Shown here: one piece after another, positions 1 through 64,000 of the stretch
How the letters are laid out: each line of letters starts with the position of its first letter
Position numbering within the stretch: the stretch's first letter is position 1
Assembly: GCA_965206645.1 (NCBI GenBank)
Contig: CBDBKE010000004.1
Location: 1,541,552-1,605,551 of the forward strand
Origin: Terriglobia bacterium
Lineage (GTDB): Bacteria > Acidobacteriota > Terriglobia > JAJPHL01 > JAPKYU01
Direction of reading: 5' to 3'
DNA length: 64,000 nt
Made by a program: the position numbers and the translations under genes
Notes under the pieces: generated by a model
Seen by the model: only the letters and a program-made list of their open reading frames with translations
Databases searched by the model: none
Told to the model about the DNA's origin: nothing

Positions 1-45
1 GTTGCTGCTTCTCATAGGCCATGTTTTCATATTTGACAACAGTAG

Positions 46-318
46 TCAAACAGGAACGTAGTGTCCACGATTTGGATCACCTGGTCCCAGGCTGCGTCCC
101 AGACACGACAACTCGCTGACCAGCAGGCGATCACCCGGCTGAAGCACTACCAGCACCTCCTCGATGCGGCGCTCGAGGGGACTCTTTCGCGACGAGATGC
201 GGGCCTCGATGAATTCGTCGACAGTGCAGCGGCATTTCTGGCTGAACTCCAGGATGGCCAGTTTCTGGTTTGCTAGGTCCTGCGAACGAGTGGAGACGCG
301 GAGGTAGGCGACGGTTTT
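46..318 (-). pseudogene. Serine recombinase (resolvase/invertase) catalytic-domain fragment, C-terminally truncated. The real N-terminus is probably near 318 (TTG/ATG uncertain)
   Basis: The minus ORF 46..516 contains AYLRVSTRSQDLANQ...GDRLLVSELSCLGRS, the resolvase catalytic motif. It then stops with no HTH domain. Confidence 0.4.
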
Positions 319-436
319 CAATGCTGTGTCCAAGAAAAGGTGGAGGATGTCCGTTAATTCGTAGAAAGTAGCGACTCTCAACCCCGGCCATACTGTGCCG
401 GGGGTCATTTTCTGCCAAGAAAAGGAGAGAGTCGCT

Positions 437-1246
437 ATGAAGAGAAGATACCAGATCGAAGGCCATCGTGCGGTGCAGAGTTTTCGCCGCTGGGCGGCCG
501 AGAAAAACCCGAACATTCAGATGCTCCTGCCGCTGGCCGAGGTGGTGAGCCTGCTGCAAGAAGGAGTGGGACACCTTTTGCGGGAGGCCGGGCTGGCGTT
601 GATGAACCTGGTGATGGAGGAGGAAGTGCGGCAGCTAGCCGGAGAGCGGCAGCAGCAACACTCGGGCCGCCGCGCCCACCGCTGGGGGAAGGAAGCGGGT
701 TACTGCGTGGTGGACGGGCAGAAGGTGCCGATCCGCAGAACCCGTCTGCGGAACCAGCAGAACCGCGAGCAGCGGCTAGGAAGTTATGAACTGTTTCAGC
801 GGAGCGCGCCGCTGGAGCGGAGGGTGTGGGACACGATGATGCGGGGGCTCTCGACGCGGAACTACGGCGCGGTGGTGAAAGAGTTTCAGCAAGCCTACGG
901 GATCGAGAAGTCGGCGGTGAGCGAGAACTTCGTCGCGGCCAGCCGGGAGAAGTTGCGGGAGTTGCTGGAGCGGCCCCTGGGCGAGTTGCGGCTATGCGCC
1001 GTGCTGATCGACGGCACGCCGTTCCGGGACCGCCAGATGATGGTGGCGCTGGGGATCGGCTGGGACGGGCGCAAAACGGTGTTGGGGCTGCGCGAGGGAG
1101 CAACCGAGAACGCCACGGTGGTTAGCGAGCTGCTCAGTGATCTGGCCGGACGCGGCCTGGACTTCGGCGTGCCCCGCCTGTATGTGCTGGATGGCAGTAA
1201 GGCGCTGGCTGCGGCGGGGTGCGGAGGGTGTCCTGAACTCAGTTGA
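437..1246 (+). pseudogene. IS256-family (mutator-type) transposase, N-terminal ~270 aa only. It is interrupted by insertion of a second IS256-family element
   Basis: ORF 395..1246 aligns with the minus-strand IS256 transposase (LIDGTPF...VLDGSKALAAA vs YIDGIVF...VIDGSKALRAA). A GGAGAG RBS precedes the ATG at 437. Coding ends abruptly at the inserted element. Confidence 0.7.
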
Positions 1247-2659
1247 AAGTTCGTAGCGGCGGTTCGGAGCCATCATACTACGCCACCTCCCGTCGAGTGG
1301 CCGACTTTGATCCTTCGAGGATCGCTTTCAACATCCACAGGTCCTGGTACCCCATCAGGCGGCGGAAGTTTTTCTCCGTGGCCAGGAAGCTGGAGGCGAC
1401 CCAGCGCTGGACCATGGCCGCATCCCGCCAGCGGCACACCCGGCGAGTTCGCAACCTCACTCCCGCCTGCGGACTCTCGATGAGATTGGTGGTGGCCAGA
1501 CAGCGATGTAGCGAAGCCGGAAGCCCCAGCCGGTTGATGGTGAAACATTCCTCCAGACCCTCCCGTAAGCTGGCCGCCGCGGCCGGACAATCTCGCTCCA
1601 ACCATTGGGCCAACTTCTCCAGCTTGGCCCTGCCGGTCTTCGGATCCAACCGCCAGGCGGCCCGCATCGCCGCCCGCACCTGGTCCCGCTCTGGCTCCGG
1701 CAACCGGTCCAGGACGTTGCGCAACTTGTGGGCGCGGCAGCGCTGCACCGGCTGCTCGGCCCCGAACACGGCGCGGATCGCCGCCCGCAAGGCCTTCGAG
1801 CCGTCGATCACAAACAGCCGTTTCTGGGCCGGCTGCACCCCTCGCCGCACTAAACCTTCCAGCAAGTCCTGGACGGCCGCGGCGTTCTCCGTAGCCCCCT
1901 GCTGAATCCCCAGCACGTGCTTGTGCCCTTCCGCATCCACGCCCACAGCCGCAATCACGTGATGGTCGCCAAACACTATCCCGTCGATGTAGAGGATCAG
2001 CAACTCTACTTCCTCGAAGCGGCGGTTCAACAGACGTTCTAACTCGGCTGCGGCAGCCTCCATCGTTTCCCGGCTGACCGTGGAGCGCGACACACCCACG
2101 GTGTCCGCCATCTCCGGCAACACCCGCTGGTACTGCCGGGTCGAGACGCCCCGCAGCAAGATATCCAACATCCGGGCCCCCAGACCCTCGCCCTCCTGCA
2201 TGGCTTCGTAGGCCGGGAGGGGAACTTCTTTCCCCGCTCCCCGGCCTGGCCGCCGGAGCCGTGGCCTGTGCACGGCCAGCTTTCTCTCCTCGAAGCGGCG
2301 GTCAGGCGCACCCGTCCCCGCTGGCGCCCATACCAGCCCACCCCACGGCGCCGCCGGCCCTGACGGCGTGGACCGGCCACCTGCGCGGCCGACAACTCCA
2401 GCACCGCTTCAATCGCCGCCCTACCCACCACGTCGATCAGCTCGTCGACGGCTAACCGCGATTGTTCGATCAACTCCACCCAGGGCAGCAGAAACTGCCC
2501 GTGGCGAGCCAGGTAGGCAGCCAGTTTGCGGGAGCTTCGGCTATCGCTCCGGCCTAGGATGTGGTAGCTTCTCTGCACGGCGGTTCCCCTTTCCAGAAAG
2601 TTTCCCAACCCGATTCTACGGAACCAGGTCAGCGAACCGCCGCTCAACTTTCAACTAAA
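1238..2659 (-). mobile_element. IS256-family insertion sequence (~1.4 kb) nested inside another IS256 transposase gene
   Basis: Terminal inverted repeats: AGTTGAAAGTTCGTAGCGGCGGTTCG at ~1241 and its reverse complement (CGAACCGCCGCTCAACTTTCAACT) at ~2633-2656. A transposase gene sits between them. Confidence 0.65.
1278..2647 (-). CDS. IS256-family transposase, split into two overlapping ORFs (2647..2039 and 2273..1278) by a frameshift near 2270
   Basis: The N-terminal ORF (MSGGSLTWFRR...DELIDVVGRAAIEAVLE) and the C-terminal ORF (...YIDGIVFGDHHVIAAVGVDAEGHKHVLG...CRAHKLRNVLD) together make a typical IS256 Tnp. Confidence 0.8.
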
Positions 2660-2919
2660 GGTGAGACACTCTCCGATTGTCCCAGGCAAAGAAACTTTCG
2701 TCGAGCTTGTCGTGAAGCGGGGCATGTCGCAAGACTTTGTGATCCGCGGCTGCCGCTTGCTTGCGATGTTGCGGGCAACAGTGGCTGGAAGGGAACCGTA
2801 CAGACGCCAGGTGATGAACAGAGCCTTCTCCTGCGGTTGCCAGTGCTGGCAGTCGTCTTCTGTAGAAAACCATGATGATGATACTGATAAGCTAAGTAGG
2901 GCAGACCTGGAGGGATATG

Positions 2920-2974
2920 GAGCACAGGCCTTATCGGCCCATGCTCTCCAGGGGGCAGGCAGGAATGCTTACCC
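2920..2974. repeat. REP-like imperfect palindrome (GAGCACAGGCC-N4-GGCCcaTGCTC) followed by a GGCAGGAATGC half-element
   Basis: Palindromic sequence read directly. Same family as 3135-3188 and 5133-5160. Confidence 0.5.
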
Positions 2975-3077
2975 TACCTTTTGAAAAGGAAAAAAAGGGA
3001 GCCTCGTCTGGATGAGGCTCCCCTGTAGTTTTCGGTCTTGGCGTTCAGGCGCACACACGCCGTCAGGAAGGAAGCGA

Positions 3078-3099
3078 GTACAGGCCTTGCGGCCTGTAC
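3078..3099. repeat. Perfect 22-bp palindrome GTACAGGCCTTGCGGCCTGTAC (REP-like hairpin)
   Basis: Read directly. It shares the CAGGCC-N4-GGCCTG core with neighbouring elements. Confidence 0.55.
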
Positions 3100-3134
3100 T
3101 CTACGCCTAAGCGCAACCGAAGGAGATGGAAACT

Positions 3135-3188
3135 GAGCACAGGCCTTAGCGGCCTGTGCTCTCTACAACCCAGGCAGGAATGCCTGCC
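3135..3188. repeat. REP-like perfect palindrome GAGCACAGGCCTTAGCGGCCTGTGCTC, plus a second hairpin GGCAGGAATGCCTGCC
   Basis: Read directly. The 11-bp arms are perfect. Related copies lie at 2920 and 5133. Confidence 0.6.
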
Positions 3189-3195
3189 GCTATGC

Positions 3196-4635
3196 TTAGT
3201 CCTTCTCTTCACGATCCACGATGGCCAGATAGCCCTGCGCCGCCGTGGGGCCGTCGGTCCCGCCGTAGCCGTTGGAGATGAAGGCGAAGCCCTGGCCGTT
3301 TTCAAAGTCACAGTTCACGTCGAGAAAACCCTGGAAGCCCACAGCGATCGCCGACAACACGTAAGTCTCGCTGCCCCAGGACTTGACCTCCATCGTCTCC
3401 ATATCGGCGGGATTGGCCTCCGCACCATAGAACTTGATCTCGCAAGTTCCGGGATAGTCGGAAGCGTTCGTGAAGGCGATCCCGGTGTCAAAGCCTCCCG
3501 CGTTGGTCACGAACGGAAAGAGCAGGCTCGTCTCGCAGGGATCGAATCCGATGACCCGCACGGCAGCGGCATCAGCGAACTGCGGATTTCATTAGTGTCA
3601 GCACTGACGAAACCCACGCTCACCATGCCGTCGGCGATCATGGTGTCTTCTTCCCACGTGAAGCTCACCATCAACGTATTTCCCTGAGTCATATCATTCG
3701 CATCGGTAACGGTGTAAGTGATATCACCATCTCCATCGTTATCCAATGCAACCTCGACCATGGTTCCATCGGCGTCCGCTTCGCCTTCACCGGTCAGCGT
3801 GACTTTCATGCCATCGTCTGCGTTCGTCGGTCATGTTGTCGGCTGTATGGGTGATCATGACTTCCACGCCGTCCGGGATGCCGGAGAAATTGACTTCCAC
3901 CATGCCGTGTCATCAGCATCATCGTTGGTCAACGCCCCTACAAAGCCTTCCATGATCGAGATGCTGGCCATTCCGGTGGTTCCGACCCGGCATTGCAAAA
4001 CGTTGGCATCGTCCACCTTGACGACCAGTCCGGTTTTGACATCCGAGACATCGAACGCCCCCGGCGACACGGACTTGGTGTTCACAGTGAGTTGGGCGCT
4101 TATCTCTCCGTCGTCTCCCACCATGTAGGCGTTGGCTCGGATGCCGGCGATGACCACATTGAAACCGTTGCCGCCAGTTCCCAAGCCGAGATCTGCGCCG
4201 CTGAGTTCCTCCCACACGATCGTGTTCGGGTCCTCATCTTCATCAATCATCGGGCCGTCACCGTCGTCGGCAGCCATCAAACACGTCATCGGCTATAGTT
4301 TGGCCGCCCACAGTCCCAGTAGCGGTCAGCTCAGCAGCGCCAACATAGTTCAAGTCAGCCAGGCTGGTGATTGGAGTGTTCAGCGTAACGCTTAAGGTGA
4401 AATCGGTTACTGCAAACAGCGAGCCGGTGTCCTCTGAAGGCACGCACCGCAGCTCGATGCCGCCGATCTCTTCGGTCGTGCCCTCGGCGCGCACATTGGC
4501 CACTGCATTGTCACCCGTAGCAGCCCGCGCCTCGCACCGTTGCGCCTGGGCCACGCTGCTGCTCAACACGATGGCCGCGAGCAGGGACATCATGACGATG
4601 CCGCTTTTGAAAACTGCTTTCCGAATCTTTGCCAT
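3196..4635 (-). pseudogene. Secreted hypothetical protein gene broken by at least 3 frameshifts. Signal peptide MAKIRKAVFKSGIVMMSLLAAIVLSSSVAQA; Asp/Gly/Thr-rich extracellular protein
   Basis: Four consecutive minus ORFs (4686..4258, 4289..3855, 3809..3507, 3561..3196) overlap in different frames and read as one protein. A GGAGAG RBS precedes the ATG at 4635. Confidence 0.55.
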
Positions 4636-4730
4636 TGCCGTTCTCTCCTTCGATTTTTGAATCGTACTGGTTGAAATTTCTTGCAAAACTTTCTCTTCCT
4701 GCCGCTCGATCTAAAACTGCATTGGATTAC

Positions 4731-4780
4731 AGGCGGGGCAGGCAGGAACGCTTGCCGCTGCCTGAACGCCTGTCCTACCT
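4731..4780. repeat. GGCAGGAACGCTTGCC-type REP-like element
   Basis: Related to GGCAGGAATGCCTGCC at 3173-3188. Confidence 0.35.
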
Positions 4781-5132
4781 GAACGTTCTTGAATGCAACA
4801 CCAGCTCGCCGACTTTCTGCTTAATCTGCTTCCTTCATCTACGCTGCACGAACTCCAGGGTCAATTCGCTCTATATGCGGACCTACCAGAGACACGGGGA
4901 ATATGACACTTTCAGTTTCAGCCTGTCAATCTTTTTTCTTTGCCAGCTATGCTGCCCCCCGTAATCGCTGTGGTTCAAACAGCCGGGCAGATAATTTGGG
5001 GCTCAAAACAGTTGTTCATGGTAATCGGCTCAATCGGGGAATGCAAGAGTTTTTTGGGGAATTTTTCAAGATTTTTTCAGGGGGAGGGGGTGCACGAAAA
5101 AGCAAGAGAGAAGTGCAGGGGGGGATGGAATG

Positions 5133-5160
5133 GAGCACAGGCCTGGAGGCCCGTCGCCAT
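5133..5160. repeat. Partial REP-like element GAGCACAGGCCTGGAGGCCCGTCGC
   Basis: Shares the GAGCACAGGCC arm with elements at 2920 and 3135. Confidence 0.4.
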
Positions 5161-5171
5161 CTGGGCGCGTC

Positions 5172-5441
5172 TCATCGCGGGCTCTGGCAAAACCTGAGGG
5201 AGCGGGACCGAAAGGTTAATTTCATGGCCGTCGCCCGGGAGTAGCAGGCCCTATTGCGGGCCACCAACCGCTTGCGCAGCACCTTCTCGGCTTCGCCTTT
5301 CTCCTTTCGGCCTGTCGACTCCTGTCTGAACTTTCCGTTGTGGTCACGGTAACTCATCCACCAGACGCGTGAACCGCGCCGGGAGTACAGGCTACCGGCG
5401 GCCTTGCTGGGTCTACCTGTCTTGTTCATCGATTCCTCCAT
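5172..5441 (-). pseudogene. Tyrosine (phage-type) integrase, N-terminal arm-binding domain only. The catalytic domain is missing
   Basis: GSLYSRRGSRVWWMSYRDHNGKFRQESTGRKEKGEAEKVLRKRLVA is a typical integrase N-terminus. The ORF ends after 89 aa. Confidence 0.5.
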
Positions 5442-5629
5442 TCACATGAAAGCTGTCGCCACTCGGCCAACTCCGACAGTCGGAAGCGGATCGAGCGGCC
5501 CATCATGCGGTAATGGGGAATCTGCTTTCGCTCGACGTAAGCATACACCAGCGAGAGGCTGCCGCCCAAGAATCGGGCTGCGTCCTTCACCGTGATGGGG
5601 GCATCTGTCGCTTTTCCGTCCAGGCTCAT
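5426..5629 (-). CDS. Excisionase/AlpA-family helix-turn-helix DNA-binding protein
   Basis: ITVKDAARFLGGSLSLVYAYVERKQIPHYRMMGRSIRFRLSELAEW matches the excisionase HTH pattern. A GGGAGGG RBS lies 5 nt before the ATG (MSLDGK). It sits directly upstream of the integrase stub. Confidence 0.65.
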   Translation of the reverse strand: MSLDGKATDAPITVKDAARFLGGSLSLVYAYVERKQIPHYRMMGRSIRFRLSELAEWRQLSCEWRNR

Positions 5630-5789
5630 CGTTCCCTCCCTACTTTCCATACCAAACCACAAGGGAGAACTCCGCGCGGAGAGTCCGTTGCGATTGTGTC
5701 GTTAGTCCTACTCACACTCGGCATCACGTTTGATCTGCTCGATGATCTGATTGGCAAAGCGGCGATGGTATTCCTCTGCCGTCATCGCC

Positions 5790-6749
5790 CTACCCCTCAT
5801 CGTGTTGCCTCCCGATCGGCTCAATGAGCCAGCGGTTCTGTGGCGCGTCGTAACCTTTGACGAGCAAGGCCTCCTCCACAAATCGCCGCCCTTCGCGCCG
5901 CGTCATGTGAATCACCATCGCAATGCCGTCCACGACGCCCCGGCAGGTGACTTCCCAGGGAAGCTCTCCGCCGCCTTGCATGGCGCAACTGGCGAGCCGT
6001 GACAAGGCGCTTTCGGCGTTGTTGGCGTGCACGGTGGTGAGCGAGCCGCCGTGTCCGGTGTTGAGGGCTTGCAGCAGATCGGCGGCCTCCCCGCCGCGCA
6101 CCTCGCCCACTACGATGTGATCCGGGCGGTGACGCAAGGCATGGCGCACCAGGTCCCGGATCGTCACGGCTCCGGTTGCCAGTCCGCGAGCCTCGAAGCG
6201 GACGCAATTGGAGTGCTCGATGCGAAGCTCCAGGGTGTCCTCGATGGCGACGATGCGCTCGTCGTCGGGCAGCAATTCGATGAGCGCATTGAGAAGGGTG
6301 GTCTTGCCCGAGCCGGTGCCGCCTGAAACCAGGATGTTCCGGCGGGTGTACAACATCCGCTCGGCCGCTTCTTTGACGTTCAACGGCAGCGCCCCTTGTT
6401 CAACCAGGTCCGCCGCTGAAAACGACCGTTTACCAAAGCGCCGAACGGTGATCGCCACCTTCGGGCTGGCGGGCGGAACGCAGATTGCTACACGCGAGCC
6501 GTCGTCTAGGCGAGCATCGACGATGGGCGCCGTGGCCGGGTCCAGGCCGAGAGGCCGCGCAATATGGATAGCGGCCCTTTGAAGCGCCGCAGCGGTCAGC
6601 AGCGGGGCCTCGTGGGAATAGAGCTTCCCATGCCCCTCGATCCAGACGTTGTGCGGGCCGTTTATCATGATCTCGCTCACTTCCGGGTCCTCCAGAACAT
6701 CCTCCAGGCCGGGCAAAAACGGTTTCAACAACTCCAGGCCGTCGCTCAT
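5790..6749 (-). CDS. trbB: Conjugative type IV secretion ATPase TrbB/VirB11 family
   Basis: Walker A SGGTGSGKTT and the VirB11/CpaF signature (GEVRGGEAADLLQALNTGH). Next to a T4CP gene. Confidence 0.85.
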   Translation of the reverse strand: MSDGLELLKPFLPGLEDVLEDPEVSEIMINGPHNVWIEGHGKLYSHEAPLLTAAALQRAAIHIARPLGLDPATAPIVDARLDDGSRVAICVPPASPKVAITVRRFGKRSFSAADLVEQGALPLNVKEAAERMLYTRRNILVSGGTGSGKTTLLNALIELLPDDERIVAIEDTLELRIEHSNCVRFEARGLATGAVTIRDLVRHALRHRPDHIVVGEVRGGEAADLLQALNTGHGGSLTTVHANNAESALSRLASCAMQGGGELPWEVTCRGVVDGIAMVIHMTRREGRRFVEEALLVKGYDAPQNRWLIEPIGRQHDEG

Positions 6750-8776
6750 ATCTTTCCTTCTGCTTTCGCACGCCAGTAGGGAAGCGACCGGGGCAGATAG
6801 TGGGGTTTGAGGTACACGCGGGTTGCCGGCAGTGACTGTGCGCCGTCGTAGGGCAGGCAGATTGCTTGGCAGTTGGAGAGCAGGGCAAACTCGCGGGGCT
6901 GAAACACTGCCTCGCGTTGTTCGCGGAAGGATTTGCTGGCTCCTACGCTGCCGGCGCCGCCACCGGCCTGGGCCGAGAGCATGGATACCTCACTTTGCTT
7001 GGCAGATTCGGTGATGGTATAGGAGGGTTTGATCTTGGCTACCTGCCCGCACAGAGCCGAGGCGGTTTGAGCGCTGGCGTCATCGCTCAAGGAAAGGAAT
7101 ATCCGGGTGCGGAGCGTTTGCAGCAGGGTGCGCCACGCCTCGCCGCTGCCGAGAACGGAGCGCAGCGAGCTGATTGATTGCGTGGCGACGATCAGAATGC
7201 AGCGGCACTGCCGGGTGAGGGCAAAGGATTTCTCGTCGCCGGAAGGATCGTCCTCGCCGACCGAAGCAAACGACTGGTACTCGTCGCAGATGAACACGGC
7301 GGGCCGGAAGTATTGATCCGGCGCTTCCTTCATCTGCGCCGGTCGCCGCAGGAGCGATTGCAACCAGGCGTTCTTGAGCATTACTCCTACAGCTCGTGCC
7401 AGCGCCGGGTTGCTGCCGGCCGGCATATTCAGGGCCAGCACCTTGCCCGACTCGATCAGCTTGTCGAGGGGCGGCAAGCTCTGCCGTACTCTCGTTCCCA
7501 GTCCCGGCTGTTCGTCTTGCTTTGGCTCTCCATTTCCGTTCGCCGCCGCCTTCTCCGGTGGCGGTGGTGGACAGAACACCCGCGCCACGCTTGGCAGGTC
7601 GAATATGGACAGAAAAACTGAGATGCCCTCGACGATGCTCGACCGGATTTTGTTGTCGATCATTCCCCAGTCGTGTTGATACCAGCGATTGACGGCCTCG
7701 ACCCGCTTGCGAATCTCTTCTGTCTTTACGCTCTCGGTCCACTCGATCTTATATTCGATCTGGAGTTCTTTGAGCTGGGCTACAACCGCTGGGCTGTGGT
7801 CCGTGTAGAATGTGTTCTCTTGCTCGATCGGAATCCATTTTCTCTTCCCGGAGCGCAGCGAGGGGATGTTTGCTCCATAGTCCGTGGCGGATATAAACAC
7901 GGCGCCCTCGCGAAGATCGCTGGCGTATGCTTCGGCCTCTTGGATTTTGGCCGCAAACAGTTCCTTGTCGATGGCGCAGTGATAGACTTGCTGCAATGTG
8001 ACCCATTGGCCGGGGAACACCCGGTAGAGTTCGATGATCCAGCGGACCAGGTTGGTGTAAGCCTGTTGCCAAAACGGCTCCTTCCCTTTGCCGAACAACT
8101 GGTTGAGCAGGGAGGAAACGGTGTAGGCCAGCGAGTAAGAATCAAGCCACTCTGCCGAGAGTGGATTCCATTGCCAGCGGCCCTCCATCCCCAGCTCGAT
8201 GTAATCTTCCTCCCGGCCCGCGTCGGCAAGGATTCGCCGGATTTCATAGCAGAAATCGCCCTTGACTTCCAGCACCAGGCCAGCCGCCCGGCGCTGGGGA
8301 TCGCGGGCCTGCCATGACAAGATTTGCTCTGCGAATGGGCGCATGCAAGCCGAGGTCTTGCCGGACCCCACGGCGCCGAAAATTGCCACTCCGGTGTACA
8401 GGCCGCGCTCCGGGATAGTGAGCCAGGAAGGGTTGCGAGATTCGACGGCTTTGACCGGGTGGTGAACCTCCCCAACAACGATCGCCGGCCCGGCGTCTTT
8501 TGCGGGATTCAGGGGCCACGTTGGCAGCATTCCAATGTTCGGCATAGCGATGCCCCAAGAATTAAACCAGACCCGCCAGACCGTGATGAGAAACAGTCCG
8601 CCGACGATGACGGCGGCGGCTGGCGCGAGGTAGTACCACCAGACGATCCAGGTGTAGAAGTTGGGGGTGTGATAGAGCACCAGGTCGAGCATTGGATCGT
8701 CGCCGGGCATGGGGAAAGGCCGGTAGAGGAAACCCCAAGCGGAGCAGCCAAGCCCAGCAACTATCAGGATCGGATG
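6746..8776 (-). CDS. traG: Type IV coupling protein (TraG/VirD4 family)
   Basis: N-terminal TM segments and Walker A GAVGSGKTS; ~670 aa. GGAGG RBS before the ATG at 8776 (MKIRHPIL). The upstream in-frame extension to 9196 runs through a repeat-rich non-coding region and is not believed. Confidence 0.8.
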   Translation of the reverse strand, partial: HPILIVAGLGCSAWGFLYRPFPMPGDDPMLDLVLYHTPNFYTWIVWWYYLAPAAAVIVGGLFLITVWRVWFNSWGIAMPNIGMLPTWPLNPAKDAGPAIVVGEVHHPVKAVESRNPSWLTIPERGLYTGVAIFGAVGSGKTSACMRPFAEQILSWQARDPQRRAAGLVLEVKGDFCYEIRRILADAGREEDYIELGMEGRWQWNPLSAEWLDSYSLAYTVSSLLNQLFGKGKEPFWQQAYTNLVRWIIELYRVFPGQWVTLQQVYHCAIDKELFAAKIQEAEAYASDLREGAVFISATDYGANIPSLRSGKRKWIPIEQENTFYTDHSPAVVAQLKELQIEYKIEWTESVKTEEIRKRVEAVNRWYQHDWGMIDNKIRSSIVEGISVFLSIFDLPSVARVFCPPPPPEKAAANGNGEPKQDEQPGLGTRVRQSLPPLDKLIESGKVLALNMPAGSNPALARAVGVMLKNAWLQSLLRRPAQMKEAPDQYFRPAVFICDEYQSFASVGEDDPSGDEKSFALTRQCRCILIVATQSISSLRSVLGSGEAWRTLLQTLRTRIFLSLSDDASAQTASALCGQVAKIKPSYTITESAKQSEVSMLSAQAGGGAGSVGASKSFREQREAVFQPREFALLSNCQAICLPYDGAQSLPATRVYLKPHYLPRSLPYWRAKAEGKI

Positions 8777-8860
8777 GCGTATTTTCATGGGGCTTGCCTC
8801 CGGCGCCTCAGCGCCCGCTTGGGGTTCAGGTTCGGAGCCTTCCCGCAGGGACAAATCAGA

Positions 8861-9160
8861 CGAGAGCGACCCCCAAAAAAGGGGGGGCAGGGTATGCCAC
8901 AAACCCTGCCACAAACCCCTTTTCCTGTTTGCCGATAGAGCGGCAAAAAAGGGGGGGTCGCTCTCGTCTTTCCCCGCCCCTCTCCTTCTGGCGCGGGATG
9001 GCCTGGTAGTAGCAGGAAAACCACTGCGAGGCAAAGAAATAGACAAAATGAGTGTTGCCACAAAAAATGCCGATTCTTGCCACGCCCCCCCCCTTATATA
9101 AGTGGCAAAAAAGATCGGCACGGCCACCGTTTGTGGCAGGCCAAAAAAACGCTCTATCTC
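8861..9160. promoter_or_regulatory. Repeat-rich intergenic region, candidate oriT or operator. It has a 13-bp inverted repeat GAGAGCGACCCCC/GGGGGTCGCTCTC flanking G/C tracts, and TGCCACAAA direct repeats with inverted TTTGTGGCA copies
   Basis: Read directly. Located between the replication-relaxation gene and the coupling-protein gene. Confidence 0.35.
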
Positions 9161-9195
9161 GGAAACGTCCACTGGAGTTCCATTGCTGCGGTTCA

Positions 9196-10164
9196 TTAGA
9201 CTGTCTCCACCACCTTCACGCGGTCAGAAACCCACGTCTCGAAGCCGTCGATCGTGGCTCCGATTGAGCCGCTTGTCTTGGGCAGGTCTTTCAGTTCCAT
9301 CAACCTGTCCGAGATTTCCTCGACACTGCCGTACTTCCTTATGATCCTCATGTCCACATTGATAATTGCGGCCTCGATCAGCTTGATTTCCGCCTGCACG
9401 TTCGGGTCGTTCCGGCTCGGTCCATCTGCCCGCTGACTGCTCTGCTCACCCCCTCGGCTGCTCCACGTCTTTAGCGCCGCTTCGGCCCGGATTGTGGCTT
9501 TGTAGTCCGCTCCGATTACGACGGCGCGGACCTCGATGCCTTGCAACCGCAAAGCCTTCCAAAGCCACTCATGCGAGTCGCCCCACGATCGCAACTCGGT
9601 ATCGGTATCTTTGCCCGGATCGACGTAGACGAACGATGAGGATTTAGCATCGCAAGCGATAGGCAGTTTCAGGGCAAAGTATCGGGTTTGTGTCCCCACG
9701 GCTCCCTGATAGACCCGCTTGGGCAAGCGCCTGCGGTCGATGCCCAGTAAATCGAAGAAAGCGACCTTTTCCTGCTCGGTGGGCAGCCAAGGAAGCTCCG
9801 GGTTCTCCAGAACATAGTCGAGCGAGAGCAACCGCCGTAGCATGACGGAATCATCCCCCTCTCGGCGGTGCCGGACGTTCTCAATTCCCAGCTTGCGGTA
9901 AATCTCTTTGTTGGATATTCGGACCGCCTTCGGTCCACCGCGTCTGTTAGGAAGAGCGTCCTCTATGGCAAGCCTGCGCTCCACCATGTCGCGCACAAAT
10001 CGCAATGCTCGCTTTCGATCCGACACGGCATCGAAGAAGTGGCAGAATTGCGCCCTCGTGAACACGCCGCTATGCAGACAGACCAGGGCGATCCACTCCG
10101 CTTCGCGGCCCTTCCAGCCGAACGACTTCAGGGCTTTTTCTCGATCATGGAGATGTTTAATCAT
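9196..10164 (-). CDS. Replication-relaxation family protein (PF13814-like), a possible non-canonical relaxase or mobilisation protein
   Basis: The N-terminus LHDREKALKSFGWKGREAEWIALVCLHSGVFTRAQFCHFF fits the L-x-RD...L...R....T..Q...FF winged-helix pattern of this family. Context: between T4CP and trbF. Confidence 0.45.
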   Translation of the reverse strand: MIKHLHDREKALKSFGWKGREAEWIALVCLHSGVFTRAQFCHFFDAVSDRKRALRFVRDMVERRLAIEDALPNRRGGPKAVRISNKEIYRKLGIENVRHRREGDDSVMLRRLLSLDYVLENPELPWLPTEQEKVAFFDLLGIDRRRLPKRVYQGAVGTQTRYFALKLPIACDAKSSSFVYVDPGKDTDTELRSWGDSHEWLWKALRLQGIEVRAVVIGADYKATIRAEAALKTWSSRGGEQSSQRADGPSRNDPNVQAEIKLIEAAIINVDMRIIRKYGSVEEISDRLMELKDLPKTSGSIGATIDGFETWVSDRVKVVETV

Positions 10165-10166
10165 TG

Positions 10167-10829
10167 CTACTCGCCGGTCACTAAAGCCCGGTCGCCTCGC
10201 AGGTAGGTGACAATGATTCCCATAGGGTTGAAAACCATCAATTCGGTTGGAATTTCATCCAGGAACATGAACTGCATGGAGACTGTCCAGCGTTCGCGCT
10301 GGCTCTCGACCGCATTCACCAGGCGCACCAGGTCGAAGTCGGCGGTGGCGCCGTGGGGTTCCTGTTGGTTGGCCTGAATCCGCAAGACCACGCGCTCGAC
10401 CTGGAGCTCTTCTCTGGTGACTCCTGCCGCCAGCATGGCGATATTCTGGCCTTCGGCGCGGAAAGCCTCGTTGGCTAGTCCGGTGGTCAAAAAGCGTAGG
10501 CTGCGGGACCACGCTTGTTCGACCGTAGCCCGCCGCCGGGAGTAGTAGTCGTCGATGAAGCGATTCAGAAAATACTTGGTGGTGGGGTCCAGCGGATCGG
10601 CCTGGGCCTCGACCGTCTCATAGGCCAGCGCCTCGGCCCGGCCTACCTCGTCCACGCGGACGACGATCGGTCGCGGCGCTTCAACCGACGACAGCCGGAT
10701 GATGTTGACTACCAGCAGCAAACAGAGTCCTGCCAAACCCATCGACAGGACGCGCAAGTGCCGGTTGGAGTGGATCGCCTCGCCCCAAATCTCGGCGTAG
10801 GTCTTTGCGGTTTCGTTCTCTTTGCTCAT
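10167..10829 (-). CDS. trbF: Conjugal transfer protein TrbF (VirB8-like)
   Basis: N-terminal TM then an NTF2-like domain. The start at 10829 overlaps the trbL stop (TAATG) with a GGAGGG RBS. The longer ORF to 11021 is an artefact. Confidence 0.7.
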   Translation of the reverse strand: MSKENETAKTYAEIWGEAIHSNRHLRVLSMGLAGLCLLLVVNIIRLSSVEAPRPIVVRVDEVGRAEALAYETVEAQADPLDPTTKYFLNRFIDDYYSRRRATVEQAWSRSLRFLTTGLANEAFRAEGQNIAMLAAGVTREELQVERVVLRIQANQQEPHGATADFDLVRLVNAVESQRERWTVSMQFMFLDEIPTELMVFNPMGIIVTYLRGDRALVTGE

Positions 10830-11827
10830 TACAACCCTCCTTTTGCCGCCTTCGCTGCGCCACCGGCAGCGGCTCCGGTGCCGCCCGCCGCCGCCATTGC
10901 CGCTCCCGTGATCCCGGAGCTGGTGACGGCGCTGCCGGTGACCAGCATGGAAGCCAGCTCGCCGACCTTGAGGGATGCCAGAATGCCGGCCACGAACAGC
11001 GGCAGGATAATCAGCACCCATCCTCCCATTACGGTTATGTCGAAGCTGATGACCTGGTTGGAGAAGGTAGTCACATAGCCCAGCGCCACGCCCATGAACA
11101 CCCGCATGACGGCTCCGGCCAGTGCGCCGTAGAGGCTGAAAACGATCAAGGATCGGAACCAGCCCCAGAACAGAAACGACATAGGCTCAAACAACAACCA
11201 GGGAATGAACAGCGGTCCTAAAAAGACAAGAATGGCAATCGCGAGCTGCGCCCAAAGCACCTGAGCGTAGGTGATGCAATACAGCAGCACCAGCATAGTC
11301 ATTGCAAAAATCATCATGATGGTGGCGGAGAACAACGTCATGATGGCGGCTCCGCCGGCTGTTATCAGGTCCCAAATCTGGTAGCCGTCCCACGCATCGG
11401 TGATGCGGGTCAAGTGGGTGTTGATCATGTTGGATAACTCGGTCCGCATGGCGGTTCCGACGTCGGCTATAAACATATCCATCAACCAGTTTCCGCCCTC
11501 CACAATCATGCTCGGAAAGGTGTAGGCGTTTGCTGGCACAGGCAGCGGGGTATCGTAGAAGTGCAGCATCACCCACGGAATCCAGAGGCCGATAATGAGC
11601 TTGATTAACTCCCACGGTTGGAAAGAGCCGGACAGGGCGATTTTCACCCCTGTCCAGACAATCATGATGGAGGCAAGCCCGGTCCAGAGCTGTTCTCCGG
11701 TAGACAGCAAAAGGGGGCCGCTGCCCCCTATGATGTTGTTCATTACTTGGGTCAGGAGACTTTCAAAGTTGTCGAGGTCTCCTGCCGGGATGTTGGTCGG
11801 AACAACTGGATCAATCTGTAATTGCAT
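10829..11827 (-). CDS. trbL: Conjugal transfer protein TrbL (VirB6-like)
   Basis: Polytopic membrane protein with a Gly/Ala-rich C-terminal tail (AAMAAAGGTGAAAGGAAKAAKGG), typical of TrbL. Confidence 0.8.
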   Translation of the reverse strand: MQLQIDPVVPTNIPAGDLDNFESLLTQVMNNIIGGSGPLLLSTGEQLWTGLASIMIVWTGVKIALSGSFQPWELIKLIIGLWIPWVMLHFYDTPLPVPANAYTFPSMIVEGGNWLMDMFIADVGTAMRTELSNMINTHLTRITDAWDGYQIWDLITAGGAAIMTLFSATIMMIFAMTMLVLLYCITYAQVLWAQLAIAILVFLGPLFIPWLLFEPMSFLFWGWFRSLIVFSLYGALAGAVMRVFMGVALGYVTTFSNQVISFDITVMGGWVLIILPLFVAGILASLKVGELASMLVTGSAVTSSGITGAAMAAAGGTGAAAGGAAKAAKGGL

Positions 11828-11871
11828 TGCTGTCTACCTCATTCTGCGGACCGGACTGCCGTCGAACGGAT

Positions 11872-12240
11872 TTACGGGGCGTACATGGGATGCAGTTGCA
11901 CTTTGAGACTGTCTCCGCCGTCGCTGCGTGAAGAAATCCCGGCAATCCGTTCGTTGAATACAATCTGCCCTTGCTGCCGATCGGCGAGCTGCGCTGCTAC
12001 GCGCTCCCGCCGGCGGCGTTCGGCTTCTAGTTCTTCCGCCGCTTGCTGCGCGGCCTGGAAGGCTTGCAACTGCGCCATTGCAGCGGTCAACTGTCCCTGA
12101 GTGACCATGCCGGCAACCTGGGCCTGGCCTAACGCGGTGCCGGATACGTTGCTGTTAGACCGCAGTCCGTTGTAGGAATCGAGAGCGGATTTGATCGCCG
12201 CCGACGCCTCTGCGGCGGCATCGGAGACGGCGTAATTTTG
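11872..12240 (-). pseudogene. trbJ: TrbJ-like conjugal transfer protein, C-terminal fragment. The N-terminus with its signal peptide is missing
   Basis: Gln/Ala-rich coiled-coil (QLTAAMAQLQAFQAAQQAAEELEAERRR). The in-frame upstream stretch NYAVSDAAAEASAAIKSALDSYNGL... ends abruptly at ~12240. Confidence 0.45.
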
Positions 12241-12349
12241 GCAGGGGGCATGTCAAGAATTTTTTCCGAAATGTGCCAGGAAAAAACAGGCCACTAGGGG
12301 GGACGCGGGGGTAGGGGCAGTAGGCATAGGTACCGCAATGTTTGCCGCC

Positions 12350-12530
12350 GCACTACGAGATGAACGGCGAATCTGGGGGACGGCCGGCGAATCCGGCCCG
12401 GTTACTGGCCGGTCAAGGAGGTTACCGGTCGGTCAAGAAATAGCGCTCGTCTGTGTGGAATCTCCTGGACTCCGTGAATATCCGAATCGCCAATTTTGTA
12501 GGCCGCCCGATTTGTAGGCCGCCCGACGGG
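12350..12530. repeat. Three successive pairs of short tandem direct repeats: GGCGAATC x2, GTTACyGGyCGGTCAAG x2, TTTGTAGGCCGCCCGA x2
   Basis: Read directly. Lies at the junction between the truncated trbJ and the 3' end of the secretin gene. Confidence 0.5.
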
Positions 12531-12593
12531 CTTTGAGGTTTTCCGTGTCCGCGACTGGATCGGCGGCCGCCCATGAAATTCCGCCGACCGGCC

Positions 12594-14870
12594 TTACTCG
12601 CTCTCCTGTCTGAGCGCCTTGCGCAATTCCTTCAATTTGTCGTGGAACTCCTTGGTGGCCATCTTGGCCTCGCCCATGTCCTTGATCACCCTGGGCGTGA
12701 GCAGGATGATCAGCTCGTTGCGGCTGGTGGAATCGCGGGTGGTGCCGAACAATAGCCCCAAGCCGGGAATGCGCCCTAACAGCGGCACTCGATTGGTGGA
12801 GACGATCCGGGTTTCCGAGATGATGCCGCCCAGGGCAATGGTCTCCCCGTCCTGCACCGTCACCTGAGTGGACACGGAACGCTTCTGGATCGAAGTCAGA
12901 GTACCGCTGCTGGTCGGCACGCTGACTTCCTGGTCGATACGCAACGTCACCAACCCGCTGGGATTGATGCGCGGTGTCACCGACAGGATCACGCCGGTAT
13001 CCCGCCGCTGGAAGGAACTGACAGGTGAGATGGTCCCGAAGGCTACGCCCTGCTGAGTCTGGAGGGGAATCTCCTGTCCTACCTGGATGCGCGCCTCGGT
13101 GTTATTGCTGGCCAAAAGCGTGGGCGCGGAAAGCACCCGTGTGCGTCCCCGGTTCTCCTGGGCATTCAGGAACAGGAACAACTCGCGGCTGCGGCCTATT
13201 AAGGTGCCCACCGAAGCGCTCAGGCCGGCGTTAGGAAACGTCTCCGTCCCGAAAGCGCTGAATTGCCCAACGGGATTCCGGGAGGCGCTGCTGCGCCGCT
13301 GGAGGAACGCTTCGACCCCGAAGGACAGCGCCCCCGATAAGGCGACCTCGTACACCTTGGCTTCAATGAGCACCTGCCGGGGCGCCACGTCCAGCCCCTT
13401 CATGGTCTCAAGGATGACTTCGTAGTCCTGCGGGGTAGCCTGGACGACCAGGGTATTGTTGATGGGGTCCGGAACAATGCGCGCCGGACTCTGCAACATT
13501 CCGCCCGGCACAGCAGCTATGAAGATTTGCCTGGAACCCCGGTACATAGAACCCCGCGATGTTTGGCCCACCCCGCCGACAGGAAACGACACACCTCCGG
13601 GCGTCATTCCTCCACCAGCCGCTCCCATCCCGCCGGGCGGTATCATCCCCGGCGCTGTCATCCCGGGCGCTGTCATCCCGGGCGCCGACGCTCCTGTTGC
13701 CTCCGCACCCATCATCGGCCGAGCTGCTCCGTAAAGGCCCGCCAATACGAAAGCCAACTCCCCCGCCGCCCTGTTTTCCACCTTGTAGGCAAAGTTCTGC
13801 AGTCCCCCACGGCGCACGGGCTTGTCCAGCTTCTCAATCCACTGCTGCACTTCCGAGTACACCTCGGAATTCGGAGTCGCCACCAGGATGGAGTTGATTC
13901 GCTCCAGTGCAATAAACCGCACCGCCGAGCCTTCCTTCGAGAGGGCATACGCCTTGAAGATTTCCTCCAGGTCCTTGACCAGGCTGCTGGCCTGGCTGTT
14001 CTCGATGGCAAACAACCGGACCCGCTGCTGCTCCAGCGCCGAGGTGTCAAACAGGTTCACCATCCCCATTAGCCGCTTCAGGCTGCGGCTGGTGTCGGTG
14101 ATGAGCAGGATGTTGCCCGGCTCGTGGGTCACGATGTGGCCCGCTTCCGACAGGTAGCTGCTCAGGATTTTCGACATATCCGCGGCGGTGACGAAGCTGA
14201 GGGCGACCACGTTCATCACCATGCGGTCATCAGGCGGCAGGCTGGCTCCAGTGGGATCCTGGGTGAGCGGTAGCGGAACACGCGGCGCTCCCTTCAGGGG
14301 CACGATCCGCCAGAAGCTGCCGCTCTGGACGGCCGAGGCCCCGTTGGCCCGCAGGATGGCCTGCAGCAGGGGCAGCAGGTCCTCATGACTCAGGTTGCCC
14401 AGGGTGTTGATGTTCACCACACCCTTCACCCCAGGGTCCACGACATAGTTCATCTTGAGTTCGGCGGCAATGATTCCAATCACCTGAAGCAGGTTGGCAT
14501 TCTCCAGGTGGAGGCTGATGCGCGCCCCAGCTCGCGTCTTCCCCGTTGCCGGTGCCGCTTCCGCCTCCTGCGCGGGAGGCTCTGCCGATGGCTGGTCTTG
14601 AGGCTGGGCAGTCGGTTGTTGCGGTTCCTGAGCCTGAGGCTCTGTCGGTTCCCCCTGCGCTGGCGGCTGGACCGGTTGCTCGGTTTGAGACTGCGCAGGT
14701 GGTTGCGCGGGTTCCTGGACCGGCGCGGCCTTCCTCGGAGTGCTGCCTGCGGCGACCGTCGACATCAGCCCCCAAACTGCTAAAACTAGGACGGCGCTAC
14801 CCAGTTGGCCTCTCAGTACACCGGATGTGAAATTCCGCATCCTCTTCGTGGTTCGTTTTATTCGGCTCAT
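12594..14870 (-). CDS. gspD: Type II secretion system secretin GspD
   Basis: N0/N1 domains and a secretin C-domain (VLSAPTLLASNNTEARIQVGQEIP...ELIILLTPRVI). Signal peptide present. Last gene of the gsp operon. Confidence 0.9.
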   Translation of the reverse strand: MSRIKRTTKRMRNFTSGVLRGQLGSAVLVLAVWGLMSTVAAGSTPRKAAPVQEPAQPPAQSQTEQPVQPPAQGEPTEPQAQEPQQPTAQPQDQPSAEPPAQEAEAAPATGKTRAGARISLHLENANLLQVIGIIAAELKMNYVVDPGVKGVVNINTLGNLSHEDLLPLLQAILRANGASAVQSGSFWRIVPLKGAPRVPLPLTQDPTGASLPPDDRMVMNVVALSFVTAADMSKILSSYLSEAGHIVTHEPGNILLITDTSRSLKRLMGMVNLFDTSALEQQRVRLFAIENSQASSLVKDLEEIFKAYALSKEGSAVRFIALERINSILVATPNSEVYSEVQQWIEKLDKPVRRGGLQNFAYKVENRAAGELAFVLAGLYGAARPMMGAEATGASAPGMTAPGMTAPGMIPPGGMGAAGGGMTPGGVSFPVGGVGQTSRGSMYRGSRQIFIAAVPGGMLQSPARIVPDPINNTLVVQATPQDYEVILETMKGLDVAPRQVLIEAKVYEVALSGALSFGVEAFLQRRSSASRNPVGQFSAFGTETFPNAGLSASVGTLIGRSRELFLFLNAQENRGRTRVLSAPTLLASNNTEARIQVGQEIPLQTQQGVAFGTISPVSSFQRRDTGVILSVTPRINPSGLVTLRIDQEVSVPTSSGTLTSIQKRSVSTQVTVQDGETIALGGIISETRIVSTNRVPLLGRIPGLGLLFGTTRDSTSRNELIILLTPRVIKDMGEAKMATKEFHDKLKELRKALRQESE

Positions 14871-14883
14871 CTCAGATTCTGCC

Positions 14884-15681
14884 TCATTTGGTTTTCTGTG
14901 CCGCCGGGAGATCCTCATACCAGGTCTGTACACCAAATGGCGTTACCCGGTCGTATCTCTTCCGGTTACCTTCGACGGTGACGGTTAAATAGCGATCCCC
15001 GGTGGAGGAGCCGGTCGCTGGGGCGACAGCGGGAGCGGTGGCGGCTCCTGGGGTGGGTGTAGACGCCGGCCCTGCAGAAGAAGCTGAAGGGGCAGCCGGA
15101 ACAGCGGTCAACACCTGGTCGGCCGCGGTGCCGGCCGGGCGGGCGGGCCGGACTGCGGCCCGCCCGGCGGCCTGGCGCACGTTTTCGGCTGACTCGTAGA
15201 CATCAATGGTAGTCTTTTGGCCCTCGAATTCGATGACCACCTGGTGCTCGGCGATTTCCGCTACGCGATAGCCACCGATTTCATCGCCCACCTTGAGCCG
15301 GCGGAATGTGGCCTGCCTGGCCTGTTGCGGCTCGGCCATCAGGGCCACCGGACCGCTGCCGAGGTTCAAGGTTCCAATCACCAAGGGGACCGGCGGCCGG
15401 ACCTTGGATACGCTTGCCAACGCCTGGTCGTTATTGCGGTCGGGGCTGAACAGGTTGCGGGTGAGCAGCACGGAGTAGCTGTCCGGGACAGCCGCCAGTC
15501 CAGCTTCAGCCATGCCTGCTTTGGACACACCTGGCCCGGGGGTGGCTGCTGAGGTCACAAACTGCTTGTAGCGGGCATGATTGCTCTGCCAGGCATTGTG
15601 GATGGCGGCGGCAACCCACATCGCCAGCGTCAAGAGGGCTAGGTTGAGATAGGTTATCGGTTTGCGCATGCTTTCTCTCAC
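14884..15681 (-). CDS. gspC: GspC/PilP-like secretin-interacting protein
   Basis: N-terminal TM (LNLALLTLAMWVAAAI), a Pro/Ala linker, and a beta-rich HR-like segment VGDEIGGYRVAEIAEHQVVIEFEGQKTTIDV. Sits immediately upstream of the secretin. Confidence 0.55.
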   Translation of the reverse strand: MRESMRKPITYLNLALLTLAMWVAAAIHNAWQSNHARYKQFVTSAATPGPGVSKAGMAEAGLAAVPDSYSVLLTRNLFSPDRNNDQALASVSKVRPPVPLVIGTLNLGSGPVALMAEPQQARQATFRRLKVGDEIGGYRVAEIAEHQVVIEFEGQKTTIDVYESAENVRQAAGRAAVRPARPAGTAADQVLTAVPAAPSASSAGPASTPTPGAATAPAVAPATGSSTGDRYLTVTVEGNRKRYDRVTPFGVQTWYEDLPAAQKTK

Positions 15682-16340
15682 GCTTTGGGAGTTGGCGCGG
15701 GCTCGGCGAACATCAACCCGCGAATCACCATTCGCACCGCCACCATCTTTTGCGGCTTTTGTGGTTTTTGTGGCCGGCCGGGCCGCGAGGGCAGCGCCCT
15801 AATGGAGAGCTGATCCAGCGCCAGCACCTTGCGACTGGCGTGGGCAGCCAGCAGAAAACTCGTGAGCTGGTCCAGCCTGCATTGGAACGACAGCGACAAG
15901 GGCACGACGTTATAGCTCGCCCCGGCGACCTTGAGAACCCGCACCGGCCGGAAGGCGGCGTTGCGCATTTCCATGCCCTGCTTCGCCATCAGTTGCTTGA
16001 TCACTTCCTGCAACTCGGCCGCAGCCAGGGCCGACGTGCTGCTGCTCAGCAGGCCTTTCTCGGCTTCAGCCAGACGAGCCTGCATTTCCTGAAACTCCTT
16101 TTTCTGATCTGCGGCCAGGGCTACAAGTCGCCGGTATTTGCGCAGGGTCTTCTCCTTCAGTGGCAGCGAGGCACGGAGCTTCTCGGCGGGGTCCATGACG
16201 GGCAAGACAAGCAAATCCAGCAGCAGGAACAGAGCAGTGGCAGCTGCCAGCAAGAGCAGAGCCCGCTGGTCTCGAGCGCTCAAAGAACGCAAGAAAGACG
16301 CAGCTGTCGCTGGCTCCCTCTTCCTGCCTCCGTTAGTCAT
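15678..16340 (-). CDS. gspM: GspM/PilO-like inner-membrane assembly protein
   Basis: Single TM followed by a coiled coil (KKEFQEMQARLAEAEK) and a periplasmic domain. Position after gspL. Confidence 0.55.
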   Translation of the reverse strand: MTNGGRKREPATAASFLRSLSARDQRALLLLAAATALFLLLDLLVLPVMDPAEKLRASLPLKEKTLRKYRRLVALAADQKKEFQEMQARLAEAEKGLLSSSTSALAAAELQEVIKQLMAKQGMEMRNAAFRPVRVLKVAGASYNVVPLSLSFQCRLDQLTSFLLAAHASRKVLALDQLSIRALPSRPGRPQKPQKPQKMVAVRMVIRGLMFAEPAPTPKA

Positions 16341-17883
16341 GACTGGCCACCTCCTCCGCTCGTGCCGGCGTCTCCCGCAACCGCATCCGGATCTGGAAGG
16401 CCTCCCGCCCTTGTTTGCTCTTGGTGATCGCGGTGATGAATTCCGGCTGTTGGAAATGCGGCGACTGATTGATGGCCTGTAGAATGCCGGAAGCGGATTG
16501 GGCTTGCCCGGAGGCCGTCACCTGGTTATCCTCAAACTGGAGTGTTTGCAGCCAGGCCGCATCGGGAACCAGGCGAGTCAGTTCCTTCCACGCCTCGAGC
16601 CTGAGCGCGATATCCTGCCGCTGGCCCTGTAGCAGATCCCATTCCAACAACAGCGCCTGGTGGCGGGAATTCAGCTGTTCCAGACGCTCCACCTGGGGCT
16701 GCAGCTTGCTGATCTCCGAGTTCAACCAGGAGGAATAGAAGCGGTCCTGCACCCATGTGGTTGCGAGCCAGGCAGCGCCGAGCAACAGCACAAGTACCAC
16801 CAACGCATAGGCCGAGGTATGTGTCCAGCGGGAGCGCCAGTGGGAACGCCAGTGAGAGCGGTAGCGCTTCTCCGCCGGCAGCAGATTCCAGCGCAGGCCA
16901 GCTGGGGGAGCCATCAACGGGAGGCGGAGCTCGAGGCCCGGCAAGGCCGCTGCGTAAGCCACAAGATGCTCCTTCAGCCGGAACTCTGCCGGCCCCGCCT
17001 CGGGGGTGACCACGGGAATACCCTCTGCCGGGGACCCGCTCGACGGCGCAGAGTCTCTCACCGCCGCCTGTTCTCTGACTTGCTGTTCTCTGATTTCGGG
17101 TTCCGGCGCGATGTCTTCGCCGCTTTCCAGCATCTGCGGGCTATCCTGGGGATCGAGTCGCAACTCGGCCGCGCAAAGCTCCACTTCGCGCTGCAACGAG
17201 GACCCGGCCGCAACTTCTTTGGAATAGAACGCGCCATCGGGCGCGACCCCCAGCAGTTCCACCACCTGCCCGCAGTGATCCAGCAACACCAACGGGCGGC
17301 GCAGTCCAGGCATGTTCCGGGATTGATTCAAGGAAGCCCCGCGCAGCGCCTGGTACAACACAGCCGTGGAGAGGGTAAAGCCGGCCACGTCCACGCCCGC
17401 CTGGCCGAACCACTGGTAGAGCTGATCGAGCGCACTCTTCTCCACAAGCGCCACAGCCACCCGCAGCCGCCTTCCGAGGCCCTCCTCCGAGGCGCCGGTC
17501 CCATTGCCCGCGCCGCGCGCAGGCGATTCGGGCAGCAGCGCGTAGTCGAAATAGACGCTGCCTTCCTCGAAGGGGTGGAGCTGATCTACCTGGTAGGCCA
17601 CCGTCTGGCCCAGTTCTCGCCCAACTTCGGGGGGCAATTCCAGCGTTCGCACCAGGCCGGCTCCGCGCGGGAGCGCCACCAGCGCGCTGGTCGTCAACGC
17701 ATGATTCTCTTCGCGGAAGCGCCGGTACTGCTGGGCCACCTCGGCCACCGGCCGGGTGCGGAAATCCTCAATCCGGAGGAATCCGCTGACGCGCAGGCGA
17801 TGCCCGCGGCCGCGCAGGGAGACGGCTTCCAGGTGACTCCCCCGAATCGCAATGCCGATGCTGGTCCCCAGGTGGACGGTCAT
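16333..17883 (-). CDS. gspL: GspL-like protein: cytoplasmic actin-like (PilM-like) domain, TM, then a PilN-like periplasmic coiled-coil domain
   Basis: 516 aa. The N-terminus is ATPase-fold-like, followed by TM YALVVLVLLLGAAWLATTWV and a C-terminal coiled coil. Operon position matches gspL. Confidence 0.6.
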   Translation of the reverse strand: MTVHLGTSIGIAIRGSHLEAVSLRGRGHRLRVSGFLRIEDFRTRPVAEVAQQYRRFREENHALTTSALVALPRGAGLVRTLELPPEVGRELGQTVAYQVDQLHPFEEGSVYFDYALLPESPARGAGNGTGASEEGLGRRLRVAVALVEKSALDQLYQWFGQAGVDVAGFTLSTAVLYQALRGASLNQSRNMPGLRRPLVLLDHCGQVVELLGVAPDGAFYSKEVAAGSSLQREVELCAAELRLDPQDSPQMLESGEDIAPEPEIREQQVREQAAVRDSAPSSGSPAEGIPVVTPEAGPAEFRLKEHLVAYAAALPGLELRLPLMAPPAGLRWNLLPAEKRYRSHWRSHWRSRWTHTSAYALVVLVLLLGAAWLATTWVQDRFYSSWLNSEISKLQPQVERLEQLNSRHQALLLEWDLLQGQRQDIALRLEAWKELTRLVPDAAWLQTLQFEDNQVTASGQAQSASGILQAINQSPHFQQPEFITAITKSKQGREAFQIRMRLRETPARAEEVASHD

Positions 17884-17926
17884 TTCCGATACGCTCGCTT
17901 CTTCAAGTCCTCGTTCATAGCCCAGT

Positions 17927-18919
17927 TCACAAAATGACCCGCTGCTCTTCTACTGCCTGTTCATCCCAGGCCACTAGCTCGGTTCGGCCGTTGGCTTCCC
18001 GGCGGAAGATGGCGCGCACCGACGCTCGCGTGGCTGAGCCGCGGAGCCGGCCCGTGGCAGTCAGGGTGAACAGGTCCGAGATTCGATAGATTCCAAGGTG
18101 GGGCAAAGCCTCTGCGGGGATCGAAATTGGCAACTCGGTCAGGCTTTGGTAGAGCTTTTCCCGGCGTCCGGCGACGACTGCACGTACCCGCTCCTGGTCC
18201 ATGCCCGGCACGCTCAGCAACGCCTCGTAGGGAGCGTAGTTCACATCCAGCCTTGCGAAGTTCCCATACACCGTCAGCAGGCGGTTGAACCCGCCCCGCC
18301 GAACCAGCCGGTCATCCGCGTCGCGCTCCATCCAGCCGTAGAACAACTCTGGCGTGACCCCCTTGACCAACAGCAGTTCTTCGACCCGCTGGAAGGGCTG
18401 GTGCGCTGCCTGGTAGGGCTGCGCCAGACCGGCGTAAAACTGGTCAAAGACGCTCCCGACGCTCGAGGTGGCCGGCGCACGCCAATCGGCAATGGCCCGA
18501 GTGATCTCCCGGACGTCCATGTTCCCCACCCCGGCGGCTTGAAACAGCGTTTGCAGCCGCTCCACCGGGGCGGTGTTGACGTTCAGCTTGCCTGCTTCGG
18601 AGGCCACCCGGACGCGCGCCGTCCCGGTAGCGTAGGAAAACTCCAGGTAGGGCCGAGTGGGTTCGTAAAGCAATTTTTGTTCCGCGTCCCGCAAGCCGGG
18701 GGTTTGTACCAAGTAGAGCGCCTGTTCCAGAGCCCCGCGCGCCAGGAAGCGGCCTTGCTCAGCTTCCAGGCGGTAGCGGGTGGCGGCCAGCTCGGTTCGC
18801 ACCGAAAGAGCCAGCGCCAGTGCTACCAGCGACAGTGCAGCCGTCAGCCACATGACGAGCAACAAGACGGCGCCTTGCTCCGAATTCGAGCTCGGACTCC
18901 GGCCCACCGACTTTGGCAT
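17927..18919 (-). CDS. gspK: Type II secretion minor pseudopilin GspK
   Basis: Start MPKSVGRSP...GAVLLLVMWLTAALSLVALALALS matches the GspK N-terminus. GspK-like domain with helix-hairpin-helix region. The longer ORF to 19126 is an artefact. Confidence 0.75.
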   Translation of the reverse strand: MPKSVGRSPSSNSEQGAVLLLVMWLTAALSLVALALALSVRTELAATRYRLEAEQGRFLARGALEQALYLVQTPGLRDAEQKLLYEPTRPYLEFSYATGTARVRVASEAGKLNVNTAPVERLQTLFQAAGVGNMDVREITRAIADWRAPATSSVGSVFDQFYAGLAQPYQAAHQPFQRVEELLLVKGVTPELFYGWMERDADDRLVRRGGFNRLLTVYGNFARLDVNYAPYEALLSVPGMDQERVRAVVAGRREKLYQSLTELPISIPAEALPHLGIYRISDLFTLTATGRLRGSATRASVRAIFRREANGRTELVAWDEQAVEEQRVIL

Positions 18920-18921
18920 TT

Positions 18922-19644
18922 TCACCGGCTCGCTCCGGCGATGCTCAAGCGCGCATAGAGGGGCACCGGCTCCAGGCCCCTCCACATGGCTTCTTTCGCG
19001 CCCACCTGTAGGGCGACTGCCGAGGGCATCTCCCTGCGATTCAATAACGACCAGGAAGATACCCACCGTGCCAGATCGGGCCGTTCGTGCCGGTACTGGA
19101 ACCGGCACTCGCGGAGTCCTTCCCACAGCAGCAGGGCCCGCTCTGTGTCAAAGGGCCGCAGCTGCGGTTGGTCCCCTTCCGGAGTGCGGAGCAAGTTCAC
19201 CACCACGCCAGCCAGCTGCTCGCCGTCCAAGGCCTGCCGCTCCTCGAGCCACAGCTTCCAGGTCCGGTCACGTTGCCGCTGGGCGAAGTAGTCGGCCACC
19301 ACGATGCCTCCCCGCCCGCGCTCCAGCGCCGAATACGAGGTGAGAAAGACCAGGCGGCGCTCCTCGGCAAAGAAGAACGGCATCTGCTGGCGCCGGTTGG
19401 GTGACTCCACCACGATGTTCCGCAGCAGGTGATTGGAAAGCTGGAAATGTAGAATGTCCTCCACCTGGGTCACCCGGCGCAACTGCAGAACCGCCTGCTG
19501 CCCCTTCTCCCAGGCCCGCAGGCCTATCCGCAGCGAGGTGAGAGCCGCGACAGCTACCAGGCCGGCGATGGTGGTGGCGGCCATCAGCTCCAGCAGCGTC
19601 AGTCCCGCGCTGCGTTGCTTACTGCGCTGGCAGTTGTGGTTCAT
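18922..19644 (-). CDS. gspJ: Type II secretion minor pseudopilin GspJ
   Basis: Prepilin N-terminus AG|LTLLELMAATTIAGLVAVAA. Size and order (after gspI, before gspK) fit GspJ. Confidence 0.7.
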   Translation of the reverse strand: MNHNCQRSKQRSAGLTLLELMAATTIAGLVAVAALTSLRIGLRAWEKGQQAVLQLRRVTQVEDILHFQLSNHLLRNIVVESPNRRQQMPFFFAEERRLVFLTSYSALERGRGGIVVADYFAQRQRDRTWKLWLEERQALDGEQLAGVVVNLLRTPEGDQPQLRPFDTERALLLWEGLRECRFQYRHERPDLARWVSSWSLLNRREMPSAVALQVGAKEAMWRGLEPVPLYARLSIAGASR

Positions 19645-20086
19645 ATTTACAGGTCTCGAATGTGGCGCGTTGCTCTCCGCTGGCGCCTTTCCAGAACACC
19701 GTCAGGGTCACCAGCACCAGAGGCGGCAGCGCCACCTGCTGTTCGGCGGAGGCGGCAGGATTCCAGCGCCGAATTTCCGCCTCCCAGCGAAACGTTTCAT
19801 CCCACCGCCCGGCAACGCGACCGGGCACCAGCGTCTGCTCTATGAGCAGGCGGTTCAATTGCGCGCGCCCCACCAGCGTCGCTTTCTCGTAAGCCTCCGT
19901 GCGCGCCAGGTTGCGCAGCGAGCCGGAAAGCCCGCTCATCAACGCGGCTACAGCAATGCCCAACAGCGCCATGGCGACCAACACTTCCAGCAAGGTGAAC
20001 CCATGAGTTGGAGGTTGCCGGACCTGGATGGAGGCTCTTCCTCCACCGCTGCTTCCAACATCTCGAACCGCAGGCCCAAAACCCAT
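19619..20086 (-). CDS. gspI: Type II secretion minor pseudopilin GspI
   Basis: Prepilin motif HG|FTLLEVLVAMALLGIAVAAL, ~155 aa. Start at 20086 overlaps the gspH stop. The upstream in-frame extension is an artefact. Confidence 0.7.
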   Translation of the reverse strand: MGFGPAVRDVGSSGGGRASIQVRQPPTHGFTLLEVLVAMALLGIAVAALMSGLSGSLRNLARTEAYEKATLVGRAQLNRLLIEQTLVPGRVAGRWDETFRWEAEIRRWNPAASAEQQVALPPLVLVTLTVFWKGASGEQRATFETCKYEPQLPAQ

Positions 20087-20601
20087 CAGCGCTCCCACTC
20101 CACGCGGGGCAGTGCCGTCAGCACATCGAACTTCACCGTGACGGCGCGGCCGCGGGCATTGATCAGCCGCAGTCTCACTTGGGGCGCCCCCCCGTTGGGC
20201 GGGAAAATAAAGGTGCGCATACGTCTTGGCTCGACCACGATTTCTGGAGGCAACTGCCAGCTCCGCCGGTAGGACGGCTCCCCGCTGGCTGTGGCCCCTC
20301 CCAGGTCCTCCAACTCGACCCGGCGCCGTTCCGAATCCACCGTCACCTGGCAGACGGTCTGTTGACGCAAGGCGCGCACGCGGGCGTAGCGGAAGGTGTT
20401 CGCCAGCCGGTCGGCGGCCGACTTCAGCCGCAACGTATCCAGACCGGCAGTCACGCTGGGGAACACGATGGCTCCCAGCACGGCGATGATCGTCAGCACG
20501 ACCACCATCTCCAGCAGCGTGATGCCGCGACAATGGAGACAGGCCTCGCGGCCTGTCCGGACCGTCGTGACACTTAACCTAGCGCGTCCAGCTCGCCACA
20601 T
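20086..20601 (-). CDS. gspH: Type II secretion minor pseudopilin GspH
   Basis: Prepilin motif RG|ITLLEMVVVLTIIAVLGAIVFP, ~170 aa. Order G-H-I-J-K. Confidence 0.65.
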   Translation of the reverse strand: MWRAGRARLSVTTVRTGREACLHCRGITLLEMVVVLTIIAVLGAIVFPSVTAGLDTLRLKSAADRLANTFRYARVRALRQQTVCQVTVDSERRRVELEDLGGATASGEPSYRRSWQLPPEIVVEPRRMRTFIFPPNGGAPQVRLRLINARGRAVTVKFDVLTALPRVEWER

Positions 20602-21076
20602 CGCTGTCTTCGCCCTCTCCGCCTTCTCTCCCGTCAGCACCGTGGGAAAGGATGTCGGGCTCTTCGCCGTGCTCGCCCGGGTACCGGTAGACATAGGGCT
20701 GCCCCCAGGGATCGTCCGGGATGTCCTGGGGCAGGTAAGGACCGTCCCAGCGCTCCACTTCGGCGGGTTTGACCCGGAGAGCTTCGAGTCCCTGCTCGGT
20801 GGTGGGAAACCTCCCAGTGTCCAGCTTGTAAATGCCCAGGGCGGTCATGAAGCCGTTCATTTGTTCCCGAGTCGCGGTCTGCTTGGCAGCGCTGACTTTC
20901 TTCCACATGCGTGGCAGCACCAGCGCGCTGAACAGGCCGATGATGGTCACCACCACCAGCAGTTCAATCAGCGTGACCCCGCGCTCACCGGCCTGGCCGC
21001 CGAGGCGCGGAGGTACAGAGGTAAGGTTTTTTGCCGGTACGGTTGCGACTTCACCCTCAGATTGGTTTTTCTTCAT
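20579..21076 (-). CDS. gspG: Type II secretion major pseudopilin GspG
   Basis: RG|VTLIELLVVVTIIGLFSALVLP with the GspG hallmark C-terminal region (GPYLPQDIPDDPWGQPYVYRYPGEHGE..DILSHGADG). AGAGGAG RBS before the ATG at 21076. Confidence 0.9.
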   Translation of the reverse strand: MKKNQSEGEVATVPAKNLTSVPPRLGGQAGERGVTLIELLVVVTIIGLFSALVLPRMWKKVSAAKQTATREQMNGFMTALGIYKLDTGRFPTTEQGLEALRVKPAEVERWDGPYLPQDIPDDPWGQPYVYRYPGEHGEEPDILSHGADGREGGEGEDSDVASWTR

Positions 21077-21094
21077 GGGGTTGCTCCTCTGCGC

Positions 21095-21170
21095 CTCTGT
21101 GTGTCTATGTCGTATACCTCTGTGTCGCATGCCGCTGTGTCGTATGCCTCCGCGTCTTATGTCCCTGCGG
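21095..21170. repeat. Four imperfect direct repeats of ~TGTGTCGYATGCC in the gspF-gspG intergenic region
   Basis: Read directly: tgtgtctatgtcgtatacc / tgtgtcgcatgcc / ctgtgtcgtatgcc / cgtcttatgtccc. Confidence 0.4.
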
Positions 21171-21175
21171 CTCTC

Positions 21176-22390
21176 CTACAGCGGGACATCATTGATGCTG
21201 ACGATGCCCAACAACATAGACAGCACCATCCCCCCGACCAGCAACCCCATGACCAGGATCACCAGCGGCTCAAACAGGGCCGTGGCGCGCTTGATCGCAT
21301 CCCGGGTGTCTTTGTCGTAAATATCAGCCATGCGCTGGAACATGGTATCCAACCTGCCAGTCTCTTCACCGACGGTGAGCAGGTGTCCCGCCAAGGGTGG
21401 GAAGGCACCGGTCTTCCGCAGCGGCCCGGCCAGACCCTCGCCGCGCTGCACGCCCTTGGCGACCGCCGTCAGCGACTCTTCCATCACAACGTTGCCCAGC
21501 AGCCCCTTCACGATTTTCAAAGACTGCAGCAGCGGCACGCCGTTGGCCAGCAGCGTGGCCATGGTGCGGGCGAACCGCGCCGTCTCCACTTTGCGGAACA
21601 CGTCGCCGGCCAGCGGCAGCTTCAGCTTCCACGCGTGCCAGCGCCGCCGGCCGGCGGGAGTACGTACGTAGTAACGGGCGCCAACAATCAGGGCCGCGAG
21701 GACCAGCGCCGCCATCCAGCCGTAGCGGTGGATCAGGTCGCTGGCCGCCAGCAGCAGGTAGGTGGGCGTGGGCACGGGGACGCCCGATTCGGAAAAGACC
21801 TGCGCGAATCTGGGAATCACGTAATGCATCATCACAAAGATCGAGCCCACCCCGACCAGCGCCAGCAGCAGCGGGTAGATCATCGCCGAGATCAGGTAGC
21901 CGCGCAGCTCGTCGGAGGAGCTCTCCAACTCCGCCAGCCGCTCTAGCGAAACGCCGAGAGCACCAGACGCCTCACCGGCGCGGATCATGTTCCGGTACAG
22001 ATCGGAAAACACCTGCGGGCGCGTCTCCAGGCTGTCGCCCAGCGACTTGCCCCCCTTCAGCTCCTGCAGGACGTCGGTAATGACGCTGCGGAATGTTTTC
22101 CGTTCCGTCAGCTCGGCGCAAATGGAAAGCGCGCGGTCCAGCGGCAGCCCGGAATTGACCAGCGTGGAAAGCTCCTGGGTGAAGAAGAGCCGGTCACGCG
22201 AGCGCACGCGCCCCCGGGTGAGCCACGGCAGCGGCAAGCCCGCCGCGGCTGGCTGCCTGCTACCGATGTAGACCGGCACCAGCCCCCGTCGCTGCAACTC
22301 GCGGGCGATGGCCTTCTCAGTCGCTCCGGAAAGAGCGCCCTGAGCGGGTTTGCCCGCCATCGTGACCGCGCGATAGAAATACTCAGGCAT
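21176..22390 (-). CDS. gspF: Type II secretion inner-membrane platform protein GspF
   Basis: ~400 aa with two GspF/PilC-type repeats and 3 TM segments. Follows gspE. Confidence 0.9.
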   Translation of the reverse strand: MPEYFYRAVTMAGKPAQGALSGATEKAIARELQRRGLVPVYIGSRQPAAAGLPLPWLTRGRVRSRDRLFFTQELSTLVNSGLPLDRALSICAELTERKTFRSVITDVLQELKGGKSLGDSLETRPQVFSDLYRNMIRAGEASGALGVSLERLAELESSSDELRGYLISAMIYPLLLALVGVGSIFVMMHYVIPRFAQVFSESGVPVPTPTYLLLAASDLIHRYGWMAALVLAALIVGARYYVRTPAGRRRWHAWKLKLPLAGDVFRKVETARFARTMATLLANGVPLLQSLKIVKGLLGNVVMEESLTAVAKGVQRGEGLAGPLRKTGAFPPLAGHLLTVGEETGRLDTMFQRMADIYDKDTRDAIKRATALFEPLVILVMGLLVGGMVLSMLLGIVSINDVPL

Positions 22391-22399
22391 CTTTCAAAT

Positions 22400-22476
22400 T
22401 GACTCATTGACGACTGGTTCATTGACGATTGTCAAAATCAGCCTTCCACAATCGTCAATGACTCAATCGTCAATCT
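22400..22476. promoter_or_regulatory. Nested inverted repeats built from four ATTGACGA/TCGTCAAT units. The inner 12-bp perfect IR is CATTGACGATTG...CAATCGTCAATG
   Basis: Read directly in the gspE-gspF intergenic spacer. Confidence 0.45.
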
Positions 22477-22488
22477 AACAATCTTCCC

Positions 22489-24126
22489 TCACACGTCCTG
22501 GGTCACCCGAACCACTTCCTCCACTGTGGTCACGCCCCGATAGACCTTGTCCCAGCCGTCCTCTTTCAAGGTGCGCATTCCGTTGCTTTGGGCAGCGGCG
22601 GCCAGCATCTTGGCGTCGGCGTTCTCGACCATCAGGCGGCGAATCTCGTCGTTCACATCCATCAGCTCAAGGATGCCCTGGCGCCCGCGGTAGCCGATGT
22701 GGGAACAGCGATCGCAGCCGGCGCCGCGATACACCGGTTGGTCGAGCGCCGCCTGGCGCTCATCCACCACCCGGCAGTGCGGGCAAATCACGCGCACCAG
22801 TCGCTGGGCCAGCACCGCCAGCAGCGAGGAGGAGATCAGGTAGTTCTCCACGCCCATGTCGGTCAGCCGGGTGACGGCGCTGGGCGCGTCATTGGTGTGC
22901 AGGGTGGAGAAGACCAGGTGGCCGGTCAGTGCGGCGCGGATGGCGATCTCGGCCGTTTCCAGGTCCCGAATCTCCCCGACCATGATCACGTCCGGGTCCT
23001 GGCGCACGATGTGGCGCAGGCCGGCGGCAAACGTCAGCCCGATCTGCGGATTGACGTGGATCTGGTTGATGCCGTCCATCTGGTATTCCACCGGGTCCTC
23101 GATGGTGATGATCTTCTTGTCGGGCAGATTGATGCGCTTCAGGACCGAGTACAGAGTGGTGGACTTGCCGCTGCCAGTCGGTCCGGTCACCAAGAAAATC
23201 CCATGCGGCTGCGAGCTGAGGCGCTCCACGCGCGTCATCATCGATTCGGGAAAGCCCAGGCTGGGGAGTTCATAGAAGTCGCCGGCGGAGCGGTCCAGCA
23301 GGCGCATCACGACGCTTTCACCGTGGAGGGTAGGCAGGGTGGAGACGCGCAGGTCAAGCTCCTTGCCCAGCGTCCGCAGCTGAATGCGGCCGTCCTGGGG
23401 CAGGCGGCGCTCGGCGATGTTGAGCCGCGCCATCAGTTTCAGGCGCGAGATCACCGCCGCGCGCAACTCGCGCGGCGGCGCGTCCACGTTATACAGCACG
23501 CCGTCAATGCGGTAGCGCACGCGGAACTGCTTCTCGAAGGGTTCCAGGTGGATGTCGGAAGCGCGCTGTTCGACGGCCCGCGCGATCAGGTTGTTCACCA
23601 GCCGGATCACCGGAGCTTCGCTGGCCATGTCGCGCAACTGCTCGATATCCTCGGTCTCGACGCCGACGGCGGCCTCTCCGCTCTCGGAGCCAGCGCCCTC
23701 CTCCTCGCCCGGGAAGTATTTCTCCAGAGCCGCAAGAATCTCCGTCTCGGGCGCCAGCAGCGCGCGCACGTTCAGCTTGGTGTAGAGTCGGACCGCGGAG
23801 ATGGTTTCAAAGTCGAGGGGGTCGGCCATGGCCAGCGTCACGGTGGAATCCTCCACCACTAGGGGCAGAAAACGGAACTGGCGCATGAAGCGGGCCGAAA
23901 GGCCCTCGATGGCAGGCGACACGGCTGGAAACTCGGCTGCCGGAACGATGGGGATTTCCAGCTGTTCGGAAAGCGCGGCCAGCACGTCGCGCGCGGCCAC
24001 GTAGCCCAGGTCCGAGAGGATCTTGCCCAGCTTGTCGCGCCGCATCGACTGCACTGCCAGGGCTTTGTCGAGTTCCTCGGCCTCCAGCTGCTCTCGCTCC
24101 ACCAGGATTTCGCCCAGCCGCCGCAT
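22489..24126 (-). CDS. gspE: Type II secretion ATPase GspE
   Basis: Walker A GPTGSGKSTTL, Asp box, His box and a C-terminal tetracysteine motif (CPHC...CDRC). N-terminal N1E domain. Confidence 0.9.
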   Translation of the reverse strand: MRRLGEILVEREQLEAEELDKALAVQSMRRDKLGKILSDLGYVAARDVLAALSEQLEIPIVPAAEFPAVSPAIEGLSARFMRQFRFLPLVVEDSTVTLAMADPLDFETISAVRLYTKLNVRALLAPETEILAALEKYFPGEEEGAGSESGEAAVGVETEDIEQLRDMASEAPVIRLVNNLIARAVEQRASDIHLEPFEKQFRVRYRIDGVLYNVDAPPRELRAAVISRLKLMARLNIAERRLPQDGRIQLRTLGKELDLRVSTLPTLHGESVVMRLLDRSAGDFYELPSLGFPESMMTRVERLSSQPHGIFLVTGPTGSGKSTTLYSVLKRINLPDKKIITIEDPVEYQMDGINQIHVNPQIGLTFAAGLRHIVRQDPDVIMVGEIRDLETAEIAIRAALTGHLVFSTLHTNDAPSAVTRLTDMGVENYLISSSLLAVLAQRLVRVICPHCRVVDERQAALDQPVYRGAGCDRCSHIGYRGRQGILELMDVNDEIRRLMVENADAKMLAAAAQSNGMRTLKEDGWDKVYRGVTTVEEVVRVTQDV

Positions 24127-24731
24127 CAGAATTGCCGTAAGCTGATCACCCTGGCCAGCCCTGCCGACCCGGGCTTGCGCCCCCCATCTTGCAGCTCCAG
24201 CAGGGCCTGGCGTTGCGCCTGCAGGACCACCTGGCCGGGAATTTCCGGGTAAGGCCGGGGATTGAACAGGTGAATGACCAAGGCCAGATTCTCCTCCGCG
24301 CCCAGTTGCGTTAGCCCGGCGCTTTCAGCCAGAAGCAGATCCCGGAGCCTGGATTGCAACTGTTGCAGCCTCTTCCGCTTCTGCTCTCGTTCGGTTTCCA
24401 GCTCCTTCTCCGAGAAGGCAGTCGGCGCAAAGGGGGAAATAAAGCGCATCGGGTAGAGGTTCACTTCCGCATGAACCATGACTCCGAATCCGGCGAGATA
24501 GACGCTCTTCGGTTCCTGAAGAACGGCAAACGGCCGGTTCCCGAACATCTGCTGCAGGGAAGTGTTTACAGCGCGCTCCAATTGCAGCATCTGCCGCTTC
24601 AGTTCCGCTTGCTTCTTGCCAGTCGCAGTGGCCTGCGACTGCGGGACGGCAACCCACAGCGCCGCCCCCACGGCGAGCAGAGTCGCCAGATAAATCCGCA
24701 ATCCGAAATTCGCAATCTGCAATCGTTTCAT
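24126..24731 (-). CDS. Secreted hypothetical protein with signal peptide, co-operonic between the anti-sigma factor and gspE
   Basis: N-terminal signal MKRLQIANFGLRIYLATLLAVGAALWVA. No recognisable domain. Its stop overlaps the gspE start. Confidence 0.5.
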   Translation of the reverse strand: MKRLQIANFGLRIYLATLLAVGAALWVAVPQSQATATGKKQAELKRQMLQLERAVNTSLQQMFGNRPFAVLQEPKSVYLAGFGVMVHAEVNLYPMRFISPFAPTAFSEKELETEREQKRKRLQQLQSRLRDLLLAESAGLTQLGAEENLALVIHLFNPRPYPEIPGQVVLQAQRQALLELQDGGRKPGSAGLARVISLRQF

Positions 24732-25417
24732 GGCCGTTCACCTTTCTCCGCCGGCAGACGGCTGGCTACCATCTCCAGCGCCAGACGATTCCGGTCGGCA
24801 TCCTTATAAAAAATGGTCTGGGTCCGCTCAAAGTACCTCATTTGTTCGGCCAGCGAAGCGAACGCTGCCCGTTGGCGTCGTTCCAGTTGCGCGGACGCGG
24901 TTCCGATGAGCGCCTCGGCTTCCGCCTGCTGCCGCGCTTCGCTCTGGCGAACGGCAGCGTCCACCAGCCCCGCCACTTGCTCGCGGCTCAAGCCCGCTGA
25001 TACCGGGCCGGCGGATGCAGAGCCAGTCGCCGGCGCCGCTCTCTGCTGGGAGGCGCCGAAGGCAATCTCCCACCGTTCCTGCTCCAGGACGACCCGCACG
25101 CGGGCCAGCGCCAGTGCCCCAACCAGCAGAGCGACAGCCGCGGCCACTCCCACCGGCACAGCAAAGGCGCGCCGCCATAATCCACTGCGTCCGAACAGAC
25201 CTGCCTCCTGGCTTGCGCCCACGAATGCAATGCGCCGTGGCACTTCCTCCTGCGGCAGGCCCTGGACGAGAAGCTTCCGCGCCAGGTCCAGATCGGTCAG
25301 CTGGGCCCGGCAGGCATCGCACACCTGCAGGTGCTCCTGTACCTGTTTCCGTTCGACCGGACCGGCCTCGGCCAGCGCCAGGTCCATTAGTATTTGTTTT
25401 GCTTGTCCGCACGTCAT
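24728..25417 (-). CDS. Anti-sigma factor (zf-HC2 type) with one transmembrane segment
   Basis: HLQVCDACRAQL zinc-binding motif, then TM AVPVGVAAAVALLVGALALA, then a periplasmic domain. Immediately downstream of the ECF sigma gene. Confidence 0.75.
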   Translation of the reverse strand: MTCGQAKQILMDLALAEAGPVERKQVQEHLQVCDACRAQLTDLDLARKLLVQGLPQEEVPRRIAFVGASQEAGLFGRSGLWRRAFAVPVGVAAAVALLVGALALARVRVVLEQERWEIAFGASQQRAAPATGSASAGPVSAGLSREQVAGLVDAAVRQSEARQQAEAEALIGTASAQLERRQRAAFASLAEQMRYFERTQTIFYKDADRNRLALEMVASRLPAEKGERP

Positions 25418-25496
25418 GACTCACCTCCTGCCCGCCGTAAGGGCAGGCAGCGCAGCCTCTCCGGCTGGACAGCAACAACGCCTGTCCAGGGGGTGG

Positions 25497-26147
25497 CTAG
25501 TGGTTGTGAAAGGCAGCCCGCGTCGCCACATCCTCGCCGAGAGCGTGCTTCAGTTGCTCGAACCCGGCGTAGACGCGGGATTTCACTGTGCTGAGGGGAC
25601 AGGAGAGGATTTCGGCAATTTCGGCGAACTTAAAGCCGTGAATCACCTTGAGCAGCAGGGCCTGGCGTTGCTCGAAGGGAAGCTCCTCCAGGGCGCGGGC
25701 GACTATCAACTCCAGCTCCAGCGGGTACAGGCGCGGACCAGCGCCCAATACCACCTGAGCCTCGCCCCGCGAGGTAATTTCCCTTTCGCCCTCCTCCGGC
25801 CAACCGTCCGAATCAGTCCGGGCCGAATCAGCCCAGGCCGAATCAGCCTGGGGGCGGCGTCCGTCAGTGCGGAACTTCGAGCAGGCCAGGTTATGCGCGA
25901 TCCGGAAGAGCCACTGGGGGAACTTCTCGGCATCGCCGAGCTTGACCAGGCCGCGGTAAGCCTTCAGAAAGGCTTCCTGCGCCAAGTCCTGGGCGTCTTC
26001 CCGGTTGCCGGTGGTACGCAGTAAGTAGTTGTACAGCTTCTTTTCCCAACGGGATACAAGGACGTTATAGGCGTCCACCTCCCCGTGGGCCGCGCGGTCC
26101 ACCAGCTCGCTATCCTCTGCCGTCCGAAACAGCAAATGGGCTCCCAC
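25497..26147 (-). CDS. ECF (sigma-24 / RpoE-like) RNA polymerase sigma factor
   Basis: Region 2 (DAQDLAQEAFLKAYRGL) and region 4 (EELPFEQRQALLLKVIHGFKFAEIAEILSCPLSTVKSRV). Contains an internal 15-nt x3 tandem repeat in the linker (25804-25850). Confidence 0.85.
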   Translation of the reverse strand: MGAHLLFRTAEDSELVDRAAHGEVDAYNVLVSRWEKKLYNYLLRTTGNREDAQDLAQEAFLKAYRGLVKLGDAEKFPQWLFRIAHNLACSKFRTDGRRPQADSAWADSARTDSDGWPEEGEREITSRGEAQVVLGAGPRLYPLELELIVARALEELPFEQRQALLLKVIHGFKFAEIAEILSCPLSTVKSRVYAGFEQLKHALGEDVATRAAFHNH

Positions 26148-26542
26148 TTGGTCAGACGCCGCCGAAGCTCAAAAAGTCGAACCCGCCGGCCGAAAGGTTG
26201 ATAGGGAGTATACCACGCGCCCGATCAGCCCACGGGGCGTTCCAATGCCCGATTCTGGATCCCCGAAGGTCACCGCGGAAGGCCTATGTATAGCCGTTAG
26301 TTGGCTTTGTATTGCAGTACATCCCCGGGTTGCAGTTTCTGATAGAGTGGGAGGGTGAGCCGAACGCTGCCAACGCTTTCGCCTGGGGTGGCCACTGGGC
26401 ACTGGCAAGCCGGAGGCTGCGGTCGCGATGGGCCGCCCGTTCAGGAAGCAAGCTGAGGAAGCACCAGTGAGTGAGCCGATGAAACGCCTGCCTCCCCCAG
26501 CGCATCCATATTAGGAAGCCCCTTAGGAAGCATGGAGAGATC

Positions 26543-27445
26543 ATGACAAGTTACGATTGGATCAGGAAGTGCAGCTTTGCTTTCACCGCTTTCATTCTGG
26601 CGGTTTCTCTGCCTCTGGGGGCGGTCGCCGGGCCACAGACAAATAACCAGCAACCGGCTACTAATCAACAACCGGCCACGCAAGTTGGACAGGCCAGGCC
26701 AGAGACGCCGTCGGTGCCCACCGATGGAATCATCCGCCGATTCGCCGCCAAGGAGAAGGAATTCCAGATCGCGCGCGACAATTACACCTACCGGCAGACC
26801 GTCAAGGTGCAGGAACTGGACGGTGACGGGCGCATGCGCGGCAGCTTTGAAATGGTTAGCGACATCATCTTCACCCCGAAGGGGAAGCGCATTGAGAGGG
26901 TGGTGTATGCGCCAGTGAGCACCCTGCGCCGCATTTCCATTTCGCCTGAAGATGAGCGGGACCTGCGCGACATCCAGCCCTTCGTGCTCACCAGCGATGA
27001 CATCCACAAGTACAACCTCCGCCACCTGGGGCGGCAGCGCGTGGACGAAATTGACACCTACGTCTTCTTCGTCAAGCCCAAGGCAATCAAAAAGGGCGAG
27101 CGCTACTTTGAGGGACAGATCTGGGTGGATGACCGGGATCTACAGATCGTGAAGACTTACGGTAAAGCCGTTCCTGATATTAGAGGGAAAAAGGGGCAGG
27201 AGAACTTGTTCCCGCGCTTTGAAACCTACCGCGAGCAGATTGACGGCAAGTACTGGTTCCCCACCTACACCCGGGCTGACGACACGTTACATTTCCAGAC
27301 CGGCCCGCAGCGCATCCGTATGATTGTGCGTTACCAGGATTACAAGCAGTTCCGCAGCCAGATCAAGGTCACCTTTGAGGGGGTCAACGAGCCGAAGTCG
27401 CAGCCACAGGCGGATCCGAGCTCCCAACAGTTGCGAAATCCGTAG
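26543..27445 (+). CDS. LolA-fold / outer-membrane lipoprotein-sorting-like secreted protein
   Basis: Signal peptide, Gln/Pro-rich linker and a beta-rich LolA-like domain. GGAGAG RBS. Paralog of the ORF at 27681. Confidence 0.5.
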   Translation: MTSYDWIRKCSFAFTAFILAVSLPLGAVAGPQTNNQQPATNQQPATQVGQARPETPSVPTDGIIRRFAAKEKEFQIARDNYTYRQTVKVQELDGDGRMRGSFEMVSDIIFTPKGKRIERVVYAPVSTLRRISISPEDERDLRDIQPFVLTSDDIHKYNLRHLGRQRVDEIDTYVFFVKPKAIKKGERYFEGQIWVDDRDLQIVKTYGKAVPDIRGKKGQENLFPRFETYREQIDGKYWFPTYTRADDTLHFQTGPQRIRMIVRYQDYKQFRSQIKVTFEGVNEPKSQPQADPSSQQLRNP

Positions 27446-27680
27446 CGCTTGACCTACCTGGCAGCAGTGTTCACCTCTTTACGGTTGCGGCTCGCGTTTG
27501 CTCCAGGCTCGGGTTGCTCCATCTGGTGGGCCGCGCACGGGTACTTGGCATGAGCTACAGTCGTCGGCGATATACTAGACGGGAACGGGACTCGGGCAAA
27601 GCAGCTCGAGATATTGTGAGGTCACAGGCGGGGGGGCATACTCCCGCCGGAGATTTGCCTGTGCCGGTGTCGGGGGCCGG

Positions 27681-28604
27681 TTGCCCATGCTCTCCAAGGT
27701 TTTTCGCGGGATTGGCAGCTTCATCTTCTGGACGTACGCGCGCGGAAGCTGGCAGTACGACCTGATGTCTGCCCTCATCCTGGCGTTCATCTTCTTGACT
27801 CCGCGCCAGTTTTTTCACGACCGGCCTATTCACACCGAGGCACGCCGGGGCATGGAACTGCCGGCGGCGCTGTTGCTCCCCTGGCTGACCGCGACCGCTG
27901 TTGCTGCCGCCAACAGCAGCTCCAGAAATTCCTACCGCCTCGCTGCTGAGGAAGGAACGCCCGGCCCAGCGCCCACACTGAAACAAGTGCTGGCGGCAAT
28001 GGATGCGACCGCCGCCCGCTTCCGGAGCGCGGTTGCCAAGGTCACTTACACGAAGGTGACTCTCCTGGTAGACGACAAGTCCATCGAGGAGGGCACGGTG
28101 TACTTCAAGCGCCACCGGCGCAAGCGTGATTTCAAGGTACTGATTCACTTCCGCAAGCCGACGGAAAAAATTGTGCTGTTCCGCGACGGCAAAGCGTGGA
28201 TCTACCGGCCGGCGATTGCGCAAGTAGAGGAATACGACGTCTCGCGCAACCGGGAAGCCGTGGAGCAGTTCCTGCTGCTGGGCTTCGGCACCCCTGTCCG
28301 CCAGCTGCAGGAGGCCTATCACGTCGCCCTGGCAGGCCCCGGGAGCAGCCAGGGGGGGGGCCAGAAGACCTTGAAGCTGGAATTGGCTCCCAGATCGGCC
28401 GCCACCAGCCGCCACATCCGGAAAGTAGAACTCTGGCTCTCTCGGGATACCTGGCAGCCCGTTCGGCAGCGCTTCATCGAGCCCAGCGGCGACTACATGA
28501 TCGTCGAATTCACAGGGACCAAACTAAACACCGCCATCCCCAATTCCCGCTTCAAGCTGAAACTGCGGGGCAAAGTAAAAAAAATCCGCCCCCAGTCCCT
28601 GTAG
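27681..28604 (+). CDS. LolA-fold / outer-membrane lipoprotein-sorting-like protein. The start is uncertain; an alternative is 27852 (MELPAALLLPWLTATAVAAA)
   Basis: Domain similarity to the preceding paralog (DGKAWIYRP...VEEYD). N-terminal hydrophobic region. Confidence 0.5.
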   Translation: MPMLSKVFRGIGSFIFWTYARGSWQYDLMSALILAFIFLTPRQFFHDRPIHTEARRGMELPAALLLPWLTATAVAAANSSSRNSYRLAAEEGTPGPAPTLKQVLAAMDATAARFRSAVAKVTYTKVTLLVDDKSIEEGTVYFKRHRRKRDFKVLIHFRKPTEKIVLFRDGKAWIYRPAIAQVEEYDVSRNREAVEQFLLLGFGTPVRQLQEAYHVALAGPGSSQGGGQKTLKLELAPRSAATSRHIRKVELWLSRDTWQPVRQRFIEPSGDYMIVEFTGTKLNTAIPNSRFKLKLRGKVKKIRPQSL

Positions 28605-28743
28605 GGCCAGTCCATGTAGGAATAGACCTTGCCCTTCCCCGTATTCAAAGCCAGCGACCAGCTTCAGACCCAGCGACCAGCTGGACCAAGCAAACAGCGC
28701 CCGGCATTGAGTAGGTGGGGAGTAGGTGGGCAAACGCTCGGTC

Positions 28744-31317
28744 TCAGCGCCAGGTGATCAGGCCGGTGCTCATAGGCTCCAGGGCATCGGAGTGAGCCGG
28801 CAGCGCGCGCGCCGTGTACCCGTGCCGGCCGCTGCGCTCGCAGGGAATCACACCCGTGTAGTGGTGGATACCGTCCTGGCAGTTCTGCCAGTTCATAGGC
28901 ACGGCGCGGGCTTGGCTGATATGCCGTTCGGCACTGAGCGGCCCATAGTAGAGTTCGATGCTGACGTCCTTCGGCTCGATCGCCCCCAGGCGCACCCCGG
29001 CCCGCACTTCCAGCCCCTGGCCCACGCTGGGCATGTCCTTGTTCTGCGCCGCCAAGCTCTCGAAACGGATCTGGGACCAGTTCTGCTGCATGTCGCCTTT
29101 CCACTGAGCCAACACCCGGGAACGCTCCAGATTATTGGCTGTCATACGCGCCCCGAAGCGGGCCGCCGGCAGGTAGAAGCTCTCGGTGTACTCGTGCAGC
29201 ATGCGGTTGCAACTGAACTGCGGACAGAGCAAGCGCATGGAGTTTTTCATTTTGGTGAGCCAGTGGCGCGGCAGCCTGTCTTCGTCGCGACGGTAAAACA
29301 ACGGCACCACCTCGCTCTCCAGCATGTTGTAGAGGGCATTGGACTCCACGTAGTCCTGGTAGGCGGGGTCCTGGTATTCCTCGCCGGAGCCGATGGCCCA
29401 GCCGGCTTCCCCCCGGAAGCCTTCGTCCCACCAGCCATCCAGGACGCTGAGGTTCAGGCCGCCGTTGCCCAACACCTTCATGCCGCTGGTGCCGCTGGCT
29501 TCCAGCGGGCGCCGCGGGTTGTTCAACCAGATGTCCACCCCATGCACCAGGTAGCGAGCCAGCTGGATGTCGTAGTCCTCCAAGAACACCATGTGGCGGT
29601 GCAGTTCCTCCTGCTGGCAGGCGGCCACCAGTTCCTTGATGAACTCCTTGCCTTCGTTGTCGCGCGGGTGCGCCTTCCCCGCGAAGACAAACTGCACCGG
29701 CATGGAGGGGTTCAGCAGGATTTTCTTCAGCCGCTCCAGATCGGACAGCAGCAGGGTGGCGCGCTTGTAAGTAGTAAAGCGGCGTGCGAAGCCGATGGTC
29801 AGCACGTTGATGTCCAGCACGCCGCGCGCCTTGCGCAGCTCGGCCGGCGGCGCCCCGCGCCGCTCCAACTGCACTTGGAGCCGGCGCCGGATAATGGCAA
29901 TCATCCGCTGGCGGCGCCGCTCGTGTGTCCCCCACAGCTCCTCGTCGGGGATATCCTTCACCCGCTCCCAAATCCAGGCTTCCGCGGGACGGCTCCACCA
30001 CTCCGGACCCAAGTATCGGTCGAACAGGGTGCCCATCTCGTTGGAAACCCAGGAGCGCAGGTGGATGCCGTTCGTGATGCTGGCGATGGGCACTTCGTGT
30101 TCCGGAACCTTGGGAAAAAACTTCTGGAACAAGGTGCGCGAGACCTGCCCGTGCAGCTTGCTCACCCCGTTGGCGGAGGCGCTCGTGCGCAGCGCCAGTA
30201 CAGCCATGTTAAAGGCCTCCTGGGGATCAAACGGGTTGGCCCGGCCCAAGGCCAGTAGCTCGTCGCGGGAAATTCTCGCTTCCCGCAGGTACTCGCCGAA
30301 GTACTTGTCCATTAGGTCTGGGGCAAACACGTCGAAACCGGCGGGCACCGGGGTGTGGGTGGTGAAGACGCTGCCGGCCCGGACCGCCTCTAGGGCTTCG
30401 CGGAAGCTCACCCCGGCCTCCTGAATGTAGGTGCGGATGCGTTCCAGGGTCAGGAAAGCCGAGTGGCCTTCGTTCATGTGGTACACCATAGGCTGGATGC
30501 CCATGGCGTAAAGCGCGCGCACTCCACCCATGCCCAATACGATTTCCTGGCGGATGCGCGTTTCGCGGTCGCCGCCGTAGAGCTGGTCGGTAACGTCCTG
30601 CAATTTGCGCGGGTTGTCGGGGACGTTGGTGTCCAGCAGGTACAGCGGCACCCGCCCCACCTGTACCTTCCACACCTTGATCTTCACTCGCGCCCCGGCC
30701 AGCCGCAGTTCCACGAAGAGGGGCTGACCGCCTGCAGTCAGCACCGGTTCGAGCGGCAGGTTGTAGAAGTCGTTGGCTGGATAGCGCTCCTGCTGCCAGC
30801 CGTCAGGGGTCAAGTACTGCCGGAAATAGCCCTGTTGGTACAGCAGCCCCACGCCCACCAGCGGGATCCCCAAATCGCTGGCCGTCTTCAGATGGTCGCC
30901 AGCCAGCACTCCCAGGCCGCCCGAGTATATCGGCAGGCATTCGGCCAGTCCGTACTCGGCTGAGAAATAAGCGATGCACGGGCGCTCGTCGCCGTGCTTC
31001 TTGTCCCACCAGGTGGCCTCTTTCATATAGTTGCTGAATTTCTCGTAAGCCCGCGAATAAGAAGTCATGTAACTATCGTCGCGAGCCACGGCTTGCAGAC
31101 GTTCCTGGGCGATGCTGCCCAACAACAGCACCGGATTGTGGTAGGTCTCCTCCCACAAGTCGCGATCCAGCCGCCGAAAGATTTCGCGAACAGGTTCGTC
31201 CCATTGCCAGACTATGTTGTAGGCCATTTCCCGGAGTCCCTTGAGTTCTTCGGGAAGAGCCGGCTGTACCTGGAAGGTATCAAGTTGCAGGTTCATCATG
31301 GCATCGTTGATCGGCAT
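28744..31317 (-). CDS. glgP: Alpha-glucan (glycogen/maltodextrin) phosphorylase, GT35 with N-terminal DUF3417
   Basis: 857 aa. Conserved GLGNGGLGRLA-equivalent region ([28 protein letters not shown]), pyridoxal-phosphate region EASGTSGMK. Confidence 0.9.
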
Positions 31318-31546
31318 CGAAACCCTCCTGCGGAAAAACCCGCGGACCGGAGAACAGGCCGGGCCATCTTACCTCAAAACCGAATTGCATACATCCGCTG
31401 AACCTCCCCAACGGTGCGCCCCTGCCCGAATCACGACCGCGCTTTCGGACCGGCTTGGCGCCAGCCATTGACACTCCTGGCGAATCCTTCGTAGAATCGC
31501 GAGTTGGCCAAATATCCGTCCGCCAAGTACCCTGCGAGAAGGCCAG

Positions 31547-31900
31547 ATGGATAAGAAGAAACTCGAGCATTACAAGCGGCGACTGCTGGCGAAGCGGGAA
31601 GAACTGGAGCGGATTGTGTCGCAGGCCGAACTGGATGGCCGCTCGGCGGACGAAGAGACCCCGCAGGATCTGGCCGACAAGGCAGCCAATTCTTATACCA
31701 AGGAATTCTTGTTTAGCCAGAGCAACCACGACCGCGACGTGCTCCAGCTAGTCCTCGAAGCGTTGGAGCGAATCGAAGAGAAACACTACGGCGAGTGCGT
31801 CCACTGCGACGGCGAGATGCAGCAGAAGCGCCTGGAAGCGGTACCCTGGGCGCGCCATTGTATTCCCTGCCAGGAAAAGCAAGAGCAGGGGCTGCTGTAG
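31547..31900 (+). CDS. dksA: DksA/TraR-family C4 zinc-finger transcription factor
   Basis: Coiled-coil followed by CVHCDGEMQQKRLEAVPWARHCIPC. Ends with TAG. Confidence 0.85.
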   Translation: MDKKKLEHYKRRLLAKREELERIVSQAELDGRSADEETPQDLADKAANSYTKEFLFSQSNHDRDVLQLVLEALERIEEKHYGECVHCDGEMQQKRLEAVPWARHCIPCQEKQEQGLL

Positions 31901-31928
31901 GCCCTGCCAGACTGCTCCGTTTCCCACC

Positions 31929-32702
31929 GTGTCGAAGCAGGCTGAAGTGGCGCGATTTGATTCCACGATTGGTCAGTTTTTTCACTCCCTGTTCGCTGTT
32001 CTGTTCCCCGACCAGTGCCGGCTGTGTGCCGAGCCTCTGGAGGAGCTGACGCGGGTTCCCGTCTGCCGGCCCTGCCTGCAGGACCTCCACCCGCTTCGGA
32101 CGGGCGCCGGGCTCTGCCACTGCTGCGGGATTCCCCGCGAGGTGGCAGCGGGGTCGTTGTGCGCCCGCTGCACAGCCGGCGAATATGATTTCCAGCAGGC
32201 CCGCAGCTTCGGCACCTACGCTGGCGCGTTGCGCGAGGTCCTGCACCTGTTCAAATACCAAGGGATGCGACCGCTGGCGGCGTCACTGGCCGAGCGGCTG
32301 GCCATTGTCTTCCACCAGCAGCAGTGGGACGGTGGCGAGTTTGCCGGGGTAGTGGCTGTGCCGCTGGCGCGGTCGCGCCAGCGGCAGCGCGGCTTCAACC
32401 AAGCACACCTGTTGGCCCGCGAATTGGGTCGCCGGGCAGGACTGCCTGTATTGGAGGACGCCTGCCGCCGCAGCCGCGCCACCGCGCTGCAGACCGGACT
32501 GACCCGAGCCCAGCGTTTGGGAAACGTGCGCCCCTCCTTCGCTCCAGGTCCCCGCGCCACCCTGTTGGCCGGCCGTGACATTCTGCTGATTGACGACGTG
32601 CTGACCACCGGCGCCACCCTCAGCGCCTGCGCGCGGACCCTCCGCCAGGCCGGAGCGCGGCGGGTCTGCGCGCTCACCGTCGCCCGCACCGTGGAATCCT
32701 GA
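31929..32702 (+). CDS. comF: ComF-family phosphoribosyltransferase (competence protein F-like)
   Basis: N-terminal Cys-rich motif CRLC...CRPC and C-terminal PRTase motif ILLIDDVLTTGATL. Confidence 0.8.
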   Translation: MSKQAEVARFDSTIGQFFHSLFAVLFPDQCRLCAEPLEELTRVPVCRPCLQDLHPLRTGAGLCHCCGIPREVAAGSLCARCTAGEYDFQQARSFGTYAGALREVLHLFKYQGMRPLAASLAERLAIVFHQQQWDGGEFAGVVAVPLARSRQRQRGFNQAHLLARELGRRAGLPVLEDACRRSRATALQTGLTRAQRLGNVRPSFAPGPRATLLAGRDILLIDDVLTTGATLSACARTLRQAGARRVCALTVARTVES

Positions 32703-32719
32703 GTGCCTCCGTCGCGGTT

Positions 32720-33463
32720 TTGTTGTACATTGGCGCTATGAAACGAGCGGCCTTTCTCTGCCTTCTGTGTGCGGTGGCGATGTGTGCCCAACAGCGACCG
32801 GTGGAAATCATCTCCAGCCCGCAGGGCGATATCCGCATCACCCCCATACGCCACGCCAGCGTGATGCTGCAGTTTAACGACAAGATCATTCACGTGGACC
32901 CGTGGAGCCAGGGCAACTACAGCGGTCTTCCGCAGGCCGACCTGATCCTGATTACTGACATCCATGGCGATCACATGGACCCGAAGGCCATCGCCCAACT
33001 GAAAAAGGCGGACACCAAGATCGTGGCACCGGCCGCCGTGCAGGAGACGGTGACCGAGGCGGAAGTGATCCACAATGGAGAGACCAAGACGGTCCTGGGC
33101 ATCCAGATCGAAGCCGTCCCGATGTACAACCTGAAGCGCGGACCCAAACCGGGAACCCTTTACCACGACAAGGGCCGGGGCAACGGCTATGTGCTCACGC
33201 TAGGCGGCAGGCACCTGTATTTTTCCGGCGATACCGAATGCGTCCCAGAGATCAAGGCTTTGAAGAACATTGACGTCGCCTTCCTCACCATGAACCTGCC
33301 TTACACCATGCCACCGAAAGAGGCCGCCGCCTGCGTCAAGGCGTTCCGGCCCAAGATCGTCTACCCCTACCACTACCGCGGCTCGGATCTGAAGGTGTTC
33401 AAAAGGGCCTTGCGGAAGTACAAGGAGATCGTGGGGGTACGCATCTTCGACTGGTACTACTGA
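32720..33463 (+). CDS. Secreted MBL-fold metallo-hydrolase
   Basis: Signal peptide. HGDHMD and later H/D ligand motifs (ILITDIHGDHMD...SGDTE) typical of the metallo-beta-lactamase fold. Confidence 0.7.
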   Translation: MLYIGAMKRAAFLCLLCAVAMCAQQRPVEIISSPQGDIRITPIRHASVMLQFNDKIIHVDPWSQGNYSGLPQADLILITDIHGDHMDPKAIAQLKKADTKIVAPAAVQETVTEAEVIHNGETKTVLGIQIEAVPMYNLKRGPKPGTLYHDKGRGNGYVLTLGGRHLYFSGDTECVPEIKALKNIDVAFLTMNLPYTMPPKEAAACVKAFRPKIVYPYHYRGSDLKVFKRALRKYKEIVGVRIFDWYY

Positions 33464-33507
33464 TGAGTGCCGGTGCTACTGATGAATGAAGGATGCGCGA
33501 CGATTCC

Positions 33508-34812
33508 TCACCCTTCATTCTTCACTCCTAATCTTCCGCTCTTCGCAAGCCAACCGCTCACCAGCACCGCGTAGAACGGTACGTACACCAGCAGCAGGAT
33601 CACAGGATTGTCTTCCCAGACTCCCAGCGCTGCATAGCCAATGAGCACTTCATAGAAGAGGAAGACCAGCACCGTAAACAACAACCAGGCAGGGTTAGGA
33701 AAAATGGCCAGCAGCGGCAGAATCCAGGTGAGGTACCAGGGAAAGACGTTGGCTGCGCACGCCAGGGTGGTTCCCAGGATAAGAAAGGCCGCCCGCAGGA
33801 GGGCAACTCGGCGACCGGCCAGAAATCCGGCCACGCCGGCCACGATCGCGACAAAGACGACGCTCGCTCCCGCGTGCGATCCGGTCACCGCGTGAAACAG
33901 GGCAAACAGGCTGTCATTGTTGCGCCATTGCTGGGCGAACATGGATAACCCGGGTAGCACCTGAACCAGGCCCTCGCGAAAGGGCCAGTACGCCACCGCG
34001 CCGCACAGCACCGGCAGCAGCAACCCGCGCCAGCGCCCACGTTCCATCCAACGGGCCAGCACCACCGGCCAGAGAAAAGCGGTGAATAGCTTGGACAGAG
34101 TAGAGAGGGCAAGAGCCACCAGGGACCAGGCCTTCTCGCCGGCTGCAAACCCGAGCAACGCCAGGAGCAGAAAGAAGACGGCCACCGAATCGTTGTGACC
34201 GCTGGCGGCAAACTCGATCACCGCCAACGGAGACCACCAGTAGACCAGCACCCGTTGCTTCGGCAACTTGAGCCGCCCCAGCAACAGCACCAATAGCAGA
34301 GCCGCGCCGAAGTCGAAGGCCAGCATCGGCACTTTCATCAGCAGCACAGACAGGTAAACGTGGCCGGGCGCCATGGCCACCGGGTACCAGAAGCGGAAAA
34401 GCAACTCGGTGAAGGGACCGTAAATGGCCACGTAGTGCTTGCCGGCCACCCCGGGGTAGGTTTCATCGCGCAGCTCGGCCAGCTGCGGGTCGGCCGGCGG
34501 GAGCAGGTAGGGGTTGTAGCCGGCCACCTGCATCTTGCCGTCCCAGCGGTAGCGGATCAGGTCATCGGAAAGCGAGGGATAGAGAGGAAACAGCGTCGCG
34601 CGAAAGACCAGGCCCGCGGCGAAGATGAACCGCAGTGTCCACCGGCCCGCCGCTGGCAACGGGCGGAACACCAGCCAGACCGAAATCAGGTATAATAGGC
34701 CGGCTGCCAACGCAAGCGCGATGAACCACACCACCTGCTCCTTCAGATTGTGTAGGAGCAGGATGAGGACGTAGACAGCTTCCAGGGCTCCGGCCAGCAG
34801 CCAAAAGATCAT
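33508..34812 (-). CDS. Polytopic membrane protein, glycosyltransferase-like (DUF2029/GT87-like fold)
   Basis: ~12 predicted TM segments. Conserved acidic loop near the N-terminus. Context: next to a GT2 synthase. Confidence 0.45.
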   Translation of the reverse strand: MIFWLLAGALEAVYVLILLLHNLKEQVVWFIALALAAGLLYLISVWLVFRPLPAAGRWTLRFIFAAGLVFRATLFPLYPSLSDDLIRYRWDGKMQVAGYNPYLLPPADPQLAELRDETYPGVAGKHYVAIYGPFTELLFRFWYPVAMAPGHVYLSVLLMKVPMLAFDFGAALLLVLLLGRLKLPKQRVLVYWWSPLAVIEFAASGHNDSVAVFFLLLALLGFAAGEKAWSLVALALSTLSKLFTAFLWPVVLARWMERGRWRGLLLPVLCGAVAYWPFREGLVQVLPGLSMFAQQWRNNDSLFALFHAVTGSHAGASVVFVAIVAGVAGFLAGRRVALLRAAFLILGTTLACAANVFPWYLTWILPLLAIFPNPAWLLFTVLVFLFYEVLIGYAALGVWEDNPVILLLVYVPFYAVLVSGWLAKSGRLGVKNEG

Positions 34813-34872
34813 CGGGGGATTCTGCTACCCGTTCTTCAGCGGGTCGCTCGTTTGAGCAAAGTATCATAGCGG

Positions 34873-36513
34873 ATGGGCACCCTTCTTTTATATCTGCCGT
34901 TTCCCGCCGGGCAACCTTCTCTCTGGAAGCAGGTCAAGCTGTTTCTCTTCGATCGCACCTTTGAAAATGTTTACCAGCCCAATGCCTTCGATGTGACGAT
35001 CCTGACGCCCTACTTCCTGGTGCTGGCCGTGCTTTCGGTCTACGGGCTGCACCGCTACTGGCTGGTGTACAGCTATTTTCGGTATCGCCGCCGGGGTGCC
35101 GGGCCGCCACTTGGTCGTTGGGAACGGCTGCCCCGCGTCACGATCCAGCTTCCGGTATACAACGAGCGCTTTGTGGTAGAGCGCTTGATTGAGAGCGTCT
35201 GCCGGATTGAGTACCCGCGCGAACTGCTGGAAATCCAGGTCCTGGACGACTCGACGGATGAGACGGTGGAGGAGGCCCGGGCCGCCGTGGAGCGCTACGC
35301 GCTTCTGGGGCACCCAATCCGCCACTTCCATCGAACCCACCGACGGGGCTTCAAGGCCGGGGCGCTGGCCGCGGGGCTGGAGAAAGCTGCCGGGGAATTC
35401 ATCTGCGTCTTCGACGCCGACTTCCTGCCGCCCTCCGACTTCTTGCAGCGCACCATCCATTGCTTCACCGACCCGGGCGTGGGAATGGTACAGACGCGTT
35501 GGACGTTCCTGAATCGCGAGTACTCGCTGCTGACCCGGGTGCAGGCCATTCTGCTGGATGGGCACTTCGTGCTGGAGCACGGCGCGCGCTTCGGCTCCGG
35601 CTGCTTCTTCAATTTCAACGGCACGGCGGGCATCTGGCGGCGCGCGGCCATCGAGCAGGCGGGCGGCTGGCAACACGACACCCTCACCGAAGACACCGAC
35701 CTCAGCTACCGCGCACAGTTGTGTGGCTGGAAGTTCCTCTACCTGCCGGACGTCGAATGCCCCTCGGAGCTGCCGGTGGAGATGACCGCGTTCAAAACCC
35801 AGCAGGCTCGCTGGGCCAAGGGCCTGATCCAGACGGCAAGAAAACTGATGCCGCGGATCTGGGCCGCCCCCATCCCCCTGCGCCAGAAGGTGGAGGCCTG
35901 GTTCCACCTGACCGCCAACATCAGCTACCCGCTGATGGCCGTTCTGGCTGTGCTGCTGCTGCCGGCCATGATTGTGCGCTTCTACCAGGGCTGGTTCCAG
36001 ATGCTCTATATTGACCTGCCCTTGTTTGTGGCGGCCACCTTCTCCATTTCCTCCTTCTACCTGACCAGCCAGCGCGAACTGTTCCCGCGCCAGTGGACGC
36101 GTACCTTCCGCTACCTGCCGTTGCTGATAGGCGTGGGCGTCGGGCTCACCATCACCAATACTCGGGCTGTGCTGGAGGCGCTGTGCGGAGTGGCCTCGCC
36201 CTTCCAACGCACTCCGAAGTACCGCATCGAATTCCACGCTCAACGGGTACGCCTGCGGCAATACCGCCGTCGCGCCGGCTGGGTTCCGGCCATCGAATTG
36301 GCCGTCGGCACCTACTTCCTGGCCACGGTGTTTTACGCGGTAGACTGCCGCAATTTTGTTTCCGTCCCCTTTCTGCTGCTCTTCGTCCTGGGTTACTACT
36401 ACACCGGCTTGATTTCCCTGATGCAGGGACGGTGGGAGGTGCTGGCGCGTCCTTTTCAGGCCCTCCGCCTGCGCTGGAGCAGGGTTCAGGTCTCAGCAGG
36501 CGTCAGGTTTTAG
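34873..36513 (+). CDS. Processive family-2 glycosyltransferase (cellulose/hyaluronan-synthase-like)
   Basis: D, DxD (DAD), TED and Q-x-x-RW (QQARW) motifs. N- and C-terminal TM helices. Confidence 0.85.
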   Translation: MGTLLLYLPFPAGQPSLWKQVKLFLFDRTFENVYQPNAFDVTILTPYFLVLAVLSVYGLHRYWLVYSYFRYRRRGAGPPLGRWERLPRVTIQLPVYNERFVVERLIESVCRIEYPRELLEIQVLDDSTDETVEEARAAVERYALLGHPIRHFHRTHRRGFKAGALAAGLEKAAGEFICVFDADFLPPSDFLQRTIHCFTDPGVGMVQTRWTFLNREYSLLTRVQAILLDGHFVLEHGARFGSGCFFNFNGTAGIWRRAAIEQAGGWQHDTLTEDTDLSYRAQLCGWKFLYLPDVECPSELPVEMTAFKTQQARWAKGLIQTARKLMPRIWAAPIPLRQKVEAWFHLTANISYPLMAVLAVLLLPAMIVRFYQGWFQMLYIDLPLFVAATFSISSFYLTSQRELFPRQWTRTFRYLPLLIGVGVGLTITNTRAVLEALCGVASPFQRTPKYRIEFHAQRVRLRQYRRRAGWVPAIELAVGTYFLATVFYAVDCRNFVSVPFLLLFVLGYYYTGLISLMQGRWEVLARPFQALRLRWSRVQVSAGVRF

Positions 36514-37336
36514 GTGGGTCTCCTAACTTTGCCAGCAGCAGAATATCCTGAGTCCCATACATGATGTTGACACGCAGTCGAAAACCAAGCGACTGAATCA
36601 GCTCTAACAAGAAGGACTCTTCATAAGCGATCGCATTCTCCGGATAGCAACCGCTGTGGGTGGCAAAGTACCCGTGGAAGCAAGGAAAACAGAGGGGATG
36701 CCTGCCTGTACTCCGGACGGCTTCTTCCCGAGAACGGTAGGTAAAAAATGACGCGTAAATGGTCCCGCCGCTGTCTGTCATGCGAAACAACTCCCTGAGA
36801 TAGTGTCGAAGGTCTTCCTCCAGCAGGTGTGTAAAAAGTGAGGTTGCAATGATCAGGTCAAAGGAGCCATCGGGGTGGGGGAAGCGGAAATCCCTGGCGA
36901 GTTGTTTTCCCTTGGGATTGTAGGAGCGATTGTAAAGATCGGCACAGTAGAACTGAAATCGAGTGTTTTTCGAAGCGATGTGCTTTTGGCACCAAAGGAT
37001 GGCCTTTGCGTCGACGTCCATCCCCGCGTACTGTACGTTCAACCGCAGAAGCTCAGGATCGGTGGCGAAGCAGTAGGCGACCCGGCCGCAACCACACCCC
37101 ACATCCAAGATCCGGCAGTTCTCTTTGAACAATCCCAGTCGGAAAAATTCGTGCAGAAACCAGGGTCCCACGTTCTTGAAACCTTTCGATCCGCCGGCCA
37201 GAGTGCGAAGGGAATAAGGTGGGAGGTGGAGTTGTCTGGTAAACAGCCGATAGAAAAACTCTAAGTGATCAATGACAGACGCGTAAAACCACCGGTATCG
37301 GACGTAACTTCTTTCACGCCACAGCAGAGTCATCAT
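36503..37336 (-). CDS. Class I SAM-dependent methyltransferase
   Basis: Motif I ILDVGCGCGRVAY and an acidic motif II. Confidence 0.75.
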   Translation of the reverse strand: MMTLLWRERSYVRYRWFYASVIDHLEFFYRLFTRQLHLPPYSLRTLAGGSKGFKNVGPWFLHEFFRLGLFKENCRILDVGCGCGRVAYCFATDPELLRLNVQYAGMDVDAKAILWCQKHIASKNTRFQFYCADLYNRSYNPKGKQLARDFRFPHPDGSFDLIIATSLFTHLLEEDLRHYLRELFRMTDSGGTIYASFFTYRSREEAVRSTGRHPLCFPCFHGYFATHSGCYPENAIAYEESFLLELIQSLGFRLRVNIMYGTQDILLLAKLGDPPKT

Positions 37337-37742
37337 GCTCTCGCTATCAACACGGCCCCAGACGATTTACTCTTTTCCCAATCCCGTGGCCGGCTGGCGT
37401 ATGCCCTCTCCCTGCCCGACAGTCTCGCATTCCAACCTGCGGTCAAACAGAGATTCGCGCTCCTGGACAAGCCCTGTAACAAGGACGCGCTCTTGGGCTC
37501 GGCTCACTCAGGTGCTTACGAGGCACTTCATAGTAGACTAACTGAGGCTGGAAGCGCGTTTTCAGTGACTTGGGTCGCAGGTTGCTCCAGTTGAAACGGC
37601 AGTGGATCAGCAGGCGAAAGGAGCATGACAGCGAGGCGGCCCCGCGCGAAGGGAACCCTTGTAGCCATCGGGCCGTGCTTCCTGCTGCCACTTGTTCGGC
37701 GCTATGAAGCCGGAACCTGAAGGCTGACGCCCGAGGCCCACC

Positions 37743-39086
37743 ATGGCGCGACTCTACTTTTTGATCGTCTGCTTGCTGGCAGCGCCGACTGCGGCCGCTC
37801 TGGAAAAAGAGCCGCTGGAAAGGTACCAGGCCCGGCGCGCGGCCCTCTCCTCGAAACTCAATGATGGCATCACAGTCGTCTTCGCTTACGAGGAGCCGGA
37901 GGGCCCGTCGGCCACTCTCGGCTTCCGGCAGAACGAGAATTTTCACTATTTGACCGGCATCGCTGAGCCAGGGGGCATCCTGGTACTGGTGCCGCGGCTG
38001 ACGGACCGTTCTTCGCCGCACTCTGGCAAGGCAGAAAAGTTTCCCCGCGAGATTTTGTTCCTGCCACCCCGCGATCCGAAACAGGAGCGCTGGACCGGTC
38101 CTAAGCTCGGCCCCCGGGATCCGGACGTGCGCCAGCGCACCGGGTTTCAGACGGTGCTCAGCCAGAAATTCTTCGAGCAGGAGCTTCTGCGGCTGCTGCC
38201 CGCCTACGGCGTGCTCTATACAGTGCTCCCCTCAGGCCATAATAGGGGGAATCGCAGCTTTGAGCACGACCGCTCGAATCGCCTGAAGACGCTGGCGCCA
38301 TTCGCCAAGATCCGCGATGCCGGGCCCGAGATTGCGCGCCTGCGTCAGGTGAAATCCAAGAGCGAACTGGCGCTGTTGGAGAAGGCCATAGACGCCTCGA
38401 TGGAGGCGCACCGGGAGGCGATGCAGGCCGTGCGCTCAGGAATCTACGAATACGAAATCGCGGCCCTGATGAAGTATGTCTTTGAGCGGCTGGGCTGCGA
38501 GCGGCCTGCCTTTGCCCCGATTGTCGGCTCCGGGTTCAACTCCACCGTACTGCACTACAACGCCAACACGCGGCGCATGCAGGCCGGCGACCTGGTGGTT
38601 CTGGACGTGGGTGGCGAGTATGGCGGCTACGCGGCTGATATCACACGCACACTGCCGGTCTCGGGCAAGTTCACCCGGCGGCAGCGCGAGATTTATGAAA
38701 TCGTGCTCGGCGCGCAGAAGGCGGCTATCGCCGCCATCAAGCCGGGTGTGACCATCGGTCGCAAGACCCGGAACAGCATTTACAGGATCGCCTATGACTA
38801 CCTGGACAGCCACGGCAAAGACCGGCGCGGGGAGCCGCTGGGCAAATACTTCATCCACGGCGTCGGCCACCATCTGGGGTTGAACGTTCACGACCCCGGT
38901 GATGTGGGCCGGCCTCTGGAGCCGGGCATGGTCATCACCGTCGAGCCCGGCATCTACATCCCAGGGGAGAACCTGGGAGTGCGTATCGAAGACGTGGTCT
39001 TGGTCACCAAAGACGGCGCCCGCGTGCTGACCGAGGCGCTACCGCGCGAGGCCGACGCCATCGAGCGCGCCATGGCCCGACAATGA
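37743..39086 (+). CDS. pepP: Secreted Xaa-Pro aminopeptidase (M24B, PepP family)
   Basis: Signal peptide. N-terminal creatinase-like domain. M24 pita-bread metal ligands (HGVGHHLGLNVHD, EPGIYIPG, EDVVLVT). Confidence 0.85.
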   Translation: MARLYFLIVCLLAAPTAAALEKEPLERYQARRAALSSKLNDGITVVFAYEEPEGPSATLGFRQNENFHYLTGIAEPGGILVLVPRLTDRSSPHSGKAEKFPREILFLPPRDPKQERWTGPKLGPRDPDVRQRTGFQTVLSQKFFEQELLRLLPAYGVLYTVLPSGHNRGNRSFEHDRSNRLKTLAPFAKIRDAGPEIARLRQVKSKSELALLEKAIDASMEAHREAMQAVRSGIYEYEIAALMKYVFERLGCERPAFAPIVGSGFNSTVLHYNANTRRMQAGDLVVLDVGGEYGGYAADITRTLPVSGKFTRRQREIYEIVLGAQKAAIAAIKPGVTIGRKTRNSIYRIAYDYLDSHGKDRRGEPLGKYFIHGVGHHLGLNVHDPGDVGRPLEPGMVITVEPGIYIPGENLGVRIEDVVLVTKDGARVLTEALPREADAIERAMARQ

Positions 39087-39169
39087 GGGGCAGCCCGGTT
39101 CCGGTTGGCAAAACTTAGTGGTTCCGGCTGGCTCTCAGGTTCCAGAGGGCATTCAAAAAACTCGGCCCC

Positions 39170-39200
39170 GGAGTTGCAACCTCCGGGGCCATATCCTTAT
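39170..39200 (-). terminator. Rho-independent terminator for the era operon. It is the GGCCCCGGAGG-TTGCAA-CTCCGGGGCC hairpin followed by TTTTTTGA on the minus strand
   Basis: Read directly. Confidence 0.55.
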
Positions 39201-39465
39201 CTACTTCCCCTCCCACCGAGAGGAAAGCCATCTTATCCCACCCAATCCAGCTCCACCTCGCGGGGGCCACCAAGCAGGGCACGAGCTAATCCTGTCTCCT
39301 ATTTAAGCAATCAGGCTGCCAGCCTGGCTTTCAGTTAAGTACTTGAAAATAAATTACAAAGTTGAATCTTCTCTACGGCAAGAATACAACAATCCGTAGA
39401 AGCCCGCCGACCCTCCAAATTCCCGTATTAGCTGTAGTAGCGCTCGGGGCCCAAGCTTGTCTTTG

Positions 39466-39606
39466 TCACCGGTCTGGCTCACTGGCCTGGCTCAGCCGAC
39501 GACGCACTTGGTCGGTAATGATGCCGTCTTTAGTCTCCTGATCGCTGGCAACAACGGGAACGGCACAAGGCAGCAGAATCAGCAAGCAAACAAGGAGGCG
39601 CAACAT
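39466..39606 (-). CDS. Small ORF (46 aa): signal peptide plus a BON-domain-like start (DGIITDQVRRRL), translationally coupled to era
   Basis: ATG 2 nt after the era TAA. MLRLLVCLLILLPCAVPVVASDQETKDGIITDQVRRRLSQASEPDR. It is below the ORF-track cutoff and was hand-translated. Confidence 0.25.
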   Translation of the reverse strand: MLRLLVCLLILLPCAVPVVASDQETKDGIITDQVRRRLSQASEPDR

Positions 39607-39608
39607 AA

Positions 39609-40562
39609 TTACAACGTCAACGGCCCTTCGTCGGAATCGCTTTTCTCTTCGCCCACCATACTGCGCCAGTCAATGGCCTGCAAGAACCGCGGACTTTCGC
39701 GCCAGCCGGGACGCACCTTCACGAACAGCTCCAGGTAGACCCTCAGGCCGAACAGTTTCTCAAGCTCCTCGCGGGCCCGGGTGCCGATCTTCTTCAGCTT
39801 TTCGCCGCGGGCCCCGATCATGATCCCCTTCTGGCCGGCGCGCTCGACGTAGACGGTGGCGTGAATGCGAAGCAGGCCGGGCTTCTCCTCGAAGCTGTCC
39901 ACCAGCACCATCGTCGCGTAGGGCAATTCCTGGCGAGTCAGCAGGATGACCTTTTCCCGGACGATCTCGCCAGCCAGGAAGCGAGCGGGCTGATCGGTGA
40001 GGTGGTCCGAAGGGAAGTACTGGGGACCCTCCGGCAGGGCGGCGATAATCCGTTCAACCAGCGTCTCCAGGCCGTCGCCGGTGAGCGCGGAAGTGGGAAG
40101 GAGTTCAGCAAAATCGTGCCGCTGGCGATACTGTTCCATCAGCGGAAGCAGGATGCGCTTGTCGGGGAGCAGATCAATCTTGTTCAGTAGCAGGAAGCTG
40201 GGCTGGCCGGTCTTCTTCATCAGCTCCAAGGCGTACTGGTCGCCACGGCCGAAGGCGCGGGTGGCGTCCGCCAGTAGCAGCAGCAGATCACACCCCTGAA
40301 GCGCCTCGCGGACTTCGGCCATCATCCTCCGGTTGATCCGGCTGTCGGGTTTGTGGATGCCGGGAGTATCCAGGAAGATGATCTGCGCGTGCGGCCGGTT
40401 CACGACGCCCTGGATGCGGTTGCGTGTGGTCTGCGGCTTGTCCGTGACGATGGCGATCTTGGAGCCGATCAGAGCGTTCAGCAGAGTGGACTTGCCAGCG
40501 TTGGGGCGGCCCAGGATCGAAATAAACCCGGAAGCAAAACGGCCCTGCGGCACCGCCTTCAT
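39609..40562 (-). CDS. era: GTPase Era
   Basis: G1 GRPNAGKST, G3 DTPG, G4 NKID and a C-terminal KH domain. Confidence 0.9.
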   Translation of the reverse strand: MKAVPQGRFASGFISILGRPNAGKSTLLNALIGSKIAIVTDKPQTTRNRIQGVVNRPHAQIIFLDTPGIHKPDSRINRRMMAEVREALQGCDLLLLLADATRAFGRGDQYALELMKKTGQPSFLLLNKIDLLPDKRILLPLMEQYRQRHDFAELLPTSALTGDGLETLVERIIAALPEGPQYFPSDHLTDQPARFLAGEIVREKVILLTRQELPYATMVLVDSFEEKPGLLRIHATVYVERAGQKGIMIGARGEKLKKIGTRAREELEKLFGLRVYLELFVKVRPGWRESPRFLQAIDWRSMVGEEKSDSDEGPLTL

Positions 40563-41845
40563 CCGGGGACCGACGACGCCTCCTCGGTGTCGGCAGGACG
40601 CATGGAAATGCGGAGGCGATCGACCTTGAGGCCATTGGCGGCCAGGACCTCAAAGCGCAGCCCGTTGTGATCGAAGACCTCGCCGGGCTGCGGCACATGG
40701 CCGGCCAGCGCATTGACCAGGCCGGCCACCGTGGCCACCTCAGCCGGCGTCTCGGGTCGCACGCCGAACAATTCCTCCAGCCGGTCGATATCTGCATGGC
40801 CAGCCAGCAGGTAAGAATTGTTTCCTTCAGCCACCACTTCGCCGGGCGTTTCGGTCTCGTCGTGAATTTCGCCCACGATCTCCTCGACCAGATCTTCCAT
40901 GGTGGCCACGCCGGCCACCGAGCCATATTCGTCAATCACCACGGCCATGTGGATGTTCTGGCGCTGCATCTCACGGAACAGCTCGGCCACCGGCTTGGTT
41001 TCCGGCGCGAACAGGACCGGACGGAGCCGCTCGCCGGCTCGCATGCGCTTCAGCTCCGGGTCCTCCAGTTGGATGAACTCCCGGGTGTAGACGAAACCCT
41101 CGATGTTGTCCAGGTCGCCGGAGTACACCGGAACGCGGGAGTAGTGCTTGGTCTCGATCGTCCGAAGCAAGTCCTCCAGCGTGACGTTCTTTTCCACCGC
41201 TACAATGTTCGGGCGCGCTGTCATTGCCTCACGCACAGTCTTGTCGCCGAACTCCACCACCGACTGAATCAGCCGCCGGTCCCCTTTCTCGATCAGCCCC
41301 TGTTCTTCGCCGCGTTCGATCAGCGCTTCAATGTTTTTCTCGTTGCTCTTGGGATTCTCCTGCTCGGCTCCCGGCTCGGCGCCCAGCGCGGCCATGGAGA
41401 AAGAAAAGGAAAGCACGGCCACCACCGGAGTGGCCAGCAGAGCCGAAAGCCGCAGCAGGCGGGTGAAGCCCACCAGCCACTCGCCACTGGTGCGGGTGAT
41501 CAGCACGTGCGGGACCAGATGAGCGAACACCACCACGGTCACTACCAGAAGGATGGCCGTCTGCAGAGCGGTTGCCCAGTTGAGGGTAGCTCGAGCAAAG
41601 GCCAGATAGCCGCCCAGCACGGCTAGCGCCAGGATCATCATCTGGGCCAGCAGAGCGAACGTCAGGCCGGCACGGACGCGGTCCAGCTTCAGCGAGGGTT
41701 CGACCTTGCGCTCAAACATCTCGATGTTGTCCTCGACGCCAACCAGGAAGAACTTGCCCATTTCTGTATAGAGGCGGTCCACGTAGGCAAACAGGGTGAG
41801 CAGCGCGATGCTCAGCACAATCAGGATGGCGGCCAGCAGAATCAT
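40559..41845 (-). CDS. corC: Hemolysin-family / CorC-type protein (CNNM TM domain + CBS pair + CorC_HlyC)
   Basis: Domain order inferred from sequence. Conserved phoH-ybeY-corC-era neighbourhood. Confidence 0.8.
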   Translation of the reverse strand: MILLAAILIVLSIALLTLFAYVDRLYTEMGKFFLVGVEDNIEMFERKVEPSLKLDRVRAGLTFALLAQMMILALAVLGGYLAFARATLNWATALQTAILLVVTVVVFAHLVPHVLITRTSGEWLVGFTRLLRLSALLATPVVAVLSFSFSMAALGAEPGAEQENPKSNEKNIEALIERGEEQGLIEKGDRRLIQSVVEFGDKTVREAMTARPNIVAVEKNVTLEDLLRTIETKHYSRVPVYSGDLDNIEGFVYTREFIQLEDPELKRMRAGERLRPVLFAPETKPVAELFREMQRQNIHMAVVIDEYGSVAGVATMEDLVEEIVGEIHDETETPGEVVAEGNNSYLLAGHADIDRLEELFGVRPETPAEVATVAGLVNALAGHVPQPGEVFDHNGLRFEVLAANGLKVDRLRISMRPADTEEASSVPG

Positions 41846-42321
41846 TGGTGGACCCGTTCCATCAAACCCTGAGGGAGGGCCAACCGCTTACGCCAGCGCC
41901 GCTCGGCACGCGCCATCCGGGCGGCATCCCGAGGCCCCTCGTGGTCAAAGCCCAGCAGATGAAGCAGGCCATGCAGCAGCAGGATTCGGATTTCAGTCTC
42001 CACGGAATGGCCTAGGCGTCGCGCCTGCTGCCGGGCGGTTTCAACCGAAACCAGCAAGTCGCCGGCCCGCCCGTCGGCTCCATCCGGAAACGACAGCACG
42101 TCGGTCGGCTGGTTCAGGCCTCGGAAGCGCTTCTGGTACCGCCGCATGACCGCATCCGAAACCAGACACACGCTGACGGGACTCCCGGCAGCTACCTCCC
42201 GCTGCAAACGCCGCAGGAAATCCTGCAGTGGGAGAATGGAAAGCTTCACGCGGCGTTGCCGGTTCAGCAGCGTGGGTCCGTTGTCACTGTCGGAGGGAGT
42301 TTCTGGCGCTGGCGCTGTCAT
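41842..42321 (-). CDS. ybeY: rRNA maturation endoribonuclease YbeY
   Basis: HGLLHLLGFDHE zinc-binding motif. Confidence 0.85.
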   Translation of the reverse strand: MTAPAPETPSDSDNGPTLLNRQRRVKLSILPLQDFLRRLQREVAAGSPVSVCLVSDAVMRRYQKRFRGLNQPTDVLSFPDGADGRAGDLLVSVETARQQARRLGHSVETEIRILLLHGLLHLLGFDHEGPRDAARMARAERRWRKRLALPQGLMERVHQ

Positions 42322-42343
42322 GCTGTTGGCGGTGGGCTGGTGG

Positions 42344-43396
42344 CTACTCTGAAGTGGACTCGTTGGACACGACTCCCGGCGGTCGATCTCCGTTCGGCCC
42401 CTCTACCGGCGTCCCATCCCGGACCGTGCCGCCACCATTGACAACGGCGGCGGTTTGCGTCGCGTAGCTCTCGTACGCCTTGATGATCTGCTGCACCAGC
42501 GTGTGGCGCACGACATCCCTTTCGTTGAAGTAGACGAAGGCGATCCCCTTGATTCCCGACACCACGTCAATGGCTTCCAGCAGGCCGCTCCGCTTGCTGG
42601 CCGGCAGGTCAATTTGTGTGATATCGCCCGTGATCACCGCCTTGGAATCAAACCCGAGGCGGGTGAGGAACATCTTCATCTGCTCGCTGGTGGTATTCTG
42701 CGCCTCGTCCAGGATCACGAAACTGTGGTTCAGCGTACGCCCGCGCATGAAGGCCAGCGGCGCAATCTCGATCGTGTCCCGGTCCAGGTAGCGGTCCACC
42801 TTTTCGGTGTCCATCATGTCATAGAGGGCGTCATAGAGGGGCCGCAGATAGGGATCCACTTTCTCCTGCACGGTGCCCGGTAGAAAGCCCAGCCGCTCGC
42901 CCGCCTCGATCGCCGGGCGGGCCAGGATGATGCGGTTCACCTTCTTGCTCATTAGCGCGCTGATGGCCATGGCCACTGCCAGATAGGTCTTGCCCGTGCC
43001 TCCTGGCCCGATACCAAAGACCATGTCATTGTCCTCGATGGCCTCCATGTAGCGCTGCTGGTTCAGGCTCTTGGGTTGAATCGGTTTCTTGCCAAAGTGG
43101 CGCTGCCGCCCGCTGTGCACCAAGCCGAGGAGTGTACTGGAGGGGTCTTCCAGCAACACCCGCAGGTAGTCATACAAGGCTCCATTGTTGAACAGGTGCC
43201 CTTCTCGCAACAATCGGTTGTAATCTTGCACAATTTGGGTGGCGCGATCCACATTGGCCGCTTCGCCTTCGATTTCCAGACAGTCGTCCCGGAGGGCGGT
43301 ATTGACTCGCAATGCGGTTTCCAACAGGCGGATGTTCTCGTCGCGGGTACCGAACAACCATTCGATTCCGCGATCGATCTTGACGCTGGCCTTCAT
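42344..43396 (-). CDS. phoH: PhoH-family ATPase (YbeZ)
   Basis: Walker [12 protein letters not shown] and Walker B ILDEAQN. Confidence 0.9.
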
Positions 43397-43707
43397 CTAG
43401 TCGGGCTTCTCTACCTCCCTAAGACAAAAATGCCCCTTTCGGGGCTAAAGCAGAACCGGTTCTAGTTCACCTCCATAAGAAGGTCATTCACAGGATAGCA
43501 AAGCATATGAACTTAGTCAATTGGCAATAACTACTTGTATTTAAATTGGTTATCACTAGGCAGATGACCTCTGCTCTGGAAGGCCTTCTGGCGAGCGGGC
43601 CGGCCACTGAGCAAAACACTTCTAAGATGAACCCCAGCCGTCGGAGATATCGTAGCTCTTCGCCTTGGTCATCCGGCCGATCTCTCCTCGCCAAGCATCG
43701 GGCCCCC

Positions 43708-45258
43708 TCAGGAAGCCGAGGCGGGCACCGTGGTGTTAGCGCGGACGGCACGGCCCCGCGCCCAGTGTCGCAAAGCGTCCACCTCCTCTCGCCGAGTCAC
43801 GGAGAGCGGCATGGTATTGCCCAGTTCGCCAAGCACGATCTCGGTGCTCAATTCTTGCCTGTCCGCGTAAGCGCTGAAGAGGGCACCTTTCACCGCTTGC
43901 TCGATTTCGGCGCCGCTGAACCCCTCCGAGGCACCCGCCAGTGCCTCCAGATCAAATGCCGCCGGGTTGCGACCCTTACGCTTCAGGTGCACCCGAAAGA
44001 TCTGTTGGCGCTCTTTCGGGCCGGACAAATCCACGAAGAAGATTTCATCGAATCGTCCTTTGCGGACCAGTTCCGGGGGCAGCACAGTGATGTCATTCGA
44101 GGTGGCAACCACAAAGACCGGCGCCTTGCGTTCCTGCAGCCAGGAGAGGAACGATCTCAGAATTCGGTTGGAAACTCCGCCGTCGGTGGCAGCCGCTCCA
44201 GACGAGGCGGCAAAGCCTTTCTCAATCTCGTCGATCCACAAGACGGCCGGGGCCAACTCGCCCGAGATGTCCAGGGCTTGCCGCAGGCGTCTCTCCGATT
44301 CCCCAACGTACTTGTTATACAGGCTGCCCGCGTTCAGTTTCAGAAGCGGTAGCCGCCATTCCCGCGCCACCGCCTTGGCGCACAGGCTCTTACCACAGCC
44401 CTGGACACCGGTGATCAGGATACCGCGTGGCGGGTCCAGGCCAAATTCGGCCGCCTCGCGCGTATAAGCCCCATGCCTTTTCTTCAACCAGCTCTTCAAG
44501 TTGGCCAACCCGCCCATGCTCTGGAAGTCATCGCTGGGCTCCACAAATTCCAGCACGCCCTGGTGGGAGATGATCTCCTTCTTCTTGGCCAGAACCGCGT
44601 CCAGGCAGCGCTCATCCACCCCGCCGTGTTCCAGCATGGCCGTGGTCAGGACCCGCTCGGCTTCGTTCAGAGTCAGCCCGCGCAGGCCGGCCGCCAGCCG
44701 ATCCAGGCCCGCTTTATCCAGATCCCTGCGGAGAGTGTAGGACGCCTTCAGACGGCGAAAGGTGAGCTCGGTGAGCCGCTTCAGCTGCGCACTGTCAGGC
44801 ACATCCAGGCGGAAGATAACCACATCTTTCTGCAACTCCACCGGCACCTACAGCACCGGTGCCGAAATCAGTACCGACCGCCGAGTGCGACGGAACTGGT
44901 CGCATAGGTCGCGCAACTTGCGCAGGACCACGTCCTGCTCCAGGTAGGGGTGAAAATCTTCCAGCAGGTAGAGGGCGTCCACCGACACGTTCCCGATGTG
45001 ATTCAAAGCGGCCATGGGTTCGCAAGTGCGGAAGATGGCGTTGGGCAGCCCGGCCCGCTGCAAACCAGTGGTCACCGTCCAGAAGAAGAGAGGAATCTGG
45101 AGGTCTACCGCCAGCGCCTCGAGCATCGCTTCCACTCGCTCTTCTTCCCAGGTCTCGATGTAGATCAGGGGAGTTTCCGAGTTGATCAGCAGCGTGAGTT
45201 CTCTGGCCTTGTTCATCCGGTGGAAGATCATTTTATATCGGGCGGGGGAACACTCCAA
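43708..45258 (-). CDS. AAA-family ATPase (~516 aa) interrupted by an in-frame TAG at 44848-44850
   Basis: ORFs 45258..44848 and 44847..43708 are in the same frame and separated only by TAG (SAPVL*VPVELQ). Walker A GVQGCGKSL and Walker B VLWIDEIEK follow. Confidence 0.65.
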
Positions 45259-45359
45259 AGACCCAAAAGGACGGAACCGCTTTGACAGTTGTGACTGTCA
45301 AATTGGATGCGCATAAAATGACTGTCTATGCTAACCTCCAAGGAGCAAACAGGAGAATC

Positions 45360-45641
45360 ATGGCCAATCATTTCTCGGCGCTGAAAAGAATGCGCCAGAG
45401 CCGGAAGCGAGCCGAAGCCAACAAGGCCCGTCGCACCCGCCTTCGTCATGAGCTGCGGGAACTGCGTCGGGCGATCCGCGCCGGAGACCTCCAGAAGGCC
45501 CAAACTCTGTTAGGTCCTGCCGCTTCGGTCATCGACAAGTCCCTGAAGAAAGGGATCATCAAGGAGAGGACGGCCGGCCGCTTTAAATCACGGCTGATGG
45601 CCCGCCTCGCCGCTCTGAAGAAGAGCGCCGCAGCCGCCTAA
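45360..45641 (+). CDS. rpsT: 30S ribosomal protein bS20
   Basis: MANHFSALKRMRQSRKRAEANKARR... GGAG RBS. The longer ORF from 45282 is an artefact. Confidence 0.9.
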   Translation: MANHFSALKRMRQSRKRAEANKARRTRLRHELRELRRAIRAGDLQKAQTLLGPAASVIDKSLKKGIIKERTAGRFKSRLMARLAALKKSAAAA

Positions 45642-45728
45642 AGCCCCACAGTTCCAAGCGGACCCGGAGTTTCAAGCAGACCCACGGTTCCGCGCTGGAT
45701 TGCTCAAGTGGGGGCGCAACAGGCGGCG

Positions 45729-46703
45729 CTACCAATCAAGATTGGCGTCCCAGAGGGGAGCCGGGGGCTTCCGGATCAGGACCCTGTGCAGGAGTTGCGC
45801 AGCTAACTCGAACCCCTCCTCCGGATCAATCAGCGGATCCTCGTGCTCGATGGACAGCACGTCATCATAGCCCACCTGGCGCAGGGTGCTGACGAAGGCG
45901 CGCCAGAACTCTTCCGGGTGTCCATAGCCGACGGTGCGGAAAATCCAACTGCGGTTCTTTGTGTCCTGAAACGTCTTGGCATCGAGGATCCCGTTGACGC
46001 GCACGTTATGCGGGTCCGGTAGGCTGTCTTTCGCGTGGGCATGGTAGATGACCTCGCCCAGGGTCCGGATCACTTCCAGGATATCCATGCCCTGCCAAAA
46101 CAGGTGGGACGGGTCGAGGTTGCATCCGATGACCGGACCCACCGCATCTCGCAAGCGGAGCAGCGCTTCGGGATTGAACACTATGTCACCCGGGTGCATT
46201 TCAAAGCACAGCTGGATCCCGTGGTCCGAGGCAATTTTTCCATGCTCCTTCCAATACGGGATCAGCCGCTTCTCCCACTGCCACTCATACCTCTCCATCA
46301 GCCGCGGCGGAAAGGGAAAGAGAATCCAGTTGGGGACCTTGTCCCCGGGGGCCGCCTCCGGCACGCCGGACAGCAACGTCAGCCGGGTGACTCTGATTTT
46401 CTCAGCCAGTGCGCAGGTCGCGCGAAAGTCGCGGTCGTAAGCTTCCGAAATCTTAGGGTCAGGATGAAGCGGCTCTCCGTGCATCGCAAAGGCACTGATC
46501 TTCAGCTCGGCGTCGGCCAGAATGGCCTGAAACTCCTCCAGCGCGCGCGAATTGGCCAGCAACTGCGCCGGGTGGCAATGGTTCTTCGGGAAGAAACCTC
46601 CGGTGCCGATTTCTATTGCTTGCAATCCCAGCGCGTGCATCTTCTTGGCGGCTTCCGGTAGCGGCTGGTTTACAAAGACGGTGGTAATGGCTCCTAGATG
46701 CAT
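45729..46703 (-). CDS. Sugar phosphate isomerase/epimerase (xylose-isomerase-like TIM barrel)
   Basis: AP-endonuclease-2 / XylA-like TIM-barrel pattern with conserved His/Glu/Asp metal ligands. Confidence 0.75.
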   Translation of the reverse strand: MHLGAITTVFVNQPLPEAAKKMHALGLQAIEIGTGGFFPKNHCHPAQLLANSRALEEFQAILADAELKISAFAMHGEPLHPDPKISEAYDRDFRATCALAEKIRVTRLTLLSGVPEAAPGDKVPNWILFPFPPRLMERYEWQWEKRLIPYWKEHGKIASDHGIQLCFEMHPGDIVFNPEALLRLRDAVGPVIGCNLDPSHLFWQGMDILEVIRTLGEVIYHAHAKDSLPDPHNVRVNGILDAKTFQDTKNRSWIFRTVGYGHPEEFWRAFVSTLRQVGYDDVLSIEHEDPLIDPEEGFELAAQLLHRVLIRKPPAPLWDANLDW

Positions 46704-46793
46704 GGCAGTCTCTCCTCCCGACCAAACCGCGAACAGAGTTTTCCTTTGGTCCTAGCAGCCTGCGGAGGACCCCTTTGTACGACACTTGCAGGA

Positions 46794-47879
46794 TTACCGT
46801 TCTTGGGCCAGATCCATGACTAGGCGTTCCAAAATGACGTGCTCATCGGGCGGCGAGAAGCGCAGGGCTACGTCCGCTTCAAACAGCTTTTCCAGTGCCC
46901 CGGTCAATTCTGCCACCGTAAACTTGCGTGCTTGCTCGCGCACCTTGGGATGGACCCACTCCCGGGCTCCCTCCTTGCACTTCAGCAACTTCCGCACGTG
47001 ACCGGCGATCAAGGCAGCCACCAGCAGCGGCGAGGTGTTCCGGCGCAGCATCACCTGCACCAGGCGCAGTGCGCCGGCGATATCGCGTTCTCCGATGGCG
47101 TCGGAAATTTCCCACAGCGTAAAACTGCTTTCGGCCGGCACCACTGCCTGCACCTGCGCGGAAGAAATCCGGCCGCTACCGGCGGCGCACAGCATGAGTT
47201 TTTCCAGCTCCAGAACCGCACGGGCCAAGTCACCGGTGCAGGCTTCGGCCAATTCTCTGGCGGTATCCTGCTGTAAGACAATGTTGTTGCGCCTAGCTTC
47301 CTCGATCAAGTAGCGGGCGGCTTGCCCAGTGGAAGACCTCTCCAGCCGCAACGATGGTACCGGGAGCAGCTTCTCGAGCCGCTCGGCCTTGCGCGCAGCG
47401 TCCCGGTCGCTCAAATCCAGCGAAGTTGCCTCGAACACCACCACGCTGCCCGGCAGGGGGCGCGCGAAATAGTCGGCAACCGCAGCCGCAGAATGCCGGG
47501 CTGCCGTCGCGGGCTCATCGGATGTGTCCTCCTCACCCTCCTCGGGCAGGCCGGCAGCTGGCGCCTCCGGGCGCAGCGGCCTCCCCTGCTGCTTTCGCTT
47601 GGCGAGTAGAGCTTCTGCATTGCGCAACCATAACAGGCGCCGGCTGGCAAATAGGCCTGGCGAGGCGGCGTCCTCAAGAGCATTGTGCACAGGCACTTGG
47701 ACCAGATCGTGTTCTACTAGTTCCCCCCCTGGCTCCCCGCCCGGGTCCTCGAGGAAAAATTTTCGCAGGGCTTCCCGAACCCGGTCGCGAAAGAACAGCT
47801 CTCTGCCGACCAGCAGATAGCCGGGGGAAAACTTGCCCCCGGCGGCCCCCTTCAGGAACTCAGCCAGAGACAGGCCCAT
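46794..47879 (-). CDS. holA: DNA polymerase III delta subunit
   Basis: HolA N-terminal domain (YLLVGRELFFRDRVREAL). Synteny lptE-holA. Confidence 0.8.
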   Translation of the reverse strand: MGLSLAEFLKGAAGGKFSPGYLLVGRELFFRDRVREALRKFFLEDPGGEPGGELVEHDLVQVPVHNALEDAASPGLFASRRLLWLRNAEALLAKRKQQGRPLRPEAPAAGLPEEGEEDTSDEPATAARHSAAAVADYFARPLPGSVVVFEATSLDLSDRDAARKAERLEKLLPVPSLRLERSSTGQAARYLIEEARRNNIVLQQDTARELAEACTGDLARAVLELEKLMLCAAGSGRISSAQVQAVVPAESSFTLWEISDAIGERDIAGALRLVQVMLRRNTSPLLVAALIAGHVRKLLKCKEGAREWVHPKVREQARKFTVAELTGALEKLFEADVALRFSPPDEHVILERLVMDLAQER

Positions 47880-48436
47880 CAGAATGCCTCAAGAAGGGAA
47901 GACACCAGGCTGGCGGCGAAGGAGCGGCCGAGTCGTTCCACGGCCGGGCCGCTTTCTTCAAAGTAGGTGGCCGCGTCGCCGCTGACCTCGTGGGTTTCTG
48001 TGAAGCGGAAGTCGGGATCCTGGAATAGCAGTTTGCCGGTGTGCTGGTCGGTTAGCTTCACTCGCATGCGCACGGCCATGCTCACCGCGGTGGTGCGCCT
48101 TTCGGAGGAATCCACCAATATTGGCGTGGTCCAGAACTGGATCACGGTGCCCGTCAGGACCGCGTCGCTGCCGGCCGGTTCCGGCTGGATGCGAAATCGG
48201 GTACGGGCCAGTAATTCGCGCACCACCGCCTGGGTGAGCACTTGCTCGACTTTGTAGCGCGAGGTCTCGTTGCGGAAGGCAGGGACGGCGATGGTTTTGA
48301 CCTCAGCGGGGATTTGCGTCCCCTTGCCGGCCACGTGGTAGCCGCAACCGTTGCCCGCAAGACCCACCATCAGGACCACCGCGACCAGAGCTGCGCTGCT
48401 TGTCCTCAATTCCGCACCCGGCACTCCCTGCTTCAT
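47879..48436 (-). CDS. lptE: LPS-assembly lipoprotein LptE
   Basis: Lipobox LAGNGC|GYHV and LptE beta-domain. Start MKQGVPG at 48436. Its stop overlaps the holA start. Confidence 0.65.
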   Translation of the reverse strand: MKQGVPGAELRTSSAALVAVVLMVGLAGNGCGYHVAGKGTQIPAEVKTIAVPAFRNETSRYKVEQVLTQAVVRELLARTRFRIQPEPAGSDAVLTGTVIQFWTTPILVDSSERRTTAVSMAVRMRVKLTDQHTGKLLFQDPDFRFTETHEVSGDAATYFEESGPAVERLGRSFAASLVSSLLEAF

Positions 48437-49473
48437 TCGACTCGCAGCCTGGGGATTCGCACCCTGGCCAGCTCCTCGGCAATACAGACTGCGTTCAGCG
48501 CCGACAAGCGCAGATTGTCGGCGGCGGCCCACAGCCAGTAACCGCACGAGCCCGCGCGATCCCGGCGGATATCGCCGACCAGGATGTCGTCGGAGGCGGC
48601 AGCTCCCACCGCCGTCGGCGCCTCTTCGCTGCTCCGGCGCAGGTCGAACCCGTCTCCCGACAGGGCCTCCTCAAGGTCAGCGGCATCGCGGGGCTGCTCC
48701 AGCTCCAGGTAGAAAGAAAACGTGTAGGCGTGGAAGGTAGGCGATTGCACCACCCGCACCGCAGGCCGCAACGCGCGGCCGCCCAGCAAGCGCTCGACGT
48801 GGCATCCAACCCGCTGCTCCACCTCAGCCAGCGAAGCTTGACTGCCCTCCCCGCAGGCGGCCAGCAGGTTAAACGCCACCTGGCTGCCGAACACCTGCTG
48901 CGGCACCTTTTGGAAACGGAGCAGGCTCATGGTCTGCTGGTGGAGTTCCGCCACTCCGGCCGCGCCGCGCTCACTGGCCGGCTCAAAGACGTTCACAACA
49001 GCGCGAGTCAGCGAAAAGCTGGCGGCCAGCCGTCGCAGGATGGAACTGATCGCCAGGGCTGCCGGGTGCGCCGCTGCGAATATCTTCCCTTCCCCCAGCG
49101 GAAGGTGCCCAGTAGCCAGCGGGCCGGCTACTGGCACCTCCGGCATCGCCTCCTCCAGTACCCCGCTCAGGTCAATCAACCGGCTACCTTTGCCCTCGGC
49201 CAATTTCCAGCAGTGCCGCATGAAGGGAGCCGAACCTGTGAAAAAGGCAAAATCCACCTGCTCAAAGCTCCCCTCATCCACGGAACGGATAAAGGTGGGC
49301 TCGCCTTGAAACTCGGCCAGTTGTCCTTGCCGTTCCTCATCATCCAGCAAGGTCAGGCGGCGAATAGGGAAAGAGCGTCTCTCCAGAACTTCTTTGACTT
49401 CCTTGCCCTTGAGCGAGGACGCTCCCACCAAGGCGATATGGAACCCGGCGTGAGGCATGTGGCCCTCAGGCAC
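48433..49473 (-). CDS. Semialdehyde dehydrogenase family protein (aspartate-semialdehyde dehydrogenase-like)
   Basis: N-terminal NAD-binding FHIALVGASSLKGKEV and a semialdehyde-DH dimerisation domain. Confidence 0.5.
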   Translation of the reverse strand: MPEGHMPHAGFHIALVGASSLKGKEVKEVLERRSFPIRRLTLLDDEERQGQLAEFQGEPTFIRSVDEGSFEQVDFAFFTGSAPFMRHCWKLAEGKGSRLIDLSGVLEEAMPEVPVAGPLATGHLPLGEGKIFAAAHPAALAISSILRRLAASFSLTRAVVNVFEPASERGAAGVAELHQQTMSLLRFQKVPQQVFGSQVAFNLLAACGEGSQASLAEVEQRVGCHVERLLGGRALRPAVRVVQSPTFHAYTFSFYLELEQPRDAADLEEALSGDGFDLRRSSEEAPTAVGAAASDDILVGDIRRDRAGSCGYWLWAAADNLRLSALNAVCIAEELARVRIPRLRVE

Positions 49474-50320
49474 CGGCGGGAAGATCCCCCGGAGGCGGCA
49501 CGGGGCGAGGGAAGCGGCGGCGAAAGAGGCCGCCGACGCGGGCCACTACGCCAGAGCCGGCATAGGTCAAGGCCATGGCCAGAAGGACCGGCTCGGAATA
49601 AAACCAGATAGCGGCCACCAGCGCGCCGATTGCAATCACGGGGACGAAGCGGCGGCGGCGACGCAGGTCCAGGTCCTTGAAGCTGTAATAGCGCCAGCGG
49701 CTCACCATTAGCAGTGCGATAGCCAGCAAAATCGTCAGCCACGCCAACGACCAGCCCCACCAGACCAGCGGTCTGCCGTTTCCGACGTGCACGATCGCGG
49801 CCAGTAGTCCGGCCGCCGCTGGAATAGGCAGGCCCGAAAAATATTTGCGGCCTGGACGCCCCGGATTGGCCAGCACCGGATCGGACTGGATGTTGAATCG
49901 CGCCAGCCTCGACGCCCCACAGAGCACGAACAGAAAGCTCAAGAACCAGCCCGCGCGATGGACGTGCTCCATCAACGCGGCACTACTCGGATCAACCCAG
50001 CGGATACCCCAAGTGAACGCCAGCAACGCCGGGGCAACCCCAAAGCTGATGACGTCAGCTAGCGAGTCAAATTCCCGACCGAACGCGCTGGCCGTGTTGG
50101 TCAGCCGGGCCAGGCGGCCATCCAGAAGGTCGAACAGCACGGCAAACCCGATGGCTTTCGCGGCGGCATCCAGATGCTGCGCGGCCACCTCCGGCGCGAG
50201 CACCGCCTCGAGGATCTGCGTTAGGGCAAAGTAGCCGCAAAACAGATTGGCCACGGTAAACAGGCTAGGCAGCAGGTAGGCGCCTCGGCGAACAGGCCGC
50301 AATCGGTTGGTCGTGGCCAT
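49466..50320 (-). CDS. pssA: CDP-diacylglycerol--serine O-phosphatidyltransferase (CDP-alcohol phosphatidyltransferase family)
   Basis: D-G-x2-A-R...G-x3-D-x3-D motif (DLLDGRLARLTNTASAFGREFDSLAD). Start MATTNRLRP at 50320. Confidence 0.8.
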   Translation of the reverse strand: MATTNRLRPVRRGAYLLPSLFTVANLFCGYFALTQILEAVLAPEVAAQHLDAAAKAIGFAVLFDLLDGRLARLTNTASAFGREFDSLADVISFGVAPALLAFTWGIRWVDPSSAALMEHVHRAGWFLSFLFVLCGASRLARFNIQSDPVLANPGRPGRKYFSGLPIPAAAGLLAAIVHVGNGRPLVWWGWSLAWLTILLAIALLMVSRWRYYSFKDLDLRRRRRFVPVIAIGALVAAIWFYSEPVLLAMALTYAGSGVVARVGGLFRRRFPRPVPPPGDLPAGA

Positions 50321-50321
50321 C

Positions 50322-50942
50322 TCAGTTTCTCCGCGCCAAGATAGTCGTGCCCGCGCGGACCCGCGTCCCCCACGGCACCAGAATTTCCCAGCTCGAGTCC
50401 AGAAAGACATCCACCCGGGACCCGAGTTTGATCATCCCGACTCGTTCCCCGCGAGCTACGCGATCCCCTTGCTTCTTCCAGAAGACGATGCGGCGGGCCA
50501 CCAGGCCGGCAATCTGCTTGAACACGACCACCCCTTCCGGCCCTTCTACAGTCACCGAGTTGCTCTCATTTTGAACCGAGGCCTCGGGCCGGTTAGCCAT
50601 CCGGAAGCGCCCCGGGCTGTATTGGACATCGCGGATGAAGCCAGCGATCGGCGCGCGGTTCACGTGGACGTCAAAGGGCGAAAGAAAGATGCTGATGCGG
50701 CGAACGGGGCGCCCTTGGTGCTCGCCCGCGCAGATGTCCACCACCCGGCCATCGGCCGGGGAAACCACCACCGGGCCCGGGTCGTTGGACACCAGACGCT
50801 CAGGATCTCGGAAGAAATAAAGGAGAAAGAGCGCCGCGGCCAGCGGCGGCAGGGCAAACCACACCCCAGCCAGCCAGGCCAGGAGCACCGCAGCCAGGCT
50901 TAGTGTTACGCCATAGCGGATTCCGTCGGAGACCACAGCCAC
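50322..50942 (-). CDS. psd: Phosphatidylserine decarboxylase (short, PSD-type proenzyme)
   Basis: LGST-like self-cleavage region (GMIKLGSRVD) and PSD fold. Adjacent to pssA. Confidence 0.8.
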   Translation of the reverse strand: MAVVSDGIRYGVTLSLAAVLLAWLAGVWFALPPLAAALFLLYFFRDPERLVSNDPGPVVVSPADGRVVDICAGEHQGRPVRRISIFLSPFDVHVNRAPIAGFIRDVQYSPGRFRMANRPEASVQNESNSVTVEGPEGVVVFKQIAGLVARRIVFWKKQGDRVARGERVGMIKLGSRVDVFLDSSWEILVPWGTRVRAGTTILARRN

Positions 50943-51045
50943 TCCCGTATTTTACCAGAGCCCCAAAGCCTAAAGGGGGCGATGAGCCTTTGCGGCGCAT
51001 CGCCCCTCTGTGTTTCCCGTCTGCCAGTCAATCGGCCAAAGACCG

Positions 51046-51285
51046 TCAGGCCACCGAAGGGTGTTCCTTCTTATGCTGCTGAATGATCCGCTGCATTTCG
51101 TCTTTCAGGCGGAGTTTCAGCTTCTTTAGCTTCGCCTCCTCCAGCTGCTCCTCGTCATTGAGGTAGCTCTTGCTGGAGAGCTCTTGCAGTTGTTCGTCGT
51201 AGATATGGTGTTGATCCGCCAGCCTTCGAAATTCCTCATTGGTTGCCACCAGGTACCCTTTGAGATCCTGAGGGCGATCCATCAT
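51046..51285 (-). CDS. DUF465 (YdcH-like) small coiled-coil protein
   Basis: EEQLEEAKLKKLKLRLKDEM matches the DUF465 pattern. Confidence 0.6.
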   Translation of the reverse strand: MMDRPQDLKGYLVATNEEFRRLADQHHIYDEQLQELSSKSYLNDEEQLEEAKLKKLKLRLKDEMQRIIQQHKKEHPSVA

Positions 51286-51361
51286 AAGGTATGCCTCCGG
51301 GGAAGAAGTCTGGGGTCAGACTAGCACAGCGCGCGAGCCGGTTCAAGGAACAAAGCGGCGG

Positions 51362-51811
51362 TCAGCTCCCGGCAGCCTTCTTGGCCGCCACCTTGGCCGC
51401 GAACCTGGCCCGGTCCACGATGGCGCGCCCGACCGTGCCCCGGCCGATCTGTTCGCGCTCGTCGCGCGCTTCCACGCGGAATTCTAGAAAGCGACCGTCC
51501 ACCCGGATCAGTTCTGCGCGCACCGTCACCTGCATCCCCTCCGGGGTAGCCGCCAGGTGCTCGACGTGGATCGCCGTGCCCAGGGTAAGGGTCCCCGGCG
51601 GCAGCGCCGGCGCCACCGCCTGGCCTGCGGCCCGTTCCATCGCCAGCACCATCGCCGGGGTGGCATAGACCGCCGGCATCGCCGGGTCGTGCGACTGCAC
51701 GGTGAGCGAGTGTTCCACTCGCTCGCTGAATTCGTAAGAGAGGCCCGGTTGCAGCTCTAGGGGCTCCGAAGATCCACCCGCCGTGCCGCCTGGTATCCCT
51801 GGGGTGTTCAT
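51362..51811 (-). CDS. Hotdog-fold thioesterase family protein
   Basis: Size and central-helix pattern of thioesterase superfamily members. Confidence 0.5.
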
Positions 51812-53076
51812 TGTGCTTTGACCTTGCGCTGCGCAGCCACAGCCTCAAAAGCGGTGGCCGCGGCGCGGACAGTGATTTCGATATCCGCTTCGCTGTGGGC
51901 GGCGGAGAGAAACGCCGCCTCAAACTGCGAGGGCGGCAGGTATATGCCTTCTTCCAGCATGGCACGGAAGAAGGCGGCGAAGGCTTCGGTATCACTGGTC
52001 TTGGCCGTCGCATAGTCTTTCACCGGACGGTCGGTGAAGAAAAAAGTAAACATGGACCCGCGGCGGTTGATGGTGAGAGAAACCTCGGCGGTCGCCGCGG
52101 CTGAAGCGACGCCGCTGGTCAGCCCTTCTGCCCGCTGGTCGAGTCCGGCATAGAGATCGGGGTCGCGGCGCAGCACCCGCAATGTCGCGATGCCTGCAGC
52201 TACCGCTAGTGGGTTGCCCGAAAGCGTACCCGCCTGATAGACGGGACCTTCCGGGGCTATCTGCGCCATGATCTCGGCCCGCCCGCCATAGGCACCCACC
52301 GGCAGGCCGCCGCCGATGATCTTGCCCAGGATGGTCAGGTCCGGAACGATTCCGGCCAGCCGTTGCACCCCGCCAAACGTCAGCCGGAAGCCGGTCATCA
52401 CCTCGTCGAAGATCAACAGCGCTCCGGCCTGCTCACTCCGTCGGCGCAGCAATTCCAGGTAGCCAGGCTCGGGGGGTACGCAGCCCATGTTGCCCACGAT
52501 CGGCTCGACGATGACGCAGGCGATTTGGCTGCCAAAGCGGTCAAAGGCTGCCTCCAGCGCCGCGAAGTCGTTAAAGGGCAAAGCGAGGGTCTGACGCGTC
52601 ACTTCCGGTGGCACGCCGGCGGTGTCGGGCAAGCCGAAGGTGGCCACGCCCGAGCCCGCCTTCACCAGCAGGGAATCCACGTGCCCGTGGTAGCAGCCTT
52701 CGAACTTCACCACCAGCGTCCGGCCCGTAAAGGCTCGCGCCACGCGGATGGCGCTCATGGCGGCCTCGGTGCCCGAGTTCACCAACCGCACTTTCTCCAT
52801 CGAAGGGAAAGCTTCGCAGATGAGCGAGGCCAGTTCCAACTCGCCCTCCGTGGCAGCGCCGAAACTGGTGCCCCGCCCCACCGCCTCTCGCAGCGCGTCG
52901 ACCACCTCCGGATAGCAGTGACCCAAGATGAGCGGTCCCCAGGAGTTGACATAATCCAGGTACTCATTGCCGTCCACGTCCCAGACCCGGGCGCCTGCGC
53001 CGTACCCCACCACGACCGGCTCCGCACCCACGGCGCGGAACGCGCGCACCGGCGAATTCACCCCGCCGGGAATCAA
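51808..53076 (-). CDS. hemL: Glutamate-1-semialdehyde 2,1-aminomutase
   Basis: Class III aminotransferase with the PLP-lysine region ([10 protein letters not shown]...). Confidence 0.9.
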
Positions 53077-53287
53077 TTGCCGGGCACGGCGGAAAATTTC
53101 TTCCGATTGTTTATGCGGCTTCAGGTCGGCCTCCTTGCTGCTCTCGGCCCAGCAGGCTCCGGACCGGTAACGCGACGCCCGATCGCGGCCATCTGGGCTG
53201 CGGCAAAGGCGCCGGCAGGCCCGCCCTCAACCACTGCGATGCAGCTCGGTTGGCGCGATGCCGTTTCGGCTTTCCCCGCATCGGCTA

Positions 53288-53680
53288 TCAATACCGCCCA
53301 CCACCTCCAGCTTCCTGCGGCGCGGAGGTGACTCCCTTGGTCTTGTCGCGCTCCACCAGCCAGGTGCGGCTTCCCGCGCGCTTCAGCACGTAGCGCAGCG
53401 AAACGCTCGATTGCGGGTCTTCCCTGCCGTGAAACAGCACCGTAGCCTCCGCTTGGTCATCTCGGAAGGTGACCTGTTGGATTTCCATGGACATGGCCGT
53501 GGGCGACAAAATCGGGCGCGAGTTCACGTAGTCCTGGATGGCCTTCTCGACATCGGCTCGATCGTTGACCGGCGCCTGCTGGGAGCAGCCCGTGACGACG
53601 GTCAGCAGCAAGCAAAGCGCCACTAGCGCAGGCATCCGCCCTGAGGCTAGCGCAGAAGCTCGCACGCATACAAGGAGCAT
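53288..53680 (-). CDS. Small hypothetical lipoprotein
   Basis: Signal + lipobox LLTVVTGC|SQQ. No known domain. Confidence 0.4.
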   Translation of the reverse strand: MLLVCVRASALASGRMPALVALCLLLTVVTGCSQQAPVNDRADVEKAIQDYVNSRPILSPTAMSMEIQQVTFRDDQAEATVLFHGREDPQSSVSLRYVLKRAGSRTWLVERDKTKGVTSAPQEAGGGGRY

Positions 53681-53751
53681 TCCGATGACGCCAGCTTAGG
53701 TCTCGATCCTGCCGACAAACCGCCCGCCCCGGTCGTGCTACAGTGGTGGCA

Positions 53752-55089
53752 ATGCTGGACTTGAATTTTGTACGAAAGAACCTGGACCTAGTAACCCAGA
53801 AACTGAGCGCGCGTGGTTTGACCAGCACTGGCCTGGAACGATTTCAGGAAATAGACACCAAACGCCGGCGGGCACTGACGGAAGTCGAAAAGCTGAAGAA
53901 CAGACGGAACGAAGCCAGCAAGAAAATTGCACATTTGAAACAGGGCGAGACGTTCACCCCATACGGTCCCCAGCCACCGGAGGGACTGAAAGAGCGATTC
54001 CGCGAGATGCGAGCGCTCTCCGACCAGATCAAGGAGATGGACGAGCGAGCGGGAAAGCTGGACGCCGAACTGCAAGAGCTACTGGCGGGCTTGCCGAATG
54101 TGCCGCACGAGACCGTGCCCGCCGGCCGCACCCCCGAGGACAACGTGGAAGTGCGTCGCTGGGGCACGCCGCCGCAGTTTTCCTTCACCCCGCGACCACA
54201 CTGGGAACTGGGAGAAGCGCTGGGCGTGCTGGACCTGGAGCGCGCGGCTAAGATCACCGGAGCGCGCTTCGCGGTCTACTGGGATCTGGGCGCGAAGCTG
54301 GAACGCGCCCTGCAGAACTTCATGCTCGACCTGCATACGCGCGAGCACGGCTACCTCGAAGTGCTGCCGCCTGCGATGGTAAATTCCGCCAGCCTGTTCG
54401 GAACCGGGCAGTTGCCCAAGTTCGCCGACGACCTGTTTAAGCTCGAAGGGCACGATCTCTGGCTGACCCCCACGGCCGAGGTGCAGTTGACGAACTTGTT
54501 CCGCGACGAAGTGCTGGAGACCGAGCAGCTCCCGATCAAGCTCTGCGCGTTTACCCCATGCTTCCGCAGCGAGGCGGGAAGCTACGGGAAAGACGTCCGC
54601 GGCATTATCCGCCAGCACCAGTTCCAGAAGGTGGAGCTGGTGAAGTTCACGCATCCGGAGCGCTCCTACGAGGAGCTGGAAGAGCTGACCCGCAACGCCG
54701 AAACCATTCTGCAAGAACTGGGGTTGCACTACCGTGTGGTGGCGCTATGCACTGGTGACCTGGGCTTCGCCTCCTCCAAGACCTACGACATCGAAGTCTG
54801 GACACCGGCTCAGGGCGTCTACCGGGAAATTTCTTCCTGTAGCAATTTTGAGTCCTACCAGGCGCGGCGCGCCAATTTGCGCTTCCGCCCACGGGCGCGG
54901 GGCAAGACCGAATTCGTGCACACCCTGAACGGCAGCGGCCTAGCGATCGGGCGCACTTGGCTGGCGATCGCGGAAAATTACCAACAGGAAGATGGCTCGG
55001 TTCTGCTTCCCGAGGTACTGCGCGGCTACCTGCACGGCGCCGAGCGCATTGCCGCCACGGGCAAACTGGTGGGCGCGCGATCCTCCTGA
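53752..55089 (+). CDS. serS: Seryl-tRNA synthetase
   Basis: N-terminal coiled-coil arm and class II motifs ([38 protein letters not shown]). Confidence 0.9.
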
Positions 55090-55113
55090 GCCGGTAGTGT
55101 CTCAGTTTGAATG

Positions 55114-56157
55114 TTAGCGGCTGCCTGTAAGTTCGTAGTGATCCCGCTCTTTGTCACACATCCAGGGCGGTTGCCTATTACCCCGGAAACCCGTTCCCGT
55201 TTCGGTACTAGCGGGTCCACCAACGGAGCCAGGAATGGGTGCATTGAGTCTGAACATCTGTGTTCCATTACATCCCGGATGCGTACAAGGTCTTGTTTCA
55301 TTCTCTGTCGGCATGATCTGTACCTCAACATTCAGTTTACCCAGAAGCGCGATTTCCTCTAAGTCCCAAACGTGATCGGCAACCCCAGCCTCCATTGCCG
55401 GTGTGACCCTGAGCGTCTTGTGGATACGGGCGAAGTTGTAGTACATGAAGTATAGGGCTAGCGCCGCCGCGTGGTTCTCTAGCTTCTTTGAAAACCCATT
55501 GGTCAATCGGGTGAACCTCCTCATGTACATGCGCATCGTGAGGTTCTGCCGCTCTATGTAGCTCGTGCTTATATGCTTTGGGTGAGGGTTCCCCATGACA
55601 ACGGTAGGAACCGCACCGATGCACTGTGCGGGACTGTGCCGCTTCTCCTGCTCGGAATCGGCCCCATACAGTTTGACCAGCATTGCGTAGTCAACGCCCG
55701 AACCAAAGGCACCTTCGACAGCGGTTAAATACGCCTTGTGACCGTCCGTTGTGAGTTGCACGCGATTCGCCAGCCGTCCAGCAAGATCGTCAATGAATTC
55801 CTTCGCCGTATGTGCATCGCGTGAACCGAGCCGCCAAGATAGAACTAACTTCGTATCCGCATCCATGGCCGTCCAGGTCCACACGTCGCCAGCGTGCCCG
55901 CGCTCCAGCATCTTCGGCGTGACGTTCTTTTCCTTCGCATAGACAAAACTCCAAATCTCATCGCACTGAATTCGGTTTAGCTTGAGATTACGGAACATGC
56001 GGTCCTGAAAGTCGGAGCACGCCGCGCCCACCTCGACCAGCAGCTTCGTGACGGTGTTGATAGAAACATCGGCCATGCGGCTAGTGGAGCGCAGGCTGCT
56101 ACCCTCAGCCAACATTCCAAGGATCGCGGTGCGTTTCTGAATTGGTAAGCGATTCAC
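55114..56157 (-). CDS. IS1/IS1595-family DDE transposase
   Basis: N-terminal HTH. C-terminal YIERQNLTMRMYMRRFTRLTNGFSKKLENHAAALALYFMYYNFARIH matches the InsB-like signature. Lower GC than its surroundings. Confidence 0.65.
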   Translation of the reverse strand: MNRLPIQKRTAILGMLAEGSSLRSTSRMADVSINTVTKLLVEVGAACSDFQDRMFRNLKLNRIQCDEIWSFVYAKEKNVTPKMLERGHAGDVWTWTAMDADTKLVLSWRLGSRDAHTAKEFIDDLAGRLANRVQLTTDGHKAYLTAVEGAFGSGVDYAMLVKLYGADSEQEKRHSPAQCIGAVPTVVMGNPHPKHISTSYIERQNLTMRMYMRRFTRLTNGFSKKLENHAAALALYFMYYNFARIHKTLRVTPAMEAGVADHVWDLEEIALLGKLNVEVQIMPTENETRPCTHPGCNGTQMFRLNAPIPGSVGGPASTETGTGFRGNRQPPWMCDKERDHYELTGSR

Positions 56158-56292
56158 GGTCCAAGCATAATGAACTCTCCATATTGCGTCAAGCAGTAAG
56201 TTCAGTTTAACGCCATCGGTTCAGTAGTGTATTGACATCATTCCCAGGGCTTGCTATGCTCATGCCCGGCGATTTCCCAAGGGCCATGATGA

Positions 56293-56589
56293 ATGGAAGT
56301 CAAGTTCAACGACAAAGACTTGGCGCTCATAGAGACAGACCGAGCGGCGGAGACGCGTCTGCCCGTATCCGTCATCAACTCTTCCAGACGGAAGTTAGTG
56401 GTGATTCGGGCGGCACCCGACGAGAGGACGTTAAGAAACTGGAAGAGTCTTCACTACGAGAAACTGGAGGGCAAGAAGAGCGGACGACGGTCGATCAGGC
56501 TGAACGACCAGTGGCGGGTAGTCTTTACTCTCAACACGGACTCCAAGCCAAACAAGATCACAGTCTTGGCAGTCGAGGACTATCACTGA
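56293..56589 (+). CDS. higB: HigB-like (RelE/ParE superfamily, plasmid-killer family) toxin
   Basis: WRVVFTLNTDSKPNKITVLAVEDYH C-terminal signature. Confidence 0.75.
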   Translation: MEVKFNDKDLALIETDRAAETRLPVSVINSSRRKLVVIRAAPDERTLRNWKSLHYEKLEGKKSGRRSIRLNDQWRVVFTLNTDSKPNKITVLAVEDYH

Positions 56590-56600
56590 AGGGGGCAACT

Positions 56601-57734
56601 ATGTCAGCCACGAACGCGAACTGGATTATGCACCCTGGGTTTTACATCAAGGAGGAGATGGAGGAGCGCGGCTGGCTCCAGCGCGACCTTGCTTTCATAC
56701 TCGGTTGCCCGGAGCAGGCGGTGAATATGATTCTGTCCGGTAAGCGCGGAATCAGCCCTGAGATGGCAAAGGCACTCGGCGAGGCATTCGATGTTCCGGC
56801 AGAGTTCTTTGCAAATCTCCAGCAGGCCTACGATATGGCGCAGGCACGCAACCCCGATCCGGGTGTCGCCGTGCGCCGGAACATGCAAAGCACCTACCCC
56901 GTGCGGGAAATGATAAAGCGGGGCTGGATCGAGTTGTCCGATCCGGCACTTCTTGAGTCTCAGCTTGCGAGGCTCTTTCAAGTTGGGGGCGCAGACAAAA
57001 TCCCGTATATGGCGCACCCCGCAAAGAAAAGTAGTTATGAAGAGCGAGATGTCCCGCCCGCTCAGTTGGCTTGGCTGTTCAGGGTTCGTCAGATAGCCAA
57101 GTCAATAAGCGTTCCTCGGTATTCCGAAAGGATGCTACGGCAGGCCCTAGCCGAAATGGAAACGCTGTTGATCGCCCCGGAGGAGGCTCGGTGTGTACCG
57201 CGTATTCTCACGGAGGTTGGAGTCCGTTATGTTCTGGTGGAGAAGCTACCGACCGCGAAAATTGACGGCGTGTGCTTCTGGTTGGATGGGCGCTCTCCGG
57301 TCATAGGCATGTCCCTACAGCACGACCGAATCGACAATTTTTGGTTTGTATTGAGGCACGAGATTGAACATGTCCTCCAGCGGCACGGGCAACAGCAGGA
57401 AATAATCGACGCCGACCTTGAAGGGGCAGGCGGCTCTGCGTGGGGTTCTGTTCCGCGAGAGGAGCAGATCGCAAATGGGGCGGCTGCTAACTTCTGCACC
57501 CCCACGGAAAGGCTGGAATCTTTCATCCGGCGCAAGCACCCCTTCTATTACGAAAAGGATGTCGTGGCGTTTTCTCGCACTCTAAACCGACATCCTGGCG
57601 TTGTGATTGGGCAGCTTCGTCGAAAGCTGGAACGGTACGACTACCTGACTCGCTACTTGGTCAAGATTCGACCGTTCGTGGTCTCCGGATCGATTGCAGA
57701 CGGCTGGGGACAGTTAGCACCAGTTTCTTTGTGA
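56601..57734 (+). CDS. higA: HigA-type XRE-HTH antitoxin fused to an ImmA/IrrE-family HExxH metallopeptidase domain
   Basis: N-terminal HTH (LQRDLAFILGCPEQAVNMILSGKRGISPEMAKALG). C-terminal HEIEH motif in a COG2856-like domain. AAGGGGG RBS. Directly follows higB. Confidence 0.7.
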   Translation: MSATNANWIMHPGFYIKEEMEERGWLQRDLAFILGCPEQAVNMILSGKRGISPEMAKALGEAFDVPAEFFANLQQAYDMAQARNPDPGVAVRRNMQSTYPVREMIKRGWIELSDPALLESQLARLFQVGGADKIPYMAHPAKKSSYEERDVPPAQLAWLFRVRQIAKSISVPRYSERMLRQALAEMETLLIAPEEARCVPRILTEVGVRYVLVEKLPTAKIDGVCFWLDGRSPVIGMSLQHDRIDNFWFVLRHEIEHVLQRHGQQQEIIDADLEGAGGSAWGSVPREEQIANGAAANFCTPTERLESFIRRKHPFYYEKDVVAFSRTLNRHPGVVIGQLRRKLERYDYLTRYLVKIRPFVVSGSIADGWGQLAPVSL

Positions 57735-57756
57735 AAGAAAGAATAGAGGTAGACCG

Positions 57757-58216
57757 ATGGCAACTAAAAACGAACAACTACAGCGGGTTTGGCACCACTA
57801 CGATAATCGGCAGGCACACAGGCCACTTAGTGCTCGACAGGCTGTTGAATGGGCTGTTGCGGAGGGACTGCTAGAACTCCCGGAAACCGATCCCTACGAC
57901 GTGCTTGCGGGTGAAATGTCACAGGCCCTTCGCGAGGAGTTCCAGACTGATGAAGAGGGGCGCAGATACAGGGTCAACCACGCTGTCCGCATTACCAAGA
58001 GTGGCGTCCAGCATACCTTCTGGGGGGTTATGGGTTACGCGCCGCACGATTACAATGGAGAAGGCTTTCGCACAGCGGCGTGAGCAGGTGGTCGGAGACC
58101 TTATGCAGCTCAAGACTGATGTTGATGTCTACAACGACATGAATAAGGGCAGGAGGCCTCCGATTCAGATTGAACTTGATTTTAGGGACGATGTGGCAGA
58201 GCGGCAGCAAGTATAG
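57757..58216 (+). pseudogene. Hypothetical protein, apparently frameshifted near 58060 (ORFs 57757..58083 and 57905..58216)
   Basis: Two overlapping same-strand ORFs in different frames. No domain recognised. Confidence 0.3.
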
Positions 58217-58235
58217 AAGGCTCCGCCCCGCAAGG

Positions 58236-58475
58236 CTACGGTTGTCGCCTAGACTTCTTCCAGCGAGCCTGAGCTGCTAGCTTAGCGATTTCTTGCCGCT
58301 GTTCTGACGTAAGGCGCTTTGCTCTGGCACGTCCGCCCTTCAGACCCCCAGCTCTCCTCTTAGAAGGCATCTTCTTGGCCTCGCTGAGGGTATCTTCAAC
58401 CTCACCGGTAGCAATGTCTAGGATCAGCTTGGCTAGCTGGTTTGGATCGCGTGGGCGCTTTGGACCCCCTTGCAC
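58236..58475 (-). CDS. Small basic hypothetical protein (Lys/Arg-rich, possibly DNA-binding)
   Basis: 79-aa ORF with KRRAGGLKGGRARAKRL. Low-GC island context. Confidence 0.25.
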   Translation of the reverse strand: MQGGPKRPRDPNQLAKLILDIATGEVEDTLSEAKKMPSKRRAGGLKGGRARAKRLTSEQRQEIAKLAAQARWKKSRRQP

Positions 58476-58613
58476 TCTGTCAGTATGCCACGCTTAACAG
58501 ACCCCCGCCATCCCTAGTCACTCCCAAACTGAGACACTACCCCCGAGCCAGTCGTGTTGCCAATCCTGCCGCACTTTTGCTATATTGTTTGGTGGTCTTT
58601 GCGCCCACCACAT

Positions 58614-58690
<77 letters not shown>

Positions 58691-58730
58691 ATCATAACCG
58701 CGAACTTTTGCGGTCTGTTAGTTAACGCAA

Positions 58731-58765
58731 GACCCCGACGGACGGCCCCGCCGGGGTCTTGTCGT
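58731..58765 (+). terminator. Hairpin GACCCCG-N14-CGGGGTC followed by a weak T-tract, downstream of the tRNA
   Basis: Read directly. Confidence 0.35.
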
Positions 58766-59318
58766 ATCTGGCGCTTTTCCAATCGCTTGCGCCGACCTAC
58801 ACATTCTTTCCGATTCTCCAGTTCGTAAACTGACGCACGGGGTAGCGCGTGCAACCATGGGGGTTGCGCACGCCCCCCCAAGATATCGTTTACGGATTCT
58901 CCCATTCTCCATTTAACATCCCGCTTTATTTAACGGCCCGGTTGCACGCGGACCACCGAAAGTGACACTTTTTCACTCGCTCCGGTAAGTATCTATTCCG
59001 GTAAGTATCTATATAGAAGCCGGGCCAAGAGGGTCCGGCGGATCACCAGACAGCGGCGGCGGCCGTGAAAACGGAGCCCGTTGTGGGTGCCGGCGACATC
59101 GCCTGGTGCGGTGTCGAGCGGACTCCATCGGCTCCTGACGACCGTTTCCGTCCCACGCGGCATCCACAGCACCTCCTCTTCCGCGGCCTCCCGCCAAGGA
59201 GGACCGGATGCCGACCAACGCAAACATCCCACCCTCCCGCGATGAAGTGATCGCGGAGATCGCCTCGATCCTGGCCCAAGGCTGCCTGCGCCTCCGGAAG
59301 AGTCGACGAATCTCGCCC

Positions 59319-59710
59319 GAGATTGGGAACGAGGCCGGGAAAGGCAAGTATTCTCAGGCGCTTACGGAGAATCGACTTGATCGTTCGGGCCACCGAAGCG
59401 TTCATGAATGAACGAGTTAACGCCCCGAAACGGCAAGGCGGAGGGACCGCCCGCCAGAGGGTGAGTCCATGAACAGGAGGAAATTGAATGAAAGCAAGCA
59501 CCTATCAACAGATCGAGATTGGGAACGAGGCCGGGAAAGGCAAGTATTCTCAGGCGCTTACGGAGAATCGACTTGATCGTTCGGGCCACCGAAGCGTTCA
59601 TGAATGAACGAGTTAACGCCCCGAAACGGCAAGGCGGAGGGACCGCCCGCCAGAGGGTGAGTCCATGAACAGGAGGAAATTGAATGAAAGCAAGCACCTA
59701 TCAACAGATC
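59319..59710. repeat. Perfect tandem duplication, 2 x 196 bp, spanning the RBS and first 9 codons of the DUF2924 gene
   Basis: Copy 1 is 59319-59514 and copy 2 is 59515-59710, identical by eye. Minus ORFs 59043..59501 and 59362..59697 share identical N-termini as a consequence. Confidence 0.85.
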
Positions 59711-60216
59711 CAGGAGCTGTCCCGACTGACCGTGGGCCAGCTCCGGGACAAGCACCTGGATGTCTTCGGTGAGGAGAGCCGCTGCCACCACAAGGCGGCC
59801 CTGCAAAAGCGCATCGCCTGGCGCCTGCAGGCCCTGGCCGAGGGCGGCCTCTCCGAGCGGGCCCGCCGGCGTGCCGAGGAACTGGCCAACGACGCCGATC
59901 TCAGAATGCGCGCCCCGCGTGATCCGATCCGGCCCGGCTCAGCGGAGGTGAGGGCTCGAACGGCGAAGAGCCGCATCCCGCCCTCGCGAGATCCGCGACT
60001 ACCCGTGCCCGGCACACTGCTGGTGCGGGAGTTTCGGGGGCGCGACGTGGTGGTCAAGGTGCTCGATGAGGGCTTCGAGTTCGAGGACCGGCGCTATCCG
60101 TCTCTGTCGGCCATCGCCAAGGAAATCACGGGCAGCAAATGGAACGGGTTCTTGTTCTTCAGCCTCACCGGTGGTGACGCAGCCGCGAGCGGGCGTCACC
60201 ATCAGGGGGTGAGCGA

Positions 60217-60220
<4 letters not shown>
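59684..60220 (+). CDS. DUF2924-family protein (recombinase-associated)
   Basis: PGTLLVREFRGRDVVVKVLDEGFEFEDRRYPSLSAIAKEITGSKWNGFLFF matches the DUF2924 consensus. AGGAGG RBS. Precedes a large serine recombinase. Confidence 0.75.
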
Positions 60221-61770
<1,550 letters not shown>

Positions 61771-61773
<3 letters not shown>

Positions 61774-63076
61774 CCTGACCGGCACTTTTTGTACCAAGTG
61801 GAAAGAGAGAGAATCCACTTGAGGAGGAAGTGAGGTCATGCCGACAAGGAGTTACAAGCCGGAGCAGATTGTAGCGGTGCTACGGCAGATAGAAGTGCAG
61901 ATGGGGAACGGGAAGACTGCGCCCCAAAAAGAAGCTGGAATCCACACCCAAACCTACTACCGGTGGCGGAAGGAATACGGCGGGCTGAAGGTGGTGCAGG
62001 CAAAACGGCTAAAGGAGTTGGAGAAGGAAAACACGCGGCTGAAGCGGTTGGTAGCGGAGCTTTCTCTGGAGAAGCAGGTGCTGCGGGATGTGGCACAGGG
62101 AAACTTCTGAGCCCTGAGCGGCGGCGTTGTGCGGTGGAGCGTGCGTGGGAGCAACACGGGTTGTCGGAACGGCATGCCTGCCGGCTGCTGGAGCAATGGC
62201 GAGGGACACAACGATACGAGCCGATTCATCGGGTGGACGAGGATGCTCTGACCCGAGCGATCATTGCCCTGGGAGCGAAGTACGGGCGATATGGCTACCG
62301 GAGGATCACAGCGTTGCTGCGGAGTGCGGGCTGGGAAGTGGGCAAGGACCGGGTGCAGCGGATTTGGCGGCGGGAAGGGCTGAAAGTGCCGCAAAAACAA
62401 AGGCCGCGAGGACGGCTGTGGCTGAACGACGGTTCCTGTGTACGACTGAGGCCGGAGCGACCGAACCACGTGTGGAGCTACGACTTCATGAGTGCCAGAA
62501 CGCACGAGGGGAGAACGCTGCGGCTGCTGACCTTGCTGGATGAGTACACGCGGGAATGCCTGGCGATCCGGGTGGAGCGGAGGATGGGCAGCCAACAAAT
62601 CATTGAGGCGTTGTCGGACGTGATGTTGTGGCGAGGGATACCGGAACAGATTCGATCCGACAATGGTCCCGAGTTCATCGCCAAACAACTGCGCCAGTGG
62701 TTGGCAAATCTAGGGACCGGGACACTGTACATCGAACCGGGCAGTCCCTGGGAGAACGGGTACTGCGAGAGTTTCAATGGGAAGCTGCGGGACGAATGCC
62801 TGAATGGAGAGATCTTCTACTCGTTGAAGGAGGCACAGGTGGTGATTGAACAGTGGAGGGTGCAATACAACACGGTGCGGCCGCACTCGGCGCTCGGCTA
62901 TAGGCCCCCGGCGCCGGGGGCCTATAGCATGATTCGCTCCAGAATTCTGGTGTTTCGATCTTCGCCGAGTCGCCGGTCCGGGAGTCTGCCTCCCCTGCCA
63001 CTGAAACCAGTTTCACAGCCCCAGGCTGCGATGTAAACTCTCACTACGGTTGGTACAAAAAATCGGTCTGGTCACA
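61771..63076 (+). mobile_element. IS3-family insertion sequence, copy 1. orfA is 61838..62110 (HTH) and orfB is ~62100..63036 (DDE integrase core) in the -1 frame
   Basis: Imperfect terminal IRs: TGACCTGACCGGCACTTTTTGTACCAAGTGG at ~61771 and TGTGACCAGACCGATTTTTTGTACCAACCG (reverse complement) at ~63076. orfB carries DDE motifs (WSYDFM, LDEYTRE, SDNGPEF...E). Confidence 0.75.
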
Positions 63077-63098
63077 TCGGCTACGGCCCGTGAAGGCG

Positions 63099-64000
63099 TG
63101 ACGTGACCGGGGGTTTTTGTACCAGGTGGAATAAGAGAGAATTCACCTGAGAAGGAGCCCCGATCCTGTCGACGAAGAGGTATAAGCCGGAGCAGGTTGT
63201 AAACCTCCTCCGGCAGATCGAAGTGGAGACTGCCAACGGGAAGACCACGCCGCAAGCCTGCCGGGATGCTCAGCTCACGGTGCAGACGTAGTATCGCTGG
63301 CGGAAGGAGTTTGGCGGGCTGAAGCTAGACCAAGCGAAGCGGCTGAAGGAACTCGAGAAAGAGAACTCTCGGCTCAAGCGGTTGGTGGCCGAGCTTTCCC
63401 TGGAGAAGCAGGTTTTGCGGGATGTGGCGCAGGGAAACTTGTAAGCCCTGAGCGGCGGCGTTGTGCGGTAGAGCGTGCGCGGGAGCAACACGGGTTGTCG
63501 GAACGGCATGGCTGCCGGCTGCTGGGGCAATGGCGAGGGACACAACGATACGAGCCGAATCCTGTGCTGGACGAAGATGGCCTCACCCGAGCGATCGTTG
63601 CCCTGGCGACGCAGTACGGGCGCTACGGCTACCGGAGGATCGCGGCACTGCTGCGGGGTGCAGGCTGGCCAGTGGGCAAGGATCGGGTGCAGCGGATCTG
63701 GCGGCGGGAGGGGCTGAAGGTGCCGCAAAAGCAAAGACCCCGAGGACGATTGTGGCTGAATGACGGTTCCTGCGTGCGGCTAAGGCCGGAGCGGCCCAAC
63801 CACGTGTGGAGTTACGATTTTGTCAGCGGCAGAACCGAGGAGGGGAGAAAGCTGCGCATCCTGACGCTGATTGATGAATATACGCGGGAATGTCTGGCGC
63901 TGCCGGTAGAGCGGCGAATGGGGAGCCGGCAGGTGATTCAGACCTTGTCGGAGGAGATGCTGTGGAAGGGCATTCCAGAGCACCTTCGCTCTGATAACGG
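63099..64000 (+). mobile_element. IS3-family element, copy 2 (diverged and degenerate; continues past the window end)
   Basis: Left IR TGACGTGACCGGGGGTTTTTGTACCAGGTGG. orfA lacks an ATG and carries TAG in place of the TAC of copy 1 (63289-63291). The orfB homolog is intact as far as the window extends. Confidence 0.65.

Follow-up and report, generated by a model that had tools for sequence, protein, structure and literature searches.

[quoted passage not shown] As we reconstruct its history, the element would have inserted downstream of a type II secretion operon, after which its integrase would have lost everything beyond codon 66. A second deletion, joined at 4 nt of microhomology, would have brought the chromosomal flank up against the trbJ-like gene midway along its length and taken out the genes for the pilin, VirB3, VirB4, VirB9, VirB10, u311 and u106. 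The half left behind holds u322, the adjacent inverted-repeat region, the coupling protein and VirB11.

Pfam and NCBIfam profiles and comparison with relatives bore out the minus-strand genes listed in an initial annotation of this DNA, each in its place (Table 1). The xis product shared 84–92% amino acid identity with its relatives; against L004, a relative with the same insertion, identity was 98.6% for the VirB8/TrbF-like protein and 90% for the TrbL/VirB6-like protein. The traffic ATPase scored 225.6 bits against TIGR02788 (cutoff 250) and 200.8 bits against TrbB (cutoff 304.6). The TrbJ label comes from position and from one weak match in the full-length L004 protein (5.6e-4).

Table 1 Features of the element remnant and its flanks (window coordinates).
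Feature	Coordinates	Strand	Evidence
Segment from integrase stub to where chromosomal homology resumes	4621..5171	-	Common to L004
Integrase stub	5172..5441	-	89-aa ORF; no Pfam match
xis, excisionase-family HTH, intact	5426..5662	-	PF12728 HTH_17 4.9e-12; TIGR01764 3e-10
VirB11/TrbB-type traffic ATPase, intact	5790..6749	-	T2SSE 2.8e-49; VirB11 TIGR02788 7e-67
VirD4-type coupling protein, 680 aa from MKIRHP	6746..8788	-	TraG-D_C 4.5e-8; TrwB_AAD_bind 9.5e-9; NF045973 VirD4-like 4e-10
Candidate oriT/operator: conserved non-coding stretch separating u322 from virD4	8789..9195	-	Repeats, covariation, fold
Small hairpin TCCCTGCGGGA	8841-8851
17-bp perfect inverted repeat	arms 8858-8874 and 8953-8969
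Inner hairpin	8929-8946
G-run	9085-9093
GTGGCA, six copies	direct 8895, 8907, 9056, 9078; inverted 9102, 9133
u322, 322 aa	9196..10164	-	No Pfam or NCBIfam family
VirB8/TrbF-like gene, 220 aa from MSKENE	10167..10829	-	PF04335 2e-15; NF010446 TrbF 1.7e-8
TrbL/VirB6-like gene, intact	10829..11827	-	PF04610 1.7e-11
3' fragment of TrbJ/VirB5-position gene	11872..12237	-	Frame open to 12243, no start codon
Chromosomal flank of insertion site	12239..12325	-	blastn and alignments

Both ends of the element are truncated, as had been proposed: alignments with five related elements break off at exactly 12237 (L004–L008) on one side and at ~5253 on the other (at 5256 for L005). The trbJ-like gene has, as was also claimed, lost its N terminus, the fragment corresponding to the last ~120 of the 298 residues of the relatives' protein (aa ~177–298). 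At the other end, residues 1–66 of the stub correspond to the arm-binding N terminus of a tyrosine integrase of 393 aa (aa 1–66 of the L005 integrase match window 5447–5253 at 79% identity by tblastn), and the remainder is unrelated read-through; with 66 of 393 aa left, the stub gave no Pfam match to the catalytic domain PF00589.

The deletion junction on the trbJ side, at 12237/12238, carries a 4-nt AATT microhomology, and a 48-nt motif in the flank ends exactly there; L086 and L087, whose sites are empty, have kept it too. In L086, a close relative whose type II secretion operon is 96% identical, ~450 nt stand in place of window 12238 to ~4621. The sequence past the integrase stub is also present in L004; it contains a REP-like palindrome and an imperfect copy (~70%, at ~5010–5100) of the junction motif at 12239–12290, and showed no similarity to post-integrase sequence or to the ends of other elements. 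No att sites were recognised. The REP-like repeats described on the low-coordinate side were recovered, with four palindromes (GAGCACAGGCC..GGCCTGTGCTC) at 2910–2973, 3066–3097, 3125–3188 and 5123–5154 against 0.4 expected.

The initial annotation had also reported that the channel core genes and a MOB relaxase are absent, and this holds for the whole 64 kb. VirB2, VirB3, VirB4, VirB9, VirB10 and a recognisable relaxase were not found; tblastn with the VirB3, VirB4, VirB9, VirB10, ArdC, u311 and u106 proteins of L004 gave no match, and no Pfam or NCBIfam relaxase model matched any window ORF. With the channel genes and the integrase lost, the remnant is therefore unable to build a mating channel, to transfer itself or to excise itself. 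Of the features of a self-transmissible ICE the window retains the coupling protein, and lacks the full channel set, a functional integrase and a recognised MOB relaxase.

Versions of the intact type, which the initial annotation had suggested looking for, exist in L003, L004 and L005. In L004 the full T4SS lies upstream, with Ank-ArdC, VirB3, VirB4, VirB9 and VirB10, and L003 reads TrbI..TrbL-VirB8-314aa-VirD4-VirB11-HTH_17-int. Our family sample comprised 112 genomic loci, of which 80 were kept, drawn from MAGs of Terriglobia, Gemmatimonadota and other groups; a genome can carry several copies (two in CBDCTS01, four in OZ242324.1). The shared layout is (ArdC)-u311-u106-VirB3-VirB4-VirB9-VirB10-TrbJ-like-TrbL-VirB8-u322-[structured non-coding region]-VirD4-VirB11-xis-int, and u322, a gap and virD4 follow one another in 71 of 83 loci. 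What had been called a non-canonical, scrambled gene set is thus the conserved native order of the whole family. This order, trbJ-trbL-virB8-u322-virD4-virB11-xis-int, belongs to an apparently undescribed ICE family, of which we found no published description in the literature searched. The names of several related MAG records suggest a marine-sponge source.

Like MPF_T (VirB/Trb-type) ICEs such as the Tn4371 family, these elements have a tyrosine integrase and an excisionase at one end, integrate into the chromosome, and encode VirB3/4/6/8/9/10/11 and VirD4 homologues with an ArdC-type accessory gene. They differ in gene order, which is B3-B4-B9-B10-J-B6-B8-u322-D4-B11 rather than trbB-C-D-E-J-L-F-G-I, and every component falls far under the NCBIfam equivalog cutoffs (TrbF 34 against 152; TrbJ 19 against 225 for the full-length L004 protein; TrbE 232 against 1020); neither scores nor gene order place them among P-type (IncP Trb) T4SSs. 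They differ further in that searches near the family gave no relaxase of the MOB_P, MOB_F, MOB_Q or MOB_H type, and 57 flanking ORFs of relatives (±10 kb around trbL) included no Pfam relaxase family. The window copy itself lacks the VirB2–B10 half and the integrase catalytic domain. Without channel genes and recombinase, and with a candidate oriT and DNA-processing genes, it resembles degraded ICE or genomic-island remnants and the immobilised 'hitcher' islands that keep only oriT or relaxase (PMC11389934; bioRxiv 10.64898/2026.01.13.699239), but unlike these it keeps the coupling protein, VirB11, VirB6 and VirB8. Nor is it a classical IME, as its integrase is truncated and its relaxase putative.

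The initial annotation missed a conserved non-coding region. We rejected the 816-aa VirD4 ORF that reaches 9196 as over-extended: its extension (8789–9196) had a dN/dS of 0.8 and 46% amino acid identity, compared with 95% for the VirD4 core, and the ATG at 8788, the real start, has its context kept in 7 loci. The non-coding region contains six GTGGCA copies where 0.24 are expected, and folds as single-stranded DNA at -94.6 kcal/mol (z = -5.3); no Rfam family matched it. Across 53 loci, the outer inverted-repeat stem showed 9–20 double compensatory changes per pair with at most one broken, and one wobble pair among ~53 changed cells. In the window, 17 of 17 stem positions pair and all six motif copies are kept. 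These features make the region a candidate oriT of the family.

The u322 protein combines an N-terminal winged helix (wHTH) with an unmatched alpha/beta domain, has 3658 homologues and 2224 representative clusters, and carries ~80 invariant residues outside the wHTH. At fixed VirD4 identity, u322 identity tracks the repeat motif (0 of 2000 permutations), and motif class predicts u322 identity, not VirD4 identity. Thus u322 is probably a sequence-specific binder of the GTGGCA hexamer repeats, and we infer that it is a candidate relaxase or relaxosome component.

The label 'replication-relaxation family' given to u322 was backed by no HMM. That label sat beside the statement that no MOB relaxase is present, a contradiction, as the MOB_C relaxases are the proteins that Pfam describes as Replic_Relax (PF13814; PMC5357655). 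u322 did not match PF13814 even at E ≤ 10, where a positive control, TraX of pTEF1, matched at 2e-6. An hhalign comparison of 179 u322-family with 102 TraX-family sequences gave a probability of 4.4% (P 0.009) over the wHTH and the next helix. The central domain, for which the structural model was poor (pLDDT 63), gave no restriction-endonuclease-like or PD-(D/E)XK fold match. No sequence or fold test showed significant similarity of u322 to MOB_C/Replic_Relax.

The organization nevertheless has parallels with MOB_C systems, which have a wHTH N terminus and in which TraX binds 5 direct repeats 70–120 bp from nic (PMC12857230). As in pAD1 TraX-oriT2 and CloDF13 MobC, the winged helix of u322 is N-terminal and followed by another domain, its gene adjoins that of the coupling protein with an oriT-like region between (T4CP-700 bp-TraX in pTEF1), and a large conserved inverted repeat lies ~100 nt from short element-specific repeats. 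In contrast, u322 has 322 rather than 261 aa, its host is a Gram-negative-type VirB-like ICE, and the window repeats are partly inverted pairs, two of them inside the inverted-repeat loop. Tentatively, and with more doubt than confidence, we suggest that u322 and the structured region form a new conjugative DNA-processing system: a relaxase/oriT-recognition family without a Pfam model, with >2,000 clusters at 50% identity, that would serve VirB-like ICEs lacking a canonical relaxase across Acidobacteriota, Gemmatimonadota and Proteobacteria MAGs, the window copy being a live chromosomal transfer origin usable by sibling elements.

It is possible, if somewhat unlikely, that u322 is instead a mere winged-helix regulator of the virD4-virB11 operon and 8789–9195 its operator or leader, in which case the true relaxase would be u311 or a protein beyond the surveyed flanks and the window would have no nicking capacity. 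The repeats do lie directly upstream of the virD4 start, and in Gemmatimonadota a conserved, RBS-like GGAAGG follows the small hairpin ~12 nt before the ATG; however, the almost purely Watson–Crick covariation would point to a hairpin in DNA more than to an RNA leader. The extent of u322 conservation beyond its wHTH also speaks against a simple regulator, as do solo u322 genes that occur without virD4 and three independent ArdC-u322 fusions, which link it to the metabolism of transferred DNA. As for u311, its wHTH and invariant HD, PD and E motifs favour this alternative, but it too failed every family test. This second wHTH protein of the family, absent from the window, could be the true relaxase; its motifs are reminiscent of PD-(D/E)XK enzymes.

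None of the six retained genes is disrupted, and their dN/dS against L004 lies at 0.05–0.29 (0.07 for virB11). The window branch had no nonsynonymous excess (N:S 61:119, compared with 49:117 on the L004 branch; Fisher p = 0.42). The retained genes being intact and under purifying selection, either the deletion is recent or the module is still in use; long-standing decay does not predict such a pattern. Of the proposed ICE remnant in advanced decay, the remnant is borne out, truncated and without channel core genes or a functional integrase, and the advanced decay is unsupported.

The other reading offered there, a minimal mobilisable module, is possible because the remnant keeps the coupling protein together with an oriT-like region and the putative cognate protein that would bind it. 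In its fuller form, the retained block (oriT, u322, coupling protein and VirB11) would be a functional helper-dependent module, and the channel of an intact sibling would give Hfr-like transfer of the flanking chromosome. We consider this improbable. Constraint is as strong on the window branch as on that of L004, the oriT-like region is wholly conserved, xis is intact and multiple family copies per genome are common; however, a recent deletion explains the purifying-selection signals equally well, there is no excision without an integrase, and the trbL and virB8 that were kept are unneeded for pure mobilisation. L004 and the window moreover show successive independent deletions, the pattern of erosion. 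That the truncations are artefacts of long-read metagenome assembly (a chimeric join or collapsed repeat) is highly improbable: neighbouring genes have frameshift-like splits that differ among the window, L001 and L004, and the L001 contig is labelled 3x, but that independent metagenome contig shares both junctions (99.2% identity, across 18.9 kb), the integrase-side junction sequence recurs in L004 (83% divergence-level identity), and the trbJ junction abuts the chromosomal motif that L086 and L087 have kept.

As a deletion remnant, the window copy is a case of ordinary ICE erosion whose successive steps are on record, with an unoccupied site and a more complete sibling both known; the DNA-processing module of the family is moderately novel. 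Relaxase-based typing (MOBscan/CONJscan) would label the whole family a T4SS without relaxase, and thousands of members among uncultured bacteria of several phyla would consequently be miscounted in mobilome surveys. If u322 and the repeat/inverted-repeat region are the initiation module, they would embody a protein–DNA specificity code linking the hexamer variant to the residues that open the recognition helix, and would provide a new marker for such elements and their immobilised origins. u322 and its control region may be how a widespread element family begins DNA transfer.

We listed and translated the minus-strand ORFs of the remnant and scanned them against Pfam and NCBIfam. The gene inventory and coordinates of the initial annotation proved right. 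Its 'replication-relaxation' label for u322, a 322-aa winged-helix protein encoded between virB8 and virD4, had no HMM support, and its 'trbJ' label is weaker than stated, being based on position and on a 5.6e-4 match in a full-length relative. All type IV secretion system (T4SS) proteins fell far under their NCBIfam equivalog cutoffs, indicating that the transfer system is divergent VirB-like and not IncP Trb. The next gene upstream (12594-14936) encodes the GspD secretin and is the last gene of a type II secretion operon; the remainder of the 64-kb window is housekeeping chromosome. A promoter/terminator scan gave counts no higher than shuffle level, and an Rfam scan of 4500-13000 gave chance-level matches only.

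Features of the remnant, its non-coding region and its low-coordinate flank
Feature	Coordinates	Strand	Evidence
Open frame without start codon	11872-12237	minus	
TrbL/VirB6	10829-11827	minus	PF04610, 1.7e-11
VirB8/TrbF	10167-10829	minus	PF04335, 2e-15
u322, 322 aa	9196-10164	minus	no family match even at E <= 10
VirD4-type coupling protein	6746-8788	minus	TraG-D_C, TrwB_AAD_bind
VirB11/TrbB-type ATPase	5790-6749	minus	T2SSE, 2.8e-49; VirB11, 225.6 bits
Excisionase-family HTH	5426-5662	minus	HTH_17, 4.9e-12
89-aa ORF	5172-5441	minus	residues 1-66 match N-terminus of 393-aa tyrosine integrase
Perfect 17-bp inverted repeat (IR)	arms 8858-8874 and 8953-8969		
Inner hairpin	within 8789-9195		
Small hairpin TCCCTGCGGGA, then AGG	within 8789-9195		
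G-run	within 8789-9195		
GTGGCA, six copies	within 8789-9195		0.24 expected
REP-like palindromes GAGCACAGGCC-N5-GGCCTGTGCTC	2910-3188 and 5123-5154		

A TrbL scan with one genome per species returned 112 related loci. The 80 kept come from Terriglobia/Bryobacterales, many Gemmatimonadota (Longimicrobiales, Ca. Palauibacter) and bins labelled Gamma- or Deltaproteobacteria, and several genomes in the scan hold more than one copy of the element. In each of the five closest loci (L004-L008), blastn homology ends exactly at 12237; its limit towards the integrase is ~5253. Searching with a relative's proteins (tblastn), we found only residues ~177-298 of the 298-aa TrbJ-position protein and residues 1-66 of the integrase left in the window, and no ArdC, VirB3, VirB4, VirB9, VirB10, u311 or u106 (the last two being paired proteins of fuller elements) across the 64 kb. 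Both ends of the remnant are real truncations. A fuller element at the same insertion, L004, carries Ank-ArdC, u311, u106, VirB3, VirB4, VirB9, VirB10 and TrbJ298 (the TrbJ-position protein) upstream of the genes shared with the window; another, L003, has the order TrbI-...-TrbL-VirB8-314aa-VirD4-VirB11-HTH_17-integrase, and the u322-gap-virD4 arrangement occurs in 71 of 83 loci. The gene order first described as scrambled is therefore native to the family. [quoted passage not shown]

The insertion site is empty in L086, whose type II secretion operon is 96% identical to that of the window. Window 12325-12239 matches L086 12706-12794 and homology returns at window 4620 (L086 13243), with ~7.6 kb of the window standing in place of ~450 nt of L086. 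Between gspD and the insertion site, L086 has a gene that the window does not (12332-12703), of the bAvd/23S_rRNA_IVP family, an accessory-protein family of diversity-generating retroelements. A 48-nt chromosomal motif at 12239-12290, also kept in the related contig L087, stops exactly at the deletion junction, and there is AATT microhomology at the chromosome/trbJ join. This motif contains TTGACA and is conserved in three genomes; across the remnant from it, at ~5010-5100, lies a second, imperfect copy (~70%), and the motif could represent either what is left of an att site or a promoter duplication. No att sites were identified, and a search for attR with post-integrase sequences from other elements showed no similarity to 5260-4620.

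The sequence just past the integrase stub is common to the window and L004, and in L004 a deletion via GGGCG microhomology has removed most of xis and the integrase stub, with the entire T4SS kept. The most parsimonious history is one shared insertion followed by separate losses: a single insertion and integrase truncation would have occurred in the common ancestor, after which the window lineage would have lost the VirB2-to-TrbJ' half and the L004 lineage xis-int'. A possible alternative is that two deletions arose independently and ended at a common hotspot. Mis-assembly is ruled out for practical purposes by an independent contig, L001, in which both window junctions are also present.

On the low-coordinate flank, REP-like palindromes gave four matches against 0.4 expected and occur in the 64 kb only on this side of the remnant; one, shared with L004, lies directly past the integrase breakpoint. 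Beside the remnant, a surface-protein-like gene (3196-4686, minus strand) is one 493-aa ORF in L004. In L001 it is broken into pieces of 116 and 355 aa, and the window has it as four ORFs. Such frameshifts indicate a pseudogene or, alternatively, errors of long-read assembly. Further out lies an IS256-family transposase (~1278-2647, minus strand; PF00872 in the L001 gene call), split into two ORFs in the window. The window and L001, otherwise 99.2% identical, part ways just past it, homology stopping at 1223, which suggests an IS-associated rearrangement.

Against L004, dN/dS ranged from 0.05 (virB8) to 0.29 (trbL), with 0.21 for the trbJ fragment. Polarised with four outgroups, the window branch carried 61 nonsynonymous and 119 synonymous changes and the L004 branch 49 and 117 (Fisher test, p = 0.42). 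The retained genes are under purifying selection, not free decay, so either the large deletion is young compared with the divergence (dS ~0.2) or the genes are still in use; 'advanced decay' was an overstatement. The intact state of the candidate origin, its cognate protein u322 and the coupling protein makes a helper-dependent module a possible, though less likely, reading of the remnant. In L005, a relative with an intact integrase, the u322 orthologue (~11870 onward) seems frameshifted past ~residue 70.

The 816-aa 'VirD4' ORF is over-extended. Its conserved start, MKIRHP, lies at 8788, and upstream of this point amino acid identity to L004 is only 46% and dN/dS climbs to 0.8, although nucleotide conservation is still high. 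The region 8789-9195, missed in the initial annotation, is thus a conserved non-coding region; it matched no Rfam family. Across 53 non-redundant loci, the IR core GCGACC/GGTCGC is invariant. The outer four pairs have each undergone 9-20 double compensatory changes, against a single wobble pair and no more than one broken pair; covariation is also seen in the small hairpin (16 double changes). Folded as single-stranded DNA, the region reaches -94.6 kcal/mol (z = -5.3). That compensation is almost entirely of the Watson-Crick type points to a hairpin formed in DNA and not to an RNA leader.

At the positions of the GTGGCA hexamers, Terriglobia-type elements carry GTACCA, GTTCCA, GTTTCC, GTTACA or GCGGCA, and Gemmatimonadota elements TGCGCAC, TTTCAC, GATTCA, CCGGACA, GGACAC or GTGCAC. 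The repeats are element-specific and track u322. Among 65 loci compared at matched VirD4 identity, u322 was far more similar within pairs sharing a motif (for example, identity of 0.83 versus 0.47 in the 50-60% VirD4 bin), and 0 of 2000 label permutations gave as strong a result; the reverse test, of motif sharing against VirD4 identity, was negative in the same loci. Since u322 and virD4 both flank the repeat region, this covariation is not simple linkage. Three divergent GTACCA elements have in common an aromatic residue at u322 position 49, where the predicted recognition helix begins. OZ242324.1 (L010, L023, L027, L039) and other Longimicrobiales chromosomes hold at least four element copies each, and copies within a chromosome differ in repeat-motif class, suggesting co-resident elements with distinct specificities.

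The u322 family is large, with 3658 homologues and 2224 representative clusters at E <= 1e-3, and has no Pfam model; relaxed Pfam and NCBIfam searches (E <= 10) gave nothing, a PDB sequence-profile search matched neither u322 nor u311, and u322 had no match among 72,556 plasmids (tblastn). In three cluster representatives (P0359, P0386, P0402), ArdC-N and a zincin metallopeptidase are fused to a C-terminal u322-family domain, which ties u322 to conjugative DNA metabolism. Solo u322-family genes without a T4SS (L002 10001-11883, L003 10001-10966) have defence islands of the type I restriction, SIR2 and TIR kinds as neighbours; in L002, a u311 fragment and u106 come next.

In Pfam, the MOB_C relaxases correspond to Replic_Relax (PF13814; PMC5357655), a family classed as PD-(D/E)XK (PMC3424549). 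TraX, the MOB_C prototype, has an N-terminal wHTH. Its binding site consists of five direct repeats located 70-120 bp from nic, and it forms no covalent intermediate that could be detected (PMC12857230). We used TraX of pTEF1 as the MOB_C reference; ~700 bp separate this TraX homologue from the coupling-protein gene. On paper, the u322 module would work in a similar way. However, its placement in MOB_C is not supported: u322 has no PF13814 match, where TraX is positive at 2e-6; hhalign against TraX relatives gave a probability of 4.4%, and the central u322 domain had no nuclease-fold match in a weak predicted structure. No Pfam relaxase family was found among 57 flanking ORFs (more than 12 relatives, +/-10 kb around trbL).

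The family has a second conserved wHTH protein, u311, which carries invariant HD, PD and E motifs, belongs to no Pfam family, is always paired with u106 and is missing from the window. It was seen at L004 2214-3712 and L013 ~17228-18420; in Terriglobia elements the pair lies upstream of virB3, whereas Gemmatimonadota elements have it between virB11 and the integrase. As paralogues, u311 and u322 were rejected (hhalign probability 2% or less).

Searches of the literature on Acidobacteria and on sponge symbionts returned no description of this ICE family. The remnant itself is ordinary; the family-level result is more interesting. It is a widespread ICE family without a description in the searchable literature, and current relaxase classifications do not cover its candidate initiation module (u322, possibly u311, and the repeat/IR region).

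Follow-up and report, generated by a model that had tools for sequence, protein, structure and literature searches.

The window analysed here, a 64-kb stretch of DNA, carries on its minus strand, in this sequence, orf322 (9196-10164), a non-coding spacer and the gene of a type IV coupling protein (6746-8788). They belong to an integrative conjugative element (ICE) of trb/virB type, present here as a truncated copy; its family is known from Acidobacteriota and Gemmatimonadota, and its hosts are soil and sponge bacteria. Complete relatives share the operon order ardC, orfX, trbC, virB3, virB4, virB9, virB10, trbJ-like, trbL, virB8, orf322, spacer, coupling protein, virB11, xis, int, and their spacer is embedded in the conjugation (T4SS) operon, adjoining the coupling-protein gene. 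The window copy is missing virB2-virB10, orfX and the full integrase, and its site could therefore act only in trans, if at all. Likeness to the relatives ends at 12237, for which reason the T2SS/T4P-like cluster upstream was rejected as part of the element.

The related elements are integrated in chromosomes and carry an integrase. Plasmid collections held no sequences similar to the region, the spacer or orf322, and for the coupling protein a single weak match (28%, Agarilytica pSU3) in an unrelated context. A reading of the spacer as the integrase attachment site was rejected for the ICE because the site lies 3-4 kb inside the element. By leading-region logic, the gap upstream of ardC is an alternative location for an origin of transfer (oriT).

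Architecture of the spacer and its neighbouring genes

The features of the locus are listed by position in the window, with the strand where one applies.

6746-8788, minus strand: type IV coupling protein (VirD4/TraG-like), 680 aa, with Pfam TrwB_AAD_bind and TraG-D_C; homologues about 680 aa
8786-8826, minus strand: coupling-protein leader, with conserved ACCCCAAGCGG, a GGCGC-N4-GCGCC hairpin, Shine-Dalgarno GGAGG (8797-8801) and ATG (8786-8788)
8789-9195, minus strand: non-coding spacer of 407 nt that separates orf322 from the coupling-protein gene; candidate oriT region in its full extent
8838-8852, minus strand: conserved box GTCCCTGCGGGAAGG, consensus ATCC(C/T)TNCRGGAAGG, with mini-hairpin TCCY-NNN-RGGA; candidate nick site
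8858-8874: long inverted repeat arm, 3' on the transcribed strand, where it reads GGGGGTCGCTCTCGTCT; family-invariant core G.CGCT
8895-8916, plus strand: tandem specificity motif, TGCCACAAAC twice (8895-8904 and 8907-8916), 12-nt period, within the loop of the long inverted repeat
8927-8946: inner hairpin 1 of the loop (TTTGCCG ATAGAG CGGCAAA), of a GCCGC-N4-GCGGC type kept in Acidobacteriota relatives
8953-8969: long inverted repeat arm, 5' on the transcribed (minus) strand, which reads AGACGAGAGCGACCCCC; family-invariant core AGCG.CCC
9056-9064, plus strand: specificity motif copy TGCCACAAA, about 23 nt past the inverted pair in the direction of transcription
9074-9111: degenerate inverted pair of the motif (TTCTTGCCAC / GTGGCAAAAA) around a C9/G9 run, with TTGCCAC at 9077-9083 and GTGGCAA at 9102-9108
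9130-9138, minus strand: specificity motif copy 1, TGCCACAAA on the minus strand, the copy nearest orf322
9196-10164, minus strand: orf322, 322 aa, with an N-terminal winged helix-turn-helix and a C-terminal alpha/beta domain without assignable fold

The sequence-only reading of this DNA had placed a repeat-dense region at 8840-9196; a non-coding gap does separate orf322 from the coupling-protein gene, with its bounds corrected to 8789-9195. The 13-nt inverted repeat that it listed (GAGAGCGACCCCC / GGGGGTCGCTCTC) is present as the inner section of a longer, perfect repeat of 17 nt (AGACGAGAGCGACCCCC / GGGGGTCGCTCTCGTCT) whose arms are separated by 78 nt. Also as described, a homopolymer tract, CAAAAAAGGGGGGG, occurs twice within this repeat (8874-8887 and 8944-8957), and the tandem TGCCACAAAC copies are joined by further copies of TGCCACAAA on the plus and minus strands. 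The exact TGCCACAAA occurs four times in the 64-kb window, always inside 8895-9138, against 0.54 occurrences expected from dinucleotide shuffles, none of which reached four (0/100). The degenerate motif pair is nested in a larger imperfect inverted repeat with flanks GCCGAT and ATCGGC. Secondary structure prediction, which the same reading had proposed, gave a strong fold: as single-stranded DNA, the transcribed strand is predicted to form a three-way junction of -47.9 kcal/mol (z = -8.3 against shuffles).

Stop codons are depleted in the spacer on the transcribed strand only. This paucity of stops accounts for an 816-aa open reading frame starting at 9196, which would extend the coupling protein at its N-terminus and is considered an artefact; homologues have about 680 aa, and indels break the frame between close relatives. 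A separate gene of 137 aa, as called in one relative (L081), was rejected on the same grounds; the open stretches are, moreover, split over two frames. Intrinsic terminators and sigma-70 promoters had weak consensus matches only in the spacer, none of them conserved, and no convincing promoter in the gene direction was found. Within the leader, 12 nt of the untranslated region are complementary to codons 16-20 of the coupling protein, enclosing the Shine-Dalgarno sequence and the ATG. Rfam 15 gave no match to the spacer at gathering score; the sole match, at 22.8 bits against a cut-off of 90, is attributed to chance.

In orf322, only the N-terminal winged helix, of MarR/ArsR-like type, is recognisable, and the protein has no Pfam, NCBIfam or PDB-sequence match and no match to Rep, HUH or other initiator families. 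The earlier description of this neighbour as a replication-relaxation or relaxase-like gene is not supported: no Replic_Relax or PD-(D/E)XK signature is detectable, and assignment to Pfam Replic_Relax (PF13814) was rejected after a scan of 30 family members without a match at E up to 10. A faint signal of this kind comes from orfX, which in complete relatives adjoins ardC about 10 kb upstream and is not in the window; two of four orfX proteins match PF13814 below the gathering cut-off, with E 0.078 and E 0.0093 (profile positions 13-168 of 191). Among four complete elements, one encodes a MobA_MobL relaxase, also not found in the window. The five elements inspected, partial or complete, yielded no MOBP relaxase (Pfam Relaxase), and no recognisable relaxase gene adjoins the spacer. 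We take orf322 as a candidate for the protein that binds the spacer repeats sequence-specifically; it would act as a specificity factor of the relaxosome or, possibly, be the enzyme that processes the DNA.

Conserved and element-specific parts of the site

The repeat-rich gap recurs in hundreds of related mobile elements. Of 80 related loci in Acidobacteriota and Gemmatimonadota, about 75 have the same spacer between orf322 and the coupling-protein gene, and in about 70 of the 80 it spans about 290-430 nt between the two genes. The long inverted repeat and the conserved box are found in about 75 of these 80 loci, whose coupling proteins are 57-95% identical, and there is one copy per element at a constant syntenic position. 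This conservation across two phyla runs counter to the lack of conservation in homologous elements that the sequence-only reading had named as speaking against it.

Across the family, the long inverted repeat consists of an invariant core, GGGAGCGACCCC / GGGGTCGCTCCC, and outer pairs that co-vary, around a structured loop of about 60-90 nt. The core bases are invariant in an alignment of 68 distinct sequences. Stem pairing holds in 91.4% of alignment cells, compared with at most 54% in slid controls, and both sides change at 13 of 23 pairs (105 cells), a result equalled by none of 500 shuffles. At the five variable pairs just outside the core, G-T occurs in 2 of 340 cells, as expected of a repeat that would be maintained at the level of DNA and not as an RNA helix.

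The box, found in 76 of 80 loci, lies at a fixed distance of 17-18 nt past the GTCGCT core. Its TCC, C and GGAAG are invariant among the 68 distinct sequences, and its closing pair is compensatory (C-G in 50 sequences, T-A in 15); in Gemmatimonadota the box reads (A/G)TCC(C/T)TCC(A/G)GG. Repeat and box lie at a variable distance from the start codon, between about 12 and about 280 nt. In a more distant family the repeat core is kept and the box is not. A reading of TTTATCCCTG as a DnaA box was rejected because its TTAT part is absent in Gemmatimonadota.

Repeat and box also accompany an integrase and orf322 with neither coupling protein nor T4SS (L123, L126), or an integrase alone (L112, L120); these, and L089, are loci lacking a coupling-protein gene downstream of the site. 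Since it is found with an integrase and no coupling protein, the spacer site is not tied to coupling-protein expression. In IME-like loci the spacer site lies near an element end.

Superimposed on this common frame is a 7-9-mer, generally TGNNNACA, that is specific to the element and present in 4-8 copies at conserved positions in each spacer. In relatives, the loop of the long inverted repeat holds the motif of that element in 1-3 copies, and the inverted pair, conserved in position in many loci, carries the locus-specific motif in both arms in L002, L004 and L008. Motif classes are swapped in concert at all positions, among them TTTGTGGCA in the window, L001 and L085; GTGTGACA in L002, L003 and L088; TTTGTTTCC in L004; and GTGTACCA in L008 and L025. 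Elements residing in the same genome mostly carry different motifs (L001 and L004; L002 and L025; L003 and L008), and CBDHFM/CBDCKA holds five motif classes. Such concerted change of short repeats between elements suggests specificity sites, which would be expected to behave in this way.

Segments of the two neighbouring proteins tend to follow the motif. Residues 46-57 of orf322, the predicted recognition helix, show the strongest association of any segment with motif class (t about 12, controlled for overall relatedness), and the hypervariable residues about 295-309 of the coupling protein a weak one (t about 5). Between near-identical elements, divergence peaks at orf322 residues 46-57, in the spacer and at coupling-protein residues about 300-333. 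The winged helix of orfX, unlike the orf322 helix, is conserved across four motif classes. Clear exceptions to the correspondence of helix and motif are L009 versus L010, L054 versus L087, and L086.

Candidate functions of the spacer

We consider it probable, though well short of certain, that the spacer combines an oriT-type nick region with the specificity sites of a trb/virB-type ICE. The conserved architecture, the compensatory stem and the concerted motifs fit such a site best, as in the earlier proposal of an oriT with protein-binding sites; what is not supported in that proposal is the adjacency to a relaxase gene. Its statement that the region sits exactly where an oriT is expected is weakened because no recognisable relaxase gene adjoins. 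That orf322 binds the motifs, that the DNA is nicked, that the nick is on the minus strand and how transfer is oriented are what we infer.

The site would have two layers. The first would be a family-wide nick region, in which the long inverted repeat with its invariant core forms a three-way-junction hairpin when single-stranded and the minus-strand box comes next at a constant distance of 17-18 nt; nicking by a conserved DNA-processing protein would probably take place at or near this box. The predicted minus-strand nick would lie in or near GTCCCTG|CGGGAAGG, and the best candidates for the protein that recognises this layer are the conserved Replic_Relax-like orfX of complete elements and the conserved C-terminal domain of orf322. 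Conserved residues include Y89, D116, D182 and H198 in orf322 and HD, PD and E motifs in orfX. The second layer would consist of the 4-8 copies of the element-specific 7-9-mer: an inverted pair and one further copy precede the repeat, and its loop holds 1-3 tandem copies spaced by 12 nt. These copies would be bound by the winged helix of orf322, whose gene adjoins on the upstream side, and would provide each element with a private address, tying its own DNA to its own coupling protein encoded directly downstream. Transfer would then proceed with the coupling protein, virB11, xis, int and ardC first and the T4SS genes last.

An unlikely alternative is that orf322 is a replication initiator (Rep) and the spacer the origin of the excised element, with iteron-like repeats and with repeat and box as an origin or nick site of theta or rolling-circle (dso-like) type. 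A winged-helix protein of about 320 aa beside its own repeated sites, an inverted pair included, does recall iteron Rep proteins; an integrase, orf322 and the site can form a minimal module of their own (L123); and motif and helix co-vary as incompatibility determinants do, with co-resident copies differing. Against this stand the lack of a match of orf322 to Rep, HUH or other initiator families, and motifs of 7-9 nt at 12- and about 23-nt spacing where iterons have 17-22 bp. Neither a DnaA box nor an AT-rich unwinding element was seen in the spacer, the gene lies within a T4SS operon beside the coupling protein, a patch of which also tracks motif class, and the elements are chromosomally integrated, with an integrase.

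We regard it as slightly less likely still that the region is an operator or promoter only, with orf322 a MarR-like transcription factor controlling (auto)expression of the coupling protein, virB11, xis and int, and with the long inverted repeat and box regulatory or insulating. The MarR/ArsR-like winged helix of orf322, the inverted pair and direct copies of a short motif, which are typical of operators, and the position directly upstream of the coupling-protein gene, with its conserved leader and Shine-Dalgarno sequence, would all suit such a role; as known oriT regions often double as operators, it is likely to be partly true. As a full account it is at odds with the loci whose spacer, repeat and box are not followed by a coupling-protein gene (L112, L120, L123, L126, L089), and with a core and box that stay the same in both phyla and keep a set spacing from each other, while the start codon lies anywhere from about 12 to about 280 nt away. 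The tandem sites inside the loop of a 17-19-bp repeat and the want of a convincing sigma-70 promoter in the gene direction also argue against it.

That the spacer acts as a structured RNA, be it a cis-regulatory leader, a processing site or a small RNA in the polycistronic mRNA that controls translation of the coupling protein, is very improbable. The strand is transcribed with the operon and has a strong predicted structure, the 12-nt complementarity with codons 16-20 encloses the Shine-Dalgarno sequence and ATG, and stop depletion is confined to the transcribed strand. G-U pairs are, in contrast, nearly absent from the co-varying stem, no Rfam family matches, the site occurs without the coupling-protein gene, and locus-specific motifs on both strands at helical-repeat spacing suit the binding of duplex DNA. 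It can hardly be credited that the repeats arose by chance or form a generic insertion of REP or MITE type that plays no part in the element, although a perfect inverted repeat around about 80 nt does look superficially like a miniature inverted-repeat element, given a single copy per element at the same syntenic position in about 75 loci, a motif count far above chance, a co-varying stem and no other copies in the 64-kb window.

If the spacer is an oriT-type site, it would display an architecture in which element-specific sites lie within the loop of the nick-region hairpin, possibly together with a new relaxosome protein family. A bolder extension, which we put forward as speculation and consider rather doubtful, is that orf322 may found a new non-HUH family of DNA-processing proteins (relaxase or obligatory loader) whose reprogrammable winged helix reads the private 7-9-mer, with an orf322 domain or orfX reading repeat and box. 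Such a two-key oriT would let sibling ICEs share a genome without cross-mobilisation, and would be exploited by minimal hitchers that consist of integrase, orf322 and site, or of integrase and site.

Conjugation has hardly been characterised in Acidobacteriota and Gemmatimonadota, two phyla that abound in soil and as sponge symbionts. Most of the complete elements inspected are without a recognisable relaxase, and standard tools would therefore call them non-mobilisable. The oriT-like signature is searchable (GGGAGCGACCCC, about 60-90 nt, GGGGTCGCTCCC, then the box) and could serve to find such elements as well as hitchers. The motif swaps and the helix of the neighbouring protein would offer natural specificity variants for tests of how self DNA is discriminated from sibling DNA.

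Comparison with known origins

[quoted passage not shown] Work of Francia and Clewell in 2002 reportedly placed it between the relaxase gene and a TraG-like coupling-protein gene, with a large inverted repeat common to both plasmids and short repeats specific to each. In pAD1, the MOBC relaxase TraX carries a winged helix at its N-terminus and binds a set of five direct repeats that lie 70-120 bp away from nic (PMC12857230). The orf322 winged helix and the spacer repeats resemble this arrangement, in which a winged-helix protein binds short direct repeats distant from the nick. They differ from it in that orf322 has no Replic_Relax or PD-(D/E)XK signature, the faint Replic_Relax-like orfX being encoded about 10 kb away; in the diderm Acidobacteriota and Gemmatimonadota hosts with an MPF-T-like T4SS; and in motifs that also occur as an inverted pair and in the repeat loop. 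There is no sequence similarity.

In nick regions of IncP/Ti/R64 type (MOBP), an inverted repeat is followed about 8 nt later by YATCCTG|Y, with the nick consensus ATCCTG|C. Conserved motifs near nic are documented in IncP, Ti/Ri, R64 and pTF-FC2 (PMC5587640). In the spacer, too, a short conserved sequence follows an inverted repeat on its 3' side, on one strand and at a constant spacing; the box of Acidobacteriota, (T)ATCCCTGC, is similar to ATCCTG|C, and the T4SS is trb-like. Its box, ATCCCTG or GTCCCTG, has an extra C relative to the MOBP consensus and varies in Gemmatimonadota, points that count against the oriT reading. The loop is structured and 62-90 nt long instead of a few nucleotides, and a MOBP relaxase is lacking in the five elements inspected.

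Origins of F-like plasmids join a conserved nick region to plasmid-specific sites for the accessory proteins TraM and TraY, and the accessory protein matches its own coupling protein (TraM-TraD). By analogy, motif, orf322 helix and coupling-protein patch appear to vary together here. Unlike TraM and TraY, whose fold is ribbon-helix-helix, orf322 has a winged helix and a large additional domain in its 322 aa; the families are not related, and the genes are arranged in another order.

In rolling-circle origins of pMV158 type, a hairpin nick locus is set apart from the direct repeats that serve as binding sites. The spacer shares with iteron and rolling-circle origins a hairpin locus apart from short direct repeats bound, in those origins, by the initiator of a neighbouring gene, and both have an incompatibility-like diversification of sites. 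It departs from them in its short motifs, in the missing Rep or HUH match and in its position in a T4SS operon beside the coupling protein.

The truncated element and its spacer

The 407-nt non-coding gap (8789-9195) between orf322, which encodes a 322-aa winged-helix protein, and the coupling-protein gene is best read as an oriT-type site. An oriT-like function, proposed by the sequence-only reading, is likely from the comparative data, whereas the neighbouring gene had been mislabelled.

Genes of the element in the window (all on the minus strand; those downstream of the trbJ-like remnant from Pfam and NCBIfam)
11872-12183 (-), trbJ-like gene remnant, C-terminal ~100 codons only
10829-11827 (-), TrbL/VirB6
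10167-11021 (-), VirB8/TrbF
9196-10164 (-), orf322, 322 aa, without a family match in Pfam or NCBIfam
6746-8788 (-), VirD4-type coupling protein
5790-6749 (-), VirB11/TrbB
5426-5662 (-), excisionase-like HTH protein
5172-5441 (-), integrase N-terminal fragment, 89 aa

Related loci (80) were fetched from metagenome-assembled genomes, often several per genome, of Acidobacteriota (Terriglobia, Vicinamibacterales, Bryobacterales) and Gemmatimonadota (Longimicrobiales, Palauibacter). Complete elements start with a small Zn-finger-like gene, a 63-aa gene, ardC, orfX (296-315 aa), one or two small genes and trbC, continue with virB3, virB4, virB9, virB10, a trbJ-like gene, trbL, virB8 and orf322, and end with the spacer, coupling protein, virB11, xis and int. 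The ICE copy in the window (5172-12237), from which virB2-virB10, ardC and orfX are absent, keeps only the C-terminal third of the trbJ-like gene and nothing upstream of it, and most of the integrase is gone; it is therefore a truncated remnant. Similarity to relatives ends at 12237 and ~5243, so that the upstream secretin, GspE/F/K/L/M and pseudopilin cluster (12594-26147) was rejected as part of the element.

That cluster, on the minus strand and abutting the truncated ICE, is a complete-looking type II secretion/type IV pilus-like set (secretin GspD, GspM, PilN/GspL-like, GspK, two pseudopilins, GspF and GspE), preceded by genes for an ECF sigma factor (25497-26147) and a zf-HC2 anti-sigma factor (24728-25417), and is not common to the related ICE loci. 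After the truncated integrase, window 2959-5236 and positions 9147-11453 of the related locus L001 share the same non-integrase sequence (82% identity), including small acidic proteins without a family (window 3196-4686); the truncation therefore predates their split. Two oppositely oriented fragments of Mutator-family transposases are found downstream of the remnant (395-1246, +; 1278-2273, -), and a tRNA-Asn (GTT) gene (58614-58688) occupies a lower-GC stretch (55-59 kb, GC ~0.55) that is possibly an integration hotspot unrelated to the remnant. Some genomes carry partial inverted duplications or a second element copy (L008 4158-5213; L016 11854-14091; L050 and L051 ~13300-13430), in the form of an inverted partial coupling protein-virB11 segment or a convergent second copy within 8 kb.

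The start of the coupling protein was placed at 8788 because its homologues measure ~680 aa; an 816-aa mechanical ORF from 9196, extending through a spacer poor in stop codons, was rejected for the same reason. Direct reading and a repeat scan recovered all the repeats listed in the sequence-only reading. The long inverted repeat is perfect over 17 nt (8858-8874 / 8953-8969, arms 78 nt apart), CAAAAAAGGGGGGG is present twice in the spacer, and TGCCACAAAC stands in tandem at 8895 and 8907 with a period of 12 nt. Two more exact TGCCACAAA copies are found at 9056 (+) and 9130 (-), and a degenerate inverted pair of the motif (9074-9111) flanks a C9 run; the four exact TGCCACAAA copies of the whole window all fall inside 244 nt, with 0.54 expected from shuffles and four reached in 0/100.

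Homopolymer runs at 8870-8888, 8944-8957 and 9084-9092 (C7T6...G, G9) keep their position and vary in length relative to L001 (for example C7T6G5 vs C8T5G6 in copies 93% identical), which could reflect genuine slippage or an assembly error from long reads. In 55 of 74 loci, vs 27.6 expected, the transcribed strand of the spacer has a frame that stays stop-free over 330 nt; the opposite strand, where stops are not depleted, has one in 30. The open frames of the transcribed strand are spread over two frames and broken by indels. Finally, 8815-8826 in the 5'UTR of the coupling-protein gene (ACCCCAAGCGG, kept in close relatives) is perfectly complementary over 12 nt to 8731-8742 (codons ~16-20), a pairing that encloses the Shine-Dalgarno sequence and start codon and might control translation.

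The inverted repeat and box across related loci

The gap between orf322 and the coupling-protein gene measures ~290-430 nt in ~70 loci, and ~75 of the 80 loci carry both the long inverted repeat (core GGGAGCGACCCC ... GGGGTCGCTCCC, loop 62-90 nt) and, 17-18 nt past GTCGCT, the box ATCC(C/T)TNCRGGAAGG. In an alignment of 68 distinct sequences (A4) that covered the arms and the box, with a linker in place of the loop, AGCG.CCC, G.CGCT, TCC, C and GGAAG proved invariant, even though the coupling proteins share only 57-95% identity.

Across these 68 sequences 91.4% of cells are paired and 13 of 23 pairs have changed on both sides (105 cells), values reached by 0/500 shuffles; sliding the partner by 1-3 columns leaves pairing of at most 54%. 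G-T occurs in only 2/340 cells of the five variable pairs next to the core (columns 7-11), which argues that complementarity is kept at the level of DNA rather than of an RNA helix. A structured RNA, the weakest of the remaining alternatives, is disfavoured by this scarcity and by the lack of a matching family in Rfam. The box itself forms a mini-hairpin, TCCY-NNN-RGGA, whose closing pair changes from C-G to T-A in 15 sequences, and, treated as ssDNA, the transcribed strand of the window is predicted to form a three-way junction with the mini-hairpin after it (-47.9 kcal/mol, z -8.3). As the distance from box to start codon varies from ~12 to ~280 nt across loci, the box is not simply part of a ribosome-binding site.

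Element-specific motifs, orf322 and orfX

Superimposed on this invariant layer, every element carries a 7-9-mer of its own, generally of TGNNNACA / TGTNNNCA form and present in 4-8 copies, whose positions are conserved: upstream, an inverted pair ~22 nt apart surrounds a G-run, with a third copy ~23 nt further on, and the repeat loop holds one to three tandem copies with 12-nt spacing.

Motifs and the loci carrying them
TTTGTGGCA: window, L001, L085
GTGTGACA: L002, L003, L088
TTTGTTTCC: L004
GTGTACCA: L008, L020, L025
GTGTCCCA: L009, L010
GTGGAACA: L032, L035, L044
TGCGCA types: L043-L047

Elements sharing a genome mostly differ in motif (L001/L004, L002/L025, L003/L008), with a few same-motif pairs, and two genomes hold five motif classes each. 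Where near-identical elements differ in motif, their nucleotide divergence has peaks at orf322 codons ~30-63, at coupling-protein codons ~300-333 and in those parts of the spacer that hold the motifs. Regressing segment identity on motif class in sliding windows, with control for overall coupling-protein identity (33 loci, 516 pairs), singled out orf322 residues 46-57 (t ~12 vs a median of -0.3 and a 90th percentile of 2.2) and, in the coupling protein, residues 301-309 as best window (t ~5), where t values rank segments and are not probabilities, the pairs being non-independent. Across divergent backgrounds, the helix DRK(R/Q)(A/I)LRF accompanies the GTGGCA motif, (Q/A)R(I/M)(T/I)ASR accompanies GTGGAACA and HH(S/D/E)RA.R accompanies TGCGCA; among later-fetched loci L085 and L088 fit this correspondence and L086 and L087 do not, further exceptions being L009/L010 and L054/L087. 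Binding of the motifs by orf322 is thus supported but not proven.

The label "replication-relaxation gene", earlier attached to orf322, does not fit it; the faintly Replic_Relax-like gene is orfX, which lies elsewhere in the complete elements and is missing from the window. A MobA_MobL gene is found in only one of four complete elements (L085 7920-8696, E 1.5e-16), and orfX, conserved at 296-315 aa, adjoins ardC in all four.

orfX in the complete elements
L085, 6955-7902
L086, 8151-9041
L087, 8117-9016
L088, 8111-9046

Its product combines a winged-helix-like segment with HD, YPDAQ.E and VNVE.A.EHY motifs, and two of the four members match Replic_Relax below threshold (E 0.078; E 0.0093, profile positions 13-168 of 191). 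The putative recognition helix is kept across elements with four different motifs, as expected if the protein recognises the invariant repeat and box, and orfX is the candidate MOBC-like relaxase of the ICE family.

Minimal modules and comparison with known systems

When metagenomes were scanned for the repeat core, 39 loci emerged; in several of them the spacer, the repeat and the box (including variants like ATCCCGTGCGGGAAGG) are present but a coupling protein is not.

Sites lacking a coupling-protein gene
L123, 4405-7134: integrase divergent from an intact orf322 homologue, spacer-repeat-box, then ordinary metabolic genes
L126, 6252-7470: defence-type cargo, orf322 and site, then transposase
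L112, 6150-6660, and L120, 10063-10153: full spacer adjoining an integrase, without orf322

Minimal modules without T4SS or coupling protein are thus of two types, integrase with orf322 homologue and site or integrase with site only, and are possibly mobilisable hitchers of this ICE family. Such contexts are expected of a cis-acting mobilisation site also carried by hitchers, and argue against a role limited to coupling-protein expression; a pure operator, which remains as an alternative, is weakened accordingly. A replication origin with orf322 as its initiator also remains. In a more distant family (coupling protein ~40% and orf322-like protein ~30% identical; L091, L093, L095, L098, L101, L103, L109, L110, L116, L118), the stem GTGGGCGGGAGCGACCCC...GGGGTCGCTCCCGCCCAC is an extended version of the same core, and the GGAAGG box is absent.

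Read as an oriT-type site, the spacer would combine a conserved nick region (repeat and box) with element-specific address repeats next to the coupling protein; the address repeats would be bound by orf322, and one coupling-protein patch varies along with the address. By analogy, the minus strand would be nicked with the repeat 5' of nic; transfer into the recipient would begin with the genes for the coupling protein, virB11, xis, int and ardC, leaving the T4SS genes until the end.

No conjugation origins in Acidobacteriota or Gemmatimonadota were found in the literature searched, and an early survey recorded one basal MPF-T system in Acidobacteria, where conjugation was wholly uncharacterised (PMC3548315). 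The comparative data offer a conserved, searchable oriT-like signature in these poorly studied phyla, and the motif variation a natural specificity-swapping system.

Among known systems, conserved motifs at nick sites are documented (PMC5587640), and the closest described architecture is pAD1 oriT2/TraX, whose winged-helix relaxase binds a set of five direct repeats lying 70-120 bp away from nic (PMC12857230). The combination of spacer motif, orf322 and coupling-protein patch also has a functional analogy. This is the TraM/TraD specificity system of F-like plasmids. The nick core of MOBP systems is ATCCTG|C, which the box resembles, but the box falls outside the MOBP family.

Follow-up and report, generated by a model that had tools for sequence, protein, structure and literature searches.

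A winged-helix protein with a predicted restriction-endonuclease fold, encoded beside an oriT-like region, is a candidate transfer-origin recognition protein in a small Terriglobia conjugative element

The window (the whole 64,000-nucleotide stretch of DNA that was analysed) contains a short run of conjugative genes on its minus strand. Within this run lies gene X, the subject of this analysis, which is flanked on one side by VirB8/TrbF and on the other by a non-coding region that separates it from the gene of the T4CP. The features are as follows.

5172–5441, minus strand: N-terminal fragment of a tyrosine integrase (tblastn against the L006 integrase; the first 66–70 residues are homologous)
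5426–5662, minus strand: excisionase-like small HTH protein, conserved after VirB11 in related loci (the L022 equivalent matches PF12728 HTH_17)
5790–6749, minus strand: VirB11/TrbB ATPase (PF00437, E 2.8e-49; TIGR02788, E 7e-67)
6746–8788, minus strand: T4CP (VirD4/TraG-like), 680 aa from the ATG at 8788 (PF10412 and PF12696)
8789–9195: non-coding oriT-like region of 407 bp between X and the T4CP
8858–8874: inverted repeat arm 1, 17 nt (AGACGAGAGCGACCCCC on the plus strand), 100% complementary to 8953–8969
8895–8915: two tandem 12-nt repeats with TGCCACAAA (8895–8903 and 8907–8915) in the loop of the inverted repeat (TRF period 12, 100% match)
8953–8969: inverted repeat arm 2, 17 nt, complementary to 8858–8874
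9056–9064: third copy of TGCCACAAA, exact match
9130–9138: fourth copy of TGCCACAAA, inverted orientation, exact match
9196–10164, minus strand: gene X, an ATG-initiated and translated ORF of 322 aa, with a predicted winged helix and PD-(D/E)XK fold
9430–9867, minus strand: predicted central restriction-endonuclease-like domain of X (PD-(D/E)XK fold), residues 100–245
9880–10164, minus strand: predicted N-terminal winged helix-turn-helix of X, residues ~1–95
10167–11021, minus strand: VirB8/TrbF (PF04335, E 2e-15)
10829–11827, minus strand: VirB6/TrbL (PF04610, E 1.7e-11)
11875–12252, minus strand: C-terminal fragment of orf295, residues 170–295 (126 residues; tblastn), a gene that follows VirB10 when intact

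Read along the minus strand, the order is VirB6/TrbL, VirB8/TrbF, X, T4CP and VirB11, with VirB8 and X forming one operon and X located directly upstream of the oriT-like region and the T4CP. The initial annotation had placed a gene between the T4CP and trbF, in what it called the relaxase slot, and both points hold: the reading frame is real, its neighbours are assigned by PF04335 and by PF10412 and PF12696, and X adjoins both the T4CP and the oriT-like region. Among sequences clustered at 90% identity, X has 3658 relatives, and at 50% identity there are 2200 representatives; this large conserved family, together with the neighbouring genes, confirms the gene and its position. Metagenome-assembled genomes of Terriglobia, Bryobacterales and other Acidobacteriota contain these relatives, frequently as several copies in one genome, and none of the 120 listed out of the 3658 carries a Pfam domain or a name. 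No match to X was found by tblastn in 72,556 plasmids, and no relative was found among PDB sequences by either single-sequence or profile search.

The copy in the window is incomplete. DNA homology to intact elements extends from 5243 to 12237 only (blastn against L010 and L006), and the orf295 fragment, in which it stops, marks the left truncation point of the remnant. The window lacks VirB2, VirB3, VirB4, VirB9, VirB10, ArdC, orf302 and the larger part of the integrase. Gene X is undamaged and shares 95% identity with the copy in L010; that locus keeps the whole T4SS region but is without the integrase and without most of the excisionase gene. The copy in the window is thus a dead, decayed remnant that retains an intact gene X, and its own biological weight is therefore small; where the initial annotation spoke of an element, the conjugative genes are present and what the window holds is this remnant. 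The rest of the window consists of housekeeping DNA, a type II secretion cluster and IS elements, and no relaxase family is among the 25 families listed of the 38 found there. The type II secretion cluster, which lies upstream, was considered as part of the element and ruled out because it is absent from all related loci.

The full element was pieced together from L055–L059 and L006. It begins with a short ORF, ArdC (ArdcN and zincin), orf302, orf106, VirB2, VirB3, VirB4, VirB9, VirB10 and orf295, and continues with VirB6, VirB8, X, the oriT-like region, the T4CP, VirB11, the excisionase-like HTH protein, the integrase and tRNA-Arg(CCT). The intact integrase is a tyrosine integrase of 393 aa (L006) that matches PF00589. 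A comparison of two copies with unrelated left flanks, in which similarity starts ~570 bp ahead of the short ORF, or ~770 bp ahead of ArdC, places the left end just upstream of ArdC and gives the element a length of ~17 kb. A search of 10 kb for an attL copy of the tRNA-Arg 3′ end found none, and the precise left boundary is therefore not marked by a repeat. The intact form is an integrative conjugative element of Terriglobia, ~17 kb long, inserted next to a tRNA gene and equipped with a VirB-type (MPF-T-like) T4SS. In variants of this element, the ArdC-orf302-orf106 group and primase/helicase genes come after VirB11. In five loci that lack orf302, the block that runs from X towards the integrase is retained, and unrelated DNA begins 5–30 bp upstream of the start of X; the block is complete through the integrase in two of them (L001 and L003).

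Between the left end of the intact element and its tRNA gene, no gene was assigned to a recognised relaxase family, and none was in the variant elements. Models for the HUH classes (MOBF, MOBP, MOBQ and MOBV), MOBH and MOBT (Relaxase, MobA_MobL, TrwC, Mob_Pre, TraI_2 and Rep_trans) match neither X nor any gene of the intact and variant elements. The 61 ORFs upstream of ArdC in seven metagenomic relatives likewise contain no canonical relaxase, only replication, toxin-antitoxin and integrase families, and in L007 an inserted type III R-M system lies left of ArdC. The earlier claim that there is no canonical MOB relaxase therefore stands for the genes scanned in the window and in its intact relatives.

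The region between X and the T4CP has the architecture of a transfer origin. Mechanically, the T4CP reading frame opens at 9196; its real start is the ATG at 8788, which is preceded by a GGAGG ribosome-binding site. Both the start and the GGAGG are kept in nine of ten aligned loci (in the tenth, L002, only a fragment of the T4CP is left), and the T4CP genes called in L055–L059 encode the same 680 aa. Because of this conserved start, X and the T4CP do not abut and 8789–9195 is non-coding. Upstream of the start, the alignment of the ten loci shows no conserved reading frame. The inverted repeat (8858–8874 and 8953–8969) is perfect over 17 bp, with 78 nt between its arms. Across the ten loci, 96.4% of the cells are paired and there are essentially no one-sided changes; three pairs show compensatory changes in 11 cells (A-T to G-C, and G-C to T-A or A-T). 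The observed score was reached by none of 500 shuffles, and the slid controls gave 0. Folded as single-stranded DNA, the inverted-repeat segment has an energy of −45.9 kcal/mol (z −9.7 relative to shuffled sequences). The 64-kb window contains four exact copies of TGCCACAAA, all of which fall within 8895–9138 (250 bp), and an AT-rich patch, TTATATAA, lies between repeats in the 407-bp region. A search of the region against Rfam returned no family and one sub-threshold chance match.

A comparable arrangement exists on pAM373, where the gap between the T4CP and relaxase genes holds nested inverted repeats of 18 and 25 nt and five 12-bp direct repeats; both there and on CloDF13-type plasmids, a T4CP-like gene is a close or immediate neighbour of the relaxase gene. 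Francia and Clewell are said to have reported in 2002 that pAD1 and pAM373 share the inverted repeat and differ in the direct repeats, which reportedly set the specificity of the relaxase. In one locus of the X family, L063, the X and T4CP genes overlap and leave no intergenic space; the origin thus does not always occupy this place.

To describe the protein itself, structure models were used. The AlphaFold (AF2) model of full-length X has a pLDDT of 73.8 and shows three parts: a winged helix at the N-terminus, an alpha/beta domain in the middle and a helical tail. Residues 100–245 were then modelled alone with a deeper alignment, which gave a pLDDT of 92.6, a pTM of 0.86 and an alpha-beta-beta-beta-alpha-beta-alpha topology. 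The N-terminal wHTH proposed in the initial annotation is present in the model at residues ~1–95. A Foldseek search of the full model against the PDB returned only weak MarR matches (E at least 0.13). MarR-type regulators have the winged helix between N- and C-terminal dimerisation helices in a protein of ~140–150 aa in total. A MarR-type identity was rejected for X: only the 80–100 residues of the winged helix align, and the nuclease-fold domain continues after them. On the basis of these models, X is predicted to be a winged helix followed by a restriction-endonuclease fold, a two-domain plan that it would share with MOBC proteins.

Sequence conservation in X is unevenly distributed. Residues 44–54, at the start of helix 3 of the winged helix, are hypervariable. 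In the nuclease-fold domain, the conserved polar residues are R110, R111, D116, E130, E132, K133, R150, R161, K166, D182 and H198. In a set of 147 sequences, mostly representatives of 50%-identity clusters, D116 is conserved in 96%, E130 in 90%, K133 in 91%, R150 in 93% and R161 in 91%, and position 132 is Glu in 78% and Asp in a further 17%. D182 is replaced by Gln in the L017 relative. The canonical PD and (D/E)xK motifs are absent from the strands in which they would be expected.

The winged helix and nuclease domain together form the two-domain plan of the MOBC/Replic_Relax proteins (PMC3424549; PMC12857230). PF13814 is a PD-(D/E)XK family, for which the 2012 survey of these families predicted a role as transcriptional regulator (PMC3424549), and it corresponds to the MOBC relaxase class (PMC5357655, table 1), which is among the recognised MOB classes. 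The statements of the initial annotation that there is no canonical MOB relaxase and that X is PF13814-like are therefore not independent of each other. In TraX, the MOBC prototype, an N-terminal winged helix is combined with an active site like that of restriction endonucleases; the protein binds five direct repeats 70–120 bp from the nic site (PMC12857230). Origin recognition and cutting are both done by a single protein in MOBC systems, and oriT is nicked in a site- and strand-specific manner without a stable covalent protein-DNA adduct (PMC12857230).

Membership of X in this family is not supported by profile searches. Against Pfam, X has no match at E≤0.01, and at E≤10 only PF20783 (E 0.14), which is irrelevant. 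PF13814 is matched at E≤1 (hmmscan) by none of 37 diverse X-family members that are 30–64% identical to X, a few of which give weak MarR, IclR or Crp helix-turn-helix matches. X and six relatives do not match NCBIfam NF041423 (MobC_subf), and X matches no NCBIfam relaxase model. The searches recovered the positive controls: TraX of pAM373, recorded as a "replication-relaxation family protein", matches PF13814 (E 5e-6; 27.1 bits relative to a cut-off of 25.3), and the MobC of a CloDF13-type plasmid matches NF041423 (E 2e-73). The latter was taken from a 96%-identical Klebsiella plasmid with an intact mobC because the mob region is frameshifted in the CloDF13 reference record, NC_002119. In a comparison by hhalign, the X family and the TraX family (25-sequence alignment) give a probability of 2.9% and an E of 0.015 over the full length, which is not significant, and the nuclease domain of X alone gives an E of 0.22. 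The alignment is colinear over 167 columns and pairs the helices LVCLHSGVFTRAQ and LCLLHELRIxTxxQ and the segments HPxLxWLPTE and HPxLKxxxSE. Hmmsearch in both directions between the two families returned nothing significant (E>0.3 on tiny databases).

The motifs of the two groups also differ. Those of MOBC are H102, E129, D152, E170-x-E172, K176 and R180-Y181 in TraX and H, VPD and FEVERTVK..RRY in MobC. In this order (H in helix 1, hPD, and (F)E[VI]ExTxK followed by RRY), they have no counterpart in the equivalent strands of X, which in their place has D116, E130-x-E132-K133 and D182; the PDB holds no MOBC structure for direct comparison. Overall, X resembles the MOBC proteins (TraX of pAD1/pAM373, MobC of CloDF13, PF13814, NF041423) in its predicted N-terminal winged helix followed by a PD-(D/E)XK-type nuclease domain, in its size range (240–320 aa) and lack of an HUH motif, and in a gene position near a VirD4/TraG-like T4CP gene and a long inverted repeat with short repeated candidate binding sites. 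In contrast, it shows no significant sequence or profile similarity to them, lacks the H, PD and FE[VI]ExTxK..RRY motifs, and has an extra helix (E130-x-E132-K133) and a helical C-terminal extension of ~75 residues. Its hosts are Acidobacteriota, whereas those of MOBC are Bacillota and Enterobacterales, and it is accompanied by a second winged-helix protein, orf302, that is closer to the MOBC motifs. Relaxosome proteins of this non-HUH kind, with a restriction-endonuclease fold and a winged helix, are already known from MOBC, and X is not a demonstrable member of that family; what is new in X are the differing motifs, the added elements and the partner protein. The nicking endonucleases of the Nt.BspD6I/AlwI type are 9% identical to X, a match at the level of the fold only that has no relation in sequence or context.

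Between related elements, the dinucleotide at the core of the repeat changes in concert and is GG, AA, GA, AC or TC. The core is GTGGCA in the window, L010 and L007, GTAACA in L001 and L004, GTGACA in L005 and L006, GTACCA in L013 and GTTCCA in L016. X varies with it: across about ten elements and five core types, on which this link rests, X is 95–96% identical between elements with the same core and 52–85% identical between those with different cores. Across three different cores, VirB11 is 92–98% and orf302 97–99% identical. The two elements with an AA core differ in the helix-3 sequence of X.

The second protein, orf302, has 302 aa and is encoded next to ArdC in intact elements. Every complete element seen has both orf302 and X, as do all four element variants. 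In L017, a distant element, the orf302 gene directly precedes the X-like gene, and its stop codon overlaps the start codon of the latter (ATGA) so that the two are translationally coupled. In 20 aligned homologues, which go down to 26% identity, the N-terminal half is winged-helix-like, and H149, D150, E179, P223, D224, E228, E242, Y248 and K256 are invariant in these sequences. The resulting motif series (H-D, E, P-D, E, K) has the MOBC order and fits it better than X does. In hhalign comparisons with TraX, H-D, P-D and E242 of orf302 are paired with H102, D152 and E172 at E-values of 0.16 and 0.094, neither of which is significant. No Pfam family and no Pfam or NCBIfam relaxase model is matched by orf302. 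By the initial annotation's own terms, a bona fide relaxase elsewhere in the element would count against its reading; orf302 is partly such a case, in that its motifs are MOBC-like, although it too matches no relaxase model. X and orf302 do not find each other by BLASTP, and their profiles share only a weak match in the winged helix (E 0.002, probability 13%). The orf302 family comprises >2100 clusters, all annotated as hypothetical. The family is not actinobacterial: X relatives belong to Terriglobia and other Acidobacteriota, and orf302 occurs also in Gemmatimonadota.

Taken together, the gene, the fold of its models, its position, the repeat and hairpin architecture, the covariation of repeats and protein, and the lack of known relaxase families in the element are best explained by X being the transfer-origin recognition protein of the relaxosome in a small ICE. 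A mechanism can be proposed that is modelled on the MOBC relaxases TraX (pAD1) and MobC (CloDF13). The N-terminal winged helix of X would bind the short TGT-NN-CA repeats in the 407-bp region, the restriction-endonuclease-fold domain would make, or help to make, a strand-specific cut at or near the conserved inverted repeat, and the X-DNA complex would then be passed to the adjacent coupling protein. The favoured reading is that X itself does the nicking, as a MOBC-like, non-HUH relaxase whose active site is rearranged and has D116, E130, E132 and K133 as candidate residues; this step is more tentative than the role in origin recognition and is put forward as a serious possibility short of an even chance. 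X probably works together with orf302. Observations that bear on whether X acts autonomously point both ways: on the one side are the five loci that keep the X block without orf302, and a distant X relative whose gene adjoins that of a RepB-type primase; on the other are the absence of the canonical motifs, the change of D182 to Gln in L017 and the missing X/T4CP gap in L063.

The strongest alternative is that X is an accessory subunit that confers origin specificity, with a catalytically dead nuclease fold, and that orf302 makes the cut. Since orf302 has the complete series of motifs in MOBC order, co-occurs with X and overlaps its gene in L017, it may be the nickase and X only the specificity factor. 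In agreement with this, the motifs are invariant in the 20 orf302 sequences and missing from X, and they align with H102, D152 and E172 of TraX, although not significantly. The near invariance of orf302, as opposed to the variability of X and the repeats, also fits a conserved nickase that acts on the inverted repeat and a variable specificity factor, and the coupling in L017 and joint presence in all four variants fit a pair. However, orf302 is as devoid of Pfam or NCBIfam relaxase matches as X, and the nuclease-fold domain of X keeps near-invariant acidic and basic residues, which is unexpected if it is dead. The five loci with an X block and no orf302 argue against this division of labour as well, as does the combination of both jobs in a single protein in MOBC systems (PMC12857230). 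This alternative is judged to be the less likely one, but one with an appreciable chance.

Related to it is a reading in which X and orf302 form a two-protein, non-HUH relaxase of a new MOB class, with one protein reading the repeats and the other cutting the conserved hairpin; this is rather doubtful. Pairs of a relaxase and an accessory protein are known, such as NikB/NikA of R64 and PcfG/PcfF of pCF10 (PMC12857230). By comparison with these, the variable X and repeats may correspond to the variable origin-binding factor, and the near-invariant orf302 and conserved inverted repeat to the conserved nicking enzyme and its site. In the known pairs the accessory protein is mostly a small ribbon-helix-helix protein and the relaxase an HUH enzyme, whereas X and orf302 are both winged-helix proteins of ~300 aa with a predicted nuclease fold or nuclease-type motifs.

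X might instead be a repeat-binding regulator that acts on the T4CP/VirB11 promoter, or a replication initiator, in which case the 407-bp region would be an oriV with iterons. Autoregulators and iteron-type initiators usually combine a winged helix with repeated binding sites ahead of the next gene, and the AT-rich patch TTATATAA between the repeats, the primase/helicase genes of the variants, the X relative beside a RepB_primase gene and the description of Replic_Relax as a predicted transcriptional regulator (PMC3424549) are all compatible with such a function. It is nonetheless unlikely. The repeats are 7–12 bp long, occur in both orientations and are irregularly spaced, unlike phased iterons of 17–22 bp, and X has one winged helix and a predicted nuclease fold, not the two winged helices of RepA/Pi/TrfA-type initiators. 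A long-range inverted repeat with compensatory changes is typical of transfer origins, and a regulator or initiator in this place would leave the element with no candidate for origin recognition.

Finally, it is improbable that X is a divergent true member of PF13814 (Replic_Relax)/MOBC, as the initial annotation proposed: the two-domain plan and neighbourhood are the same, true TraX relatives often fall below the PF13814 threshold and many have no precomputed match (TraX of pAM373 clears it by 27.1 to 25.3 bits), and the alignment with TraX is colinear over 167 columns (P 0.015), but no HMM supports the assignment, the hhalign probability is 2.9% (E 0.22 for the nuclease domain alone), the two-way HMM searches and the 37 family members gave nothing, and X has nothing that corresponds to the catalytic D and ExE..K..RRY motifs of TraX and MobC.

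In conjugation surveys, a T4SS without a recognisable relaxase is classed as non-conjugative. The element defined here is compact (~17 kb), associated with a tRNA gene and present in multiple copies in genomes of soil Terriglobia, and its gene list includes no known relaxase. It does encode two uncharacterised winged-helix proteins, one with a predicted nuclease fold (X) and one with nuclease motifs (orf302), whose families each span thousands of sequence clusters, and it carries an origin-like region. Should X be the relaxase, by itself or together with orf302, then Pfam, CONJscan and MOB-suite would miss a large conjugative class in major soil phyla, and the restriction-endonuclease type of relaxase, of which few proteins have been studied, would be much broader than thought. 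The concerted change of the TGT-NN-CA core and helix 3 of X would then also offer a natural system for the evolution of origin specificity. A two-protein relaxase, if true, would explain the transfer of seemingly relaxase-less VirB-type (MPF-T-like) elements in Acidobacteriota and Gemmatimonadota.

Two ArdC-X fusions (P0147 and P0174) were considered as a sign that X travels with DNA. The argument was dropped because P0147 lies on an 8.8-kb contig of 4x coverage without a T4SS; the P0147 fusion is probably a deletion product.

In addition to X, the 322-aa winged-helix and PD-(D/E)XK-fold protein encoded at 9196-10164 on the minus strand, intact elements encode a second winged-helix protein, orf302. 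This conserved protein of ~300 aa (L006:794-1699, in a related locus, and homologues) is encoded next to ArdC. Its H-D, E, P-D, E and K residues are invariant, and they occur in the same sequence order as in MOBC. The protein is missing from the window and carries no database annotation. orf302 is a candidate second relaxase besides X. X itself belongs to a wider family: a distant relative, P0259, is encoded between a 203-aa ORF and a RepB_primase gene on two short contigs (L061:2429-3361 and L062:1070-2002), with an ArdC-type zincin close by; members of the X family are thus not confined to T4SS operons.

The real MOBC plasmid pAM373 (L020) served as a reference architecture: in the interval between its coupling protein (T4CP) and relaxase genes (14392-14629), two inverted repeats, one of 18 nt and one of 25 nt, are nested, and five direct repeats of 12 bp come after them. 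In the reference record for CloDF13 (NC_002119, L019), the mob region is frameshifted, and PLSDB types this record as 'non-mobilizable', despite CloDF13 being the prototype MOBC plasmid. In the window, the mechanical ORF of the T4CP starts at 9196, encodes 816 aa and spans the entire non-coding oriT-like region (8788-9196), so automated annotation could mask this intergenic region. The start that is kept among relatives, an ATG at 8788, gives a protein of 680 aa.

In five related loci (L001, L002, L003, L007 and L008), element homology starts just 5-30 bp before the ATG of the X gene, at locus coordinates of about 9970-10000 in the first four and 8493 in L008. The DNA before this breakpoint is unrelated to the element; in L003 and L007, it is the same sequence. 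These five junctions suggest that the breakpoint recurs or, alternatively, that a shorter mobilisable module runs from X to the integrase. In several genomic remnants (L011, L012, L014, L015 and L018), nothing is left of the element except the 3' part of the X gene, the oriT-like region and T4CP codons 1 to 180-290, and the same unrelated ORF clusters (c46, c52, c63 and c66) often adjoin them. These clusters possibly represent an insertion element that targets the T4CP gene. In L003, two integrase-bearing segments lie in tandem (14400-16900), with a tRNA-like 3' fragment behind the first of the two integrases and, at 16800-16875, a tRNA-Lys gene. This arrangement suggests that elements have accumulated in tandem at a tRNA site.

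The following features flank the remnant in the window:
395-1246, plus strand, Mutator/IS256-family transposase gene, apparently truncated
1278-2273, minus strand, second Mutator/IS256-family transposase gene, opposite in orientation to the first
3196-4686, minus strand, four small Asp-, Gly- and Thr-rich ORFs (142, 144, 100 and 121 aa)
12400-12437, short tandem repeat, 20-nt unit, ~2 copies
12495-12526, short tandem repeat, 16-nt unit, ~2 copies
12594-25400, minus strand, apparently complete type II secretion cluster (secretin GspD, T2SS M, PilN-like, T2SS K and others)

Because the type II secretion cluster was found in none of the related loci, it is judged to be chromosomal and outside the element. 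It directly adjoins the truncated end of the element. The tandem repeats lie just past 12237, where homology to the intact element ends. The four small ORFs come after the integrase fragment, and their counterparts are present downstream of the related L010 copy (72-83% identity).

Follow-up and report, generated by a model that had tools for sequence, protein, structure and literature searches.

Large serine integrases such as Bxb1, phiC31, A118, CcrAB and XisF share an architecture of resolvase, recombinase and zinc-ribbon domains followed by a C-terminal coiled coil; their genes lie at the element edge by the junction, and their att sites share short identity only. The 3' ends of tRNA genes are classic targets of tyrosine integrases and, to our knowledge, tRNA genes are generally regarded as sites that serine integrases avoid. 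Filamentous phages of the phiRSM type integrate at the 3' end of tRNA-Ser by means of a small, resolvase-like serine recombinase. Adjacent deletions are a general behaviour of IS26, and IS1 elements occur in long forms with passenger genes, the ISMhu11-type 'transporter IS' (ISfinder). In prophage WO regions of Wolbachia, a recombinase gene lies directly downstream of a DUF2924 gene (PMC10299305), and DUF2924 partly matches the RAMA DNA-binding domain (PMC11342252).

We analysed a 64,000-nt stretch of Terriglobia DNA (the window) whose right part, past serS, is a pile-up of at least five independent mobile elements and not a single island. Its large serine recombinase (LSR) has the architecture, the edge position and, as deduced from junctions, the short att identity of the large serine integrases named above but differs from them in its junction, the CCA at the 3' end of a tRNA gene, and in its membership of a conserved operon of three genes, the others being DUF2924 and p143; its NCBIfam CcrB and XisF scores are far under the cut-offs, and the window copy is a pseudogene. 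The phiRSM type likewise pairs a serine recombinase with a tRNA 3' end as attB, as we propose here, although its enzyme is small and has neither the recombinase and zinc-ribbon domains nor the DUF2924 and p143 partners. The DUF2924 and recombinase pairs of Wolbachia WO show the same gene order, but tRNA targeting is not described there and the hosts are Alphaproteobacteria. A second element in the window shares with the ISMhu11 type an IS1-type DDE transposase, ends starting with GGT, 8-bp duplications and passengers between the transposase and one end; it differs in carrying a HigB/HigA-M78 pair and in an NCBIfam IS1 score (NF033558, 73 bits) under the cut-off of 100, so that the transposase is a distant member of the IS1 family. 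Finally, the pattern of IS6/IS26 adjacent deletions is matched by one IS6 end found at two positions in two strains, whereas the window retains 39 bp of that IS.

Results

Architecture of the region downstream of serS

The seryl-tRNA synthetase gene is the conserved chromosomal left flank: synteny upstream is kept in relatives and breaks at the serS stop codon. GC content is 0.58-0.68 across positions 48000-55249, 0.53-0.57 in every 500-nt interval of 55000-58999, and mostly 0.58-0.67 past 58750, which bears out the drop from ~55100 to ~58500 noticed in a preliminary description made from the letters alone. The tRNA-Asn that it had placed at 58614-58688 was recovered by both ARAGORN and Rfam, and the IS1-like transposase, the HigB/HigA-ImmA pair, DUF2924 with its LSR and two IS3 copies are all present near where it had put them (Pfam). 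Several details needed correction. Between the diverged IS3 copies lie 24 bp (63075-63098), where 22 had been given, and the LSR, rightly placed next to DUF2924, ends at a premature TAG and is truncated at 61732 by a 39-bp IS6 end that had been overlooked. No cargo is visible in the mobile-element region of the window, from the end of serS to 64000. Among ten proteins scanned between 55114 and 63036 there was no match to Phage_integrase; the genes on the junction side are DUF2924 and the LSR.

Table 1 Features of the window from serS to its right edge.
Feature	Position	Strand	Basis or remark
serS (seryl-tRNA synthetase)	53743..55089	+	ORF; homologues 100% and 80-82% identical
Target-site duplication, left copy, CCTGAGCC	55085..55092	.	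includes serS stop TGA
IS1-family transposon (3,449 bp) carrying passenger genes	55093..58541	-	equals the low-GC block; upstream of tRNA
IS1-family DDE transposase	55114..56157	-	Pfam DDE_Tnp_IS1 (PF03400), 35.3 bits, cut-off 24.1
HigB-like toxin (RelE-fold), passenger, predicted	56293..56589	+	Pfam PF05015, E = 3e-10
HigA-type HTH antitoxin fused to M78 (ImmA/IrrE-like) metallopeptidase domain, passenger, predicted	56601..57734	+	
Passenger ORF(s), two overlapping frames	57757..58216	+	L086 calls: 54 + 88 aa
Small basic ORF, 79 aa	58236..58475	-	inside transposon right end
Target-site duplication, right copy, CCCGAGCC	58542..58549	.	aligns with single GATGAGCC in L090, L091
tRNA-Asn(GTT)	58614..58688	+	ARAGORN; Rfam tRNA match 74.5 bits
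DUF2924-LSR integrative, phage-like element, left 3.0 kb remnant	58689..61732	+	nt identity to L001-L008
GC-rich hairpin then T-rich run, element left end	58731..58779	+	window sequence
Small ORF, 67 aa, element leader	59208..59411	+	own AAGGAGG ribosome-binding site
Perfect 196-bp tandem duplication	59318..59709	+	window-specific; other copies hold one unit
DUF2924 protein, 178 aa, intact	59684..60220	+	Pfam E = 1.8e-43
Large serine recombinase pseudogene	60217..61732	+	Pfam Resolvase + Recombinase + Zn_ribbon_recom
IS6-family IS, left terminal 39 bp, inverted repeat GGTACTGTCAAGTT...	61732..61770	+	truncates LSR gene
IS3-family IS copy 1, 1,304 bp, IS407-like ends TGACC...GGTCA	61771..63074	+	Pfam + NCBIfam IS3
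24-bp spacer between IS3 copies	63075..63098	.	between copy 1 end and copy 2 start
IS3-family copy 2, diverged	63099..64000	+	runs past window edge

An IS1-family transposon with passenger genes

The low-GC block is bounded by perfect 17-bp terminal inverted repeats, GGTAGTGTCTCAGTTTG, at 55093-55109 and 58525-58541, which coincide exactly with the GC boundaries; shuffled sequences gave 0 matches. The left and right 8-mers next to them agree at 7 of 8 positions, and the 8-bp duplications of IS relatives likewise start with GGCT in the transposase orientation. Relatives L090 and L091 have serS, the spacer and tRNA-Asn, with the transposon absent. Identical terminal repeats flank a 2,245-bp relative of the transposon at two unrelated loci, L092 and L093, where the copies are 99.96% identical and the flanks different, which is evidence of mobility; the exact 8-bp duplications there are GGCTCCCT and GGCTGGGA. 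The one mismatch in the target duplication of the window transposon counts against the explanation that we favour. In relatives, 17 of 22 positions of the native sequence past the serS stop agree with the IS end, as counted on the alignment.

Homologues of the transposase number in the thousands, those with names being annotated as IS1 family transposase, and its C-terminus is ~70 aa longer than in relatives of 277 aa. The fused antitoxin, for which the start at 56601 was taken over from the L086 gene call, has an HTH_3 match, a weak Peptidase_M78 match, an HEIEH motif in its translation and a TIGR02607 HigA score of 54 bits (cut-off 47.7). Toxin precedes antitoxin with a gap of 11 bp, an order that fits the layout of HigBA type II toxin-antitoxin systems. 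The two overlapping frames at 57757-58216 gave no family match in Pfam, NCBIfam or further family searches and are possibly one frameshifted gene; the ORF at 58236-58475 gave no significant family match either. The closest relative of the transposon carries a SocA_Panacea gene.

The DUF2924-LSR element and its decay

In the window, the element is joined to the CCA end of tRNA-Asn. Nucleotide identity to L001-L008 is 93-98% and extends from 58614/58682 up to 61732 only; in L001, identity begins at 59362. The hairpin at the left end is a putative terminator for tRNA-Asn, and in the distant copies L009, L021 and L034 its stem bases are changed with pairing still possible, as judged by eye. The 67-aa ORF that follows is conserved: tBLASTn recovered it full-length in 10 copies (66-100% identity), with a further partial and a further weak match, and substitutions lie mainly at third codon positions. 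The tandem duplication doubles the palindrome GTTCATGAATGAAC and the start of DUF2924, the gene end of which overlaps the LSR start codon. In an AlphaFold2 model of the DUF2924 protein, the N-terminal domain is helical and the C-terminal domain rich in beta structure; the protein is predicted to bind DNA.

The LSR retains a catalytic domain (PF00239, E = 2.3e-37) with the motif AIYTRKSTEEG in its translation and further C-terminal domains (PF07508, E = 4.6e-13; PF13408, E = 1.5e-13). Judged against the intact 537-aa gene of L005, codon 438 has changed from CAG to TAG (61528-61530), an in-frame amber that leaves an open frame of 60217-61530, and the last 32 codons are gone at 61732, replaced by the IS6 end. 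The element is dead in this genome; the LSR carries the amber codon and has lost its 3' end to the IS6-family IS. Assembly errors could account for both the amber codon and the 196-bp duplication.

The 39 bp of IS6 are identical to the left end (14981-15019) of the IS in the sister contig L086, the only complete copy seen, in which the transposase matches PF13610 and the termini read GGTACTGTCAAGTT. This same end meets the LSR element at 61732 in the window and at 58731 in L086, where the transposon and the tRNA are present with only 43 bp of the LSR element; beyond the IS6 lie IS remnants and gdh. IS3 copy 1 sits inside the IS6 end, splitting it, and encodes orfA (HTH) and orfB (rve DDE) at 61838-63036. 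No target duplication was found flanking it in the window; at 99% identity it interrupts SelO in L087 with a 4-bp TCAT duplication. The spacer that follows has no match among the sequences fetched, and copy 2 is 76-85% identical to copy 1 at the nucleotide level.

The element family

The element is multicopy and spread across phyla. Of the copies with 93-98% identity, three are in the Bryobacterales MAG CBDFIU and two in the Acidobacteriota MAG OZ252114; the others come from a Nitrospira MAG, a Terriglobia MAG and one more Acidobacteriota MAG. In five of these copies, as in the window, the element begins directly after the CCA of tRNA-Asn, and the tRNA is host-specific up to GGAGCCA (CCCGGGGAGCCA in Nitrospira, CCTGAGGAGCCA in the window). 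No tRNA accompanies the element in L003, L006 or L034. Species-representative genomes of Acidobacteriota, Planctomycetota, Nitrospirota and Gemmatimonadota contain more than 500 relatives. Of 64 loci, 63 have DUF2924 immediately upstream of the LSR. In intact copies, p143, a conserved gene of ~143 aa, directly follows the LSR, and it is downstream in 74 of 85 loci. That the element is phage-like is indicated by its PHROG matches (integrase, DNA primase, exonuclease, repressor) and by an IMG/VR viral contig that contains a relative.

The family is associated with tRNA 3' ends. A same-strand tRNA (Asn, Met, Arg or Lys) is found 1.0-2.2 kb upstream in 18 of 64 loci, for which a rough estimate of the chance expectation is ~2%, and a scan for tRNA T-arm-like motifs returned 19 of 63 loci; ~70% of family members have no tRNA nearby. 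A sizeable minority of the DUF2924-LSR family is sited in this way, which is not usual among serine integrases. Asn-type and Lys-type copies differ in the first ~12 nt of the left arm.

Only ~8 bp, GGAGCCAA, are common to the tRNA end and the non-tRNA junctions; this core, deduced from attL-type and non-tRNA junctions, contains GGAGCCA, the final bases of tRNA-Asn. No attR or right end, no attP and no empty attB with a B' arm was found for any copy, so we infer LSR-mediated integration at the tRNA from the junctions only. The right boundary of the window copy is either beyond the window or deleted; in intact copies, no long direct repeat of the tRNA 3' end was found within 12.6 kb. LSR-mediated integration would require tolerance, across phyla, of an attB half-site downstream of the tRNA; such tolerance is odd for an LSR and counts against this route.

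Discussion

The best explanation of the whole, with a probability of about 0.8, is that independent mobile elements accumulated one after another downstream of serS. An IS1-family transposon with a HigB/HigA-M78 pair would have jumped into the serS-tRNA-Asn spacer, duplicating 8 bp; the tRNA and the spacer that immediately precedes it would have stayed in place. Separately, a phage-like element with a DUF2924-LSR-p143 recombination operon would have entered the extreme 3' end of tRNA-Asn, with the crossover within GGAGCCAA, so that the tRNA would stay intact and the element would provide a new downstream hairpin. The likeliest mechanism would be attP x attB recombination with the LSR as the putative catalyst; DUF2924 and p143 may act as accessory or directionality factors, and the LexA-like repressor of the element may couple excision to DNA damage. 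Decay came with the LSR amber codon and with the IS6-family IS, which took away the LSR 3' end and probably everything rightward; the IS3 elements would have inserted into the IS6 end afterwards.

The preliminary description had read the region differently, as one tRNA-Asn genomic island from ~55100 to beyond 64000 that included the IS1-like transposase, HigBA, DUF2924-LSR and the IS3 copies, with uncharacterised cargo past the window. All of these genes do cluster around the tRNA with a GC content unlike that of the flank, and the whole region varies between strains: in the comparison with relatives that the description had suggested, none of three same-species contigs (99.4-99.7% nucleotide identity) and three contigs of related species agrees with the window past serS, and further deletions in the same-species contigs mark the region as hypervariable and not core. 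Yet the low-GC block lies upstream of the tRNA with inverted repeats, a target duplication and independent copies elsewhere of its own, homology to other copies of the LSR element is limited to 58614/58689-61732, the LSR is truncated by an IS6 end, and L086 keeps the transposon and the tRNA with just those 43 bp of the LSR element. A single island is thus very improbable; what stands of it is a mobile DUF2924 and LSR element at tRNA-Asn, the IS1 transposon with HigBA being separate. Its expected second att half, a repeat of the sequence flanking the tRNA, presumes tyrosine-integrase behaviour, and only the ~8-bp core is shared here between the tRNA end and the non-tRNA junctions. Interesting cargo past 64000 is unsupported, as the LSR is inactivated and cut by the IS6 end and L086 shows IS remnants and gdh.

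The tRNA-Asn at 58614-58688 is a chromosomal gene and, as judged from the junctions, the integration target of the DUF2924-LSR element. That the element itself carries the tRNA might be thought from the BLAST homology to several copies, which begins at the first base of the tRNA, and from L021, which has tRNA-Lys in the same position, but this is extremely unlikely: the bases of the tRNA vary by host while its stems still pair and the following 60 nt are identical, tRNA-Asn stands at the same site after serS in relatives that lack the element, and the elements of L003, L006 and L034 have no tRNA. A tyrosine integrase elsewhere in the full element could instead have integrated at the tRNA, with DUF2924-LSR serving as an accessory of the resolvase or invertase type or forming a nested element of its own. 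Consistent with this, tRNA 3' ends are where such enzymes act, relative L090 has a tyrosine integrase beside the same tRNA-Asn, L002 has a 53-nt 3' fragment of tRNA-Asn displaced by 7.2 kb, as is typical of such events, and a tyrosine-recombinase-like ORF was identified by eye 10 kb into L005. We nevertheless consider it unlikely, given that in most of the 18 loci with a linked tRNA, DUF2924-LSR keeps the same orientation and a fixed ~1.0-1.3 kb from the tRNA end, that the LSRs of those loci are only 50-65% identical to that of the window, that only ~8 bp are common to tRNA and non-tRNA junctions, and that the LSR has the full integrase architecture with 'integrase' as its best PHROG match.

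The window itself is ordinary, a graveyard of common mobile elements with a dead integrase and no unusual cargo in sight, and for annotation 55093-58541 and 58689-61732 are to be treated as separate elements. The presence of copies of 93-98% identity in MAGs of both Acidobacteriota and Nitrospira documents transfer between phyla in the very recent past. Beyond this locus, we suggest tentatively, at rather less than even odds, that DUF2924-LSR-p143 is a widespread phage-like family of which a sizeable fraction use the CCA end of tRNA genes as attB, with specificity switched among tRNA-Asn, -Lys, -Met and -Arg and with DUF2924 (a RAMA-like DNA binder) and/or p143 as site-selection or directionality factors. 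If true, these would be serine integrases of a class not yet described, choosing their targets as tyrosine integrases do, and would supply new integrases whose attB sites at tRNA ends are conserved and predictable. DUF2924 and p143 would give testable candidates for accessory or directionality factors, and a large cross-phylum family at tRNA 3' ends, paired with two small proteins, would broaden the rules for integration sites.

Distinct elements on either side of tRNA-Asn

All features listed in the preliminary description were recovered in the window by tRNA, Pfam, NCBIfam and GC analysis: the tRNA-Asn(GTT) is present, and the gene identities obtained with Pfam and NCBIfam are an IS1-type transposase, HigB, an HTH antitoxin, DUF2924, the large serine recombinase (LSR) and IS3 orfA/orfB. 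The GC drop described there is also real, with values of 0.53–0.57 in every 500-nt window across 55000–58999 versus 0.58–0.68 for 48000–55249. The claim that this low-GC block belongs to a single tRNA-linked island had to be abandoned. The block is bounded by a perfect 17-bp inverted repeat, GGTAGTGTCTCAGTTTG, which lies exactly on the GC transitions and found no match in shuffled sequence, and its flanks, CCTGAGCC and CCCGAGCC, agree at 7/8 positions; the left copy of this 8-bp target duplication includes the stop codon of the seryl-tRNA synthetase gene serS. The nearest transposase relatives (82–83% aa identity, 277 aa) are encoded on a 2,245-bp element that has the same 17-bp end repeats and is 99.96% identical between two unrelated loci, L092 and L093. 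At two loci of related species (L090 and L091, serS 80–81% aa identity), serS is followed by a short spacer and tRNA-Asn with no insertion, and this spacer aligns with both flanks of the block. Given its own repeats, flanks, relatives and these empty sites, the block is therefore an IS1-family transposon that precedes the tRNA and is separate from the element linked to it.

The L092/L093 element carries a SocA_Panacea gene as its passenger instead of HigBA, and the IS1-type transposons here seem to carry differing toxin-antitoxin-like modules from place to place; the HTH antitoxin of the window transposon has a weak M78 match and a HEIEH motif. Because the 8-mers flanking the element, GGCTCCCT and GGCTGGGA, are swapped between L092 and L093, the sequences indicate recombination (an inversion) between two copies. 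All three target duplications (window, L092 and L093) start with GGCT when read in transposase orientation. Inside the window transposon, ORFs of 108 and 103 aa overlap, where the gene calls of the same-species contig L086 are 54 and 88 aa; they look as if a single passenger gene of ~150 aa had been frameshifted. The right end of the transposon lies ~15 bp upstream of a promoter-like sequence, TTGCCA-N17-TATATT, which precedes tRNA-Asn, stays intact and is kept in L090 and L091. In the related-species loci L089–L091 the bases that natively follow the serS stop (ACCGGTGGTGGCTGAGCC) match the IS inverted repeat plus flank at 17/22 positions (alignment counted by hand; compare window 55050–55110), a resemblance that could reflect chance, insertion beside an IS-end-like sequence or an old solo end. 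Across 54900–64000, Rfam gave no structured RNA besides tRNA-Asn.

The LSR element is joined to the tRNA end through a short core

The LSR has resolvase, recombinase and zinc-ribbon domains (Pfam, NCBIfam). A scan of one genome per species yielded 506 relatives, and among the best 80 of these, which were fetched, eight loci are 93–98% identical to the window element at the nucleotide level. The element is multicopy and spread across phyla: three of the eight copies are in the Bryobacterales MAG CBDFIU, two in the Acidobacteriota MAG OZ252114, and one each in a Nitrospira MAG, a Terriglobia MAG and another Acidobacteriota MAG. An exact 40-mer of its left end had 0 matches in JGI metagenome contigs, and look-ups of four window proteins (LSR, DUF2924, IS3 orfA and HigB) gave no exact match.

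Junction alignments place the start of the element directly after the CCA of tRNA-Asn. The tRNA is host-specific up to its last 7 nt (...CCTGCCCGGGGAGCCA in Nitrospira versus ...CCTACCTGAGGAGCCA in the window), whereas the next 60 nt are identical; tRNA-Asn is thus the target and not cargo, as relatives with the tRNA but without the element confirm. At L003 and L006, two Asn-type copies, the same left end is joined to non-tRNA sequence ending GGGGAGCCA, and at the Lys-type locus L034 to non-tRNA sequence ending TCACCA, its close relative L021 being located at tRNA-Lys. Since these non-tRNA junctions match just GGGGAGCCA or TCACCA, the core common to tRNA and non-tRNA junctions is only ~6–8 bp, which a serine integrase would be expected to leave but a tyrosine integrase would not. 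A 174-bp block (block X), placed at 8504–8684 in L003, precedes the junction in L003 and L006 and is also found in L017, on the downstream side of an LSR module that is truncated. It may be the right end of the element; if so, the L003 and L006 junctions would be attP-like. A search inside the intact copies for inverted or direct copies of the left arm or core found no attR for any copy.

In the Lys-type sub-family, whose LSRs are 85–90% identical to that of the window, the site is tRNA-Lys(TTT) and the first ~12 nt of the left arm differ (CTTTTCCAGCC versus AAATCATAACC), as if the left-arm sequence changed along with the target tRNA. At L002, an OZ252114 copy, the LSR element is attached to a displaced 53-nt 3' fragment of tRNA-Asn that lies 7.2 kb from an intact tRNA-Asn, which suggests that this tRNA later received another integration, by which the LSR element and the former 3' end were moved downstream; by eye, the 7.2-kb stretch contains dehydrogenase- and cytochrome-like genes and no integrase.

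Coordinates of features in the window and in the loci compared with it (window positions unless a locus is named)
Feature	Position	Length	Remarks
IS1-family transposon	55093–58541	3,449 bp	cargo HigB, HigA-HTH/M78, two or three small ORFs
Transposon end repeats	55093–55109, 58525–58541	17 bp
Overlapping passenger ORFs	57757–58216
Promoter-like sequence	58553–58590
tRNA-Asn(GTT)	58614–58688
Nucleotide identity to close copies	58614/58682–61732		from 59362 for L001
16-bp tandem duplication	58981–59012		TCCGGTAAGTATCTAT x2
196-bp tandem duplication	59318–59709
Palindrome GTTCATGAATGAAC	59400–59413, 59596–59609; L005 9380
IS6-family end	61732–61770
IS3 copy 1	61771–63074
IS3 copy 2	from 63099
p143	L005 11611–12042	143 aa	three-gene module with DUF2924 and LSR; lost from window
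L092/L093 element	2603–4847	2,245 bp
Miniature IS6 derivative	L087 11465–11596	~130 bp
Lys-type sites	L021 8612–8700; L034 8690
Intact tRNA-Asn	L002 1311–1387
Displaced tRNA-Asn 3' copy	L002 8632–8684	53 nt
QueC-like cargo gene	L002 13966–16074	702 aa
Convergent modules (L002/L003)	OZ252114 5285147–5309628

Conserved architecture of the element family

The LSR is encoded in an operon with DUF2924 and p143. In 63/64 loci with enough upstream sequence, DUF2924 lies directly upstream and overlaps the start codon of the LSR with its end; p143 follows in 74/85 loci and overlaps the LSR stop with its start (ATGA). p143 matched no Pfam or NCBIfam model, and its only family match was phrog_14161, labelled 'recombinase'. 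The AlphaFold2 model of DUF2924 (pLDDT 75) comprises two confident domains and a disordered linker and had no PDB fold match with E < 1; a sequence profile search of the PDB returned nothing meaningful. Part of DUF2924 has been linked to the RAMA DNA-binding domain (PMC11342252), the literature being our sole source for this link.

In 18/64 loci a tRNA on the same strand (Asn, Met, Arg or Lys) is located 1.0–2.2 kb upstream, and a scan for a tRNA T-arm-like motif was positive in 19/63. The left ends are alike, with a short hairpin followed by a GC-rich hairpin and a T-rich run, and in distant copies the bases of the GC-rich stem differ yet, by eye, pairing is still possible; this structure may serve the tRNA as a substitute terminator. 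Conservation of the 1-kb leader is strong; within it, a 67-aa ORF has a ribosome-binding site to itself. The leader also contains the palindrome GTTCATGAATGAAC, which precedes DUF2924 by 88 nt in a stretch that is almost invariant among copies only 77% identical overall. That it is an operator, perhaps of the element's LexA-like repressor, stays a guess because each element has just one copy.

In intact copies a LexA-like S24 repressor comes next, and the cargo beyond it varies; among the cargo are a DnaG-type primase-ATPase, a helicase resembling RecD, an exonuclease of the PD-(D/E)XK type and a QueC-like protein. The L002 cargo gene for a protein with a QueC-like PP-loop domain, beside a 263-aa gene, may be a defence gene. 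In OZ252114, two 4.3-kb DUF2924-LSR-p143-LexA modules are convergent at a distance of 24.4 kb; their cargo arms differ, one being collinear with L008 and the other with L006, and meet in a RecD/primase block. PHROG matches and an IMG/VR relative (primase, ParB-methyltransferases) suggest that the elements are phage-like. With the LSR as query, IMG/VR yielded five loci only, all distant and none with usable ends; with the cargo primase it yielded none.

The window copy is decayed and its surroundings are hypervariable

Against the intact 537-aa LSR, encoded at L005 10001–11614, the window LSR reads TAG instead of CAG at codon 438, positions 61528–61530 of the window, and diverges past residue 505. 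A frameshift was considered as the defect and rejected, the change being in frame. The window also lacks p143, the LexA-like gene and all cargo. The element is followed by a stretch with the same sequence as the left end of an IS6-family IS present in full in L086 (terminal repeat GGTACTGTCAAGTT, PF13610 transposase), broken after 39 bp by IS3 copy 1; the 37–39 bp between the LSR and IS3 were also considered as part of the IS3 end, which was rejected in favour of this IS6 end. The second IS3 copy reported in the preliminary description is present, 76–85% identical to the first, at a spacing of 24 bp and not 22. In L087, another same-species contig, SelO is interrupted by an IS3 that is 99% identical to copy 1 and has a TCAT duplication. 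Because copy 1 in the window has no target duplication, its state indicates further rearrangement. Two tandem duplications may be recent slippage or an assembly artefact: a perfect 196-bp one across the DUF2924 start and the upstream palindrome, found only in the window copy, and a 16-bp one further upstream, likewise private to it.

Three contigs with identical SerS and 99.4–99.7% nt identity (L086, L087 and L088) served for strain comparison. The refuting condition named in the preliminary description, conserved core genome in all relatives, does not hold: the region is hypervariable, the same-species contigs differing downstream of serS, and the cause is insertion-sequence activity, not a large intact island. 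L086 keeps the transposon and the tRNA but just the first 43 bp of the LSR element, abutted directly by the same IS6 end as in the window, with an IS3 remnant, gdh and other genes right of the IS6; this is the pattern expected of an IS6-type adjacent deletion that took out 58732–61732. In L087 the match to the window stops at 55215, after the first 123 bp of the IS1 transposon, and a miniature element joins this stub to a different region. L088 ends at window-equivalent 55173. The miniature element is a MITE-like IS6 derivative with terminal repeats GGTACTGTCAAGTT...AACTTGACAGTACC at the rearrangement breakpoint.

Discussion

Given that the element integrated here, we infer with a probability of about 0.7 that the LSR recombined attP with attB, crossing over within GGAGCCAA. 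The candidate attP would be the circular junction formed by the right end, GGAGCCAA and AAATCATAACC. More speculatively, DUF2924 and p143 might help in choosing the site or setting the direction, and expression might be tied to the SOS response by the LexA-like repressor.

We found no description of tRNA-targeting LSRs in the open-access literature, and the only three papers found there that mention DUF2924 describe no role for it in integration. All the components are of types already known (a passenger-carrying IS1-family transposon, HigBA, IS3, IS6 and an LSR integrative element), and the unusual aspect is the target choice of the LSR elements, a tRNA end. The window region itself is ordinary and decayed; its interest is as a lead at the level of the family.
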